Translations under genes and position numbers: made by a program | Source: an uncultured Bacilli bacterium | GTDB lineage: Bacteria > Bacillota_I > Bacilli_A > RF39 > UBA660 | Reading direction: 5' to 3' | Assembly: GCA_904420615.1 (NCBI GenBank) | Contig: CAJFVY010000018.1 | Coordinates: 1 to 51,741, forward strand | Length of the DNA: 51,741 bases | Notes under the pieces: model-generated | What the model was told of the DNA's origin: nothing | Database searches by the model: none | The model's input: only the letters and a program-made list of their open reading frames with translations | In this document: positions 1-51,741 of the stretch, piece by piece | How the letters are laid out: every line of letters starts with the position of its first letter | How positions within the stretch are numbered: position 1 is the first letter of the stretch

Positions 1-79
1 CAATTCCTTTCTAACAAACAAAAAATCGACTCATAAGAATCGATTTCTATCTTGAAGTCTATTCGACTTTTTTCCATTC

Positions 80-156
80 TGGGGCGGCGTATGAGGATCG
101 AACTCATGCATACTGGTGCCACAAACCAGCGTGTTAACCACTTCACCAACGCCGCC
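80..156 (-). tRNA. tRNA-His (anticodon GTG)
   Basis: The reverse complement folds as a cloverleaf. Acceptor GCGGCGT/ACGCCGC plus the His-specific extra 5' G(-1) opposite C73. Anticodon stem CTGGT/ACCAG with loop TTGTGGC. T arm ATGAG-TTCGATC-CTCAT. CCA end is encoded. Confidence 0.9.
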
Positions 157-309
157 ATAACTCAGCAATAATATATTATCAAATAACTGAAAGTAATGCA
201 AGATATTTTTATGTGAAACTAAAAAATAATTTATCATACATAATAATATAAAGAGACAATATAATAAAAAAGCTCCATTCTCTTTCATTAGAAAATGAAA
301 CTGTAATAG

Positions 310-1572
310 TTAAATACTATATTTAATTTTTAAATACTCTAAAATAGCATAGGCTGCGTCTCTTCCACTTCTTCCAGCAAAAGCTACTGTAGATGGAGTA
401 TTGGTTAAGTCTCCTCCTGCAAAAACTTTTTCACGTGAAGTTCTACCATCTTGATCAATCTTTACTTTACCTCGAAGATTACGTTCTAATCCTAATTTAC
501 TAACTACTTTTTCTTCTACTTTAGAACCAATAGCCATGATGACAGAATCACATGGAATATGGTAATTGCTTCCTTTTATATTCACTGGACTAAGACGACT
601 TTCCCCTTCTTTTTGAACTAGTTCTGTCTTGATGACTTCTACTCCTTCTACTTTAGTATCTCCATCTATACTTAAAATATTATGTTGAAATAAAAATTCT
701 ACTCCATCCCTCTTAGCATCATCAATTTCACTTTTAGTAGCCGGCATCTCTTTTTCACTCCGTCTATAGATTACATAGACATGTTTCGCACCTAATCGTT
801 TTACCGTTCTAGAAACATCCATAGCTACATTACCACCACCACTTACTATCACTGTTTTACCATGATAATCGCTATAATTCTTATTTTCTAAAAGTTCGTT
901 ACCACCATAAACACCTTCTAAGTTTTCATTAGGAATTTGCATCATCAAGGAAACATTACCACCAATTCCTAAGAAAACAGCATCATATTCTTTTTCAAGA
1001 TCCTCTAACATGATATCTTTTCCTAATTCTTGATTCAATTTTACCTCTACTCCTAAATCTAAAATCTTATCAATTGACTTTTTAAGAATACTTTTAGGAA
1101 GGCGGAAATCAGGAATACCATGATATAAAATACCACCTAAATAGTTATGTTTCTCATAAATAACAGGAGTAATTCCATTCTTAGCTAGAAAAGCAGCACA
1201 AGTAAGACCGGCTGGACCACTACCAACTACCGCAACTTTAAAACTTTTCTTAGGAATATTCTTTTCTCTTATCTTCCAATCCTGTTCTATAGACATATCT
1301 CCAATAAAAGCCTCCAATTCACCAATTGGGACAGCTTGATAAGATACTCTTTTTACGCAAGCTCCTTGGCATTGCTTATCATAAGGACAAACTCTCCCAC
1401 ATATAGCCGGTAAAACAGTCGTTTGACATAATATTTCATAGGCATGTCTATAATTTTTATCTTTAATATCTTCTATAAAAGCCGTAATATCATTATTAAA
1501 AGGACATCCTACTTGACAAGGTTTAGTCACACAATGAACACACATATTAGCTTTTTCTAAAATACTACGCAT
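310..1572 (-). CDS. GltD-like NAD(P)H-dependent Fe-S/FAD oxidoreductase (glutamate synthase small-subunit family), probable hydrogenase partner
   Basis: 420-aa ORF with N-terminal Cys clusters (CVHCVTKPCQVGCP, CGRVCPYDKQCQGAC). Dinucleotide-binding motif VAVVGSGPAGLTCA and a second Rossmann motif VSGGGNVAMD. Overlaps the hydrogenase gene by 8 nt. Confidence 0.8.
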   Translation of the reverse strand: MRSILEKANMCVHCVTKPCQVGCPFNNDITAFIEDIKDKNYRHAYEILCQTTVLPAICGRVCPYDKQCQGACVKRVSYQAVPIGELEAFIGDMSIEQDWKIREKNIPKKSFKVAVVGSGPAGLTCAAFLAKNGITPVIYEKHNYLGGILYHGIPDFRLPKSILKKSIDKILDLGVEVKLNQELGKDIMLEDLEKEYDAVFLGIGGNVSLMMQIPNENLEGVYGGNELLENKNYSDYHGKTVIVSGGGNVAMDVSRTVKRLGAKHVYVIYRRSEKEMPATKSEIDDAKRDGVEFLFQHNILSIDGDTKVEGVEVIKTELVQKEGESRLSPVNIKGSNYHIPCDSVIMAIGSKVEEKVVSKLGLERNLRGKVKIDQDGRTSREKVFAGGDLTNTPSTVAFAGRSGRDAAYAILEYLKIKYSI

Positions 1573-2932
1573 GATCTTTTCCTCCTAACAAATAAGATCG
1601 ATTTTTAAAACTAGTATGTAATAGTTTTTCTGCAAGCAAACTATTAGGTTTTCCTAAAAATTTTTGATATAGTTCTTCTATTTCAGGATTCTTGTGACAA
1701 AATCTTATCTTAGCATGATCATCTTCTTTTTCTATACTTTGTAAACGTCTTTTTTTCTTCTCTTTCATTTCTAATAGAGTTAATTTTGGTTGTCCACCGC
1801 CACCAGCGCAGCCATAACTACAACTCATTACTTCAACAAAATGATAAGTAACTTCTTTTTTTTCTATTTTTTCAAGAAGATGAACGACATTCTTAATGCC
1901 ATTTACTACTGCTACCTTGAGTGTAACTTCTCCCATATCGACCTCTGCTTCTCTTACTCCTTCTAGTCCCCTAACTTCTTGTAAAGTAATCGCATCTTTC
2001 TCTAAATCTTTTCCATTAAGAAAATAATATGCACTACGAAGAGCTGCTTCCATAACACCACCTGTTTTACCAAATAAAAGACCAGCACTAGATCCTTTTC
2101 CTAATGGGGAAGAAAATTCTTCACTAGATAAAGTTTTAAAATCAATACTACTTTCTTTCAATAAGGATATAAGTTCTCTAGTAGTTAAAACATAATCCGT
2201 ATCTTTTAGATCATCTTTCTTAAAATAATCACGTGCTTTATTTACTTCATCTCTTTTAATTTCTGATTTTTTTGCAGTACAAGGAGCTATTACAACATTT
2301 AATATTTTACTCGCATCAAGATCTTTTTCTTCTGCAAAATAAGTCTTAATCATAGTACTTTGCATTGTAATAGGACTCTTACACGTAGATAAATTAGGTA
2401 AAAAATTAGGATAAAAAATTTCAGCATAGGAAACCCAAGCTGGACAACAGGAAGTAAACATGGGTAAAGTACCATTATTTTTAATACGATTTACTAATTC
2501 CATTGCTTCTTCCATAATGGTTAAATCAGCTCCAAAGGTAATATCAAAAACATAATCAAATCCTAACTTTTTTAAGAAAGAAACGATCTTTCCTTCATAG
2601 TTATCTTCTCCTAAAGAAAAAGCTTCACCTATTGCAACTCTAACTGCAGGTGCAATACTAATCGTTTTAATAATGTCTTTTCTTTTTAACAGTTGCTTTA
2701 ATTTTAAATAATCTAATCGTTCATGAATTGCTTCTGTGGGACACATATTAGCACACTGCCCACAATGAATACAAATAGGTTTTAAAGACTTATTAATATC
2801 ATATCTTTTTGCTACTGTAATTTCATCGCGACAAACTTTTACACAATAACCACATTGAATACATTTCAAGTCATCTTTAACAATTGCGGGATTATCTTCA
2901 CTATAAATAATTTCTAAATCACTATCTTTCAT
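1565..2932 (-). CDS. hydA: [FeFe]-hydrogenase catalytic subunit
   Basis: 455 aa. Two ferredoxin-type motifs (CIQCGYCVKVC, CIHCGQCANMCP) followed by the three H-cluster signatures FTSCCPAW, APCTAKKSE and EVMSCSYGCAGGGGQP. Confidence 0.9.
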   Translation of the reverse strand: MKDSDLEIIYSEDNPAIVKDDLKCIQCGYCVKVCRDEITVAKRYDINKSLKPICIHCGQCANMCPTEAIHERLDYLKLKQLLKRKDIIKTISIAPAVRVAIGEAFSLGEDNYEGKIVSFLKKLGFDYVFDITFGADLTIMEEAMELVNRIKNNGTLPMFTSCCPAWVSYAEIFYPNFLPNLSTCKSPITMQSTMIKTYFAEEKDLDASKILNVVIAPCTAKKSEIKRDEVNKARDYFKKDDLKDTDYVLTTRELISLLKESSIDFKTLSSEEFSSPLGKGSSAGLLFGKTGGVMEAALRSAYYFLNGKDLEKDAITLQEVRGLEGVREAEVDMGEVTLKVAVVNGIKNVVHLLEKIEKKEVTYHFVEVMSCSYGCAGGGGQPKLTLLEMKEKKKRRLQSIEKEDDHAKIRFCHKNPEIEELYQKFLGKPNSLLAEKLLHTSFKNRSYLLGGKDHA

Positions 2933-3077
2933 TACTACACCATCCTAATTTCATCATACAAGTAAAGTATGAACCAGGTCAAGATAATTTTTATATGTAT
3001 CTTAACACTAATTTCTATCAGCATTATAAAAGCCATTGGTTGTTAGACACTGTCAATCTTTAATTTAAACTTTTCGT

Positions 3078-3108
3078 AAAAAAATTCTAGTATTATTCCA
3101 TACTAGAA
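3078..3108 (-). terminator. Rho-independent terminator of the Clp-like gene
   Basis: On the minus strand, TTCTAGTA-TGGAATAA-TACTAGAA forms an 8-bp stem that overlaps the stop codon. It is followed by T7. Confidence 0.6.
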
Positions 3109-4028
3109 TTAAATCCACGATCAAGTCCATCTTCTATTTCTTGTTTAAATACTTCTTTAAAATGAGGTATTTCTTTTTTGATAATATCAGGATAAACATT
3201 CTTGGTATTTAAAATAGCACGTTCTATATCAAAAATATTTACTTCCTGTCTATTATCATAGATAGCATAAGAAAATGCTTGTTGTAATAAAGTCAAAGTG
3301 ATATCAGGATAACGTGATCCTATTTCATAGATACGGCGATATTCACTAGTTAAATCAGTTAAAAATCCCATTATTTTTTCTTGTACATAGGGATCATACA
3401 ATAATTTAGCTCCTGTTTTCTTTTCAATCTTAGGAAGTGTTCCCATACAAATTGCAATTGTTTCTTCTCTTGTTGGTTCAGCTACTTCTACTTTTTGGAA
3501 TCGTCTTACAAATGCTTTATCTCGTAAAATATAGCGTTCATACTCTTCACTAGTAGTTGCTCCAATGACTTTAATATCCCCACGGTCAAGTCCTGGTTTA
3601 AAAATATTAGCAAAATCAAGTGCTTCCCCTTTCGCTCCCATTAAAGTATGAATTTCATCAATAAATAAAATTAAATTATTATATTCTTTTAATTCATCCA
3701 ATAATATTTGAATCTTACTTTCACCAGTATCTGGATCAACTCCTAATAAAGCAGAAGTATTAATTTTAATAATAGTATAATTTTTTAAGGCATTGGGTAC
3801 ATTTCCTATTTGAATTCGATAAGCTAACCCTTCTACAATAGCTGTTTTACCTACACCAGGTTTACCTACTAAAATAGCAGATTTTTCAGGAGTAAGTAAA
3901 ATTAATACTAATTGTTTAATTTCTTCTTCTCTACCAATAGCTGGATTAGTAATATATTCTTTTTCATTAAAGTTTTCACCATAACTTTTTAAAATACTAA
4001 CTTTAGATCTTCTAATTTCCTCTTTCAT
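3093..4028 (-). CDS. Stand-alone ClpA/ClpB-type AAA+ domain protein (D1-like only)
   Basis: 311 aa. Motifs: NPAIGREEEI, Walker A GKPGVGKTAIVEGLAYRI, Walker B LILFIDEIHTLMGA, IKVIGATTSEEYERY, and sensor/Arg finger FVRRFQKVEV. No N-domain, middle domain or second AAA module. Confidence 0.7.
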   Translation of the reverse strand: MKEEIRRSKVSILKSYGENFNEKEYITNPAIGREEEIKQLVLILLTPEKSAILVGKPGVGKTAIVEGLAYRIQIGNVPNALKNYTIIKINTSALLGVDPDTGESKIQILLDELKEYNNLILFIDEIHTLMGAKGEALDFANIFKPGLDRGDIKVIGATTSEEYERYILRDKAFVRRFQKVEVAEPTREETIAICMGTLPKIEKKTGAKLLYDPYVQEKIMGFLTDLTSEYRRIYEIGSRYPDITLTLLQQAFSYAIYDNRQEVNIFDIERAILNTKNVYPDIIKKEIPHFKEVFKQEIEDGLDRGFNSSME

Positions 4029-4096
4029 CTTTTCACTTCCTTATTATTTATAGTATACCATTCTAAAGGAAAGATGTAAATTTTACTTCAAAATTA

Positions 4097-4549
4097 TTAT
4101 GATAAATAACGAATTGTACATCCTATTTGTTGTAATTGTGTTAAATATTGAGAAGATACTAAAATAGTAATCTTCTCAAGTGGTACCCCAATACGATTTA
4201 TTTTTTCTAAATCATCATATAACACATATCGTTCTAAAATTTTTTTATAGTCTTTTTCTGTTTCTTCTATATTCAAAATATTGATTTGATTTAATTGTTG
4301 TTGTATCGCTGCATCTATAAACTGTAAATTCTGTTTTACTTTACCGCCTCTCAATTTATAAGGGAAAGGAAGTTTTTCATCAATATTTTTTGTAGTAACT
4401 GTAGTATGATGAAAGGATAGTTCTACTAAAACCTCTTCTTTAGAACTAGATAAATTTCCTTCATAGCTAGCTGCATTCACAATACTAATTAAGCATAAAA
4501 AAAGAAAAACAAATAAAACGCCATATTTCTTCACTTTTCGACACCTCAA
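4097..4549 (-). CDS. Hypothetical secreted protein
   Basis: 150-aa ORF with an N-terminal signal-like segment (KKYGVLFVFLFLCLISIVNA/AS). No recognisable motif. Confidence 0.5.
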   Translation of the reverse strand: MRCRKVKKYGVLFVFLFLCLISIVNAASYEGNLSSSKEEVLVELSFHHTTVTTKNIDEKLPFPYKLRGGKVKQNLQFIDAAIQQQLNQINILNIEETEKDYKKILERYVLYDDLEKINRIGVPLEKITILVSSQYLTQLQQIGCTIRYLS

Positions 4550-4636
4550 TAATAATATGGTCCAACAACTATTTATTTATTCTTCTTTGATAGCTGAAAC
4601 AAAATAAAATTTATTTCTGCAATGAATGAAATGCTG

Positions 4637-5272
4637 TTATTCTACTTTTTCAAACATTTCAATTCCTACACCACAAATTGGGCATTTAAAGTCTTTTGGA
4701 AGTTCATCTCCTTCATAAATATAACCACATACTTTACATTTCCATTTGTTAGTCGTAATTTCTTTTTTTATATCTTCTTCTACATAAGTTGGAGCATTCT
4801 TAGGTGTCTTTCCTTTTAAGACTTCATGATAATATTGATAAGTCATAGGTTGATAATCATGATAGGTTTTACTTTCTATTACTTCTCCTACAAAAATAGT
4901 ATGAGTAGATGTCTCCAAGGTACTAATTACATTACAAACCACATAACCACAGCTATCACAAATTACTGGCACATCTTGAATCATTTCATAATCAAATTCC
5001 ATAAATTTATCAGTCTCTTTACTACTATGATATCCAAAAGTTCCAATTAATTCTTTTTTACTTTTCTCATGTAAAACAGATAAAGAAAAACGGCCATTTT
5101 GTTTAATACACTGATTTGTATAATTATCATGATTAACACTAATAGCAATCGTTTGAGGATTTGCGGTTATTTGCATAGCACTATTTAAAACACATCCTAC
5201 TTTTCTAGTATCGTCCATTGTACCAACAATATATACACCATAAGATAATTTTTGTAATATGTTATTTTTCAC
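4637..5272 (-). CDS. Flavin reductase-like domain fused to C-terminal rubredoxin (high-molecular-weight rubredoxin type)
   Basis: 211 aa. The N-terminal ~160 aa is flavin-reductase-like (LSYGVYIVGT...). The C-terminus has rubredoxin CxxC pairs WKCKVCGYIYEG...FKCPICG. Confidence 0.75.
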   Translation of the reverse strand: MKNNILQKLSYGVYIVGTMDDTRKVGCVLNSAMQITANPQTIAISVNHDNYTNQCIKQNGRFSLSVLHEKSKKELIGTFGYHSSKETDKFMEFDYEMIQDVPVICDSCGYVVCNVISTLETSTHTIFVGEVIESKTYHDYQPMTYQYYHEVLKGKTPKNAPTYVEEDIKKEITTNKWKCKVCGYIYEGDELPKDFKCPICGVGIEMFEKVE

Positions 5273-5294
5273 TATATTTTCTCCTATCTTATAT

Positions 5295-5672
5295 TTATTC
5301 TACTTCTTTTTCCCATAAACCATGCAAATTACAATAAGAATAAATCTTCATACCACTTTCATATGGTACTACAAGACTTGGTTCAAAAGAAAAAGTAAAA
5401 TGTTTTTCTATAACTTCATTTTCATAAACTACAAAAATATATTCAATATAATGTTTTTCTTCCATAACATGTGGTACGGTAATTTTAATGTTATCTCCTA
5501 ACTTTTCATAGACTGGTACGTGTTTTTCCACTGCTGCATCTGTAGAATTAGCTATTACAGATTGCATTTTTTCTCCACAACACATTAAATTACCATCATC
5601 ACAATTACATTCTTCTAATACTCTTACCAAAGTATTACATTTCATACATTTTTTTAAATTTAACTCTTTCAT
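5295..5672 (-). CDS. dfx: Desulfoferrodoxin / superoxide reductase
   Basis: N-terminal desulforedoxin-like Cys (CMKCNTLV...CCGE) and centre-II motifs EKHVPV and CNLHGLW. I place the start at M13 of the tracked ORF (ATG 5670-5672), preceded by AGAGGGA, which gives 125 aa. Confidence 0.8.
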   Translation of the reverse strand: MKELNLKKCMKCNTLVRVLEECNCDDGNLMCCGEKMQSVIANSTDAAVEKHVPVYEKLGDNIKITVPHVMEEKHYIEYIFVVYENEVIEKHFTFSFEPSLVVPYESGMKIYSYCNLHGLWEKEVE

Positions 5673-5734
5673 ATTATCCCTCTTTTCCTTTTTTATTTTA
5701 TCATACAATCTTTCATTCTGTCTAACTTTTCATT

Positions 5735-6289
5735 CTAAATTTTAACATATTTAAAGCATTCTTTTTGATGAGAATTAATTACACCAATAGCCTGTAAATA
5801 AGAATAGATAATAGTAGTACCGACAAACTTCATTCCTCGTTTTTTTAAATCATGTGAAATAGTATCTGATAGTTCTGATCTTGTTTTATCTATCTCATAG
5901 ACAATTTTATTTTTTGTAAAATGCCAAATATAATTAGAAAAAGCTCCATATTCTTGTTGTATATTTTTAAATATTTTAGAATTATTAATAGCTGCTTTAA
6001 TTTTTAATTTATTTCTAACTATATTTTTATTATTTAATAATTCTTCTATTTTTTTATCATCATATTGACAGATTAAATTAATATCAAAATGATCAAAAGC
6101 TTTCTCAAAAAAACTTCTCTTATTTAAAATACATTCCCAAGATAAACCAGCCTGAAAAGACTCTAGTATTAAAAGCTCTAATAATTTTTGATCATCATAA
6201 AGAGGCTCTCCCCATTCTTCATCATGATACTTTATATATAACTCATTCTTATCATTTACCCAATTACAACGTTTCATCTTGTTTTTCAT
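5735..6289 (-). CDS. tag: DNA-3-methyladenine glycosylase I
   Basis: 184 aa with the hallmark YHDEEWG motif, a QAGLSW segment and a C-terminal zinc-site-like H..C. Length is typical of Tag. Confidence 0.85.
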   Translation of the reverse strand: MKNKMKRCNWVNDKNELYIKYHDEEWGEPLYDDQKLLELLILESFQAGLSWECILNKRSFFEKAFDHFDINLICQYDDKKIEELLNNKNIVRNKLKIKAAINNSKIFKNIQQEYGAFSNYIWHFTKNKIVYEIDKTRSELSDTISHDLKKRGMKFVGTTIIYSYLQAIGVINSHQKECFKYVKI

Positions 6290-6290
6290 G

Positions 6291-6797
6291 TTATATTTTA
6301 ACTCCTTCTAACTCTAATAAATCCTTTTTGATCTTAATTCCACCAGCATAACCAGTAAGACTATTACTAGATCCTATTACGCGATGACAAGGAATAATAA
6401 TAGAAATCGGATTATGCGACACTGCCCCTCCAATAGCTTGAGCTGACATACTCTTCTTATGTAATCTCGAAGCTACTTCATGCGCTATTTCTCCATAAGT
6501 TCTAGTGTTACCATATGGAATATCACATAATATTTGCCATACTAGCTTTCTAAACTTACTACCATCAGGTTTTAATGATAATTCATCAATTTTAGGTTCT
6601 TCGCATTTAAAATACCGATCTAACCAATTTTTCGTTTGCATTAATATTGGAAGATCATCCTTTTCTATTAAGTTTTCTTTTAAACTTCCCAAATAATATT
6701 TTTGATTTTTTATCCATAACCCTATTAAATTGTTATTATCACTTACTAATAATAATTTACCAATTGGTGAATCATAATATGTTTTATATAATGACAT
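6291..6797 (-). CDS. ogt: Methylated-DNA-protein-cysteine methyltransferase
   Basis: 168 aa with the active-site motif IPCHRVI and a preceding TYGEIA helix-turn-helix segment. Confidence 0.85.
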   Translation of the reverse strand: MSLYKTYYDSPIGKLLLVSDNNNLIGLWIKNQKYYLGSLKENLIEKDDLPILMQTKNWLDRYFKCEEPKIDELSLKPDGSKFRKLVWQILCDIPYGNTRTYGEIAHEVASRLHKKSMSAQAIGGAVSHNPISIIIPCHRVIGSSNSLTGYAGGIKIKKDLLELEGVKI

Positions 6798-6846
6798 ATT
6801 CTTTTCTCCTTTCTTTTAGATTATACCCTAAAATATGATAACTGTA

Positions 6847-7527
6847 TCAAACTTTATATTTCCATACCCCTACTTTCCCTTTCAACTTTATTTGGTCCTT
6901 CACCAATTCGGCTTTTGAAAATATCCAAACATAATAACCTATCACAAGTGGATGATTTATATATTCTTTTGGGTAAGCTTGCATTTCTTTTATATTTTTT
7001 TCATCAATACGAATACAATCTAGTACTTTTACTTTACTATGTATATAACCATATTTTATCTTTTTTTTAAATATATTTTGATATTTCTGCAATTCTTTTT
7101 TGGATAACTTACTATTAGAGGCATGAATATAAATTTCTCCACAATAGGGTAATTTCATCTTTGTAATATAAATATTTATCTTATTCTCACTAATAAGACT
7201 AGCATATGGTTCTCTTACTGTCAGCATTTTTAAATACTGACTATTATTGTATAAAATACCTTTTTGTTTTAATTTTCTAATTCTATTATCAATAGAAGAA
7301 AAAGATCGATTTAACTTTTTAGCAAGTTCATCTTTTGTCATAACTAAATAATAATCTATTAATACTTGATCTTCTTCTTTTGTCCAAGACTTAGCTAATT
7401 TATCAGCATTTATTCTCCTAGCTCTATGATTAATAGAACTGACTGTACGATTTAAATGCTTAGCAATCTCTAATGAACCCTTTTCTTTATAATATCTTAA
7501 AATGTATGCATCTTCTTTTTTGTCCAT
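6847..7527 (-). CDS. SANT/Myb-like repeats plus C-terminal ASCH-like domain; probably the 3' part of the upstream gene
   Basis: 226 aa. Contains the repeat WTKEEDQVLIDYY and an ASCH-like segment (LTVREPYASLISENK...GEIYIHAS). Its first codons overlap the end of ORF 7497-9050 in the -1 frame. Confidence 0.6.
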   Translation of the reverse strand: MDKKEDAYILRYYKEKGSLEIAKHLNRTVSSINHRARRINADKLAKSWTKEEDQVLIDYYLVMTKDELAKKLNRSFSSIDNRIRKLKQKGILYNNSQYLKMLTVREPYASLISENKINIYITKMKLPYCGEIYIHASNSKLSKKELQKYQNIFKKKIKYGYIHSKVKVLDCIRIDEKNIKEMQAYPKEYINHPLVIGYYVWIFSKAELVKDQIKLKGKVGVWKYKV

Positions 7528-9050
7528 TTACCACTTCTATGTAATCCCAATCTATTAGCTCTACATATACAAGCTTCGCTTGTTCTATTTAACAAGGAAG
7601 CAACATATTTACTACCTTTATCAGGATAATATTTAGTTAATATGTTATCTTCTTCTTCCGTCCAACCAACTACATAATCAGGAATGATTCTGCTCTTATA
7701 ATCTTTTTTTACCTTTAACCAATTATTATAATATAATCTACTAACTTCTTTACTATCATAATTATAATATTCTTGATAAGAAAGTTCTAAATTATACCAT
7801 TCAAGAAATAAATTAGAATGATGAATAAACTCTAATACCTGTTTTTCAATATTTTCTTGTGTATATTTTATTCGTAACAAAGGTATCTGTTTCCTTTTAC
7901 AAAATTCATTCTTAATATGATCATGTCTTTGATTTGTTTTTAATATGACACTAGCAGGTATAACATGACTTCTATATACATTCGTTTCAAAAAAATGTTG
8001 TACTCCATCATATTCAATTAGTCCCATTAATTGATTCTCTTTATAAATTCCAAAATCAAATAATAATATATTTTTATCTTTACATTCTCTGAATCCCACT
8101 TCTTGTTTAAAGTCAATATGATTATCCAATAGAATTTGTTTAATTTTTTCTACTGGAGAACTATACTTTTGTTGATAAGCTATATTTAAATTAACTGCCT
8201 TTATCTTACATGATCTCATATTTCTTTTCGGAAGCAATTCAGAAACATATTTTCCAATTATGGGATAATATTTTTTTAAAATAGATATTTCTTCTTTCGT
8301 CCACTTTTTTGGATTATCATATTTTAAATGATGTTTACTGGCATAAATCTTACAACTATTTAATGTCTTATGTAGTTGTTTTGCTACCCAGGTTGGTCCT
8401 TTTTCAGCATAATGCTCATACAAAAATTTTATTTCTTCAAGAGTCCATCTTTCTTCTTTCCTGATTTTTAGAACTGCAGCTCTACTTTTACATGCTGTTT
8501 CAGATCTTTTTAAATACTTAGCTACATATTTCGTATCTTTACTAGGATAGTATTTTCTTAAAAAATTATCTTCTTCTTCACTCCAACGATCTTCAAAAAT
8601 ATATTTTATCCCTAATTCACTTGCTTTGGCCATACATACATTTCTATTCCGTCCTAATAATTTACTTACTTTTAAAGATCCATATTTAGGATAATATTGT
8701 TTTATAATATCCTCTTCTTCTTTTGTCCAATGATAATCTCTTTTAATATTAAGGCTCCCTGCCTTAGCTATACAAGATTCTTTTGACTTTCCTATTTTTT
8801 TAGAACACCACACTGCTCCTTTGGCACTATAGTTTTCCTTTAAAATTTTGATTTCTTCTTCTGTCCATTTCTTAGAATGATAACCTGATAATTTAGTTTT
8901 TTCCAAATTATTTAAATGATAAACCCTATTAACACAAGCCTTTTTAGTTCTTTTTAACAACTTAGCTATAGCAGAAGCTCCTAAACTATAGTATTGTTCT
9001 CTTAATAATTGATCTTCTTCAGTAATCCACTTTATATTTTTTCTCTGCAT
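7497..9050 (-). CDS. Seven SANT/Myb-like repeats flanking a Vsr/DUF559-like PD-(D/E)xK nuclease domain
   Basis: 517 aa. Seven ~47-aa units of W-T-x-E-E-(D/I)-x-x-L-x-x-x-Y-...-G-...-(A/S)-K-x-L-...-C-...-A. The central segment LLFDFGIY...GLIEYDGVQHF...RHDHIKNEFCKRKQIPLLRI is nuclease-like. Confidence 0.65.
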   Translation of the reverse strand: MQRKNIKWITEEDQLLREQYYSLGASAIAKLLKRTKKACVNRVYHLNNLEKTKLSGYHSKKWTEEEIKILKENYSAKGAVWCSKKIGKSKESCIAKAGSLNIKRDYHWTKEEEDIIKQYYPKYGSLKVSKLLGRNRNVCMAKASELGIKYIFEDRWSEEEDNFLRKYYPSKDTKYVAKYLKRSETACKSRAAVLKIRKEERWTLEEIKFLYEHYAEKGPTWVAKQLHKTLNSCKIYASKHHLKYDNPKKWTKEEISILKKYYPIIGKYVSELLPKRNMRSCKIKAVNLNIAYQQKYSSPVEKIKQILLDNHIDFKQEVGFRECKDKNILLFDFGIYKENQLMGLIEYDGVQHFFETNVYRSHVIPASVILKTNQRHDHIKNEFCKRKQIPLLRIKYTQENIEKQVLEFIHHSNLFLEWYNLELSYQEYYNYDSKEVSRLYYNNWLKVKKDYKSRIIPDYVVGWTEEEDNILTKYYPDKGSKYVASLLNRTSEACICRANRLGLHRSGKWTKKKMHTF

Positions 9051-9158
9051 GATATTTCTCCTACAAGTTTTTATCTAGTATAACATAGTGTTATCTAACC
9101 AATTGTAAAATTCTATACTTTATAGTATAATATGGTAAATTTTGGTAGTGAGGTTGTT

Positions 9159-10118
9159 ATGGGAAAAAAATATTTAGTAGAAGAAATTGATACAGAAGTA
9201 GAATTTGGTGTTATCAAGGTAATTGTTCCTATTATAGGATTTGGATTAGCTATTTTAGTTAATTATTCTTTTTTAAAGTCCGTAATAGAAAATATTCAAG
9301 ATATGGGACATATTGATAGTGAATCCTTAGGAATCTTAATCGGTGTTTTTCTTTCTCTATTAATTGGTTTAGTTATTTTTATTATAAATCGTTATCGTGG
9401 TGTAAAAGAAGCATCAACATATAGTTTCTTTACTATCTTAATAACTTCTATTTTTCTTATGTGGTTAGGTTCTATGATTGTTCCCCCTATCGCTTATTAT
9501 CATTTATATCATGAACTTGTCTTTACAATGGGAGACTTCTTCAAAACGTTAATCTTTAATTTTATTTTTTTAGCACTTTGTTCTCCTTTAGTAGCCTTAT
9601 TAGGAACAATTATTGTAACTATTTTAGGCTATCTTTTATCTATTCCTTGTTATAAGATTATTTATTGGTTAAAGAGTAAAAATATACAAAAAACTAAATG
9701 TGTAAAAGAAATACAGAAATTATGTCAAAAAATAGATATGAAAGAAAAAATAGTTCAAGTTCATTTATATAAAGATAAAGTTGAATTTTATATCAATAGT
9801 TTTACTAAATATGATGAAATATCTTTTACTAAACTAGGTTACTCTGATTTAAAACCATTATCACAACTTACTTTATTACATATAATAGAAAAAATAGCTA
9901 AAATAAAATTAACAATTGTTGAACGTAATTTTAAAAATGGCAAGGATGTTCTTATTGCTGATAATCGCTATTTAAGAAAAAAACTAATTAAGAATAGTAA
10001 AGAGTTAAATACTATGACTAAAAAATGTGATCTTCTTTTTGAAAAAATAGAAAAAAGAAAAGCCAAAGAGAAAAAAAGAGCCTATAAAAAGGCTGTTAAA
10101 GAAGGAAAAGATTGGTAA
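9159..10118 (+). CDS. Hypothetical polytopic membrane protein with Lys-rich C-terminus
   Basis: Several hydrophobic helices. I prefer the ATG at 9159, preceded by GTGAGG, over the tracked start at 9132. Confidence 0.5.
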   Translation: MGKKYLVEEIDTEVEFGVIKVIVPIIGFGLAILVNYSFLKSVIENIQDMGHIDSESLGILIGVFLSLLIGLVIFIINRYRGVKEASTYSFFTILITSIFLMWLGSMIVPPIAYYHLYHELVFTMGDFFKTLIFNFIFLALCSPLVALLGTIIVTILGYLLSIPCYKIIYWLKSKNIQKTKCVKEIQKLCQKIDMKEKIVQVHLYKDKVEFYINSFTKYDEISFTKLGYSDLKPLSQLTLLHIIEKIAKIKLTIVERNFKNGKDVLIADNRYLRKKLIKNSKELNTMTKKCDLLFEKIEKRKAKEKKRAYKKAVKEGKDW

Positions 10119-10125
10119 AGATGTT

Positions 10126-10308
10126 TTGAATCAGTCTTCTCTTTTCCTTTTTATTAAAGGCTTACTCAAATATGATATACCTAATTATTTATGGTTTATA
10201 GGATTTGAAAGAGGGTATATCAAAAAAGAAAATAAAACAATTGACGAAGATCTACTAAACTATGATTGGATAGAAGAATTAACAGACGGATATAAAGAAG
10301 AAGATTAA
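10126..10308 (+). CDS. Small hypothetical protein (TTG start)
   Basis: 60-codon ORF directly after the previous gene. A weak hairpin AGCGG-GAAT-CCGCT lies downstream. No motif. Confidence 0.3.
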   Translation: MNQSSLFLFIKGLLKYDIPNYLWFIGFERGYIKKENKTIDEDLLNYDWIEELTDGYKEED

Positions 10309-10513
10309 TAAAATTCTTCTTTTTTATTAGCGGGAATCCGCTTTATAAATATTTATATATATATATAAAATATATGTGGTTAAAAATTGGCTACTACTGG
10401 ATAATGACAAAAAAAGTTAAAAATAAAAACCTTTTAAAATCAACAAAAAAAATAAAAAAAGCACTGGATAAAATATTACTTAGTTAAATGTCGGAAAATT
10501 GTCGGAGAGTACT

Positions 10514-10550
10514 AAAAAAACGTGTCCGCAAAGTTATATTATCGGACACG
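10514..10550 (-). terminator. Rho-independent terminator of dinJ-yafQ
   Basis: On the minus strand, CGTGTCCG-(14 nt)-CGGACACG forms an 8-bp GC-rich stem followed by T7. It lies about 55 nt after the yafQ stop. Confidence 0.7.
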
Positions 10551-10606
10551 AAGGCTAATTTAATATTATTTTTATTATATAAAATTATACAAAAAAAGAA
10601 GTGTTA

Positions 10607-10897
10607 TTATTTATTTAACACTTCACTATGACTACCAGTATTTACTAACAATAAAACTATTTCGTCTTCTAAGTATTTATATATAAGTATCCAGTCGGGT
10701 TCGATATGACAATCTCTACAATCTTTAAATTTTTTATCATTGTATAATTGATGATCTCTATATTTAGGATCTAATTGTTGTTTTCTTGAAAGCATATCTA
10801 CTACATTTAATAATTTGTCAATATTTTTGCCTTGTTTAGTTACTTTTTTTAATGATTTTTTAAATTCTTTTGAATATTTTATTTTATAATTAGTCAT
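10607..10897 (-). CDS. yafQ: Type II toxin, YafQ/RelE family mRNA interferase
   Basis: 96 aa. YSKEFKKSLKK...LDPKYRDHQL...CRDCHIEPDWILIYK...LVNTGSHSEV matches the YafQ pattern. Overlaps the antitoxin gene by 8 nt. Confidence 0.8.
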   Translation of the reverse strand: MTNYKIKYSKEFKKSLKKVTKQGKNIDKLLNVVDMLSRKQQLDPKYRDHQLYNDKKFKDCRDCHIEPDWILIYKYLEDEIVLLLVNTGSHSEVLNK

Positions 10898-11204
10898 CAG
10901 ATAATAACGCCTCTTTTAAATCTTCAATATTGTTATAACTTTTATATTCTTTAGGGTGTTTTTCGATATAAGCAAGTTCTCTTGCTGTTCTTTCAAGTTC
11001 TTCTTTAGTAAAATATTGATATAATTCAAGATCTTCTTTAGGTATAGATACATCAAAAGGGATTCTACCACGCATTATTAGTTGCTTAATAGTCATATTG
11101 ATTAATCCACTCATACTAACACCTAATTTTTGAAGTATTGCTGTTGCTTGTTCTTTATCTTCTTTATCAATTTGAACGCTTATAGAAGTTGTTAAATTAG
11201 ACAT
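10890..11204 (-). CDS. dinJ: Type II antitoxin, DinJ/RelB family, with extra C-terminal segment
   Basis: ISVQIDKEDKEQATAILQKLGVSMSGLINMTIKQL is a ribbon-helix-helix DinJ pattern. The start is taken at M19 of the tracked ORF, preceded by AAAGGAG. A promoter sits inside the tracked N-terminal extension. Confidence 0.75.
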   Translation of the reverse strand: MSNLTTSISVQIDKEDKEQATAILQKLGVSMSGLINMTIKQLIMRGRIPFDVSIPKEDLELYQYFTKEELERTARELAYIEKHPKEYKSYNNIEDLKEALLSDD

Positions 11205-11229
11205 AATATCATCTCCTTTTCTGTTAATA

Positions 11230-11258
11230 AATATATCAATTTTTATATAATTTGTCAA
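11230..11258 (-). promoter_or_regulatory. Sigma-A-type promoter of dinJ-yafQ
   Basis: Minus strand reads TTGACA (11253-11258), a 17-nt spacer, then TGaTATATT extended -10 (11230-11235). It lies about 25 nt upstream of the dinJ ATG. Confidence 0.55.
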
Positions 11259-11506
11259 GTATTTTTATATAAGAATTATATGAAAATTATATATTTTCTA
11301 TTATATTATATACAATAATAACTATTTTATCCACTTTTTTATATTTTTTGCGGAAATACTATTAAATTTATATAAATTCATATAAAACAATGCTGTAGAA
11401 TGAATTTAAGTATATAATAATTATCCATCTTTTTTAGAAAAAACACTTAAAATCGCCCTAAAATAGTTTCTATTTTATTTCATGTTTTTATCCTGTAAAT
11501 ATATAA

Positions 11507-11586
11507 TGATAGTGCTAAGATAAAAATGTAGGAAATGACTAAAATAAAAATGTCAGAAAACCTACAAACTTATCTTAGCACTATCA
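11507..11586. repeat. Perfect 17-bp inverted repeat enclosing a second 6-bp stem (80-nt structured element)
   Basis: TGATAGTGCTAAGATAA (11507-11523) and TTATCTTAGCACTATCA (11570-11586) are exact reverse complements. Inside them, TGTAGG...CCTACA also pairs. Confidence 0.8.
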
Positions 11587-11916
11587 CTTGGCATATTTAT
11601 AATAACATAAAAATGACTTTTACAAATCGCTTTGTTTTATGTTTGAAAAGTTCGAGTTTGATATCAATCTGGTGCGAGTGTATAAATATCACTCATCAAT
11701 AACATTAGAACACTTTTTAATAAATACAGAATAAAAAATATCTTTTTTAATTTTTTTATAGTAAAATACTATATATAAAGGAAGGGATTTTGCATGAAAA
11801 ATATTTAATATGAATATATTCAAAGAATACAAAGTCATTATGTAGGTAGTGACTGCATTCAAATAACAATACCACATCATCTTAACAATGGAATAACAAT
11901 ATTAAATTCAGATGAA

Positions 11917-12723
11917 ATGACATATCATTACCTACCTAATTCGCCTTTTTTCATAAATAAATATATTTCTGATGAAAGAAAAGAACACTTTCCATATTCA
12001 CAAACACCTACTCATAACAGAATAGTGAGAGGTAAAACAAAAGAATATATCAACCAACTATTCGATTTTAATAGAGTTTATATTGAAATTGCAGATGGCA
12101 TGATTAAAGAAGATTATGTTATTAAAGATGGAGATGAAGCGCTATTAGTAACAAAATATATTCTTCCTAATCAAGAATCAACCAGATTTGGAAATCGCGA
12201 AGAAGTTGAAAGATTAATTAATTCTTCAAATGGTGGTATTTATTCTCAAGATGGTGGATATTGGCAACTTTTATCATTACCAAGTAATGAAAGTATTTTA
12301 GACAGTTATAAAGAACATATAATTAAAAAAAGAAAAAATGAGCTAAATTATTATGATGGAAATGGCACTGATAAAGATTTAACAGAATATTTTTATAAAA
12401 GTGTTGATAAAATGACTATTGAAGATGTTCCTGAAGGTATTACTGTAGTTAATGATGCTATATTAGTTTCTGTTGAAAAAAATGAAATTGAGAGCATTAA
12501 AGGCATTACGGTAAAATTTTATGGCGCTGATAGTTATATGGTAGAATTTTATGATTTTCCTATTACAATTTATAGTTTAAATGATATGAAGCAATTAGAA
12601 CAAACAAATTCTAGAAAAATACCGGAACCTAAATTTCCAAGATTTTTAAATCCAAAAATTGATTCAGAATATATCAAAAAAGAAAAAAAACACGCATTAA
12701 GTTTAATACGAGCAAAAAAATAA
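11917..12723 (+). CDS. Hypothetical protein
   Basis: 268-aa ORF, the only sizeable plus-strand gene in this neighbourhood. No motif recognised. Confidence 0.5.
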   Translation: MTYHYLPNSPFFINKYISDERKEHFPYSQTPTHNRIVRGKTKEYINQLFDFNRVYIEIADGMIKEDYVIKDGDEALLVTKYILPNQESTRFGNREEVERLINSSNGGIYSQDGGYWQLLSLPSNESILDSYKEHIIKKRKNELNYYDGNGTDKDLTEYFYKSVDKMTIEDVPEGITVVNDAILVSVEKNEIESIKGITVKFYGADSYMVEFYDFPITIYSLNDMKQLEQTNSRKIPEPKFPRFLNPKIDSEYIKKEKKHALSLIRAKK

Positions 12724-12922
12724 GATGATTATGAAAGTGGTATTTAATCATCTTTTTCTTTGGCATTTTATAAATGTTGAAGTAGTGTGTGATAACTCTT
12801 ATATAAATTCTAGTCTTTACTTTAAAGATTAATCAAAAGTTATTTCTTAATAACGAAAAAATCAACCCAATTTGAGTTGATATTTATATATAAAGTTCAA
12901 ATAGTTCGAACAGATTCGTCAA

Positions 12923-13011
12923 TGGTGCACATGAAGGGACTTGAACCCATACGAAGATCACTCTTCTGCAGATTTTGAGTCTGCCGCGTCTACCAATTCC
13001 GCCACATGTGC
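12923..13011 (-). tRNA. tRNA-Leu (anticodon CAA)
   Basis: Reverse complement has acceptor GCACATG/CATGTGC and anticodon stem GCAGA/TCTGC with loop CTCAAAA. There is a long variable arm (GAAGA-GTGA-TCTTC), a T loop TTCAAGT and an encoded CCA. One T-T mismatch in the T stem. Confidence 0.85.
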
Positions 13012-13085
13012 ATATTCAAATTATATCATATTATTTGTATTTTCCAACAAAAAATAGAAATTTTTTCTAGTAAATTTCTATTTTT

Positions 13086-13673
13086 TTAATCTTCCTCGTC
13101 CCCATCTACATATTTTGATTGATATAAATCAATATTTTCTTCCTTACTACTTTCTTCATTATTAGTCATAAATTCACTAATATCAGGCAAATCATTAATA
13201 GAGGCAAGTCCAAAATAGTCTAAAAATTCACTAGTAGTCTCATATATAATTGGCCTTCCTGGTAAATCACTTCTTCCTACTTCTTTAACAAAACCTTTCG
13301 CTACTAGTTTACGAATCATCTGCCCGCTAGCGATCCCTCTTAAATTATCAATCTTAATACGTGTAATTGGTTGATTATAAGCAATAATAGCTAAGGTTTC
13401 TAAGGCTGCTTGACTTAGACTAGTTGATGACTCATTCATAAGTAACTTTTGATAATATTGATGATGTTCCTTTTTGGTAGTTAATTTAATTTTATCTCCT
13501 AAAAAATCAATCCTAATCCCTCTTTTATCACTACGATATTCCTCTTGTAAATTACGAATTAATTGTTTTACTTCATCATCACTTACTTCTAAAAGATTAG
13601 AAAGTTGCTCTATGGATAAGCCATCATCTCCTACTACAAAGAGCATTCCTTCGATTACAGCTTCTAAATTCAT
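13086..13673 (-). CDS. scpB: Segregation and condensation protein B
   Basis: 195 aa. IEGMLFVVGDDGLSIEQL and SQAALETLAIIAYNQPITRIKIDNLRGI are ScpB winged-helix patterns. Lies directly after scpA. Confidence 0.85.
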   Translation of the reverse strand: MNLEAVIEGMLFVVGDDGLSIEQLSNLLEVSDDEVKQLIRNLQEEYRSDKRGIRIDFLGDKIKLTTKKEHHQYYQKLLMNESSTSLSQAALETLAIIAYNQPITRIKIDNLRGIASGQMIRKLVAKGFVKEVGRSDLPGRPIIYETTSEFLDYFGLASINDLPDISEFMTNNEESSKEENIDLYQSKYVDGDEED

Positions 13674-13674
13674 C

Positions 13675-14382
13675 TTAACTCACCTCGCAAATAATATCTG
13701 AAAAAAGATCTCTCTGAATAATTTTTAATTCCTTATTTCTAGCCATATCTAATATAGCTAAAAACGTTGCGACAATATAATCTTTAGTAGCAACAGAAAA
13801 TAATTTTGAAAATTCTACTCTTTTTTGTTTTTTTAGAATGGATCTAATTTCAATTTCTCGTGATGAAACCGTAATTTCTTTCATCGTAATTTTAGTTTCT
13901 AAGGGAACTTCCTCTTTTTTCCGTGCTAAAAACTTTTGAAAAGCTTCTACTAACAAATCTATTGATCCATCATGGTTCACTACTGTATTTTCGTCTAAAT
14001 ACTTTTCTACTTTTTCTGGCAATTTAGTGTGGATTTCTTGGCGATTATTTTCTCTTTCTTTTAATGTTTTAGTAATTTCTTTATAAGCTTGATATTCTAA
14101 TAAACGATTAACTAAATTATCTACTTGTTCTTGTTCCTCTTCTTTCTCTTCTTTAGTTTTTCTAGGTAACAACATCTTAGCTTTTAGCTCAATTAACTCA
14201 CTAGCCATTACTAAATAACTGGAAGCTATTAAGACTTCACTATGACTTAAACTATTAATGAACTCTAAATATTGTTCTGCTATTACTGTAACTTCAATAT
14301 CTAAAATATTCATCTTGTTTTCTTTGATTAAATGTAATAACAAATCAAGAGGGCCCTCAAACATATCTAATCTCAAATCCAT
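13675..14382 (-). CDS. scpA: Segregation and condensation protein A
   Basis: 235 aa with the N-terminal hallmark FEGPLDLLLHLI and a C-terminal winged-helix segment VATFLAILDM. Confidence 0.85.
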   Translation of the reverse strand: MDLRLDMFEGPLDLLLHLIKENKMNILDIEVTVIAEQYLEFINSLSHSEVLIASSYLVMASELIELKAKMLLPRKTKEEKEEEQEQVDNLVNRLLEYQAYKEITKTLKERENNRQEIHTKLPEKVEKYLDENTVVNHDGSIDLLVEAFQKFLARKKEEVPLETKITMKEITVSSREIEIRSILKKQKRVEFSKLFSVATKDYIVATFLAILDMARNKELKIIQRDLFSDIICEVS

Positions 14383-14562
14383 CTTACTCCTTACCTTTCT
14401 TACATCATTATAACAATAATAAAAACTTTTTTCAAATTATTTAGTTTAGGCTATGTAGTGATACAATATAGAAATAGCTAAACTAGTCAATGAATTGCCA
14501 AAGAAAATAATATTTTGTATAATAATCTTGTATATAAAAAAAACATAGAAAAGGAAGTCATT

Positions 14563-14868
14563 ATGAAAAGATTTACTATGCGAGATGATAGTTTTGTTTG
14601 TGAACACTGTCATAAAGAAGTAAAACGATTAAATTATACTGCACGTGATCATTGTCCTTATTGCCTATATTCAAAACATGTAGATATTACGCCAGGAGAC
14701 AGAAGTAATCCTTGTCAGGGGTTATTAAAACCTATTGGAATTGAAAAGTTTAAAGATAGTTATAAAATAGTTTATCAATGTGAAAAATGTCATTTATTTC
14801 ATAAAAATATTATAGCAAATGATGATAGTATGGATGAGATTATTCGTATTTCAACTCTTGCAAATTAA
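14563..14868 (+). CDS. RNHCP domain protein (Zn-ribbon)
   Basis: CEHCHKEV...ARDHCPYCLYSKHVD...CQG...CEKCH. The start is taken at the ATG at 14563, preceded by AAGGAAG, rather than the tracked TTG. Confidence 0.65.
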   Translation: MKRFTMRDDSFVCEHCHKEVKRLNYTARDHCPYCLYSKHVDITPGDRSNPCQGLLKPIGIEKFKDSYKIVYQCEKCHLFHKNIIANDDSMDEIIRISTLAN

Positions 14869-14888
14869 AAGAGCCAAAAGGCTCTTTA
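14867..14888. terminator. Bidirectional hairpin between convergent genes
   Basis: AAAGAGCC-AAAA-GGCTCTTT forms an 8-bp stem between the RNHCP stop and the spoVAE stop. Confidence 0.55.
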
Positions 14889-15239
14889 ATCTTTTGCTTT
14901 AAAAATAAGAGTAAAAATAAAGGAAAAGATAATGGCTGCCGTAATACCAGAAGCTGTTAAGTCAAACATTCCCATTAATAAGCCCATAAAGCCCATGGAT
15001 TCTGCTTTAGCAAGAGCACCGTGAATTAGAGAATGTCCAAAAGAAGTAATAGGTACTAAAGCTCCTCCTCCACACTTCATAATAAAGTAATCATAAATAC
15101 CAAAGGCATCAAGAAAAGCTCCAACAGCTACAAAAATACTGGTAATATGACCTGGAGTTAATTTAGTGTGATCTAAAATAATTTGAGCAATGGCACATAC
15201 GGTACCACAAAAAAGGAAAGAAAGAATAAGATAACTCAT
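14886..15239 (-). CDS. spoVAE: Stage V sporulation protein AE (SpoVAEB type)
   Basis: 117 aa from the ATG at 15239, preceded by GGAGG and forming a TAATG overlap with spoVAD. Polytopic. Shares the PITSFGHSL motif with SpoVAC (PITGFAHSM). Confidence 0.8.
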   Translation of the reverse strand: MSYLILSFLFCGTVCAIAQIILDHTKLTPGHITSIFVAVGAFLDAFGIYDYFIMKCGGGALVPITSFGHSLIHGALAKAESMGFMGLLMGMFDLTASGITAAIIFSFIFTLIFKAKD

Positions 15240-16234
15240 TATATCGCCTCCAAACATACTGCATGTGCAATAGATAAAATAGATTTTTTCTGATAAACAA
15301 AAGTTGGTGAGAATAATGCTCCTGTAGCAATCAATAGTACCCGTTTATACTTACCAGTTTCTAAGCCTTTCATAATACTTCCATAATTCACTAAAGCACT
15401 ACAAACAGGACCACTACCACCTGCCAATACATCTTTTTGTTTTTCTAAATCATATAGCATAACTCCACAATCATTATAATTACTTCCAAGGGTAATTTGA
15501 TATTTACTTTGTAATAAATCTTTTAAGATTTCTTTCCCATAGATTCCAAGATCACCAGTTAAAATTAAGTCAAAATCTTCTACTTTTCTCTTACTATCTC
15601 GAAGATAGCGATATAACGTATCAGCGGCTGCTGGTGCCATCACTGCTCCCATATGCATAGGATCTTTCTGTTGATAATCAACAGCTGTGCCAATCACTCC
15701 ATCTACTACTTTAATATGAGATGGTTGATTTGTAAGAAGAATAGCTGCTCCACCTGTTGCTGTAAAAGTAGCTGTTGATGGTTTTGGAGCACCATATTCT
15801 GTTGGATTCCTGAACTGTTTTTCACTTGACATATTATGGGAAGAAGTAGCTGCAATACAATTATTTACTTTACCACTGTCAATAAAATTAGCACCAATTA
15901 AAATTCCTTCAATACTAGTCGCACATGCACTATAAATACCTAAGAAAGGACTATGCATTTCTAGTGCAGAATAAGAAGATGAGGTAATTTGATTTAATAA
16001 ATCACCTGCTATTACCAAATCTATATCTTTCTTATCTATTTCACTCTTCTTTAAGAGAATTTTTAAACTATCTTCTAAAAGCTTTACTTCAGCTTGTTCA
16101 AAAGATTTTGCATTACAATATAAATCCTTTACATAACGCTTATCAAAACTATTTCTTAATGGTCCCTTGGCTTCATAAGGACCCGCTACAGTTGCTGTTG
16201 CTTTTACATATACATTACGATATTTAATTAACAT
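15239..16234 (-). CDS. spoVAD: Stage V sporulation protein AD
   Basis: 331 aa with a thiolase-like layout. Sits between spoVAC and spoVAE in the canonical order. Overlaps both neighbours. Confidence 0.8.
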   Translation of the reverse strand: MLIKYRNVYVKATATVAGPYEAKGPLRNSFDKRYVKDLYCNAKSFEQAEVKLLEDSLKILLKKSEIDKKDIDLVIAGDLLNQITSSSYSALEMHSPFLGIYSACATSIEGILIGANFIDSGKVNNCIAATSSHNMSSEKQFRNPTEYGAPKPSTATFTATGGAAILLTNQPSHIKVVDGVIGTAVDYQQKDPMHMGAVMAPAAADTLYRYLRDSKRKVEDFDLILTGDLGIYGKEILKDLLQSKYQITLGSNYNDCGVMLYDLEKQKDVLAGGSGPVCSALVNYGSIMKGLETGKYKRVLLIATGALFSPTFVYQKKSILSIAHAVCLEAI

Positions 16235-16674
16235 TATATCACCTCAATAATATACCTAATCATTCCGAAAAACCATGCTGATACAACTCCATATAAAATA
16301 ACGGAACCAGCTAATTTAAAAATATTACTACCAATTCCATAAATAGGTCCTTCTTTTTTATAATCAATAGCGGCACTAGTCATGGAATGAGCAAAACCAG
16401 TAATAGGAATGATTAAACCACATTTAGCTTTCTTAACCCACTGATCAAAAAAACCTAAAGCAGTAAAAAGTGAAGCAAAAAATACTAAGGTTACAATCAT
16501 ATAAACAGACGCATCTGATCTAGAAATATCTAATATTTTCATATAAAAACACATTAAACCTTCACCAAGTGATCCTAAAAGTCCACCAACTAAAAAAGCT
16601 ACTAGAAGATTCTTACCTCTTGTCTCTTTAGGCATATGTTTTTTAACAATCTTATCATATTCTTTTTTATCCAT
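16234..16674 (-). CDS. spoVAC: Stage V sporulation protein AC
   Basis: 146-aa four-helix membrane protein, a paralogue of the SpoVAE product. First gene of the triad. Confidence 0.8.
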   Translation of the reverse strand: MDKKEYDKIVKKHMPKETRGKNLLVAFLVGGLLGSLGEGLMCFYMKILDISRSDASVYMIVTLVFFASLFTALGFFDQWVKKAKCGLIIPITGFAHSMTSAAIDYKKEGPIYGIGSNIFKLAGSVILYGVVSAWFFGMIRYIIEVI

Positions 16675-16737
16675 TGATTATCACCTATTAGTAGTATGAA
16701 TAAAAATTAAAAAAATATGATATTTTTTTATCATACT

Positions 16738-19365
16738 TTATTTATCTTTAAATATTCTTACTAATAGTGGTTTTATTAATTCTAATAAGAAGAAGCATAA
16801 AATATTAGCAATAACAACAAATATAAAATCAGAAATACGAATAGCTTCTAATGAGAAAATTTGACCAATTGGAGTTAAAAATACTAGTAACTGTACTACT
16901 AATAATATCATAATACCAATATTTAAATGTTTATTAGTAAAAACTCCTCTTTCACTAATCTGTTCTTTTAAAGAGCGACAATTATAAGCAAAAACAAATT
17001 CATTAATTACAATACTAAGTAAAGCTAAAGTTTGAGCAACAGAAATAGTACTTACTCCTCTAAAAAGGAAATAGATAAACATAGAAATACCTGTTTCTAT
17101 AATGACTGATGTAATTAAAAATGATAAGAAAAATGGTGTAAAGATAGGTTTGTTTAAACCATTTGGATATTTTTTCATATTATTTTTAGAGGCTCGCTCA
17201 AAAGCAAGAGCAATTGATGGTATAGTATCTGCTACTAAATCGATATATAAAACATGAAGTGGTAAAATAATATTTTGACTCAAGAATATGCCAATTATAA
17301 TAATTAATATTTCAGTAAAATTACTAGATAAGTTATATAAAACATTACTAACAACATTATCATAAATTCTACGTCCTTCATCTACTGCTGTTACAATAGT
17401 GGAAAAGCTATCATCTAGTAAGATAATATCAGCAACATTTTTAGTAACATCAGTACCTGTCTTACCCATGCCAACACCAACACTAGCAAGTTTCATAGCA
17501 GGAGCATCATTTACACCATCCCCTGTCATCGCTACTACTTTACCTTGCCGTTTTAATTCTTCAATAATCATATATTTATGTTCTGGACTAACTCTAGCAA
17601 AGACATTATTTTTCTTAATACATGCTCTTAATTGTTTCGTAGACATTTGATCTAAGCTACTACCTTCTACTCCCTCATCATCTGATGTAATAATCCCTAC
17701 TTCCTTAGCAATTGCTAAAGCAGTATCTAAATTATCACCAGTAATCATAATTGTTCTAATATGGGCCTCTTTACATTTACTGATAGCTTCTTTTACATCT
17801 TTTCTAGCTGGGTCCTTTAATCCAATTAACCCAACTAAAATAAGATTATCTTCCTCTTTTAAATAAGCATCATCATTTTCTTTTAGTGCACTTAACTCTT
17901 TATAACCTAAAGCAATTACTTTTAAAGCATCTTTAGACATATTAGCTTCAGCTTCTTTTAAAGCTTTTTTATCTTTAGCTGTTATCTTTCTTACTTTATT
18001 ATTAATTAATATCTTACTACATTTATCTATCATAGATGATAACCCACCCTTAGTTAGTATGTAGTTTTTATGATTAATCTCATTAATAGTACTCATCATT
18101 TTACGATTAGAATCAAAAGGTAGTTCCATGATACGAGCATACTTACTATCATACTGTTCCTTTCTAACACCAGAAACTTGTAAATAATTTGATAAAGCTA
18201 CTTCTAGAGAATCACCATAATATTGATTCTTTTTATCAAGAGTACTATTATTACAAAGTGCCATAATATGAAAAAATTGTTCATTTTCCTCTTTTTTTAA
18301 TTCTTTAGGTAAAACAAAATCCTGATTAACATAAAATTTCATAACTTCCATTTGATTCGTAGTAATGGTACCCGTTTTATCTGAACAAATGATTTCTGTA
18401 GCTCCTAAAGTCTCAATAGCTGCCATATTTCGTACAATAGACTTCTTTTTAGCCATTTGACTAACTCCAATTGATAAGGTCGCTGTTATAGCAATTGGTA
18501 AACATTCAGGAACAGAAGCTACAATCATAGAAATACAAAGCATAACTACGGTTAAAACATCATAATCATAGATAACTCCCATGGCTAAAACAAATACTAC
18601 TAAGAAGATCGCCACAGTTGAAATAAAACTACTAATCTTTTTAACTTTTACTTCTAAAGGAGTAATGGGATCAGCACTCTTAGTTAGTGTTTTCGCAATT
18701 TTACCCATTTCTGTATCCATACCTGTTCTAACTACTACTGCTTCCATTTTACCAGTAACCACACTAGTACCTGCAAAGACCATATTATTCATCTCATGAA
18801 TAGCCTTCTTACCAGATAATAAGTCATTTTCTTTCACTACTTGATTACTTTCACCAGTTAAGATTGCTTCATCTACTTTTGCAAAATAACTTTCTAGAAT
18901 TCTAGCATCTGCAACAACTTGATCACCTGCTTCTAAAACTAAAATATCACCAACTACTACGTCTTTTGAATTTACTTCCATTAATCTATTATCTCTTCTA
19001 ACTGTTACCATAGTAGCAGTATATTTTTTTAATTTCTCTACAGCATCTTCTGCTTTACTTTCTTGTAAATATCCCATAAATACATTTACTAAAGTTGTAC
19101 CAATGATAACAATTGGATCTAAATAATCCCCATCTGTAAAAATGGTATAAATCAAAGATAATATACCAACAACTAGTAATAAAATAATCATTAGATTATT
19201 AAATTGTCCTAAAAAAATACGTAGTTTTGATTTCTTTTTCCCATCTTCAATTATATTTAATCCATATTTTTCTTTTCTCATCTTTACTTCACTACTTGAT
19301 AATCCCTCAGAAGTAGTTTTTAAAGACTTAAATATTTCTTCAATGGTATTATTGTAAAAGTTCAT
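16738..19365 (-). CDS. P-type cation-transporting ATPase, Ca2+ (P2A/YloB-like) type
   Basis: 875 aa. LTGES actuator motif, phosphorylation site CSDKTGTITTN, TM4 VPECLP, hinge MTGDGVNDAPAMK, and about 10 TM helices. Confidence 0.85.
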   Translation of the reverse strand: MNFYNNTIEEIFKSLKTTSEGLSSSEVKMRKEKYGLNIIEDGKKKSKLRIFLGQFNNLMIILLLVVGILSLIYTIFTDGDYLDPIVIIGTTLVNVFMGYLQESKAEDAVEKLKKYTATMVTVRRDNRLMEVNSKDVVVGDILVLEAGDQVVADARILESYFAKVDEAILTGESNQVVKENDLLSGKKAIHEMNNMVFAGTSVVTGKMEAVVVRTGMDTEMGKIAKTLTKSADPITPLEVKVKKISSFISTVAIFLVVFVLAMGVIYDYDVLTVVMLCISMIVASVPECLPIAITATLSIGVSQMAKKKSIVRNMAAIETLGATEIICSDKTGTITTNQMEVMKFYVNQDFVLPKELKKEENEQFFHIMALCNNSTLDKKNQYYGDSLEVALSNYLQVSGVRKEQYDSKYARIMELPFDSNRKMMSTINEINHKNYILTKGGLSSMIDKCSKILINNKVRKITAKDKKALKEAEANMSKDALKVIALGYKELSALKENDDAYLKEEDNLILVGLIGLKDPARKDVKEAISKCKEAHIRTIMITGDNLDTALAIAKEVGIITSDDEGVEGSSLDQMSTKQLRACIKKNNVFARVSPEHKYMIIEELKRQGKVVAMTGDGVNDAPAMKLASVGVGMGKTGTDVTKNVADIILLDDSFSTIVTAVDEGRRIYDNVVSNVLYNLSSNFTEILIIIIGIFLSQNIILPLHVLYIDLVADTIPSIALAFERASKNNMKKYPNGLNKPIFTPFFLSFLITSVIIETGISMFIYFLFRGVSTISVAQTLALLSIVINEFVFAYNCRSLKEQISERGVFTNKHLNIGIMILLVVQLLVFLTPIGQIFSLEAIRISDFIFVVIANILCFFLLELIKPLLVRIFKDK

Positions 19366-19437
19366 ATCATCACCCTATTATAACTATACCATAAATCAAA
19401 CAATACCAAAACCTATATTCTAAAGTTATTTAGAATA

Positions 19438-19463
19438 GAAAAAAAAGTAATGTCAACCATTAC
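19438..19463 (-). terminator. Rho-independent terminator closing the 23-gene operon
   Basis: On the minus strand, AGTAATG-GTTGA-CATTACT is followed by T8. It lies immediately after the stop at 19470. Confidence 0.65.
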
Positions 19464-19469
19464 TCTTCT

Positions 19470-20672
19470 TTATCTTAAGTGATATGGATTTTCACTACTT
19501 CCATCTCCTGATTCTATCATAACTTGGCTACCCAACATAATTGTTGGCCTAATACCATAATAGTTAATGGCAGAATTAAGATTAACATATCCACCACCAC
19601 TGACATAATATACACCATATGTATTTTCAGTAGAAGCTGTCATTAACCACCAATTAGTAGAAACATTAGAACTCAAATAATTATAATTTTGACATACTCG
19701 ATCAGTAGTAGCATGACAGTTAAGATCACTTGAGGCATTTAGATAATCACTTACTGTTAGTAAACCAATCATTTGATTTGGCATAGTAGAAGCACATTCT
19801 ACTGTATTTGTATTATTAGTCTCTTGTTCACTTCTTTTACCCATACATAAATCATATGGTACTAGTTTTTCTTTATCATTATCACTTAAAAACTCCATAG
19901 ATCCTATTTGTCCTGTTTTATATATCTCTTGTAAATAATCATATATACGGCTGACATCAAAGCTATTAATACCAACATTGCTATTTGCTTCTGTATTGTA
20001 ACGATCATCCCAGGTATAAGTTAAATATTGATTACGATTAAATTCTGGTATTATTAATACTTCATGATCTGCTGTTACTTTAACAATCCTAAATAATTGA
20101 TTGTCTAATTGAACATAGTTATTAACATTTTCACCACGAAATACATATTCACCATTCATTTGGTATAAGCCATCACCAGTTGCAACAGTATCCTGATCTA
20201 TAACTGCTTGATATAATTCCTTAGTAACATAGTTAGTTCCGCATTCCAAATACGGAGTATAGCGATACTCACCATTCACTAATTCTACAACTACCGTTCC
20301 TTCACATTCATCGTCTTTACGTAATTTGGATAAGGGGTCCATAAAACCATTATCTGCTAAAGTATCTGCTGATACCTCGGCTGAATTTCCTTCTTCATCT
20401 GGAAGAAAGGATTCATTTTCTTCATAATACTTTATAGCGGCATTTTTCATTCTATTTTCTATTTCTTGATAAGATAAATTACTACCACCAATAGCTCTTA
20501 CAAGAAAAACAATCAAAAATATTACAATCAAAAGCACTGCTAAAGCAGCAATCATAAATAGCATTTTCTTTCTTAATTGATCTTGATTGCTATTAGTATG
20601 CTTTGTTGGAATTTGTTGTTCTTCTGTCTGATTTTCAGATAGTGCTTTTTTCCCTTTATTCATAAAATTCAT
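19470..20672 (-). CDS. N-terminally anchored surface protein, paralogue of ORF 42436-44289
   Basis: 400 aa with a single TM (MLFMIAALAVLLIVIFLIVFLV). Shares an N-module (YYEENESFLPDEEG...YLECG) and a domain (NNYVQLDNQLFRIVKV...ENPY) with the 617-aa protein. Confidence 0.6.
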   Translation of the reverse strand: MNFMNKGKKALSENQTEEQQIPTKHTNSNQDQLRKKMLFMIAALAVLLIVIFLIVFLVRAIGGSNLSYQEIENRMKNAAIKYYEENESFLPDEEGNSAEVSADTLADNGFMDPLSKLRKDDECEGTVVVELVNGEYRYTPYLECGTNYVTKELYQAVIDQDTVATGDGLYQMNGEYVFRGENVNNYVQLDNQLFRIVKVTADHEVLIIPEFNRNQYLTYTWDDRYNTEANSNVGINSFDVSRIYDYLQEIYKTGQIGSMEFLSDNDKEKLVPYDLCMGKRSEQETNNTNTVECASTMPNQMIGLLTVSDYLNASSDLNCHATTDRVCQNYNYLSSNVSTNWWLMTASTENTYGVYYVSGGGYVNLNSAINYYGIRPTIMLGSQVMIESGDGSSENPYHLR

Positions 20673-20688
20673 TTTTACCCCTCACCTT

Positions 20689-22845
20689 CTATTCGTCAAA
20701 GAAATCATCGAAAAAGTCATCGTCATCCCCATCATCATCAAGATCAAGTACTACTTCTTTTTTCTTATTATCTTTATTATCCATATCCACTACTTTAGGA
20801 ATATCACTCTTAATACTTGTAACCTCTTTATCAAGAACTGTATTTTGAGGTTTCAACTTAGCTTCTTCTTCTTTATTACGTTTTTCTTCTTCTTCTAATT
20901 CTGCTATCTTAGCATCAATTTTTCTTACTAAAGCATCAACATCAAAAGCAGGTGCTTCTTCTTTTGGTGCTTGTTTCATCTTCGAATTATCTAATAATGG
21001 ATTCATAGTTGGAGTTTTTCCTTCGTTCATATTACGCTCTAATAAATCTGGTGGAATAAATGTTGGAGGTGTTGGAAAGCCAAAGGAACCTCCTTGATTA
21101 TTAGGAACAGGATTACTATTCATCATATCGATTAATTTCTTTTTCTTTTGCTCTTTTACAAAGGCTTTTACATCAAAAGTATGTACAGGTTGTTTTTCAC
21201 GTTCTATGAAGGTTGCTTTAGGATATTTCTTTCCCCAATCAATTTTCCAATCAGGTGTTCTATGCGTTTTAAAAGGTTGTTTTCGTAATCGTAAAATGAT
21301 ACAATCATTTTCTTTCATTCTTTGTAAGTCAGATACCGTAACTAGAGGTGTAGATGCTGTTTTATCATCTTTTTTACTTTTTACTTCTCCACACATCTTA
21401 GAGATTTCTTCAAGAGCTGCTAATTCTGCAGAGATCAAATAAATAATATTACCACAGTTACCACGAATTGTTTCTGCATCTTCTTTACCATATACTTGAT
21501 TTAATTGAGCATAGTTCTGAATAATCATCGTAAAACGAATATGTCTACTTCTTGCTGCTGTGATCATCGTTGTCATATCCTTTAATTTAGGCATGTTAGC
21601 AAACTCATCTAGCAAAAAATTAGTACGAACTGGTAGTTCTCCACCATTTTCTTGAGCTACATCAATTAAAGTTTCATAACATTGTTTCAAAAGAATTGTA
21701 ACCAATGGATGATAGGTTGTCTTTTCGTCTTGAATAACAATAAATAAAGCTGTTTTACGTCTTCCAATATCACCTAATTCTAAATCGCTATGACTTAACA
21801 TTTCAGATAAATTTTCACGTGATGCAAATAATTTTATTTTTTGTCTAAAGACAGATAAAATAGAACCTTTTGTTTCAGATGGTGCGGATATTGTAGCAGA
21901 TGCATTAATAGCGGCAGGACTAGATGGATCTTTCTCTTGAAAATATTCCTTAATATAAGTACTACCACCAAATTTTTCTTCTCCTACCGTAGTCATCAAA
22001 CTAATACTATTAATATTAATTTCTTCTTCTTTGGCATCTTCAAATAAGCCTAATGCCACACCTGAAAAATAGTCAGCTGATGTTTTTTCCCAGAAAGGAT
22101 CTGCATTAGTATTGGAAGCATCATATAAAATATTAAGAGCTAAGTCATCTAAAAGCTCAATTGCTTTATCTTGATTACCATTCTTATACATCTTATATGG
22201 AATAGCAAGTGGATTCCAACCACTACCACTCTGTGGATTACGAAAGTTTAATACTTGTACATCATATCCTTTTTCTCTTAACATGGAAGCAGTCTTTTCA
22301 TAAATTTCACCTTTCGGATCGGTAACAATCATAGATTCTCCAGCTTTAGCTAATAACTTAACTGTTGGCAAAATAACTGTCTGAGTCTTACCGGAACCAG
22401 TAGCACCAATTACAATTGTATGATATTCACCTGAATCCACCCATGCCTCATTTTCATTTAAAATTAAAGGAACTCCTCCAGCACTAGCTGTGGCATCTTT
22501 AATAGGAACCATCTTTAATTCTTCTTTTATTTCCTTATCTTTAGCCCATCTAGAATATCCCTTGTCTTTCTTTTCAGTTGAAAATCCTATTCCCTTTTCC
22601 ATCTCAAAAAAGTAAGACTTAACACTAATCAACAAACCTACTATTGCAACTAAATAAACTAGAATTGTAATCCATATAAATTGTGGTGTAAAGGCAGGAA
22701 AAGGATTAAACCCACTAAAGGTACCTTCAGTTGCGAAACTATGTAAATTCACAATAGCAAGAGCTACAATGTATAAAAGAAAAATAGCAAATACAACAAA
22801 AGTAATAATATCATCTTTGTCTGCTCTAAATTTTAATTTCATCAA
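20689..22845 (-). CDS. virD4: VirD4/TraG-family type IV coupling protein
   Basis: 718 aa. Two N-terminal TM helices, Walker A VIGATGSGKTQ, TDPKGE motif, Walker B FLLDEFANMP. Long Lys/Glu-rich linker ending in DDDGDDDDFFDDFFDE. Confidence 0.85.
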   Translation of the reverse strand: MMKLKFRADKDDIITFVVFAIFLLYIVALAIVNLHSFATEGTFSGFNPFPAFTPQFIWITILVYLVAIVGLLISVKSYFFEMEKGIGFSTEKKDKGYSRWAKDKEIKEELKMVPIKDATASAGGVPLILNENEAWVDSGEYHTIVIGATGSGKTQTVILPTVKLLAKAGESMIVTDPKGEIYEKTASMLREKGYDVQVLNFRNPQSGSGWNPLAIPYKMYKNGNQDKAIELLDDLALNILYDASNTNADPFWEKTSADYFSGVALGLFEDAKEEEININSISLMTTVGEEKFGGSTYIKEYFQEKDPSSPAAINASATISAPSETKGSILSVFRQKIKLFASRENLSEMLSHSDLELGDIGRRKTALFIVIQDEKTTYHPLVTILLKQCYETLIDVAQENGGELPVRTNFLLDEFANMPKLKDMTTMITAARSRHIRFTMIIQNYAQLNQVYGKEDAETIRGNCGNIIYLISAELAALEEISKMCGEVKSKKDDKTASTPLVTVSDLQRMKENDCIILRLRKQPFKTHRTPDWKIDWGKKYPKATFIEREKQPVHTFDVKAFVKEQKKKKLIDMMNSNPVPNNQGGSFGFPTPPTFIPPDLLERNMNEGKTPTMNPLLDNSKMKQAPKEEAPAFDVDALVRKIDAKIAELEEEEKRNKEEEAKLKPQNTVLDKEVTSIKSDIPKVVDMDNKDNKKKEVVLDLDDDGDDDDFFDDFFDE

Positions 22846-22848
22846 ACA

Positions 22849-23373
22849 TCACCCCGTAATATTAGAATCATATGATACACTATAAACCATAATCCCTTTT
22901 TCTAAAAAGGTATAATGTATTCCATTCGCAGTTATTATATCATACTGAACAAGGTTTTGTGAACTATTTCTTTCAGTAGTATATCCAGTTATTTGTAATG
23001 CATTGGGAGTAGCTAAAATCATAGAAGCAAAAGATGAAAAATCGTCTAAAGTAATATCATTTTCTTCTACAAAAGAAGAATCTAATAATTGATAAGCTTC
23101 ATTTATATCTTCAAACATCATATTATAAAAATCATTTAAGTAAATACTTGCCATTTGTTGATCTGATAATTCAACATTAACATACTCATTAGAATCGTAC
23201 TCTCTATTTACTATATAATCACTAGCATTGCCATTTGTTAAATCAATTAAATATTGTGAATAATATGGATCATCAGAAAGAGAATCACGATTTACTACAA
23301 AATAAACAATACCAATAATGATTAATCCAATTACTATAAATAGAAATAAAACTTTAATTTGTTGCTTGTTCAT
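22849..23373 (-). CDS. Membrane-anchored protein, possible VirB8-like (NTF2-like) component
   Basis: 174 aa with one N-terminal TM and a ~140-aa ectodomain. Paralogous segment YQLLDSSFVEENDITLDDF versus LTILTPQYVEDNSITEQNI in the neighbouring gene. The assignment rests on position and size only. Confidence 0.35.
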   Translation of the reverse strand: MNKQQIKVLFLFIVIGLIIIGIVYFVVNRDSLSDDPYYSQYLIDLTNGNASDYIVNREYDSNEYVNVELSDQQMASIYLNDFYNMMFEDINEAYQLLDSSFVEENDITLDDFSSFASMILATPNALQITGYTTERNSSQNLVQYDIITANGIHYTFLEKGIMVYSVSYDSNITG

Positions 23374-23881
23374 TTTTTACCTCCTCAAAAATTTCAGAAG
23401 TAGAAGGATTAATAGAAAATGTAAGCATCTGTTCATTCAAAGTAACAGAATAGTAAGTATCTCTTTTATTAGTGTTCATAGAATTAAAGCTATCCTCAGT
23501 AATCCATCCATAAATTTCATAGCGATAAATATCATCGCCAAGATCTATCTGATACATCTCACGTGCTGAAAAAGTATAATTGTTAATGGTTGGTAATTGA
23601 TCTAAGAATGTATAAATATTTTGTTCTGTAATAGAATTATCTTCTACATATTGTGGAGTCAAAATAGTTAGCAATTCCTCCGTACTTTCACTTTGTAAAT
23701 AAGTAATATATTTATTTACACAACCAGATACTGTAAAAAAACGAGAAGCATCTGTTACAATAGTTGGTCTTGATATAGATGTTCCACTATTTTCTATAAT
23801 CTGCAAAAGAATAAAAAGTAAAGCCGCTACAATAACACCAAATGCTATTAATATTTTTTTAGATATATAAACTCCATTCAT
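23354..23881 (-). CDS. Membrane-anchored protein, possible VirB8-like (NTF2-like) component
   Basis: 175 aa with the same architecture as ORF 22849-23373. The two overlap by 20 nt. Confidence 0.35.
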   Translation of the reverse strand: MNGVYISKKILIAFGVIVAALLFILLQIIENSGTSISRPTIVTDASRFFTVSGCVNKYITYLQSESTEELLTILTPQYVEDNSITEQNIYTFLDQLPTINNYTFSAREMYQIDLGDDIYRYEIYGWITEDSFNSMNTNKRDTYYSVTLNEQMLTFSINPSTSEIFEEVKNEQATN

Positions 23882-23892
23882 TCTTTCGCCTC

Positions 23893-26151
23893 CTATAGAC
23901 CAAAAATATTATAACGAAACTCTCGTTTTTGATTTAATTGCCAAGCCGTATAATCATTTTGTTCACAGACAGTTGTTCTTGATGATTCCGGACAAGAAGA
24001 AGCTGTACAAACGGACTTATCATCACAATATCCTGCTCCATACACAAGATTTAGTGCATAACATCCGCCACTTCCACTGCTTCCTGGAAATTCACGATAA
24101 GTTCCAACCCAAGAATAAACAGATTGCCAGCCTTCTAGTGTACCGGGCAAACCATGTCCAGCTGGATCACATCCAGCTGCTTCTCTTTCGTTATAGCGAT
24201 TCGTAATAGCTGCATCGTGAGAACCACCGGGTAAATAATCTTGCAAGGTTGCCGCAAAGCCTCTAATTCCTTCTTCAAAAGAACTATATTGTGCACCACT
24301 GCTACAACCTTCTCCATTTGCAATACCAATTCCCCAGTAATTATATCCACAAGTGCTACGCCAACCTTGTTCTGTTCCTGCTGTTACGACTACTAATTCG
24401 GGATTGACATTATTATCTAGTGAAATATCGTAAATTTCTCCAGCATGAGCAGAAAAGTTATTACAAAATGCGGTATTTCCATTAGTATTACAGTAATTTT
24501 CCATCTTAGCTATAAACTCTGCTCTTGAAAGCGATGTTGAAGTAAGAGACCAACCACCACTTGACATTGGTCTTGGATTATCGGGATCTATATAATTTAA
24601 TGGATCAACAGCTGCAGTACCAAGATCTGCTCCTTCTCTGATTTCAAAATGTAAGTGTGTACCCGTTGATTGACCACTACTTCCCATTTTTGCAATAACC
24701 TGACCTTGCTTTACTGTATCTCCTGCTTTTACTAATATAGTTCCTTGGTGCAAATGGGCATAAACAGTATAATTACCATCACTATGTTGGATCGTAATAT
24801 AATTCCCAAATCCACTTCCACAATTTACATTGCCAAAAGATTGACAGGTATCCAATCCTAAAGCTGATGGTTTTACAACAACACCATCTTTAGCAGCAAT
24901 AACATTTACAACACCTGCTTCCGTAGTACCACCTAACAAATCAACTCCACGATGAGCTTCTGAATTTCCATTTACCGGATTTACTCTATTGGGTTGAAAC
25001 TGACTGCTAATAGCCACAGACGCTGGATCACCACTAGCAAACTCCACACCATTTTCTACTGTTGTCTCGCTACTACCTACTGGCCACCAATATAAATTGT
25101 TTTCAATGGAATTATAATTTTTATTTTGATCTTCCTCTGATGATATTGCCTCATTATAATTTTCAATATAATTTAAAGTTTCTTCAGAAATAAATGAATA
25201 ATATTCATCGCTTTGATCAGGAATTTTACCTTTATAATATTCTATTAAAGAATTAACAACATCATCATGATTAGAATCCGTAACCTGAAAATCATATTGC
25301 TCTAACAAATTTGCTAACTCTTGTATTTCTTCCTTAGTCATATCCTCATAACTAAACTCTTGATCATAACTATAGCGCATCACTACAACAGCTGCAGATA
25401 ACTGAGCTATGGATAATCTAGCATTGGAATTTGTATAAGCTGAAGCCACCTCATCTATTCTATCAATATAAGCTTGTTCTTCTTCTGAAGAAGCCTCGTA
25501 ATTTTCATCTGTAACTGCAGCAATAGGTGACAAGGCACTTGCATTGCTCCCTCCTACAGCAGTAACAGCAATTACTACAACTAATAGCAATAAAAGAAAG
25601 GGTCCTCCAAAAATAGGTAGCATTTTTATAGGATCAAAACTGCCTTTGCCAAATAATTTAAATTCTTGCTCTTGACCACTATCACTAGAACCATCCGTTT
25701 TTTTAGTACTACTCTTTCCTTTTTTCTTAGTAGCTTCCTCAGTAGCTTTTTCTTGGGCTACATTTTCAGCAGCCTTTTTACCAGCACTGGTAGCAGCATT
25801 TTGTATATTTTGCGTTAAATTAGCTCCTGATTTTGATTTAATCGAACCAAGTTTATTAGCCAAATCTGTGGCCCCAGAATCTTTTAATTTTTTAGTAACT
25901 TTACCAACACCAGGTACTTTATTTACCACTTTAGAAGCTGCACCTAAAGCTTTATCAACACCGGGTACTTTAGTAGCTACATCGACTACCTTACCTCCAA
26001 CACCGGGAGCTAAATAATCACCAGCAATTTTAGCTCCTGCTTTTAATGCATCTTTTGTTGCTTCTTTTTCTTCTGCTTTTTTTTGCTTACGATGAGCCTT
26101 ATATGTTGTATCAGGATCTAATTCTTGCTTGTTCTTATCCTTGTTAGCCAT
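23893..26151 (-). CDS. Membrane-anchored cell-wall hydrolase: M23 endopeptidase plus C-terminal glucosaminidase/lysozyme-like domain (VirB1 analogue)
   Basis: 752 aa. Lys-rich N-terminus with KVPGV(D/G)K repeats, and a TM (FGGPFLLLLLVVVIAVTAV). M23 motifs HRGVDL and GSSGQSTGTHLHFEI. C-terminal NPELVVVTAGTEQGW...NYWGIG. Confidence 0.75.
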   Translation of the reverse strand: MANKDKNKQELDPDTTYKAHRKQKKAEEKEATKDALKAGAKIAGDYLAPGVGGKVVDVATKVPGVDKALGAASKVVNKVPGVGKVTKKLKDSGATDLANKLGSIKSKSGANLTQNIQNAATSAGKKAAENVAQEKATEEATKKKGKSSTKKTDGSSDSGQEQEFKLFGKGSFDPIKMLPIFGGPFLLLLLVVVIAVTAVGGSNASALSPIAAVTDENYEASSEEEQAYIDRIDEVASAYTNSNARLSIAQLSAAVVVMRYSYDQEFSYEDMTKEEIQELANLLEQYDFQVTDSNHDDVVNSLIEYYKGKIPDQSDEYYSFISEETLNYIENYNEAISSEEDQNKNYNSIENNLYWWPVGSSETTVENGVEFASGDPASVAISSQFQPNRVNPVNGNSEAHRGVDLLGGTTEAGVVNVIAAKDGVVVKPSALGLDTCQSFGNVNCGSGFGNYITIQHSDGNYTVYAHLHQGTILVKAGDTVKQGQVIAKMGSSGQSTGTHLHFEIREGADLGTAAVDPLNYIDPDNPRPMSSGGWSLTSTSLSRAEFIAKMENYCNTNGNTAFCNNFSAHAGEIYDISLDNNVNPELVVVTAGTEQGWRSTCGYNYWGIGIANGEGCSSGAQYSSFEEGIRGFAATLQDYLPGGSHDAAITNRYNEREAAGCDPAGHGLPGTLEGWQSVYSWVGTYREFPGSSGSGGCYALNLVYGAGYCDDKSVCTASSCPESSRTTVCEQNDYTAWQLNQKREFRYNIFGL

Positions 26152-26185
26152 GATATCACCTACTTCATTACCTAATTAATCTATC

Positions 26186-27976
26186 CTAGAATCCTCCTCC
26201 ACTACCAAATGATTCTAATTCTTCTTTTGTTACAATAACATTTATACGCATTCTACGAGAGCCACAAACAAACAAAGCCTCTCCTTGAGAATATCGTTTA
26301 ATACTTTCTTTTTCATTATCATTTAAATCAATTAACAATGATAAATCTTCCACTGCTTGTTTTCTTAAACCCATTACCAAATAATAAGAGGAATTATCGA
26401 AAATAGCTTTACCTTGAGTAATTACATCTGGGCCTGAGAAATCACTAGGCTGTTGTGTAATAATAATGGTTCCAGTATTATATTTACGAGCACGTCTTTG
26501 TACTTGTGCTAAGAAGTCAGCTCCTTGTTGATTATTGCCACTAAGTAATACATGTGCTTCATCAACCATTAAAACAGTATTTACATCCACATCTAAACAT
26601 AATCCCCAAGCATATTTAAGTACATTAAAGAATAAAGCATTACGAATATTAGTATCTGAATTCATAAACTCTTTAATATTAAATACAATAAAATCACTTT
26701 GTGGTGCAATGGTTGTTTTACCATCAAAATAGAACTTTAATTCTCTTGTTAATGGTCTAATCTTAAGTTCCAAGCGTTGCATAATATCTTTTTCACGTGT
26801 TTGCTCCGTCATAGACATTAATCTTCCTTTTACTGTAGCATAAACATCTGTAAAAGTCGGATAGTCATTACTAGTAAACTTAGAAAAATCAGTATTAAAA
26901 TCAATACCAAAACGTTTATAAGTATCTTGTAATACTTCACTAAATAGTGTTAAAACATCTTCCTCAATAGATGGATCATAATACTTCATAAAGGCTCTTA
27001 ACGATTGAATCGTTCTAGTTAAAATAGTATAACCAAGCCCTTGTTTGATTTCTTCATCATCAGCATCAATTACAACTTCAAGTGGATTAATCATTCCGAA
27101 TTCTCCACCCTTACCAATATCGATAACATCTCCACCAAAAGAGCGTGTCATTTCCTCTAATTCATTTTCAGGGTCAATTGCCACAATTTGACAACCATTT
27201 CGAATATGACTTCTTAAAATTAGTTTAGCTGCAGTTGATTTACCACTTCCTGAAGTACCAAGAATAATCATATTAGCATTATTTCTATTATTTTCTTTAC
27301 GAATTTGATATAAAAATTGATTAAATAGAATAACTCCACCAGAAAAGTCTACCCCAAGTAAAACAGAAAGTCCTGGATCTTTAATACTATCAAAGATAAA
27401 AGGATACATAGCTGCAATAGTTGGAGATGGAATTGGAGTACCAACTCTTTGCTCAATATCTTGACTAGGAAAGATTGGTAAAATACTTTTTAGTACTTTT
27501 TCCTGCTCAAAACGTAATGAAACAGCCCTAAGTTCCATTGCATCTAAATAGTTTTTAACATTTACTTTTCTTAACTCTAAATCTTCTCTAGTATCTGCAG
27601 TTATCATAATATGCATTTGAAAGTCAAAAATCTTTGATTGACTACTAGCAAGCATAGATACAAAATACTCCAAACTTTCAGCATCTTGTCTAATACGTTC
27701 CTTTGCTGTTTGATCTTTCTCATCACGATATTTTTCTCTTAAATCAGCAACTTGTCTATTAATCATCTTAGACATAGATGAAAAAGGAACTGGAATATGC
27801 TTGATAACAATTTTAATACCACTATTAGAAGTTAGGGAAGCTAAATAACCTGGAGCAATATATCTAGGATAAGAGATCACTGTCAAAATAGTTGCATACT
27901 TATCACTAATAAAGAAATCACTGGCATTAAAGCTAAGTCCCTTAGGAGCTAATTGACTTTTTATACTAATACTCAT
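26186..27976 (-). CDS. virB4: VirB4-family ATPase, C-terminal (ATPase) part
   Basis: 596 aa. Walker A MIILGTSGSGKSTAAK, Walker B VLMVDEAHVLL, IIITQQPSDF motif. Its start overlaps the preceding stop as ATGA. Confidence 0.85.
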   Translation of the reverse strand: MSISIKSQLAPKGLSFNASDFFISDKYATILTVISYPRYIAPGYLASLTSNSGIKIVIKHIPVPFSSMSKMINRQVADLREKYRDEKDQTAKERIRQDAESLEYFVSMLASSQSKIFDFQMHIMITADTREDLELRKVNVKNYLDAMELRAVSLRFEQEKVLKSILPIFPSQDIEQRVGTPIPSPTIAAMYPFIFDSIKDPGLSVLLGVDFSGGVILFNQFLYQIRKENNRNNANMIILGTSGSGKSTAAKLILRSHIRNGCQIVAIDPENELEEMTRSFGGDVIDIGKGGEFGMINPLEVVIDADDEEIKQGLGYTILTRTIQSLRAFMKYYDPSIEEDVLTLFSEVLQDTYKRFGIDFNTDFSKFTSNDYPTFTDVYATVKGRLMSMTEQTREKDIMQRLELKIRPLTRELKFYFDGKTTIAPQSDFIVFNIKEFMNSDTNIRNALFFNVLKYAWGLCLDVDVNTVLMVDEAHVLLSGNNQQGADFLAQVQRRARKYNTGTIIITQQPSDFSGPDVITQGKAIFDNSSYYLVMGLRKQAVEDLSLLIDLNDNEKESIKRYSQGEALFVCGSRRMRINVIVTKEELESFGSGGGF

Positions 27977-28521
27977 GAAGGCATCACCGTCCCAAATTCT
28001 GTAGAAACTCCTCCATTCAAGAAGTTTTCTAATACAATTCTTAAATCATCATTGCTAACTTGTGAAGCATTTAAACCACAACCTGCCAAACCATTAATTA
28101 ATAGACGAATTCGTTTTTGTAATACATCCTCATTAGCATCCCTAAATAAAATGTAATATTCTGTATCAACAATATTATTACTCATAAAACTATTTCCTTT
28201 TTCAATATCTTGTAAAATAATTTTTCTAATAGCTGGTGATTGAGTATCATTATAAAGTAATTGTAATTGTGACATATAAACAGAAATATCAACTGGTCTA
28301 TCTGCTACAACCAACCAAAATTCAAAATCAATCATATTATAAAAGTTTTTTAAACTAATTAAAATATTATCTTGAGCTTGAGCATCAAGAATAAAAATAT
28401 TTCTAGGTGCGATTTTAACACCTGTGACTTTTTGTTTGTTGGAACAAATAATCATTCCATTACGAATACCTTCTACTGGTAACCAATCTTCTGTATATTG
28501 ACTACTTATTTTCTTGGCCAT
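27973..28521 (-). CDS. Separate ORF resembling the N-terminal domain of Gram-positive VirB4
   Basis: 182 aa. DWLPVEGIRNGMII...VTGVKIAPRNIFILD resembles the N-terminus of PrgJ/Orf16-type VirB4. The combined length of 182+596 aa matches single-chain homologues. Confidence 0.5.
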   Translation of the reverse strand: MAKKISSQYTEDWLPVEGIRNGMIICSNKQKVTGVKIAPRNIFILDAQAQDNILISLKNFYNMIDFEFWLVVADRPVDISVYMSQLQLLYNDTQSPAIRKIILQDIEKGNSFMSNNIVDTEYYILFRDANEDVLQKRIRLLINGLAGCGLNASQVSNDDLRIVLENFLNGGVSTEFGTVMPS

Positions 28522-28816
28522 CGTTATAGCACCAACCTTTCCATTTATATTTACGACGATTTGTCAAAAAAGAATAACACTCCATAATAACTGTTAATAC
28601 ATTGTGATAATTAGGAATTGGAATAATAAGAAATCCACAAATTGCTGCCGGTAATATAACTATAATAACTTGCCATGTAGTAGACATAGGCATAATAAGC
28701 AACATAATTAAGGTAGTAATTACTCCTATCGAGAATAAAATTAAGTCAAAGGGGCGAAAGATTCCTAAAATTAAATTGCCCCTTTTTGTATTTGCTGGTA
28801 TTAAATAATTATTCAT
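28502..28816 (-). CDS. PrgI/VirB3-like small membrane protein
   Basis: 104 aa with two TM helices. The N-terminal NTKRGNLILGIFRPFDLILF pattern fits. Lies immediately upstream of VirB4, as in Gram-positive T4SS. Confidence 0.55.
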   Translation of the reverse strand: MNNYLIPANTKRGNLILGIFRPFDLILFSIGVITTLIMLLIMPMSTTWQVIIVILPAAICGFLIIPIPNYHNVLTVIMECYSFLTNRRKYKWKGWCYNDGQENK

Positions 28817-28837
28817 TACTTAGTATCACACTCCTTA

Positions 28838-30946
28838 TTAAGGTCTACCTAGAGGTGGTCCGCCACCTGGTCTTGGACCTCCACCACCATGTGGCCCATG
28901 ATCATGCAAATCAATGTTAGCTGCATATAAATCAGTATCACCATCATTAGCTGTATTTCCACTAGAAGCATCCGGATTAAATGGTTGCCGTCTTGTATAT
29001 GTTTCTGGACGAACAGTAGTAGTACTTCTGAATTCCTTTGCATCTTTAATTAGATCTTGCTGTTCACTAACTGCCCTTTGAGCCTCTATAACTTGTTTAT
29101 TGATATCAGCGTAATCATTATATAACTTATTACGATTATATCGCTCACTGAATTCTTTATATAAATCTGGTTGCCTTGCTTTAAAGAAACCTTCAGAAGT
29201 TGAATCTATAAACTGTCCAGTCTTAGGATTTACATATTGAGCAACACCACTAGAATTCATAAAATTAGCAAAGTTTTCATTTGAATCAGCGCTACTTACA
29301 TTAGCTTGTTTCATACGATTTCCCAGCATTTCTTTCTGTAATTGTAAATTAGATAATTCATCTTCTCTATCTTTTAAAATTCGTTTGGCCTCACTCATAC
29401 TTTCGTCATTTACACCATACCGAGAAGCTAAATTATTTCCAGACCACCGATGCAAAAATCCTCTTGCGCCACCCTCTGCATCTTTATCACCAGTAATTTT
29501 TTTAATAATATTATCCCGTGCCATACTATATTGTCTAAAGGGTTGCCCAGATTTTTGTTGAGTATAAGCTTCGTTGGCAGCATTAGCAGAATCAAAAGCT
29601 GCTGAAGCAGCCGCTGCGCCACCGCCTCTAAGACCTCCTAAGCCTCCTAAAACAGCTGATAATCCAATATTACTCATAGGAGCCCCCTTTATACCTAGAA
29701 CTTGTCTTAGAAAAGCAGGTGCTTGTTTCATAAAGAATAAAACACCAATAATTAAAAATACTGTAGCAAACAATCCTTCAGCAGCACCAATACTAAAAGC
29801 ATCTCCTAAATTGATTCCGCCTGTAGCGATCTGTTGAATACAAAAAGCCCCAAAATAAATAATCATAAGTCTTACAAATAAATCAAGATAAGTAGATACT
29901 AATACTTTTACCCAATTATTAAATGCTCCTTCGTCTTTTCCCTTAGGATCAATATAACTAATAATTGGAATAGGAGCAATTAATCTTAAAAGAGCTAGTT
30001 TAATCGAACGTACAGCAACATCTACTGTAAATCCTAAAATAATAATAATCATAATTACAGAACAAATAAGACCACCTAGTGGCATATAGTTGAATGCATA
30101 TGCTGCATTACGTGCACCAAAAGTCGCATCCCATAAATTTCCCTCAACATGCGAACCATTTTCATCACAATTAAGATTTACTATATTCGCGACTGTGAGA
30201 CCATTAAATTCATCGCTCATATAGTCCGAGTCAGCTACTTGTGTTGGGCATATTACATTAGGACAAGGATCATTTTCATCATAATCTTCATCACTACTAT
30301 TCTTACAAAATGGTTGAGTATTATCCTTTACAGCAGGCTGAACAAAAGCTCTTGCTACTGTAGCAATCATAGCTTCACCTGGATTCAGCTGATAATCTTC
30401 TATATACGTTTCTGGATCATTAGGATCCCTAGTATTTGCAGCAGTACCTAATATCAATTTTCCAATAATATTTTCTCTCATCATACTATCCTGAAATTTA
30501 TATAAATAACCAAATAAGATACCATTACTAGCAATTTTCGCCTCTAAACTATTGTCACTGGGATCAGGAATAGTACCTGTAGTATTAATGGGAATAATCA
30601 AAAGTAATAAAAAAAGTGAAACAACAACACGTGTAACAATCTTAGAAAGTCCTTTTTGATTATCTTTTATACTATCTGGATTAATAATAACATTAATAAT
30701 AGATAATGCTAATTTAAACATCATAAAAACACCCAAAATCAATTGGATTCTTTGATAAAAACCAACTACAACACTAGCTGAAAGAATTTCTGCAGATGCT
30801 ACAGAAAAAAAGATATTATAAACAAATGCTAATATATTATAGCCTAGGCCATCTAAAAAAGCTAATAAAGAGCGTCCAAAATCCATAAAATTACCAGCCA
30901 GGCCGGCAGGTCTTGTTTGGGCAGCTGTTGCTAAAATATTTATCAT
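28838..30946 (-). CDS. VirB6/TrbL-like polytopic channel protein with coiled-coil and Gly/Pro tail
   Basis: 702 aa with at least six hydrophobic helices. It has a Cys- and acid-rich loop, a Gly/Ala-rich segment GGLGGLRGGGAAAASAAF, and a C-terminus HGPHGGGGPRPGGGPPLGRP. Position is upstream of VirB3/VirB4. Confidence 0.6.
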   Translation of the reverse strand: MINILATAAQTRPAGLAGNFMDFGRSLLAFLDGLGYNILAFVYNIFFSVASAEILSASVVVGFYQRIQLILGVFMMFKLALSIINVIINPDSIKDNQKGLSKIVTRVVVSLFLLLLIIPINTTGTIPDPSDNSLEAKIASNGILFGYLYKFQDSMMRENIIGKLILGTAANTRDPNDPETYIEDYQLNPGEAMIATVARAFVQPAVKDNTQPFCKNSSDEDYDENDPCPNVICPTQVADSDYMSDEFNGLTVANIVNLNCDENGSHVEGNLWDATFGARNAAYAFNYMPLGGLICSVIMIIIILGFTVDVAVRSIKLALLRLIAPIPIISYIDPKGKDEGAFNNWVKVLVSTYLDLFVRLMIIYFGAFCIQQIATGGINLGDAFSIGAAEGLFATVFLIIGVLFFMKQAPAFLRQVLGIKGAPMSNIGLSAVLGGLGGLRGGGAAAASAAFDSANAANEAYTQQKSGQPFRQYSMARDNIIKKITGDKDAEGGARGFLHRWSGNNLASRYGVNDESMSEAKRILKDREDELSNLQLQKEMLGNRMKQANVSSADSNENFANFMNSSGVAQYVNPKTGQFIDSTSEGFFKARQPDLYKEFSERYNRNKLYNDYADINKQVIEAQRAVSEQQDLIKDAKEFRSTTTVRPETYTRRQPFNPDASSGNTANDGDTDLYAANIDLHDHGPHGGGGPRPGGGPPLGRP

Positions 30947-30991
30947 AAAACACCTACTTTCTACAAATAGTTCTTTACATAATAATTAGAA

Positions 30992-32179
30992 TTATTGTAT
31001 TCCACATGTTGGGTTACTAATTCCCAAAAATACATTTAATATTAATTGTACTATAAGCGGTATTAAAAACAGTGCTATGGCTGCAATTAATCTAATAATA
31101 AATTTGGATTGAACACTTTGCATTAGTTTTTCATCAGATGACATAATAGCTTTAATAAAATCTATAGCACTTAATAGTATTACCGCAATTGGACCGAATA
31201 TTTTAATATAATTTAATATTCGTTGTAAGATCCAGCCAACTGATCCTTCTTCCATAACAAATAAATTCTCACAACCAATTTTTTGATTAAAGTCCATTGT
31301 TTCATCATAATGGCTAACTGGATCACTAGCAGCAACAGCAATATAATTATAAGGATACATAAGACCATCATTTCCTTGATAATAAACATAATATGGATCA
31401 TTACCTTTTTCATAAGGATTTGATATACAATACTTATAATCAGATATTACATCACTGCCATTTATCATTTGTTCATGATAAGTCAACCAACCACTATAAG
31501 CACAATTATCTCTTGGATCCAAATCTGAATATTTAAAATCATTTGTTTGCTCAGCCTTAACATGATATACAGTCAACAAATTAGTATATGAATATGCATT
31601 AGCATCAATATTTTTATTTGAAATAAAGATATTAAAATCTGAATTTTCTCTATAAATATCTGCAACATATACATACTGTGGACACTGAGAAAAATCATAA
31701 TTTTCAGTACTAGATACATATGATGGAAAAGTAACAGTTCTTGATATATATACTTTATTATCAATAGTAAGAGGTGAATCTACATTTTTAAAACCATCTT
31801 CTGTATTGAAATCATAATCATTAACATACACATTTGGATCTATTGAAAATGAAAAATTATAATTTTGATTCCAATTTTTTACTTCATACGTATCATTTTC
31901 ATCATTAAGTGAAGCACCAAAGAATTCGAATAAAGTTGCATCAATCTTAGTTAAAGTATCATTTTCTCTATCATCAGGTCCATAGAGATTAATAGAAAGT
32001 TTAGCACTGGTTACTCCCACATCATCACTAACCATTGGTTCAATTGGTAGTGGTGTCTTATAAGTATATGTATATTCACACGTATTTCTTAGAGTATCAG
32101 CCTCTACAAAATTGGGCATAACAAAGTAACAAAAAACAAAAATAAAGAAAAAAGATTTTATTAGTATTTTAGCGCGCAT
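30992..32179 (-). CDS. Secreted ~300-aa domain fused to a C-terminal VirB2-like membrane hairpin
   Basis: 395 aa. Signal peptide ...NFVEA/DT. The C-terminal ~70 aa is paralogous to ORF 32358-32678 (ID..KA..SSDEK....QSK.I.R.I.A.A.F). Confidence 0.6.
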   Translation of the reverse strand: MRAKILIKSFFFIFVFCYFVMPNFVEADTLRNTCEYTYTYKTPLPIEPMVSDDVGVTSAKLSINLYGPDDRENDTLTKIDATLFEFFGASLNDENDTYEVKNWNQNYNFSFSIDPNVYVNDYDFNTEDGFKNVDSPLTIDNKVYISRTVTFPSYVSSTENYDFSQCPQYVYVADIYRENSDFNIFISNKNIDANAYSYTNLLTVYHVKAEQTNDFKYSDLDPRDNCAYSGWLTYHEQMINGSDVISDYKYCISNPYEKGNDPYYVYYQGNDGLMYPYNYIAVAASDPVSHYDETMDFNQKIGCENLFVMEEGSVGWILQRILNYIKIFGPIAVILLSAIDFIKAIMSSDEKLMQSVQSKFIIRLIAAIALFLIPLIVQLILNVFLGISNPTCGIQ

Positions 32180-32304
32180 AATTCAACTCCACCTTAATCA
32201 AATCAAGTATATCAAAAATAATAGAAAATAGCAATCTTAAATATTCGATACGAAACTGAACTCATACTAAATTCATTTTGATTTTCATATTATTTTTAAA
32301 TAAC

Positions 32305-32335
32305 ATAAAAAGCACTAAATTCCCATTCAGTACTT
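32305..32335 (-). terminator. Weak hairpin/attenuator after the VirB2-like gene
   Basis: Minus-strand RNA AAGUACU-(12 nt)-AGUGCUU forms a 7-bp stem with one G-U pair, followed by UUUUAU. It sits in the only sizeable gap (178 nt) of the operon. Confidence 0.4.
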
Positions 32336-32357
32336 TATCTTTTATAAAATTATTTTT

Positions 32358-32678
32358 CTAATTTTTAATACTATCCCAACAAGTCCACCATGTTCCCATA
32401 TCACCAGCATTTTGATCTACTGTAACTTTTGAAATTGTATTAAATAGTAAATTCACAATAGTAACTACAAAGAAGATTGCAACAGCATAAATACAACGTT
32501 TAATTAGTTTACTTTGTGCTTCCTTAACTTGTTTTTCATCTGATGAAATAACAGCTTTACCTAAGTCAATGGTACCAAGTACAATCAAAATGATGGGAAT
32601 ACCAATTTGAATAATTGGAAATACTCCAAGTTTTATAATTCTAACAAGAAATCCTAATCCTCCGCAAGCATCTACCAT
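32358..32678 (-). CDS. VirB2/TrbC-like pilin-type small membrane protein
   Basis: 106 aa from the ATG at 32678, with AGGAG 8 nt upstream. Two TM helices are separated by the charged loop DLGKAVISSDEKQVKEAQSKLIKR. Confidence 0.5.
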   Translation of the reverse strand: MVDACGGLGFLVRIIKLGVFPIIQIGIPIILIVLGTIDLGKAVISSDEKQVKEAQSKLIKRCIYAVAIFFVVTIVNLLFNTISKVTVDQNAGDMGTWWTCWDSIKN

Positions 32679-32734
32679 ACATATCACTCCTCACTTAATA
32701 ACTTAATCATATAGTAATTTTTTATTTTTGTCAA

Positions 32735-33715
32735 TTAATTCCTTTTAAATAAACCAAATATTTTACCATCTGATTTATTATCTTTATTTTGGACTATTCC
32801 TAATTTACCAAGAAAAGTCGCTAAAGCTGGATTTTTAGCTCGATCATTTAATGGTGGAATACTATAAAATACTTTTGTTTTTCCTTCATATTCAAAATCC
32901 ATAATATCACTATTAGATAATAAACTCTTATTTAAAATAATCTTCTTACCTTTTAACTCTTCCAATACTCGTCTATTTCTTCTCATCATTTTATTTAATT
33001 TAATAATAGAAGGTTCAATTAGATAAAGAACATCGCCACAAACGCCTTCATTATTTGAATCATTTAAGTCGATCAAAATAATAGCTGCATCTTTATGCTT
33101 TACTACTTCAGTCATCAAGTCTTGATCATTCACTGACACCATATTTCTATCATTAAAATAAAGAAAATCATGGCGATTTACTTCAATAGCTGTAACGCTC
33201 ATCCCATAAGTCTGCTCTAACTCTTTCTTTAAAAGATAAATTAAAGTAGTACTTCCAGCATGATCTGTAATATTTTTAATACCAATGATTCTAGAACCTG
33301 CTACTACTTTGGCATTTATCGTAGTAGATAAATCATTTAATTGTTGAATATGAGCTACATCTTTATAAGTATTGGGATGCTCTAAGAAGTATTTTACGCC
33401 ATCAAGATTTGTTGTAAAGTTATAAATGCCCATAGAAATAATCTTGGACAAATAACTACTAGACGTTGAAATTTCATTATTAGGAAGTACCAAAATAATT
33501 TTATCAGCATCTAATCCCATTGATATTTTTTGTAAGTTAGTAATATCGTTATAATTTTCAATAGCTGTAATATCTAAAATCATTCTGGCATAAAAGAAAT
33601 TTTTAAACATGTCAACTAATTCATCAGCAGTATGAACTCCATCTACACTTTTAATAATGTCTATATCTAATTCGCTTAACATGGATTTTGCTTCATTAGC
33701 AACTATTACATTCAT
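32735..33715 (-). CDS. TadZ/CpaE-like protein: receiver-like N-domain plus ParA/MinD-like domain with degenerate P-loop
   Basis: 326 aa. The N-terminal ~120 aa is receiver-shaped (MNVIVANEA...DKIILVLP). The C-terminal part has IIGIKNITDHAGSTTLIYLL where MinD/ParA proteins carry G-K-G-G-x-G-K-T. Confidence 0.45.
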   Translation of the reverse strand: MNVIVANEAKSMLSELDIDIIKSVDGVHTADELVDMFKNFFYARMILDITAIENYNDITNLQKISMGLDADKIILVLPNNEISTSSSYLSKIISMGIYNFTTNLDGVKYFLEHPNTYKDVAHIQQLNDLSTTINAKVVAGSRIIGIKNITDHAGSTTLIYLLKKELEQTYGMSVTAIEVNRHDFLYFNDRNMVSVNDQDLMTEVVKHKDAAIILIDLNDSNNEGVCGDVLYLIEPSIIKLNKMMRRNRRVLEELKGKKIILNKSLLSNSDIMDFEYEGKTKVFYSIPPLNDRAKNPALATFLGKLGIVQNKDNKSDGKIFGLFKRN

Positions 33716-33735
33716 CTTTTACACCATCTTTCTTT

Positions 33736-34197
33736 TTAGCGTTCATAAATTGTTGTGGTTTCACCTGATACTTGTAAATAATTACCTAATGGTAAAAACC
33801 TATTGAGAAATGGAATATTAATATTAACAAAGGTAACTACCTGATAATATGTGCCACGGTAATTACCACTATTCTTATTTCCGCTGACATTAATAGCATG
33901 AACACAGTATCCTGCAGTCCTATCACACGTATATTCACTAGGATCTAAGCCGTCAAAAACAGAAGTTTCATCAAAGTAATCAGCTGGTACATAGTAATTC
34001 ATTCTTTGTACATATGATGCTATTTGCGATTGAGCATTTGTTGTATATCCTTCTGATTGTTCAATAATATCAATAATCCCATTTTTAACCCGGAAAGCCC
34101 TCGTATAATTTACAGAATAAGCCAAATAACCATTAATCAACAATACAAATGCTAAAATTATTTGGAGTGCAAATGCTCCACCAACAGCTTCTCTCAT
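33736..34197 (-). CDS. TadE-like pseudopilin
   Basis: 153 aa. Short polar leader MREAVG followed by a hydrophobic helix GAFALQIILAFVLLINGYLAY. Follows the mini-pilin gene as tadE does in tad loci. Confidence 0.5.
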   Translation of the reverse strand: MREAVGGAFALQIILAFVLLINGYLAYSVNYTRAFRVKNGIIDIIEQSEGYTTNAQSQIASYVQRMNYYVPADYFDETSVFDGLDPSEYTCDRTAGYCVHAINVSGNKNSGNYRGTYYQVVTFVNINIPFLNRFLPLGNYLQVSGETTTIYER

Positions 34198-34286
34198 ACC
34201 TTTAAAACACCCTTCCCAAGCTTTCCGCGTTTTTTTCTTTACTTACTATCTTTTATGCTTTTTATAGCTAATTTATATTTTTTTGA

Positions 34287-34439
34287 TTAACTTCTCTTTT
34301 CATTCGTTGTAGATTCAGTCCACTGATCAGTTACAGTATTCTGAATAGTTGGCCAAAAAGCCCAAAAAAATACTATAATTGCACCAATAATAATGATAGT
34401 AATAACTGTCATATTTAATTCTCCCGTTGCTTCTTTCAT
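34287..34439 (-). CDS. Flp-like mini-pilin (ORF below the track cut-off)
   Basis: My own translation of the minus strand gives MKEATGELNMTVITIIIIGAIIVFFWAFWPTIQNTVTDQWTESTTNEKRS (50 aa). It has a polar leader ending in Gly and a 20-aa hydrophobic helix. An alternative start at M10 has a GGGAG RBS. Confidence 0.55.
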   Translation of the reverse strand: MKEATGELNMTVITIIIIGAIIVFFWAFWPTIQNTVTDQWTESTTNEKRS

Positions 34440-34473
34440 TTAAAAATACACATCCTTTCCTATTATCAAATTT

Positions 34474-34502
34474 ATTATAACAAATATTTTATTTGTTGTA
34501 AC
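34474..34502 (-). promoter_or_regulatory. Possible internal promoter for the mini-pilin gene
   Basis: Minus strand reads GTTACA (34497-34502), a 17-nt spacer, then TGTTATAAT extended -10 (34474-34482), about 35 nt upstream of the ATG. The AT-rich context lowers specificity. Confidence 0.4.
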
Positions 34503-34522
34503 TATTTTTTTTCATTTTTACG

Positions 34523-35302
34523 TCAACCCATCATATTAAACATTGACGACAAAATAACTACCATTGTTCCAAGACCTGTTACAACAAGCATAATCATTGT
34601 CTGTTGTTCCATATGATTTAATCTTTCTTTATATTTCGTTTCACGTGCTTTGTTTTGCAAATTCGAAACAGTTCTTGAAAACATCAATAATCGTTCTTGT
34701 TTTTTTTCTTGTTCTCCAATTCCTAGACGATATAAAAGACGCATCATTCGCATAGAGTCTCTAACTGGATATTCATTCGCAAATTCCATATAAGGATCAA
34801 TACTAGAGTCACCTGAATTAATTTTTTCTATCATTTCTCTTAAACCATGTTTAAATATTTCAGGTGCTGATTCCAAACTTTTACCAATTGCTACTGGTAC
34901 TGTATAATGTTGAATTAAAATCTCTAAGCTCTTTAAATAGTATGGCAACATCAAGTCAATTTCATGCAAGTGAGCCTTATAATACTTTTTTAATTGCGTA
35001 TAAGGAAGTTTAAAAACAAGAAAAGCTATTCCTATTGCTAATGCAACATTTAATAGACTAATAGAATCAAGAAAAATAAACAAAAAGATAAAGGCAACTA
35101 TTACTCCATATTGAATTCTTTTATCAAATAAAACATCTGGTTTTGCATCTTCTCCATATTTTGCTCTTACTAAAAAATCGTAATCATCTTCCCTCAAGAC
35201 ATTAAAATAATGTTTATTATCTTGAATAAATTTCTTACTATCAATCGTTTTATTATAAATTAATACAAACAAGATAATGACAGCAACGAATAACATTTCC
35301 AT
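34523..35302 (-). CDS. TadC-like T2SS-F family inner-membrane platform protein
   Basis: 259 aa. TM1, a TM pair, a cytoplasmic helical domain (AIGKSLESAPEIFKHGLREMIEKINSGDSSIDPYMEFANEY) and a C-terminal TM. This is the T2SSF layout. Confidence 0.6.
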   Translation of the reverse strand: MEMLFVAVIILFVLIYNKTIDSKKFIQDNKHYFNVLREDDYDFLVRAKYGEDAKPDVLFDKRIQYGVIVAFIFLFIFLDSISLLNVALAIGIAFLVFKLPYTQLKKYYKAHLHEIDLMLPYYLKSLEILIQHYTVPVAIGKSLESAPEIFKHGLREMIEKINSGDSSIDPYMEFANEYPVRDSMRMMRLLYRLGIGEQEKKQERLLMFSRTVSNLQNKARETKYKERLNHMEQQTMIMLVVTGLGTMVVILSSMFNMMG

Positions 35303-35304
35303 AA

Positions 35305-36198
35305 CTATTCAACCCCCACATTTTCATTATAGTATCTTTCACCTTTCATCAAGAAATAACTGTTAAAGATGATAATACCATGTAACATAACCTGAACATA
35401 TGTCTGCTCTATCATAGCTAAGTAATTTTCACTACCAAGCATATATTGTATTAACATAACAAGGGCAAATAGCATGACACCATATTGCAAGAATTTTTTA
35501 TGGAAATTAGCTCGATCAAGTCTATCACGATAAACACTTTCAACAAGGGTATCGATATCAAGTTGCATATTTTCAAGACTTTCTCCAGAATCTTTAGCAC
35601 CTTCTCTAGTGATTTGTAAGAATAATTGATGCATATTCTTGACTATGTAATATGGATATTTATTATTCATATACTCTATCGATTCGTCAATTGAACCATT
35701 TTCATACGAAAGTTCTATCATGTGTTCTACATCACTTTTCACAGGATCTTCTAAAATGCCTGAGTCTCTCACTCCTTCAAGAGATTTCACAAAGCTCTGA
35801 GTCGTTGTAAATTCCATAATAACATTACTTGTATAAACCTGAATTTGTTCAAAGATATATTCACTATATACTCTTTTACATCTTAAGAAAGCAAGATATG
35901 GAATAAGAGCAATAGCTAACGTGGCATAAATAATACTAACTATAATATTATAAAAATATATATATGTTACTACAGCTGCAAAGCCTCCTAACATTAATAC
36001 TTGAGTCAAATATTGTCTTGGCGTATATTCTTGTCCTAATTCTTTTGTTTTTTCTCTTACTACTTTAAAAGAATAAGGAGCAAAGCGATCATATAGAGCT
36101 TGAAATTGTGAGGTAAAGTATTTTGCTACATTCTGCCCTTTATAATTACGATACAATAAAACTAAGGCAGCAATAATAACTAATAAGAATAATACCAT
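35305..36198 (-). CDS. TadB-like T2SS-F family inner-membrane platform protein
   Basis: 297 aa with the same layout as the next gene (KSLEGVRDSGILEDPVKSDVEHMIELSYENGSIDESIEYM). Lies directly after the ATPase. Confidence 0.6.
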   Translation of the reverse strand: MVLFLLVIIAALVLLYRNYKGQNVAKYFTSQFQALYDRFAPYSFKVVREKTKELGQEYTPRQYLTQVLMLGGFAAVVTYIYFYNIIVSIIYATLAIALIPYLAFLRCKRVYSEYIFEQIQVYTSNVIMEFTTTQSFVKSLEGVRDSGILEDPVKSDVEHMIELSYENGSIDESIEYMNNKYPYYIVKNMHQLFLQITREGAKDSGESLENMQLDIDTLVESVYRDRLDRANFHKKFLQYGVMLFALVMLIQYMLGSENYLAMIEQTYVQVMLHGIIIFNSYFLMKGERYYNENVGVE

Positions 36199-36213
36199 AA
36201 ATTTTCCTCCTTC

Positions 36214-37464
36214 CTATTGATCAAAATTAATTCTTGGTAATGATTCTTGTGTATTTAATGAAGTTGTAGCAGTAAAATTTGGAGTAATAATCTCATTATT
36301 ATCTGGTACTTCTACATTAGTAGACAAGGAAGGAGCTTCTTGAGTATCCATACTTTTATTCATTACTTCTTCTACTTCATTACTTAAATTATTCATGGAA
36401 TCCCCAGTCGTAAATAACTGATCAATATGTATATTCTGATTTTCTAGATATTCTCTTAAGTGATCACTTGGCATATTTTGTACAGGAGCCTTACCAAAGG
36501 TCTTTTGATAAAGTAGATGTGTTTGTGGTTTATTATCATCATCTACATAAAATTCCACAACTTCATCAACTTCACGATGAAATTTTCCATACTCTTTACT
36601 ATAATAAGCTTTAATGTGAACTCCTAATTGAATATAACGATAAATAGTATTTAAAAATTGGTCTACATCAATATCAGACTCTAACAATGAATAAAGACGA
36701 TATGGTATAGAACTAGCTTTATCAGCATGAATAGTTGATAAAATATTGTGTCCTGATGAAATAGAGTTACGAACGGCCGTTACTGCTTCAGCACTACGAA
36801 CTTCTGATAGTAAAATCCATTTAGGATTCTGTCGCATACAGGCTACTAGAATTTCTGAATAACTAGCAATATTATTCGTTTTCATAGCTACAATGTCTCG
36901 ATGGGGAAAGATTTTATCTAAGTGTAATTCTAGTGTATCTTCGATGGTAATAATCTTTTCATTTTCTTTCGTATGACTAGCTAAGTATTTAACAAATTCT
37001 GTTTTACCAGAACCAGTTTCTCCACTAACCATTATATTACAATGCCCTTCAACACATTTTATAAGGATATCGTGAATATTGGCTGTGAAGTAATCCTCTG
37101 CTAATAATTTTTCTTTACTAAGTCTTATTTTAGCAGGCGTTTTACGAATAACAACAGCAATTCCATTTGTTGCAATTGATTCATGCAAGAAGTTAAGACG
37201 TAATTCTGTACTTTCAGCATCCAAAAATGGTTTGGCCATATTAAAAGTTGTTCCCATAACATTAGAACATTGAAAGGCTAATTTATCTACAAAAGCATCA
37301 TTTAGCCCTTCAATTTCTATTCGCTTCGAACCATAGGTTAATGATCTAATCCATATTTGTCCATGGTTACAATAGGAAATATCAGTAATATCATCATCAT
37401 CAATTAGTGGTTGAAATAAACCAAAGTCAATCTTATCAAAAATAGCATCATTCATTCTAACCAC
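36214..37464 (-). CDS. tadA: CpaF/TadA (VirB11-superfamily) secretion ATPase
   Basis: 416 aa. Walker A SGETGSGKTEF, Asp box IITIEDTLEL, Walker B WILLSEVR, His box GHNILSTIHA. Confidence 0.8.
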   Translation of the reverse strand: MVRMNDAIFDKIDFGLFQPLIDDDDITDISYCNHGQIWIRSLTYGSKRIEIEGLNDAFVDKLAFQCSNVMGTTFNMAKPFLDAESTELRLNFLHESIATNGIAVVIRKTPAKIRLSKEKLLAEDYFTANIHDILIKCVEGHCNIMVSGETGSGKTEFVKYLASHTKENEKIITIEDTLELHLDKIFPHRDIVAMKTNNIASYSEILVACMRQNPKWILLSEVRSAEAVTAVRNSISSGHNILSTIHADKASSIPYRLYSLLESDIDVDQFLNTIYRYIQLGVHIKAYYSKEYGKFHREVDEVVEFYVDDDNKPQTHLLYQKTFGKAPVQNMPSDHLREYLENQNIHIDQLFTTGDSMNNLSNEVEEVMNKSMDTQEAPSLSTNVEVPDNNEIITPNFTATTSLNTQESLPRINFDQ

Positions 37465-37482
37465 ACTCCTTTAAATTCATTT

Positions 37483-38307
37483 TTATTGTTGTTGTGTTGC
37501 TGCTAATTCCTGATCTGTCATAGCAGTAACATTATTAATAAAGTTACGTAAATCTTCACTAGATACTTTAACATCCCCTGGATCTTCTTCTAGACTCTCA
37601 GCTGTTGGTACTGGAATAATTTCAGAATCATAGGCTCTTAAGTAACTAGCTTTTCTAAGTAACAAGTGATATTCTTCTGGAACAGCAAAGATAATTTGAG
37701 CAGGTGTTCCTTTTTCATCAAGATTAGCAAATACGTTATTACCATTAGAATCAAAAACTGCTAAAACTTTTACGTTTTCTAGTAATTTACCAATCATAAT
37801 TCTATCTTCTGTAACATTACCATTTGCATCTGTTGGATTCGTAATTTTTAAATATATATCTATATAATTACCTGGATAGATAGAGTTACTATAAGAAGTT
37901 GTCATATTAACAGCCAAATTATATAATACATAACCTTTTGGATAATTATAAATAATTGCAGCTGGTAATTGATCACGAGTTACTACACTCCGTGAATAGA
38001 ATAAACTTCCTTCCGGAATGACGCTATCTCCTGCAGAATACATATCTATAACATCTTCTGCATTTCGATATACATCACCAGCTAACATAGCCGGTGGTAC
38101 TTCCATAGTACCAACCATATCTTCTGTTATTTGTGTACTTGGATTAATCGTAACTAAAGCATATGGTACACTAATTGGATTTACTGCTTGGTTTACTCGC
38201 ATATTATAACCTACATAAAGAACTATAATAGCTAGAATAACGCCAACTACAGTAACTGTATTTTTGTTAGTAAAAAACTTTTTTATACCAATTACTAAAT
38301 TATTCAT
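37483..38307 (-). CDS. CpaB/RcpC-like pilus assembly protein (SAF plus beta-clip)
   Basis: 274 aa. N-terminal TM, an SAF-like segment (INPSTQITEDMVGTMEVP...IPEGSLF), then GNYIDIYLK...LENVKVLAV...AQIIFAVPEEYHLLLRKA. Confidence 0.55.
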   Translation of the reverse strand: MNNLVIGIKKFFTNKNTVTVVGVILAIIVLYVGYNMRVNQAVNPISVPYALVTINPSTQITEDMVGTMEVPPAMLAGDVYRNAEDVIDMYSAGDSVIPEGSLFYSRSVVTRDQLPAAIIYNYPKGYVLYNLAVNMTTSYSNSIYPGNYIDIYLKITNPTDANGNVTEDRIMIGKLLENVKVLAVFDSNGNNVFANLDEKGTPAQIIFAVPEEYHLLLRKASYLRAYDSEIIPVPTAESLEEDPGDVKVSSEDLRNFINNVTAMTDQELAATQQQ

Positions 38308-38328
38308 ATATTTCCTCCTTCTTATTCA

Positions 38329-38790
38329 TTAACCATCAACTTCACTATAATCAAGTTCCCCACGTCTTGTCATGTCTGTAATAAATTCATTGGTCTTATA
38401 AGTACTTTCTAATATAGCATCAATTTGATTACTAATACCTAATGTTTCGCTATTAAAAGTTGCAGAAGTTGAAGAATCAACTTTAATACTTACTTTAGGT
38501 GGTGTTTCATTAATATCATAAAATTTTATACTATAGCTTCGATTATTAGCAACGTTTTGAGCAAAACGACGTATAAAGCTTTCGGCAAACATTTCTTTAT
38601 CAATACGAAGATTACCATAGAGACGGTAATAACCAATATCTACCGCATCGGTCATAGCCGCCTCTGTAGTCTCTCTTAACAAATAATAATCAAGTTCATT
38701 ACCTGTTTGATAATTTTGAACAATATTTACTACACCGAAGGTAAAAAGCGCTAAGATAATAATTCCAATGATCATCATACCTCTACTCAT
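38329..38790 (-). CDS. Pseudopilin-like protein (TadF/TadG-like position)
   Basis: 153 aa. Short leader MSRG followed by a hydrophobic helix MMIIGIIILALFTFGVVNIV. No further motif. Confidence 0.35.
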   Translation of the reverse strand: MSRGMMIIGIIILALFTFGVVNIVQNYQTGNELDYYLLRETTEAAMTDAVDIGYYRLYGNLRIDKEMFAESFIRRFAQNVANNRSYSIKFYDINETPPKVSIKVDSSTSATFNSETLGISNQIDAILESTYKTNEFITDMTRRGELDYSEVDG

Positions 38791-38792
38791 TT

Positions 38793-41657
38793 TTACTCTC
38801 CTCCTCTTCTACTAGCACTCTCGCTTTGATAAGTATCGTAACAAAGTTGGCTATCTTGATAAATTGCAGTATCACACTGAGTAGCACTAGATTGATTATT
38901 ACATCCGATTAATCCACGTTTTACCAAGAAGTCTGTTCCATATCTTTCTGACATTTCATCAATAAATGAACTCTTATATACTGAAATACCAGGTGTTTTA
39001 TTAATTCCAGCTGAAGATTGTGATTTATCATCAGTTGGATTTAAATAACTTCCTTGTTCTGAATTATAATTTCGAATAGCATTAATAGTAGTTGGAGTTA
39101 AAGTAAATTCATAATCTAGATATTTTTCTTCATTTGCTTCATCATATATACTATTACCAGCTTTTTGAATATTTTCTCGTAATGCTACTGGTTGTACTAA
39201 ATAATCTTGATTAGACAAGTTAGTAGCACCACAACTCCAGTTAAAGTATGGATCTCTAGTACTTGATCCTTCTTCTGATGCAGGGAATAAATTAGTTAAC
39301 GAAATAGATCTAAAGCCATAAGCATCTGTAATATCCCATTCACAATCTTCCTCATCTGGATCACATTCATAATCACACTCTTCAACAGAAGGATCACATA
39401 TAGGATTATCATTATCGCAAATTTCAACTTTAGGATCACATTCTACCTTATCATCATCATCTGGTAAAGCCAAAGCATAGAAACATGTTAGTGGAATATT
39501 CCAGTTATAGTAACCAAAGTTTTCAATATTAACATGAATATTTTGATTTTCATTTACTTCTTGGTTAATAATAGACATTTCTTCACTCGTTAAACCATAA
39601 TTTTCTTTACTATGATCATAATATCTCTTCCATCTATACCAGTTAACATTGATTGGCGTAGAATCCATTCTAGTACAGAATTTACGACCAAGTTCTGTAT
39701 AAATGCTAGTATCTTCAGGTTCTTTATCTGTTATGATATGAGTTTTATTATTTAAATAATGTTTAGGGAAAGTTAATACATCACGATAAGTATATGGCGG
39801 ATATTCTTCCTCATAACAAATACCGTTTGTATCAATAACAATATCATCTCCTACAACATCAGTTCCACCTTTATTTTGTGTAGCATCATATATTACTTCA
39901 TAATCTTCATCACTTTCAATTGGATTATCAACAGTAATGTCAAAAGATGCAGTTCCTTCTGTTTGATTATTACTACATAATGATGCGGCTGCATCACACT
40001 TAGCTGCTACATTTTGTGTTTCTTGTTGTTGAGATTGTGATATCAAATTAGCTGCTTCTTGAGTTGGTACAGAATTCGCTGGACATTGTCCAATCAACTG
40101 ACATGAATCAGTACAATTGGCATCTACACCGTTTCTTGTTGTTTGCATTAAGAAACCATTTTGTTCACGATAAGCAAAAGTAGCACTACTACTAGCTAAA
40201 TTAGCATAACCAAGCCAAAGTTTAATTGTCTCAGCAGTTTGTTCTACACTATTTAAATACCATGGAGCTACTGAAATATAATTTTGTCCTCTATTGGCAT
40301 TCCAATATGTACGTCCTTGACTATCCTTTGCATATGAACCAAAATAAGATAAACCATTATCAGCAATCATTTGACTATATCTTTGATATAACTCTCTTGC
40401 TAGTGTCATCAAATCTTCTCCATCACGATAACGGACACCATACTCACTAAGCCATAAGTTTCTATTTTCACTTTCTGTATCAGAAGCATCTACTTTTCTA
40501 ATCGTATTTAAATCATCATTACTATTTTTAGTTTGATAAGTTAAAATAGTAGCATTATTACTATTAATAGATAATTCATCAGTTTCTTCATTCTCATATA
40601 CTTTAGTATAACATTTATTAATACATGCTTGCGTATATTCGCCGCCATCACATTCAGTAATACAATTATCAAAATCATCATCTGGTCCACCATTATGATA
40701 ATTGGTTCCTGTTTTTGTTGTACATTGTGGTACTAAAGTACATACTTCTGGAGGTGAAGGAATGTTTCCAGTATATTTACCAGAACAATCCATTGTTGTT
40801 CTAATTTCAGCTACATATTCAAAACACATTCCAATTTGAGTCTCTACTGGAGGATCCCAAATCACTTCTACTGTTTCAACACACTCTACTTCACAATCAT
40901 TAATGCCGTCATTCGTAACATCTATACTACTAGTTCCTGTATGATAATATTTTCTAGTACTATCACGTTCCGAAAAAGTATCACATTGAGCGCCAGTCAA
41001 ATCAGGATTTGTTGGATCAGATATTTCCTTGGCATCTGTTGGTATTACTACAGGATCACTTACATTTGATAAATTATGAAGATTAACTGCAGTCTCAATA
41101 TACTGATTAATTCTATCTATACTAAATGCATCTAATCTAGCTTGTGTCACTTGTTCTTCAAAACAAATAGATACTGCCGCTGCCATATTAGCATCATTTT
41201 GATAAGTATTACGATAATTTATGCAGGATTGAGAGTTGTAATAAGGATTAGAAACCAAACTTTCTACTGCAAAGCGATATGTCTTTGTACATGCTGTATC
41301 ACCAACATATGTCAAAATCAATTCGTTAGTGGTTGATACCATATCATTTGGATTTAAATTAATAATTAAATTACCATTTGATACACTAATAGAACTTTGA
41401 GCTATTCCATTTAAAGTAACTGTATAATCAGCTGCATTAAATTGATCACTATCATATTGAGAATTAATTGTAACTGTTGATCCTTCAACATTAATTGTAT
41501 TAGGCAATATTTCTATTTCACGGCATTGTTTTAATCCTTCTTCATTATCCTCACCAGATACAGACACCGTAGCAGTAACAAGAATAAAACCTACTAACAA
41601 AAACATAAGTGTAGATATTAGCCATGCTCCCTTTTTATGCTTCTTGATTATTGTCAT
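38793..41657 (-). CDS. Large N-terminally anchored, Cys-rich extracellular protein
   Basis: 954 aa with a TM after KKHKKG. Many Cys throughout. Contains the acidic Cys cluster ECDPKVEICDNDNPICDPSVEECDYECDPDEEDCEW. Confidence 0.6.
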   Translation of the reverse strand: MTIIKKHKKGAWLISTLMFLLVGFILVTATVSVSGEDNEEGLKQCREIEILPNTINVEGSTVTINSQYDSDQFNAADYTVTLNGIAQSSISVSNGNLIINLNPNDMVSTTNELILTYVGDTACTKTYRFAVESLVSNPYYNSQSCINYRNTYQNDANMAAAVSICFEEQVTQARLDAFSIDRINQYIETAVNLHNLSNVSDPVVIPTDAKEISDPTNPDLTGAQCDTFSERDSTRKYYHTGTSSIDVTNDGINDCEVECVETVEVIWDPPVETQIGMCFEYVAEIRTTMDCSGKYTGNIPSPPEVCTLVPQCTTKTGTNYHNGGPDDDFDNCITECDGGEYTQACINKCYTKVYENEETDELSINSNNATILTYQTKNSNDDLNTIRKVDASDTESENRNLWLSEYGVRYRDGEDLMTLARELYQRYSQMIADNGLSYFGSYAKDSQGRTYWNANRGQNYISVAPWYLNSVEQTAETIKLWLGYANLASSSATFAYREQNGFLMQTTRNGVDANCTDSCQLIGQCPANSVPTQEAANLISQSQQQETQNVAAKCDAAASLCSNNQTEGTASFDITVDNPIESDEDYEVIYDATQNKGGTDVVGDDIVIDTNGICYEEEYPPYTYRDVLTFPKHYLNNKTHIITDKEPEDTSIYTELGRKFCTRMDSTPINVNWYRWKRYYDHSKENYGLTSEEMSIINQEVNENQNIHVNIENFGYYNWNIPLTCFYALALPDDDDKVECDPKVEICDNDNPICDPSVEECDYECDPDEEDCEWDITDAYGFRSISLTNLFPASEEGSSTRDPYFNWSCGATNLSNQDYLVQPVALRENIQKAGNSIYDEANEEKYLDYEFTLTPTTINAIRNYNSEQGSYLNPTDDKSQSSAGINKTPGISVYKSSFIDEMSERYGTDFLVKRGLIGCNNQSSATQCDTAIYQDSQLCYDTYQSESASRRGGE

Positions 41658-42423
41658 TTGTTACACCTTCTTCCATTCTTTCTCTTATCGGTTCATAATT
41701 ATCATTTGTCTTAACATCAACTAATGTTTGTCTTTCTCCATCTCGTAATTTTCTAGCATCTACTCTAAAGGAATAACTACTTCCTGATCCATAGAATCTT
41801 GTACATGTATATAGAGTTAATAATAAATCATCTTTTGTAACATCAACATCCATATCATACATACTTTCTTCTTTTGACTTTTTTATATATTCTTCTAATT
41901 CCTCATCTGTAAATGTATCATAGAAAGAAGCACTTTGATCATCTTCTAGTAAAGCAACAGCATATATCCTATAAAGTGCAGTTTCACCAGTAACATCAGT
42001 AAACTCAATATACTGATTTTCATTTGTAAATTCAGGATAGATAAAAGCCATCAATTGTTCAAAACGAGTCATACTATCATCATCGATAATTGGATTTCGT
42101 GAAACATTACGAATATTATGCGAAATATAACTTGGATGATTACTGTTTTCATCAGGGAAAGCATTTGTCCAAGCAAATTGATATTCCATATTAGTAACAT
42201 CCTGAGCTGTAGTCCCCTGAATTAGTGCCATGTCAATATTGGTTCCTTCCACTCTTATCCAACCAACAACTTCGTCTCCATATTGTTTTGCCTGTTCTAT
42301 TTTGTCTTTTTCATCCATAATTTTAAAATCACTGGTTCGAACACTTAAAAGCCACCACAGCACTAATGTTATGGCAACTATTGCAATAATTAATCCAATA
42401 ATTAATAAACTTCGTTTTCTCAT
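41635..42423 (-). CDS. srtB: Class B sortase-like transpeptidase
   Basis: 262 aa with an N-terminal TM. VVGWIRVEGTNIDMALIQG, a His region SYISHNIR, the active-site motif LLLTLYTCT and a downstream Arg (SFRVDARK). It is collinear with S. aureus SrtB as I recall that sequence. Confidence 0.7.
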   Translation of the reverse strand: MRKRSLLIIGLIIAIVAITLVLWWLLSVRTSDFKIMDEKDKIEQAKQYGDEVVGWIRVEGTNIDMALIQGTTAQDVTNMEYQFAWTNAFPDENSNHPSYISHNIRNVSRNPIIDDDSMTRFEQLMAFIYPEFTNENQYIEFTDVTGETALYRIYAVALLEDDQSASFYDTFTDEELEEYIKKSKEESMYDMDVDVTKDDLLLTLYTCTRFYGSGSSYSFRVDARKLRDGERQTLVDVKTNDNYEPIRERMEEGVTNDNNQEA

Positions 42424-42435
42424 CTTCTACAACTC

Positions 42436-44289
42436 CTATTTTGAAATAGTATATGGATTAGCTTCTGTTCCATCCCCACCTGTTAAATATGCATCTTTAT
42501 CTATATATATTTTTAATTTTACACTTGCTCCTTCATAATCATGTAATCCAGTGTAAGGAATTGTTCCAATTGGAAAGACAATTGCTTTTGTATTAGCTTG
42601 TGTTGAAGAATCTATTAACCAATAACCAGGTCCAGAATTATCTGTTTTAGCACTGAAAATATCAAATGTAGATGGAATAGAAATCCTTGCTTTATATTTT
42701 TTGGTTGTTTTTTTGCCTTGATAAGTGATATTGCCTTCATATATTGGAACAGTTATTTCTTTATTTACTAATAGTTTAGTATCAATATATTCAATTCCTG
42801 TATTTACAATTTGATAACCAATGTTACCTTCTTCCTCAGGATTATAAACTTTATCATTATCACCATTATCATATCTAATTTGATAAGTTACTCCTTGATC
42901 ATCAGATAAAGTTCCAGTCATAATAAGTTCTACTTGATCATGGTCAATACCAGCAATCCTAAACGTATATCCAGAATAGTTTACATATTCACCAATATGA
43001 CGTGTATTTAATAAAGCATTACGTCTACCACTATTTTCCTCTATTATTATATAAGGATCTTCTGCAGTACCTGTACCAGATAACACTTTAGTGTCAGCAT
43101 CAATTCGTAAGGCTGGTCGAATATTGAACAAAGTATCCCCACTCATAGCTTCTATTTTTTCTGGATAAGCTGCAGGTGGAAATAAAGTCCAAGGATTATT
43201 GCTCTCATTAAAGTTAGCCAACCAAAACATATTGCTAGCATCTAAATAACTAAGGTTGTCTTGTAAACTTAAATTATAATCTTGTAAAGATAAAATTCCT
43301 ATTTGTCTTTCATCTGAATATCTATTACACTCAGTAGTATTATAATTGGCAGCTGTCACTTGATCATCACACCATTTACTATTAACAATTATTTTCTTAA
43401 AATCATCATCAAGTAAAGAATAAAAATAATCATTTAACCAGTCATCAAGACTACTATCAATAAAACGTCCATCTTCACTACTATAATCCACATTACTAAC
43501 TGGATCAGCACTAACTAATGTAATAGTATCATCTTCACTTACTCCAACAATTCTAAATAACATATGACTAAACATAATATAGTTATTAGGACCCGCTCCT
43601 TGATAATAACCATTTTCCGTATTAGCTTCCACAATACTAGATAAGCTTTCACTAACATTAATTGTTCTTTCTACTACTGTTGTATTATTCAATGAATCAC
43701 TAACAGTATAAGTAACTGTATACGTACCAACTTTAGATGTATCTACTTTTCCTTCAATAGTAACAGATGCTATATCCATTTCTCCGTCTACATTATCAAT
43801 AACACTTTTAACCCCTGGTTCTTCATAAGTATCTCCACGGCTAAGATCCATTTCTTTATCGCCATTTAATGTTATTTTTGGTCCTTCATGATCTACACTA
43901 GATTCATAATTTCCACATTTTAAATAAGTATAATACTCATTTTCACCATTTCGTTTTACAACTTTCACATTAGAGTTTTTATAATCACAGCGCTTATTAC
44001 TATAAACTTGTGTCAATTCTTCTACATAATCATGTTGTGCTAACGTTTCTAAGCTAACTGTTATAACTCTTCCTTCTTCTCTTGGTAAATAGCTAGAGTT
44101 AATTTCAAAGTATCTCTTTCCACCTTTATCAAGTTTTTCTTCTTGGCCTTTGAAATATATCTGTGGATAAATTATAGCAAACCAAACAATAAGAATAATT
44201 AGAATAATCGCTAAGATAATTACAGCAATCCTCAATAGTTTTTTCATCTTAGGCGTAAGTACAAATTTTTTATTTTTTTTCTTTTCCAT
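42436..44289 (-). CDS. N-terminally anchored surface protein with Ig-like domain and two copies of the domain found in ORF 19470-20672
   Basis: 617 aa with a TM. Ig-like segment GPKITLNGDKEMDL...GTYTVTYTVSDSLNNTTVVERTINV. Two units (NNYIMFSHMLFRIVGV...EDPY and YVNYSGYTFRIAGI...ANPY). Confidence 0.6.
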   Translation of the reverse strand: MEKKKNKKFVLTPKMKKLLRIAVIILAIILIILIVWFAIIYPQIYFKGQEEKLDKGGKRYFEINSSYLPREEGRVITVSLETLAQHDYVEELTQVYSNKRCDYKNSNVKVVKRNGENEYYTYLKCGNYESSVDHEGPKITLNGDKEMDLSRGDTYEEPGVKSVIDNVDGEMDIASVTIEGKVDTSKVGTYTVTYTVSDSLNNTTVVERTINVSESLSSIVEANTENGYYQGAGPNNYIMFSHMLFRIVGVSEDDTITLVSADPVSNVDYSSEDGRFIDSSLDDWLNDYFYSLLDDDFKKIIVNSKWCDDQVTAANYNTTECNRYSDERQIGILSLQDYNLSLQDNLSYLDASNMFWLANFNESNNPWTLFPPAAYPEKIEAMSGDTLFNIRPALRIDADTKVLSGTGTAEDPYIIIEENSGRRNALLNTRHIGEYVNYSGYTFRIAGIDHDQVELIMTGTLSDDQGVTYQIRYDNGDNDKVYNPEEEGNIGYQIVNTGIEYIDTKLLVNKEITVPIYEGNITYQGKKTTKKYKARISIPSTFDIFSAKTDNSGPGYWLIDSSTQANTKAIVFPIGTIPYTGLHDYEGASVKLKIYIDKDAYLTGGDGTEANPYTISK

Positions 44290-44302
44290 ATGAACACCTT
44301 TC

Positions 44303-45862
44303 CTATTTCAATTCAAACACATACTGTTTATTACGGAATGTATAAACTAGCTGCAATGTACCATTAATATCGATATCATTAGGCAAATTCAAATATAACC
44401 GATTACCTGTATAATTCGTCTTTACAAGACTAGTACAATTAATGGACTCGACCTCTCCGCTATTATTACTATAATTAATTTTAGCATATTTATTAGAAAA
44501 GTCAACAAAACTATTGCCATCAAAACTATTACTAGTAAAATATATCTCTAGAATCTTACCATTAGGATTCGTAAGTGTTTGTGATATAACTCCACAACTA
44601 GATGTAGTAGTACACCTATAAGCATTATAAGTAGTTTGATCTTTTACTGTTGCTTCCATAATTCTTATATCTTCACCAGTTGGAAATTCTATACTTTCTT
44701 TCAAAGAAATAGTCTTATCTGTTTCTATTTCTCTTAAATCCTCTATATTTAACTTAGTCTTTTTTATCAAAATCCTATCAGTAACATCTTGATAATACAA
44801 AACATATTTACTAACATCATCATCTTTATTTACTCTAAACACTAACATAAAATTAATGGTTTCGCCCGGATCCATTTCTTCATCGCTATTAAAGGATGTG
44901 CCTAAATCACTAAAATAACGATTATACTGCAAGGTATATTTATACTCCTGATTAAGATTCATTAAGCGAAATCTATCAATATTAATCGTTCTACTCCAGT
45001 CAGTATTATTAGTTACTTGTAAATTAACAATCACAAAAGCTTTTTTACTATCTTCAACAATATAATTACCATTAGTCGTTCTTTCTGTTATATAACTGTT
45101 TGTTACTTTTATAGTGTAATTATTGGCAACAAAGCTACTTCCTTCAGAATATGTTTTATGTAATACACCAAAATAGTAATAAGTATAACCGCCAATTCCA
45201 CCTATAATTATCATTGTGATAATTCCAAATACTAATCTATGTTCTCTATAAACATATTTTACATTACGCCAAAACCTTTTCCAAGTTCTTACAAATACAT
45301 CTTTATCTATTTCAACATGTACTTCAAACTCTTCTCTATCTTCTTCGTTTATTTCTAAATATTCTTTATCATTTTTAAAGCCAAACTTCTTTAAGTCTAA
45401 TCCTAAACTACGTATTCCTAATAAAATAAACACTAAAAATTGTAATAGATAAGCAATTAATAATAAGTCCCTCGCAGCCATTATGGCTGTAATGGTTGAA
45501 TATTCATCATAAGTATTAAAGTAATTACGAACATAAACAAATAAACCAAACAAAAATAAATATTCTGCTAAGACTGGTAAATATATTTTCCAAGGCTTTT
45601 TTTTATGTCTTAAAAGTACCATTAAAGTTATAATAATAGCCATAATTATTATTAGTACTAAAAATAAACCAGGTCCAATATAATTTCCAATTGGCTCTAA
45701 GAAGTCATTATAACTATTAGTAGCAATAAAATCTTTAACAAAAGTTCTAACAACTGTTGTTTTATAAAAAACAAAAATACATAGTAATAATAACCCTATA
45801 TGAATCTTTTGAAAGTTTTTAATGAGAAATGCGTAAGGTTTACGAAATATCACTTCATTCAC
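44303..45862 (-). CDS. Polytopic membrane protein with C-terminal beta-sandwich-like ectodomain (first gene of operon)
   Basis: 519 aa with about 5 TM helices in the first 230 aa. The later segment AFVIVNLQVTNNTDWSRTINIDRFRL...PGETINFMLVF is DUF4352-like. The tracked start is GTG and the exact start is uncertain; the GTG at 45853 has better RBS spacing. Confidence 0.5.
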   Translation of the reverse strand: MNEVIFRKPYAFLIKNFQKIHIGLLLLCIFVFYKTTVVRTFVKDFIATNSYNDFLEPIGNYIGPGLFLVLIIIMAIIITLMVLLRHKKKPWKIYLPVLAEYLFLFGLFVYVRNYFNTYDEYSTITAIMAARDLLLIAYLLQFLVFILLGIRSLGLDLKKFGFKNDKEYLEINEEDREEFEVHVEIDKDVFVRTWKRFWRNVKYVYREHRLVFGIITMIIIGGIGGYTYYYFGVLHKTYSEGSSFVANNYTIKVTNSYITERTTNGNYIVEDSKKAFVIVNLQVTNNTDWSRTINIDRFRLMNLNQEYKYTLQYNRYFSDLGTSFNSDEEMDPGETINFMLVFRVNKDDDVSKYVLYYQDVTDRILIKKTKLNIEDLREIETDKTISLKESIEFPTGEDIRIMEATVKDQTTYNAYRCTTTSSCGVISQTLTNPNGKILEIYFTSNSFDGNSFVDFSNKYAKINYSNNSGEVESINCTSLVKTNYTGNRLYLNLPNDIDINGTLQLVYTFRNKQYVFELK

Positions 45863-45940
45863 CCCTATCTTAATTATAAGTATATCTTATTTTATTGACT
45901 TTGAAAAGAGTACTTATAAAAAACTTTTCAGTAATTACTC

Positions 45941-45976
45941 AAAAACCTCGTTTCCTTTTATTTAAGAAACGAGGTT
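45941..45976 (-). terminator. Rho-independent terminator of typA
   Basis: On the minus strand, AACCTCGTTTC-(11 nt)-GAAACGAGGTT forms an 11-bp stem followed by T5. It starts 17 nt after the typA stop. Confidence 0.75.
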
Positions 45977-45992
45977 CATATTAACTATTTTT

Positions 45993-47813
45993 TTATTTGT
46001 CTTTTATTTTTTTAGCATCAAATTTTTTACGTTCTTCGGTATTAAGAATCTTTTTACGTAATCTAATATGATTTGGAGTTACTTCTACTAATTCATCAGA
46101 GTTAATATAGTCAAGAGCATATTCCAAAGTGATAGGACGTGGACGTTTTAATACTACTGTATGGTCAGATCCTGCTGCTCGCATATTCGTTAGTTGTTTT
46201 CCTTTGGTAACATTAACTGCTAGGTCGTTATCACGATTGCATTCTCCAATAATCATGCCTTCATAAACTTCTGTTCCTGGTTCAATGAACATCGTTCCAC
46301 GATCTTCCAAGTTACCAATGGCATATGCAGTTGAGCTTCCTTTATCTACAGATACTAAAACACCAAGTTTTCTTTCGCCAATTTCTACATTTTCATATGG
46401 CTCATAGGATTTAAAAGTATGATTCATAATACCATAACCTTTTGTCATAGTCATGAACATGGTTGAAAAGCCAATTAAACCACGTGATGGTATTGTATAA
46501 TTTAGTCTAACTTGGTTTTCAAAGTTAGTCATATTTTCCATTTTAGCACCGCGTAATCCTAATTGTTCTATGACACTACCTACTACATCTTCTGGTACTT
46601 CAATTTGTAATTCTTCTACTGGCTCATATTTTACTCCATCAATTTCTTTAATGATGACCTTAGGCTTAGAGACTTCAAGCTCAAATCCTTCACGGCGCAT
46701 ATTCTCAATTAAGATACCTAGATGTAATTCTCCACGGCCAGAAACTAAGAAACTTTCATTAGTACTATTTTCTACTTTTAAAGAAACATCTCTTTGAGTC
46801 TCTCTTAATAAACGTTCTTCTATTTTACGAGCAGTTAGAATCTTACCATCTTGTCCTACAAAAGGGCTAGTATTAGCACCAAAAGTCATTTGTAAGGTTG
46901 GTTCATCAATATGCAAGATAGGAAGTGGTACATGATTTCCTGCTTCACAAATAGTTTCTCCTACAGATATATCAGCAAGCCCAGCGATCGCAATAATATC
47001 TCCTGCTTCAGCACTTTCTATTTCTACTCTATGATAGCCATAATAACCAAATAATTTTTGAATTCTAAAGCTTTTTACTGATCCATCTAAGCGAAGGCAG
47101 TCTACCATTTCACCAGTCTTAATTACACCATTATGAACTCGTCCAATTCCAATTCTTCCTACAAATTCATTATAATCAAGTAATGCTGGTTGAAATTGTA
47201 ATGGTTTTTCTTTATCACCACTAGGTGCTGGAATTTCTTCAATAATTAAATCAAGTAATGGTTCAAAGCCCTTTGTCTGAGTAGTAAGATCATCACTTAA
47301 ACTACAAGTCTCATTTAAAGCACTTGCATATACTACTGGAAAATCTAATTGATTTTCATCAGCGCCAAGTTCAATAAACAAGTCTAATACTTCATCCACT
47401 ACTTTAGAACATCTAGCACTAGGTTTATCTACTTTATTGATTACAACAATTGGTTTAATCTTTGCTTCTAAGGCTTTCTTCAAGACGAATCTAGTCTGAG
47501 GCATTGGTCCTTCATAAGCATCTACTACTAATAAGACACCATCTACCATATTCATAATTCTCTCTACTTCTCCACCGAAATCAGCGTGACCTGGGGTATC
47601 TAAAATATTAATACGATAACCATTGTAATCTAAAGCTGTTGTTTTCGCTAAAATTGTAATACCACGTTCTTTTTCTAGGGCATTAGAATCCATTGATACA
47701 TTACTGACATCTTCATTGGCGCGAAACATACCTGAAGTCTTTAAAATACCATCTACTAAGGTTGTCTTACCATGGTCAACATGGGCAATAATAGCTATAT
47801 TTCTTTTTTTCAT
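45993..47813 (-). CDS. typA: Translational GTPase TypA/BipA
   Basis: 606 aa. G1 AHVDHGKTTLVD, G3 DTPGHADFGGEV, G4 NKVD, and an EF-G-like domain order. Confidence 0.9.
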   Translation of the reverse strand: MKKRNIAIIAHVDHGKTTLVDGILKTSGMFRANEDVSNVSMDSNALEKERGITILAKTTALDYNGYRINILDTPGHADFGGEVERIMNMVDGVLLVVDAYEGPMPQTRFVLKKALEAKIKPIVVINKVDKPSARCSKVVDEVLDLFIELGADENQLDFPVVYASALNETCSLSDDLTTQTKGFEPLLDLIIEEIPAPSGDKEKPLQFQPALLDYNEFVGRIGIGRVHNGVIKTGEMVDCLRLDGSVKSFRIQKLFGYYGYHRVEIESAEAGDIIAIAGLADISVGETICEAGNHVPLPILHIDEPTLQMTFGANTSPFVGQDGKILTARKIEERLLRETQRDVSLKVENSTNESFLVSGRGELHLGILIENMRREGFELEVSKPKVIIKEIDGVKYEPVEELQIEVPEDVVGSVIEQLGLRGAKMENMTNFENQVRLNYTIPSRGLIGFSTMFMTMTKGYGIMNHTFKSYEPYENVEIGERKLGVLVSVDKGSSTAYAIGNLEDRGTMFIEPGTEVYEGMIIGECNRDNDLAVNVTKGKQLTNMRAAGSDHTVVLKRPRPITLEYALDYINSDELVEVTPNHIRLRKKILNTEERKKFDAKKIKDK

Positions 47814-47895
47814 TCTAACTCACACTCCAAAACTTTCAAAAGTATACCACAAAAAAAGAGAAAATACTAGCTTTTTCTAGTATTTATACTTGCTC

Positions 47896-48780
47896 TTATT
47901 TAGCAGCATTGATTTGACTCATTACTTCATCAGCAAAGTTCTCTTCTTTTTTCTCAATTCCTTCACCAACAGCATAACGAACCATTGAAACAATAGAACC
48001 ACCATTATTTTTAACATAAGTTCCTACATTTAAAGAAGAATCTTTAATAAATGGTTGTTCTTCTAAACAGATTTCTTTATAGAACTTATTAAGACGTCCA
48101 GTAACCATTTTAAGAGCAATATCAGCTGGTTTTCCTTCAGCCATTACTTGTTCTTTAATAACATGTGATTCTCTTTCTACTAGATCACTAGGTACTTCAT
48201 CACGTTTTACAGAAGTTGGATTCATAGCTGCGACATGCATTGCTACATCTCTTGCTACATCACTATTAGCACCATCAAGAACAACTAAAGCTGTAATCTT
48301 GCCACCCATATGTGAATAGATACCAAATGTCTCATTGTCTTTCTTTTCTACTCTTGCAAATCTTCTAAAACTAATTTTTTCTCCAATTTTAGCAGTAAAA
48401 TTAACAATTGTTTCACTGATCGTTTCATTAGTATCAGCTACTTTTAATAGATTAGCTTCTTCCATAGTAGTAGCTTTACTATGTAATAGAGTATCCATAA
48501 TAGTAGATACTAAATTTTTAAAATCAGCATTTTGTGCTACGAAATCAGTCTCACAGTTAATTTCTAAAATTACTGCTACATTATCAAGACTACTACCAGC
48601 AGTTAAACCTTCAGCAGCTATTCTACTTTCTTTCTTTGCTGCTTTAGCAATTCCTTTTTCTCTTAGCCAATCAACAGCTTTTTCCATATCACCATTATTA
48701 GCTTCTAAGGCTTTCTTACAGTCTAGCATACCAGCGCCAGTCTTATCTCTTAATTCCTTTATATCACTTGTTTTAAACAT
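47896..48780 (-). CDS. tsf: Elongation factor Ts
   Basis: 294 aa with the N-terminal UBA-like IKELRDKTGAGMLDCKKALEANNGDMEKAVDWLREKG. Follows rpsB. Confidence 0.9.
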   Translation of the reverse strand: MFKTSDIKELRDKTGAGMLDCKKALEANNGDMEKAVDWLREKGIAKAAKKESRIAAEGLTAGSSLDNVAVILEINCETDFVAQNADFKNLVSTIMDTLLHSKATTMEEANLLKVADTNETISETIVNFTAKIGEKISFRRFARVEKKDNETFGIYSHMGGKITALVVLDGANSDVARDVAMHVAAMNPTSVKRDEVPSDLVERESHVIKEQVMAEGKPADIALKMVTGRLNKFYKEICLEEQPFIKDSSLNVGTYVKNNGGSIVSMVRYAVGEGIEKKEENFADEVMSQINAAK

Positions 48781-48796
48781 GATTATTCCTCCATTA

Positions 48797-49753
48797 TTAT
48801 TTAGTTAATGCCTCAATTAATTCTGCTTTCTTCATTGCTGAATAACCTTTAATTCCTGCTTCCTTAGCTTTAGCTTTTAAATCTGCTAAGGTTAAATCTG
48901 CTAGTGAATCATCTTCCTTTTTTTCTTCAACTTCTTTTCTTTCTTCTTTTTTTACTTCAGTTTCTTTTTTATCTTCTTTAGATTGTTTCTTTTCTTTTAC
49001 ATCTTTTGTTTCTTCTTTTTCTTTCTTAGATGATTTTCCTTTTTCATCTTCACTTACATAGTCAATTACTTCATTACCATTTACACTAGCAATTGCATTT
49101 GTTAAAGCTCCAAGTAATAATTTTACAGAACGTACTGCATCGTCATTACCAGGTATTACATAATCAACCATATCAGGGTCACAATTAGTATCAATTACCC
49201 CAAATACTGGAATTCCTAAAATCTTAGCTTCATGAATTGCATTTTCTTCTTTCTTAGAATCTACAATTACGATAGCATTTGGTAATTTTTTCATTTCTCT
49301 AATACCACGTAAATTCTTATTTAATTTATCATATTCTTTACGTAGTTTAATTACTTCTTTCTTAGGAAGAACATCAAAAGTTCCATCGCTTTCCATTTTT
49401 TCAATTTCTTCCATTCTCTTAATACGAGAGCGAATTGTCTTGAAGTTAGTTAAAGTTCCACCTAACCATCTTTCATTTACAAAGTACATATTAGTTCTAG
49501 TAGCGCATTCTTCAGCTGCTTCTTGAGCTTGTTTCTTAGTACCTACAAATAAAACGCTACCTCCTGCTTCAACTATTTGTTTCATGGCATCATATGCCTT
49601 TTCAAGACATTCTACTGTCTTCTTTAAATCGATGATATAAATATCATCACGAGTTGTGTAAATATATGGTTTCATTTTAGGATTCCATCTTCTTTTTTGA
49701 TGACCAAAATGAACTCCTGCTTCTAATAAATTATTCATTGATACTACTGTCAT
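48797..49753 (-). CDS. rpsB: 30S ribosomal protein S2 with ~85-aa C-terminal extension
   Basis: [19 protein letters not shown] and the rest of the S2 core run to about residue 230. Then comes a KE-rich linker and a terminal [32 protein letters not shown]. Confidence 0.9.
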
Positions 49754-49841
49754 ATCTTTTTTCTCCTTTTCGTTTTTCTTCTATTTTGTTCTAAAAATCA
49801 TCACCATTTCTGGCACTCGACAATTAAATTCCAAAATATGT

Positions 49842-50453
49842 TTATTTTTCTAATGCAGCAATAATATCTGCTTTCTTTAATCCTGTTGTAGCAATTCCTT
49901 TACTTTTAGCTACTTCTTTTAATTGTGCTACTGTCATTTTACTATAATCTGTAGTAGCTTTTACTTCTTCCTTTTTTTCTTCTTTTTTAGTTTCTTTCTT
50001 TGATTCTTCTTTTGTTTCTTTTTCTACTTCTTTCTTAGCACTGTTCTTAGTAATAACTACCTCATCTTTTACTTCTGTTCTCTTAACTTCTTTACTACTT
50101 GTTAGTGCTTCTTTTGCTTTCTTAACTAATTCCTTAAAGCTAGCTTCATCATGAATAGCAATTTCGCTTAACATCTTTCTGTTGATATCTATACCAGCTT
50201 TATGAAGTCCTGACATAAATTTAGAATAACTAATGTCTTCCATACGACAAGCGGCATTAATTCTAGTAATCCATAATTTTCTAAATTCACGTTTCTTTTG
50301 CTTTCTATCTCTAAATGCATATTGTCCAGAATGCATTAATTGTTCTTTTGCACTCTTATATAGACGATGTTTACTACCAAAATATCCTTTGGCTTGTTTT
50401 AATACTTTTTTATGACGAGCTTTTGTTGTTGCTCCATTTTTTACTCTTGCCAT
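49842..50453 (-). CDS. rplT: 50S ribosomal protein L20 with ~85-aa C-terminal extension
   Basis: [26 protein letters not shown] and the L20 core run to about residue 118. Then comes a KE-rich linker and a terminal [31 protein letters not shown]. Confidence 0.9.
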
Positions 50454-50483
50454 GTTTTATCCTCCTTCATTTCCTAAAGAGTC

Positions 50484-50669
50484 TTAAATAAGATTCTTCA
50501 AGCGATTTTGATCTGCTGTACTTAAGCTAGATCCCTTTCTGTTTTTACGATTGGCTTTCATAGATTTATATCCTGTATTATGACGGCTTCCTGGTCTACC
50601 AATCTTATAATCATTTTTACGTTTTTTGATAACTTTTGCAGTTCCTTTATGAGTTTTAATCTTTGGCAT
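50484..50669 (-). CDS. rpmI: 50S ribosomal protein L35
   Basis: 61 aa, MPKIKTHKGTAK..., lying between infC and rplT. Confidence 0.9.
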   Translation of the reverse strand: MPKIKTHKGTAKVIKKRKNDYKIGRPGSRHNTGYKSMKANRKNRKGSSLSTADQNRLKNLI

Positions 50670-50680
50670 ATTTCTTCCTC

Positions 50681-51214
50681 CTACTTATTTTTCTTTGGGA
50701 CCAACATCATGGTCATGGTTCTACCATCTAATTTTGGCTTTTCAGAAATCTCAGCATATTCAAGTGTTCTGTTAGCAAACTTTTCAAGTACTTCTTTACC
50801 AAGTTCTGTATGTGCCATTTGGCGTCCTTTAAAGCGAATAGATAGTTTGATTTTATCACCTTTTTGTAGGTACTTAATTACATTGCGTAATTTTGTTTCA
50901 AAATCTCCTACATCAATTACTGGTGATAAACGAAATTCTTTCAATTCTGCTTGTAAAGCACGTTGCTTCTTTAAAGCATCTTTTTCTTTCTTTTGCTTTT
51001 CATAACGGTATTTGTTATAGTCCATAATCTTACAAACTGGTGGATCACTATTAGGATTCATCAAGACTAAGTCTAAATTAGCATAACCCGCTAATGTCCT
51101 AGCATCTTCAATTGTCCTTTTACCTACCTGTTCTCCCGTTGGACCAATAACTAACACTTCTTTTGCTTTAATAGCATCATTAATTAGTTGTCCGTTATTA
51201 TCTTTTGCGATAAT
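50681..51214 (-). CDS. infC: Translation initiation factor IF-3 (ATT start)
   Basis: The IF-3 core begins IAKDNNGQLINDAIKAKEVLVIG...PPVCKIMDYNKYRYE. GGAGG lies 6 nt upstream of ATT at 51212-51214. The tracked upstream ATG would add a non-homologous hydrophobic extension that runs through the leader terminator. Confidence 0.85.
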   Translation of the reverse strand: MIAKDNNGQLINDAIKAKEVLVIGPTGEQVGKRTIEDARTLAGYANLDLVLMNPNSDPPVCKIMDYNKYRYEKQKKEKDALKKQRALQAELKEFRLSPVIDVGDFETKLRNVIKYLQKGDKIKLSIRFKGRQMAHTELGKEVLEKFANRTLEYAEISEKPKLDGRTMTMMLVPKKNK

Positions 51215-51365
51215 GAAACACCTCCATAAAATAAGAAAAGTGGATACGTAAATATCCACTTAAAAAACCAGAAAATGTGATAATATAATGTATATTATTT
51301 ATCTTCGGCCTTTTACCTATGATCTTTTGATCATCAGGTGGATATTACATCGCTTTCCTTTTTCT
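51215..51365 (-). promoter_or_regulatory. L20-leader-like transcription attenuator of infC-rpmI-rplT
   Basis: Minus-strand RNA has the terminator GUGGAUA-UUUACG-UAUCCAC (51241-51260) plus a U-rich tract (51226-51240). An upstream AAUAUCCAC (51339-47) can pair alternatively with GUGGAUAUU. A further hairpin UGAUCAAAAGAUCA is present. Confidence 0.55.
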
Positions 51366-51371
51366 TTTAAT

Positions 51372-51400
51372 AGTATATGCATAAAGTTTCATTCTGTCAA
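51372..51400 (-). promoter_or_regulatory. Sigma-A-type promoter of the infC operon
   Basis: Minus strand reads TTGACA (51395-51400), a 17-nt spacer, then TATACT (51372-51377). A 10-bp palindrome AAAGTTGAAA/TTTCAACTTT at 51414-51436 just upstream is probably the terminator of the preceding gene. Confidence 0.55.
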
Positions 51401-51741
51401 CTTTATTTTGCATAAAAGTTGAAAAATTTCAACTTTGATATCCTTCCCTCCTAATATAAAACTCTTTATTTCTATCTTCAATATAGAATGGTATAACATC
51501 ATTTACAAAACATAATCATTCTATCAATTCTAGCATCGCCATCACTAAAAGATTCATTAGTCAAAACACTATATTAAACATTCAAATTTTCAAAATTTTT
51601 TATACATTCTTTATAGTCTTCGACTATAACACCACTTCTGTATCAATAATTTTAAATAATAGACATCTTGCGAAACTAAATTATGCTATCAAAAACAACC
51701 ATAATTTGGTAAAATTATGATATGGAAAATATGAAGTATAA

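Follow-up and report, generated by a model that had tools for sequence, protein, structure and literature searches.

By definition, sortases have a His-Cys-Arg triad and act on substrates carrying a tripartite C-terminal sorting signal. A sequence-only reading of a 51,741-nucleotide stretch from an uncultured Bacilli bacterium (contig CAJFVY010000018.1; in the following, the window) had reported a sortase gene within a pilus/T4SS operon in which no sorting-signal substrate is visible, and this observation was confirmed. The arrangement raises the questions whether the protein is still a sortase and on what it could act.

A divergent sortase homologue of class B type

The gene, which is preceded by an AGGAG ribosome-binding site 9 nt 5' of its ATG, specifies a protein matching Pfam Sortase PF04203 (peptidase C60) with 27.8 bits, thereby passing the gathering score of 26.6. 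When the sortase subclass models proposed earlier as a check were run, SrtB (TIGR03064) was the sole NCBIfam sortase model matched, but the score of 51.6 bits is far below the equivalog cut-off of 153.75. The C29 and C58 genes of the same genome reach 177 and 167 bits with this model. The top sequence matches in the PDB are S. aureus SrtB (E = 1e-12).

An AF2 model (pLDDT 88.3, pTM 0.85) was compared to the PDB with Foldseek, yielding 118 chains at E <= 0.001. The best 50 of these 118 are all sortases, and every one of the 19 best matches is a class B sortase. Class B enzymes are distinguished by an N-terminal helix and a long, helix-bearing beta6/beta7 region (PMC3019223), and both elaborations are present in the model, a helix ahead of beta1 (residues 39-46) and two helices between beta6 and beta7 (164-167 and 173-186). 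A C-terminal extension of about 35 aa is modelled as a strand (237-239) and a helix (244-260). The N-terminus, MRKR followed by a TM anchor (residues 6-26 approximately), predicts an N-in/C-out topology with the catalytic domain outside the cell. In a phylogenetic tree, the protein branches with SrtBs rather than with the class A/D-like genes in its genome, and its family forms a clade of its own (support 98/98), separate from the ordinary SrtBs of the same genomes. Fold, sequence and tree thus bear out the class B layout recognized earlier; the protein is a sortase homologue of class B type, yet no ordinary SrtB.

Conserved residues of the putative active site

Residue counts are based on a family of 183 near-full-length sequences of at least 235 aa, 181 of which are aligned at Thr206/Cys207. 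The 183 sequences are otherwise only 30-60% identical. All motifs that had been named from the sequence (the N-terminal TM, GWIRVEGTNID, ISHN, and TLYTC) were found and are conserved. His102 and Asn103 are present in all 183 sequences, Thr206 and Cys207, part of the T-L-x-T-C motif with which beta7 ends, in 181 of 181, and position 209 is occupied by Arg in 178 and by Lys in three of the 183. His102 is followed by an 11-residue insertion (NxS..P) common only to one Clostridia sortase family, and because of this insertion His102 was placed wrongly in a pairwise phmmer alignment.

The third member of the triad gave a different picture. According to PMC3019223, all known sortases strictly conserve an Arg at the start of beta8. 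In the family analyzed here, this column contains S, Q, T, N, D, V, or E in 183 of 183 sequences and Arg in none. R220, two residues past the Ser218 column, is Arg in 113, Lys in 22, and another residue in 48 sequences, and R224 aligns with a Lys of ordinary SrtBs. Of the catalytic residues proposed previously, His and Cys consequently align properly, but the "distal Arg" is absent at its canonical column, and activity of the homologue is therefore not assured. On the other hand, invariant His102, Thr206, and Cys207 together with near-invariant Arg209 argue, at the level of sequence, for retained catalysis.

Table 1 Features of the sortase gene and the surrounding locus in the window
Feature	Position	Strand	Remarks
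Sortase homologue, divergent class B type, 262 aa	41635..42423	(-)	HMM, sequence and fold matches
His102 codon (I-S-H-N)	42118..42120	(-)	aligns with catalytic His of SrtBs (Y-G-H-H/N), MAFFT
Thr206-Cys207-Thr208-Arg209 codons (TLYTC-TR)	41797..41808	(-)	catalytic Cys, conserved Thr before it, family-specific Arg at Cys+2
Ser218 codon	41770..41772	(-)	column of the canonical beta8 catalytic Arg; profile and MAFFT alignments
519-aa multi-TM protein	44303..45862	(-)	first gene of the locus; extracellular DUF4352 domain
617-aa N-anchored surface protein	42436..44289	(-)	directly upstream of the sortase gene; pilin-like N-module, Ig-like PF16403, 2 x DUF6273
954-aa secreted Cys-rich protein	38793..41657	(-)	no anchor, no sorting signal
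DUF5411 protein	38329..38790	(-)	modelled pilin-like fold (helix 3-53 and beta-sheet)
Rest of the locus, part 1	within 19470..38307	(-)	RcpC/CpaB-like, TadA-like ATPase, TadB/TadC-like, 50-aa pilin (34287-34439), pseudopilin, 326-aa protein
Rest of the locus, part 2	within 19470..38307	(-)	two VirB2-like hairpins, TrbL/VirB6-like, split VirB4, M23 peptidase, VirD4, 400-aa DUF6273 protein

Genomic context

As had been assumed, the sortase gene is embedded in the pilus/T4SS operon. It is an integral member of a syntenic chromosomal Tad-pilus/T4SS locus of about 26 kb (Table 1), in which it always takes the same place. The gene order 519-617-SRT-954-DUF5411-RcpC-TadABC is identical in 10 genomes of different genera and is also found in Clostridium sp. 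CAG:451 contigs. The final 23 nt of the sortase gene overlap the start of the gene for the 954-aa Cys-rich protein, a stop/start overlap shared by nine of the 10 relatives, and the two genes are translationally coupled. Directly upstream, the gene for the 617-aa protein is present in all 10 sortase-bearing loci of the relatives, as in the window, but in none of 20 loci without the sortase. In 11 of these 20, a protein of about 220 aa with a signal peptide and a C-terminal TM is encoded instead. It was considered as a hidden sortase homologue and rejected, since there was no HMM match in addition to this different architecture.

The large surface proteins had been thought to be anchored by N-terminal TMs. 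For the 954-aa protein this is wrong, as its orthologues start with Sec-type signal peptides (VKA/E, VNA/E, ANA/A and similar, the slash denoting the cut). Large Cys-rich secreted proteins are encoded at this position in sortase-less genomes too, indicating that the 954-aa protein is independent of the sortase. The pilins of the locus are Tad/type-IV-like, with the class III leader MKEATGE and without sorting signals, and the locus was found to lack neighbouring pilin genes whose products combine a sorting signal with a pilin-motif Lys, as typical for pilus-polymerizing sortases (class C or Spy0129-type class B).

Distribution and evolution

The sortase family was found in 37 of 201 genomes of the order, all belonging to one subclade, and hits were clearly separated by their E-values across the 201 genomes (<= 1e-37 versus >= 3e-13). 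None of 350 genomes from other families of the class contained it, and a tblastn search of 72,556 plasmids yielded no match. VirB4 of the locus, in contrast, is present in 192 of the 201 genomes. With a near-universal locus and a sortase and 617-aa protein restricted to one subclade, these two constitute a clade-specific cassette, although their association with the clade is a single evolutionary event without statistical weight. In other genera, this locus contains or adjoins inserted pairs of a canonical SrtB and an NPNTG or NPETG protein, which shows that sortase-adhesin cassettes have been recruited there recurrently.

Mean distances among orthologues are 1.23 for the sortase and 1.18-1.20 for the surface proteins, compared to 0.2-0.4 for the machine core, so that the sortase evolves at the pace of the surface proteins and much faster than the core; the 954-aa protein evolves fast, with a mean distance of 1.99. 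Mirror-tree comparisons did not single out either neighbour, since the partial r with the sortase was 0.41 (617-aa protein) and 0.20 (954-aa protein), against 0.45 with VirB4. Both the missing canonical Arg and the character of the gene as a clade-specific addition to a near-universal locus had been overlooked in the sequence-only reading.

Search for substrates

Accessory sortase genes are usually located together with those of their substrates (PMC3019223). All ORFs of at least 80 aa in the 1.07-Mb assembly were scanned for sorting signals, and no product of the locus was found to end with a hydrophobic stretch and a basic tail. In addition, 11 orthologous loci were searched for P-x-[TS] columns with Pro in at least 70% and Thr or Ser in at least 60% of the orthologues and also present in the window copy. 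No qualifying column was detected in the extracellular proteins of the locus; matches were confined to cytoplasmic proteins or to sites lost in the window copy (NPGTF in the M23 protein, FPGTW in the 954-aa protein). A candidate recognition motif was thus not identified in any protein of the locus by these searches. Three shorter similarities were also discarded. PVPT[AND]ES near the C-terminal end of the RcpC-like protein recalls EVPTG, but PVP is kept in sortase-less genomes too and the Thr is variable. In the LPTG or LPxxG that follows the TM in the 617-aa protein, LP is part of a pilin-like N-module which the 400-aa paralogue has as well, in sortase-less genomes too. At the C-terminus of both the 617-aa and the 400-aa protein, G.GT...PY.I[KR] is just the end of the DUF6273 domain, again also in sortase-less genomes.

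The ORF scan and the motif search in 11 loci therefore agree with the earlier statement that a canonical substrate is missing from the operon, making a non-canonical one the leading idea. The genome-wide scan suggested at that time, which was negative for the locus, did reveal seven to eight proteins with signal-like C-termini elsewhere. Substrates encoded at a distance, the other possibility raised, could accordingly be sought among canonical-looking signals, but four of these proteins adjoin a sortase of their own, and the orphan family tested does not co-occur with the sortase. The genome encodes five further sortases, two of them bona fide SrtBs (177 and 167 bits) fitting NPxT[NS] signals.

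Comparison with known systems

Class B sortases (SrtB of S. aureus and B. anthracis, Spy0129 of S. pyogenes, and SrtB of C. difficile and C. perfringens), the class that gives the best fold and sequence matches, share with the homologue the N-terminal anchor, the beta-barrel with class B helices, a GW..(V/L).GT.I.YP-like block, a His terminating beta4, T-L-x-T-C terminating beta7, and the role of an accessory enzyme encoded within a surface-organelle operon. Unlike these enzymes, the homologue has Ser218 in place of the beta8 Arg, an Arg at Cys+2, 11 extra residues after the His, and the C-terminal extension of about 35 residues. Furthermore, class B sortases recognize NP(Q/K)(T/S)(N/G/S) in substrates that are usually co-located, whereas no NPxTx signal followed by a TM and a basic tail is encoded near the homologue.

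More similar in several details is an uncharacterized family of Clostridia (Oscillospiraceae/Ruminococcaceae), exemplified by Yanshouia hominis, with the pattern YGHNWTNxSxNPR ... TCTR ... QRFVVMAR (P0205-P0269). The post-His insertion, TCTR, LRxGE after beta8, and a C-terminal extension are common to both, and both are placed on the class B branch. The Clostridia proteins, however, keep the beta8 Arg and are usually longer, with low-complexity N-terminal linkers. A nearby protein with an NPxTG/[TV]PxTG-type C-terminal signal is found in eight of 80 loci examined, and there is no link to T4SS or Tad genes, any gene of the locus being nearby in at most three of the 80.

Sortase genes on or beside transfer genes are known from Gram-positive conjugative elements (PrgA/B/C of pCF10 with the host SrtA, srtB and a CnaB protein of C. 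sordellii pCS1, the "Hodor" megaplasmids). An attachment module heading a T4SS gene train of Gram-positive type is common to the conjugative elements, the start of the pLS20 operon (adhesin/exclusion module), and the locus described here; a sortase is not mentioned at all in the paper on the pLS20 family. The adhesins of conjugative elements bear canonical LPxTG-type signals, in contrast to the proteins of the locus, which is also chromosomal and near-universal in the order.

Possible functions of the sortase homologue

The explanation we prefer, with a probability slightly below even, is a dedicated, non-canonical sortase of the fast-evolving attachment module of the locus. The gene product would be a membrane-anchored, extracellular Cys-His enzyme of class B sortase descent, with Clostridia sortases adjoining NPxTG proteins as its probable closest relatives. 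In one subclade of an order of gut Bacilli with small genomes, its gene and the upstream gene for the 617-aa protein would have been inserted together into a chromosomal Tad-pilus/T4SS locus, at the variable "attachment" end; the locus itself would be vertically inherited. In later divergence, the beta8 Arg may have been lost and the Arg at Cys+2 retained, the beta4/beta5 loop lengthened, and the C-terminal extension acquired. A thioacyl intermediate would most likely still be formed via Cys207 and His102, and the enzyme would act on a protein encoded in the same locus. Its two neighbours, which are co-inherited and evolve equally fast, are the strongest candidates, namely the 617-aa protein and the 954-aa protein, which is secreted and has no anchor. 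Recognition would rely on a signal other than a C-terminal motif, TM, and basic tail. As a result, the adhesin layer of the machine could be fixed or matured on the cell wall. Fold, family, conserved residues, synteny, phyletic pattern, and the lack of canonical signals were established by the analysis; catalytic activity, substrate, and acceptor are what we infer from these data. We count against this explanation that knock-out of the sortase on C. sordellii plasmid pCS1-1, located upstream of the PaLoc region, had little effect on conjugative transfer (PMC5770547).

Anchoring of canonical sorting-signal proteins encoded elsewhere, with the place in the operon serving co-regulation only, appears unlikely. 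Three or four of the seven to eight genomic proteins with motif, hydrophobic stretch, and basic tail have no adjoining sortase, C43 (NPETN), C83 (EVPNTV), and C78/C35 (NPITIS), and NPxTG-type neighbours of the nearest outgroup family would fit; but five other sortases are already available, including the two SrtBs, and both the strictly fixed position and the translational coupling argue for a partner in the locus itself. The DUF6273 proteins C78/C35, which end with KNPITISS, a TM, and RKRSK, were tried as remote substrates and dismissed, being absent from the sortase-bearing genera g13, g23, g18, and g11 and present in sortase-less genomes. Loss of the beta8 Arg with a preserved Cys-His dyad could also indicate a processing endopeptidase, a sheddase instead of a transpeptidase that would cleave a locus protein at the external side of the membrane; we regard this as quite unlikely. 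The DUF5411 protein, for example, contains, just past its TM part, N-Y-Q-T-G-N-E (residues 26-32), a weak candidate site within reach of a membrane-bound sortase, and a cut between Thr and Gly would free the ectodomain with an N-terminal Gly. Among 30 sequences from sortase-bearing genomes, 25 show the pattern N-[YF]-[QST]-T-G-x-[ED] (three have S-G), while those of sortase-less genomes show N-[LVI]-T-x-x-[DN]-E, with T-G in only one of 19. The site resembles the extended signal D-N-P-K-T-G-D-E of B. anthracis SrtB, in which P2' and P3' matter (PMC11987632), but has Tyr or Phe where sortase signals have Pro. Moreover, residues 3-53 were modelled as one continuous pilin-type helix, at low confidence (pLDDT 56), whereas an extended conformation would be expected of a sortase site; T-G may do no more than soften the alpha1 helix of a pilin, its correlation with the sortase is a single-clade character, and cleavage would strip the helix needed by a pilin-like subunit.

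A catalytically dead structural subunit, binding or chaperoning neighbouring surface proteins, is improbable. The missing canonical Arg, the far sub-threshold SrtB score, the lack of a visible substrate signal, and the extra loop and C-terminal extension are consistent with it, but conservation of His102, Asn103, Thr206, Cys207, and Arg209 over 183 sequences would be hard to explain without active-site chemistry. Least of all to be expected is a role in maturing VirB2-like proteins, by C-terminal cleavage or head-to-tail cyclization at NPT/CG, or as a stand-in for the prepilin peptidase of the Tad-like pilins, and this reading is largely refuted. Cyclization of VirB2/TrbC pilins in Gram-negative systems provides a precedent, and the 395-aa VirB2-like fusion ends with GISNPTCGIQ, which had been taken as an NPxTG-like signal. 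Its orthologues, however, have DPLCG, NSTCG, NTCG, NQVCG and other endings that share only Cys-Gly-[IL]-x, and the C-terminal Cys is equally present in sortase-less genomes. Although the window is devoid of an A24 peptidase, the presumed gap in prepilin processing does not exist, since Peptidase_A24 (55 bits) was detected on contig C23. Class III leaders are cleaved at the cytoplasmic face, and with its N-in/C-out topology the sortase domain is on the wrong side of the membrane; the leader MKEATGE is also identical in sortase-less genomes.

A further reading is a new functional class of sortase-derived enzyme, a possibility that we consider doubtful. Such an enzyme would operate with a Cys-His dyad and an assisting Arg relocated to Cys+2. 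It would recognize proteins that lack a C-terminal sorting signal and are anchored at the N-terminus or secreted by means of a signal peptide, and it would either join parts of a type-IV-filament/T4SS machine covalently or shed them. It would thus be a sortase acting on a Tad-like pilus apparatus and not on LPxTG-type cargo.

Conclusions

In contrast to the definition of sortases, the family of 183 sequences keeps Cys and His strictly and has neither the canonical Arg nor a substrate with a sorting signal in the operon of about 26 kb. The Tad-pilus/T4SS locus to which it belongs has apparently been domesticated in this gut lineage. If the homologue is inactive, it would show cleanly how a machine can recruit a pseudo-enzyme as a subunit. 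If it is active, sortases would have to be defined more widely, in their catalysis as well as in the logic of their substrates, and its new recognition rule could make the enzyme a new ligation tool. Sortase chemistry would then also be linked to a type-IV-filament/T4SS machine belonging to the core equipment of an abundant, uncultured gut lineage.

Sortase gene and locus structure

The sequence-only reading had recognized a class B-type sortase ORF of 262 aa, and this assignment holds. The gene belongs to a co-directional gene train running from 45862 down to 19470 (Table) in an assembly of 1.07 Mb (28% GC, 92 contigs, 92% complete). Its ribosome binding site, AGGAG, lies 9 nt 5' of the ATG, immediately past the stop codon of the 617-aa gene, and its 3' end overlaps the start of the 954-aa gene by 23 nt. 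Gene order is identical in ten genomes of different genera and in contigs of Clostridium sp. CAG:451. Across these order-preserving loci, identity is 32-56% for the sortase versus 76-87% for VirB4.

By profile, the protein is divergent. Its score against Pfam Sortase is just above the threshold (27.8 versus 26.6 bits), and the sole NCBIfam model matched, SrtB TIGR03064, gives 51.6 bits, far under its cut-off of 153.75. Top matches in a PDB sequence search were to SrtB of S. aureus (E = 1e-12). An AF2 model made from 27 family members (pLDDT 88.3, pTM 0.85) comprises a TM helix at the N-terminus, a beta-barrel bearing class B-type helices, and an additional C-terminal strand and helix; its best 19 Foldseek matches in the PDB are all class B sortases.

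Table. Coordinates and products of the gene train and of other features mentioned in the text
Feature	Product	Coordinates (strand)
Gene 1 of train	519 aa, DUF4352	
Gene 2	617 aa, Ig-like + DUF6273	42436-44289 (-)
Gene 3	sortase, 262 aa	41635-42423 (-)
Gene 4	954 aa, Cys-rich	
Gene 5	DUF5411	38329-38790 (-)
Next, in order	RcpC-like; TadA-like ATPase; TadB/TadC-like; 50-aa pilin; pseudopilin; 326 aa	
Then	two VirB2-like hairpins	32358-32687 and 30992-32179 (-)
Then, in order	TrbL/VirB6-like; split VirB4; M23 peptidase; VirD4	
End of train	400 aa, DUF6273	19470-20672 (-)
Elsewhere in window	517 aa, Myb/SANT-like repeats	7497-9050 (-)
Contig C30, same assembly	second SrtB-like protein	3658-4383 (-)
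Contig C30, same assembly	PPKTG protein	4430-6142
Locus L154 (genome G054), other genus	SrtB + signal-protein pair	9369-12511
Locus L164 (genome G076), other genus	SrtB + signal-protein pair	902-3801

A pilin-like fold (helix 3-53 and a sheet) was modelled for the DUF5411 protein. The 617- and 400-aa proteins have a common N-terminal module, a TM helix followed by A..Y.....LP....L..L...Y...C..V.V....Y.Y...L.CG, which resembles the head of a pilin or pseudopilin with large adhesin domains attached. At least five pilin-like subunits may thus be encoded in the locus.

When the VirB2-like TM hairpins were compared with their orthologues in loci L046-L065 and in the 20 sortase-less loci L147-L166, one conserved Cys was found ahead of TM1 (..C.GL.P..) and another following TM2, the latter in W..CW or as C-G-[IL]-x at the extreme end. 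Both would be extracellular. A disulfide could link the two ends and might then be a non-peptide equivalent of the cyclisation, head to tail, that Gram-negative VirB2/TrbC undergo. The Cys pair is present in sortase-bearing and sortase-less genomes alike.

Outside the train, the window encodes a protein with several Myb/SANT-like DNA-binding repeats (PF00249, 62 bits; PF13921), an architecture uncommon among bacteria; a weak match to DUF2726 is below threshold (15.5 versus 24.7 bits).

Active site

About 190 near homologues of the sortase, each of about 260 aa, were found in metagenomes, one of them bearing an organism name, Clostridium sp. CAG:451. The 183 members that are nearly full length (at least 235 aa) were used to count conservation. 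His102, Asn103 and Asn106 are invariant (183/183), as are Thr206 and Cys207 in all 181 sequences aligned there; position 209, within TCTR, is Arg in 178 and Lys in three. The family was aligned with SrtBs of the same genome, a fragment of S. aureus SrtB and a related family from Clostridia. His102 coincides with the catalytic G-H in this alignment, and an 11-residue insertion comes after it. Where the canonical beta8 Arg would align, the sequence has Ser218, which is replaced by Q, T, N, D, V or E in other members, but never by Arg. Position 220 is variable (R 113, K 22, other 48), and Arg224 aligns with a Lys of ordinary SrtBs. Since the Cys-His dyad and the beta8 Arg are described as strictly conserved in sortases (PMC3019223; PMC11987632), the protein has the expected Cys, His and pre-Cys Thr but not the Arg.

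Arg209 could plausibly take over the role of the canonical Arg, because the Cys+2 residue of S. aureus SrtB, Asp225, presumably adjoins the active site.

Five further sortases are encoded in the genome, two of them bona fide SrtBs. A second SrtB-like gene of the genome, on contig C30 (126 bits, under the cut-off), specifies a product with no Arg past the catalytic Cys (...LQTCYFGIDNSYLIVVAKKI), apparently another Arg-less sortase. It adjoins a gene whose product ends in a canonical-looking PPKTG, TM segment and basic tail.

Search for substrates

Every ORF of the assembly was scanned for a C-terminal hydrophobic stretch followed by a basic tail, and no locus product had this arrangement. Elsewhere in the genome, signals were found beside a sortase gene on C30 (PPKTG), C58 (NPETS), C63 (EVPNTS) and C82 (EVPDTY), and with no adjacent sortase on C43 (NPETN), C83 (EVPNTV) and C78/C35 (NPITIS). 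That the enzyme acts on such remote substrates, encoded outside the locus, is possible but not favoured; the NPITIS family does not co-occur with the Arg-less sortase.

What is left as the preferred reading is a putative non-canonical substrate within the locus. Four motifs of locus proteins did not pass comparison across genomes, being either unconserved or as common where the sortase is lacking: the NPTCG end of the VirB2-like fusion, proposed earlier as a signal or processing site; PVPT in the RcpC-like protein; LPTG in the 617-aa protein; and ...NPY.I[KR] at the C-terminal ends of the DUF6273 proteins. A systematic scan of locus proteins for conserved P-x-[TS] columns yielded nothing usable, and a distance-correlation test among them singled out no partner. 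Of 30 DUF5411 sequences from genomes with the sortase, 25 have N-[YF]-[QST]-T-G-x-[ED] immediately behind the hydrophobic helix at the N-terminus; T-G occurs at this site in one of 19 from sortase-less genomes. The string resembles the extended signal DNPKTGDE of B. anthracis SrtB (PMC11987632) but, unlike sortase signals, has no Pro and lies after the TM segment, not before it. It is a single-clade character, and a model of low confidence (pLDDT 69 overall, 56 at this spot) places it inside an unbroken helix of pilin type. As a site of shedding-type cleavage it is a weak candidate. The further suggestion that the sortase substitutes for a prepilin peptidase had to be abandoned: an A24 peptidase is encoded on contig C23, the MRKR-TM topology places the catalytic domain outside the cell, and genomes without the sortase have the same pilin leader.

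Distribution and origin

In the small-genome gut Bacilli order to which the organism belongs, 201 genomes were sampled. VirB4 of the locus was detected in 192 (identity 69-90% among the matches listed) and the DUF5411 gene in 160; no relaxase or integrase family was found among the scanned products of the window. For the lineage, the machine is a near-core trait of the chromosome rather than a mobile element. The sortase family was present in 37 of the 201 genomes (E <= 1e-37), the remaining matches being paralogous SrtBs (E >= 3e-13), and in a class-wide sample in 14 of 49 genomes of the same family and none of 350 from other families.

The 617-aa gene is likewise absent at its position in the 20 sortase-less loci. 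In 11 of them, a protein of about 220 aa (range about 210-240) occupies the sortase position before the large Cys-rich gene. A signal peptide precedes an ectodomain whose Cys pattern is conserved (..C....L...A..I...Y.. / ..C.G...(Y/F).LC.(K/R)W), and the C-terminus bears a TM segment with basic tail; the protein matched no Pfam family, and homology to the sortase was rejected. Because large secreted Cys-rich proteins stand at the 954-aa position in both kinds of loci, the clade-specific unit is the 617-aa protein plus the sortase. In two genomes without the Arg-less sortase, ordinary SrtB genes (for products of 524 and 546 aa) adjoin genes for NPNTG or NPETG proteins that end in motif, TM segment and basic tail, one pair inside the locus between pilin and pseudopilin, the other just upstream. 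Sortase/adhesin cassettes were therefore recruited there more than once. These SrtBs consist of an N-terminal cytoplasmic domain of about 280 aa (no Pfam match), a TM segment and the SrtB domain; SrtB open frames of 516-565 aa occur in many genomes of the order.

A whole-library profile search with the family gave 82 cluster representatives at E < 1e-30 and a second tier of longer proteins with YGHNWTNxSxNPR...TCTR...QRFVVMAR, the Clostridia family, widespread in Oscillospiraceae/Ruminococcaceae (555 loci). The two families share the post-His insertion, TCTR and a C-terminal extension, but the Clostridia family retains the beta8 Arg. It is not T4SS-linked, with genes of the locus nearby in at most 3 of 80 fetched loci, and in 8 of the 80 a nearby protein has an NPxTG/[TV]PxTG-type C-terminal signal (among them NPDTG, NPQTG, NPATG, NPKTG and VPKTG). 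Phylogenetically, the Arg-less family forms a single clade (support 98/98) apart from the ordinary SrtBs of the same genome, with the Clostridia family as an unresolved basal grade.

By position, the first four genes of the locus correspond to the variable recipient-attachment module heading Gram-positive conjugation operons; for that of pLS20, an adhesin is described and a sortase is not mentioned. Gram-positive T4SSs usually attach by means of adhesins that a sortase has anchored, and sortase genes adjoining transfer loci are already known. What is unusual here is the enzyme, with the Arg absent from its canonical place, TCTR, and an additional loop and tail; the lack of a tripartite signal anywhere in the locus with which the sortase is rigidly and translationally coupled; and a machine that is chromosomal and near-universal.
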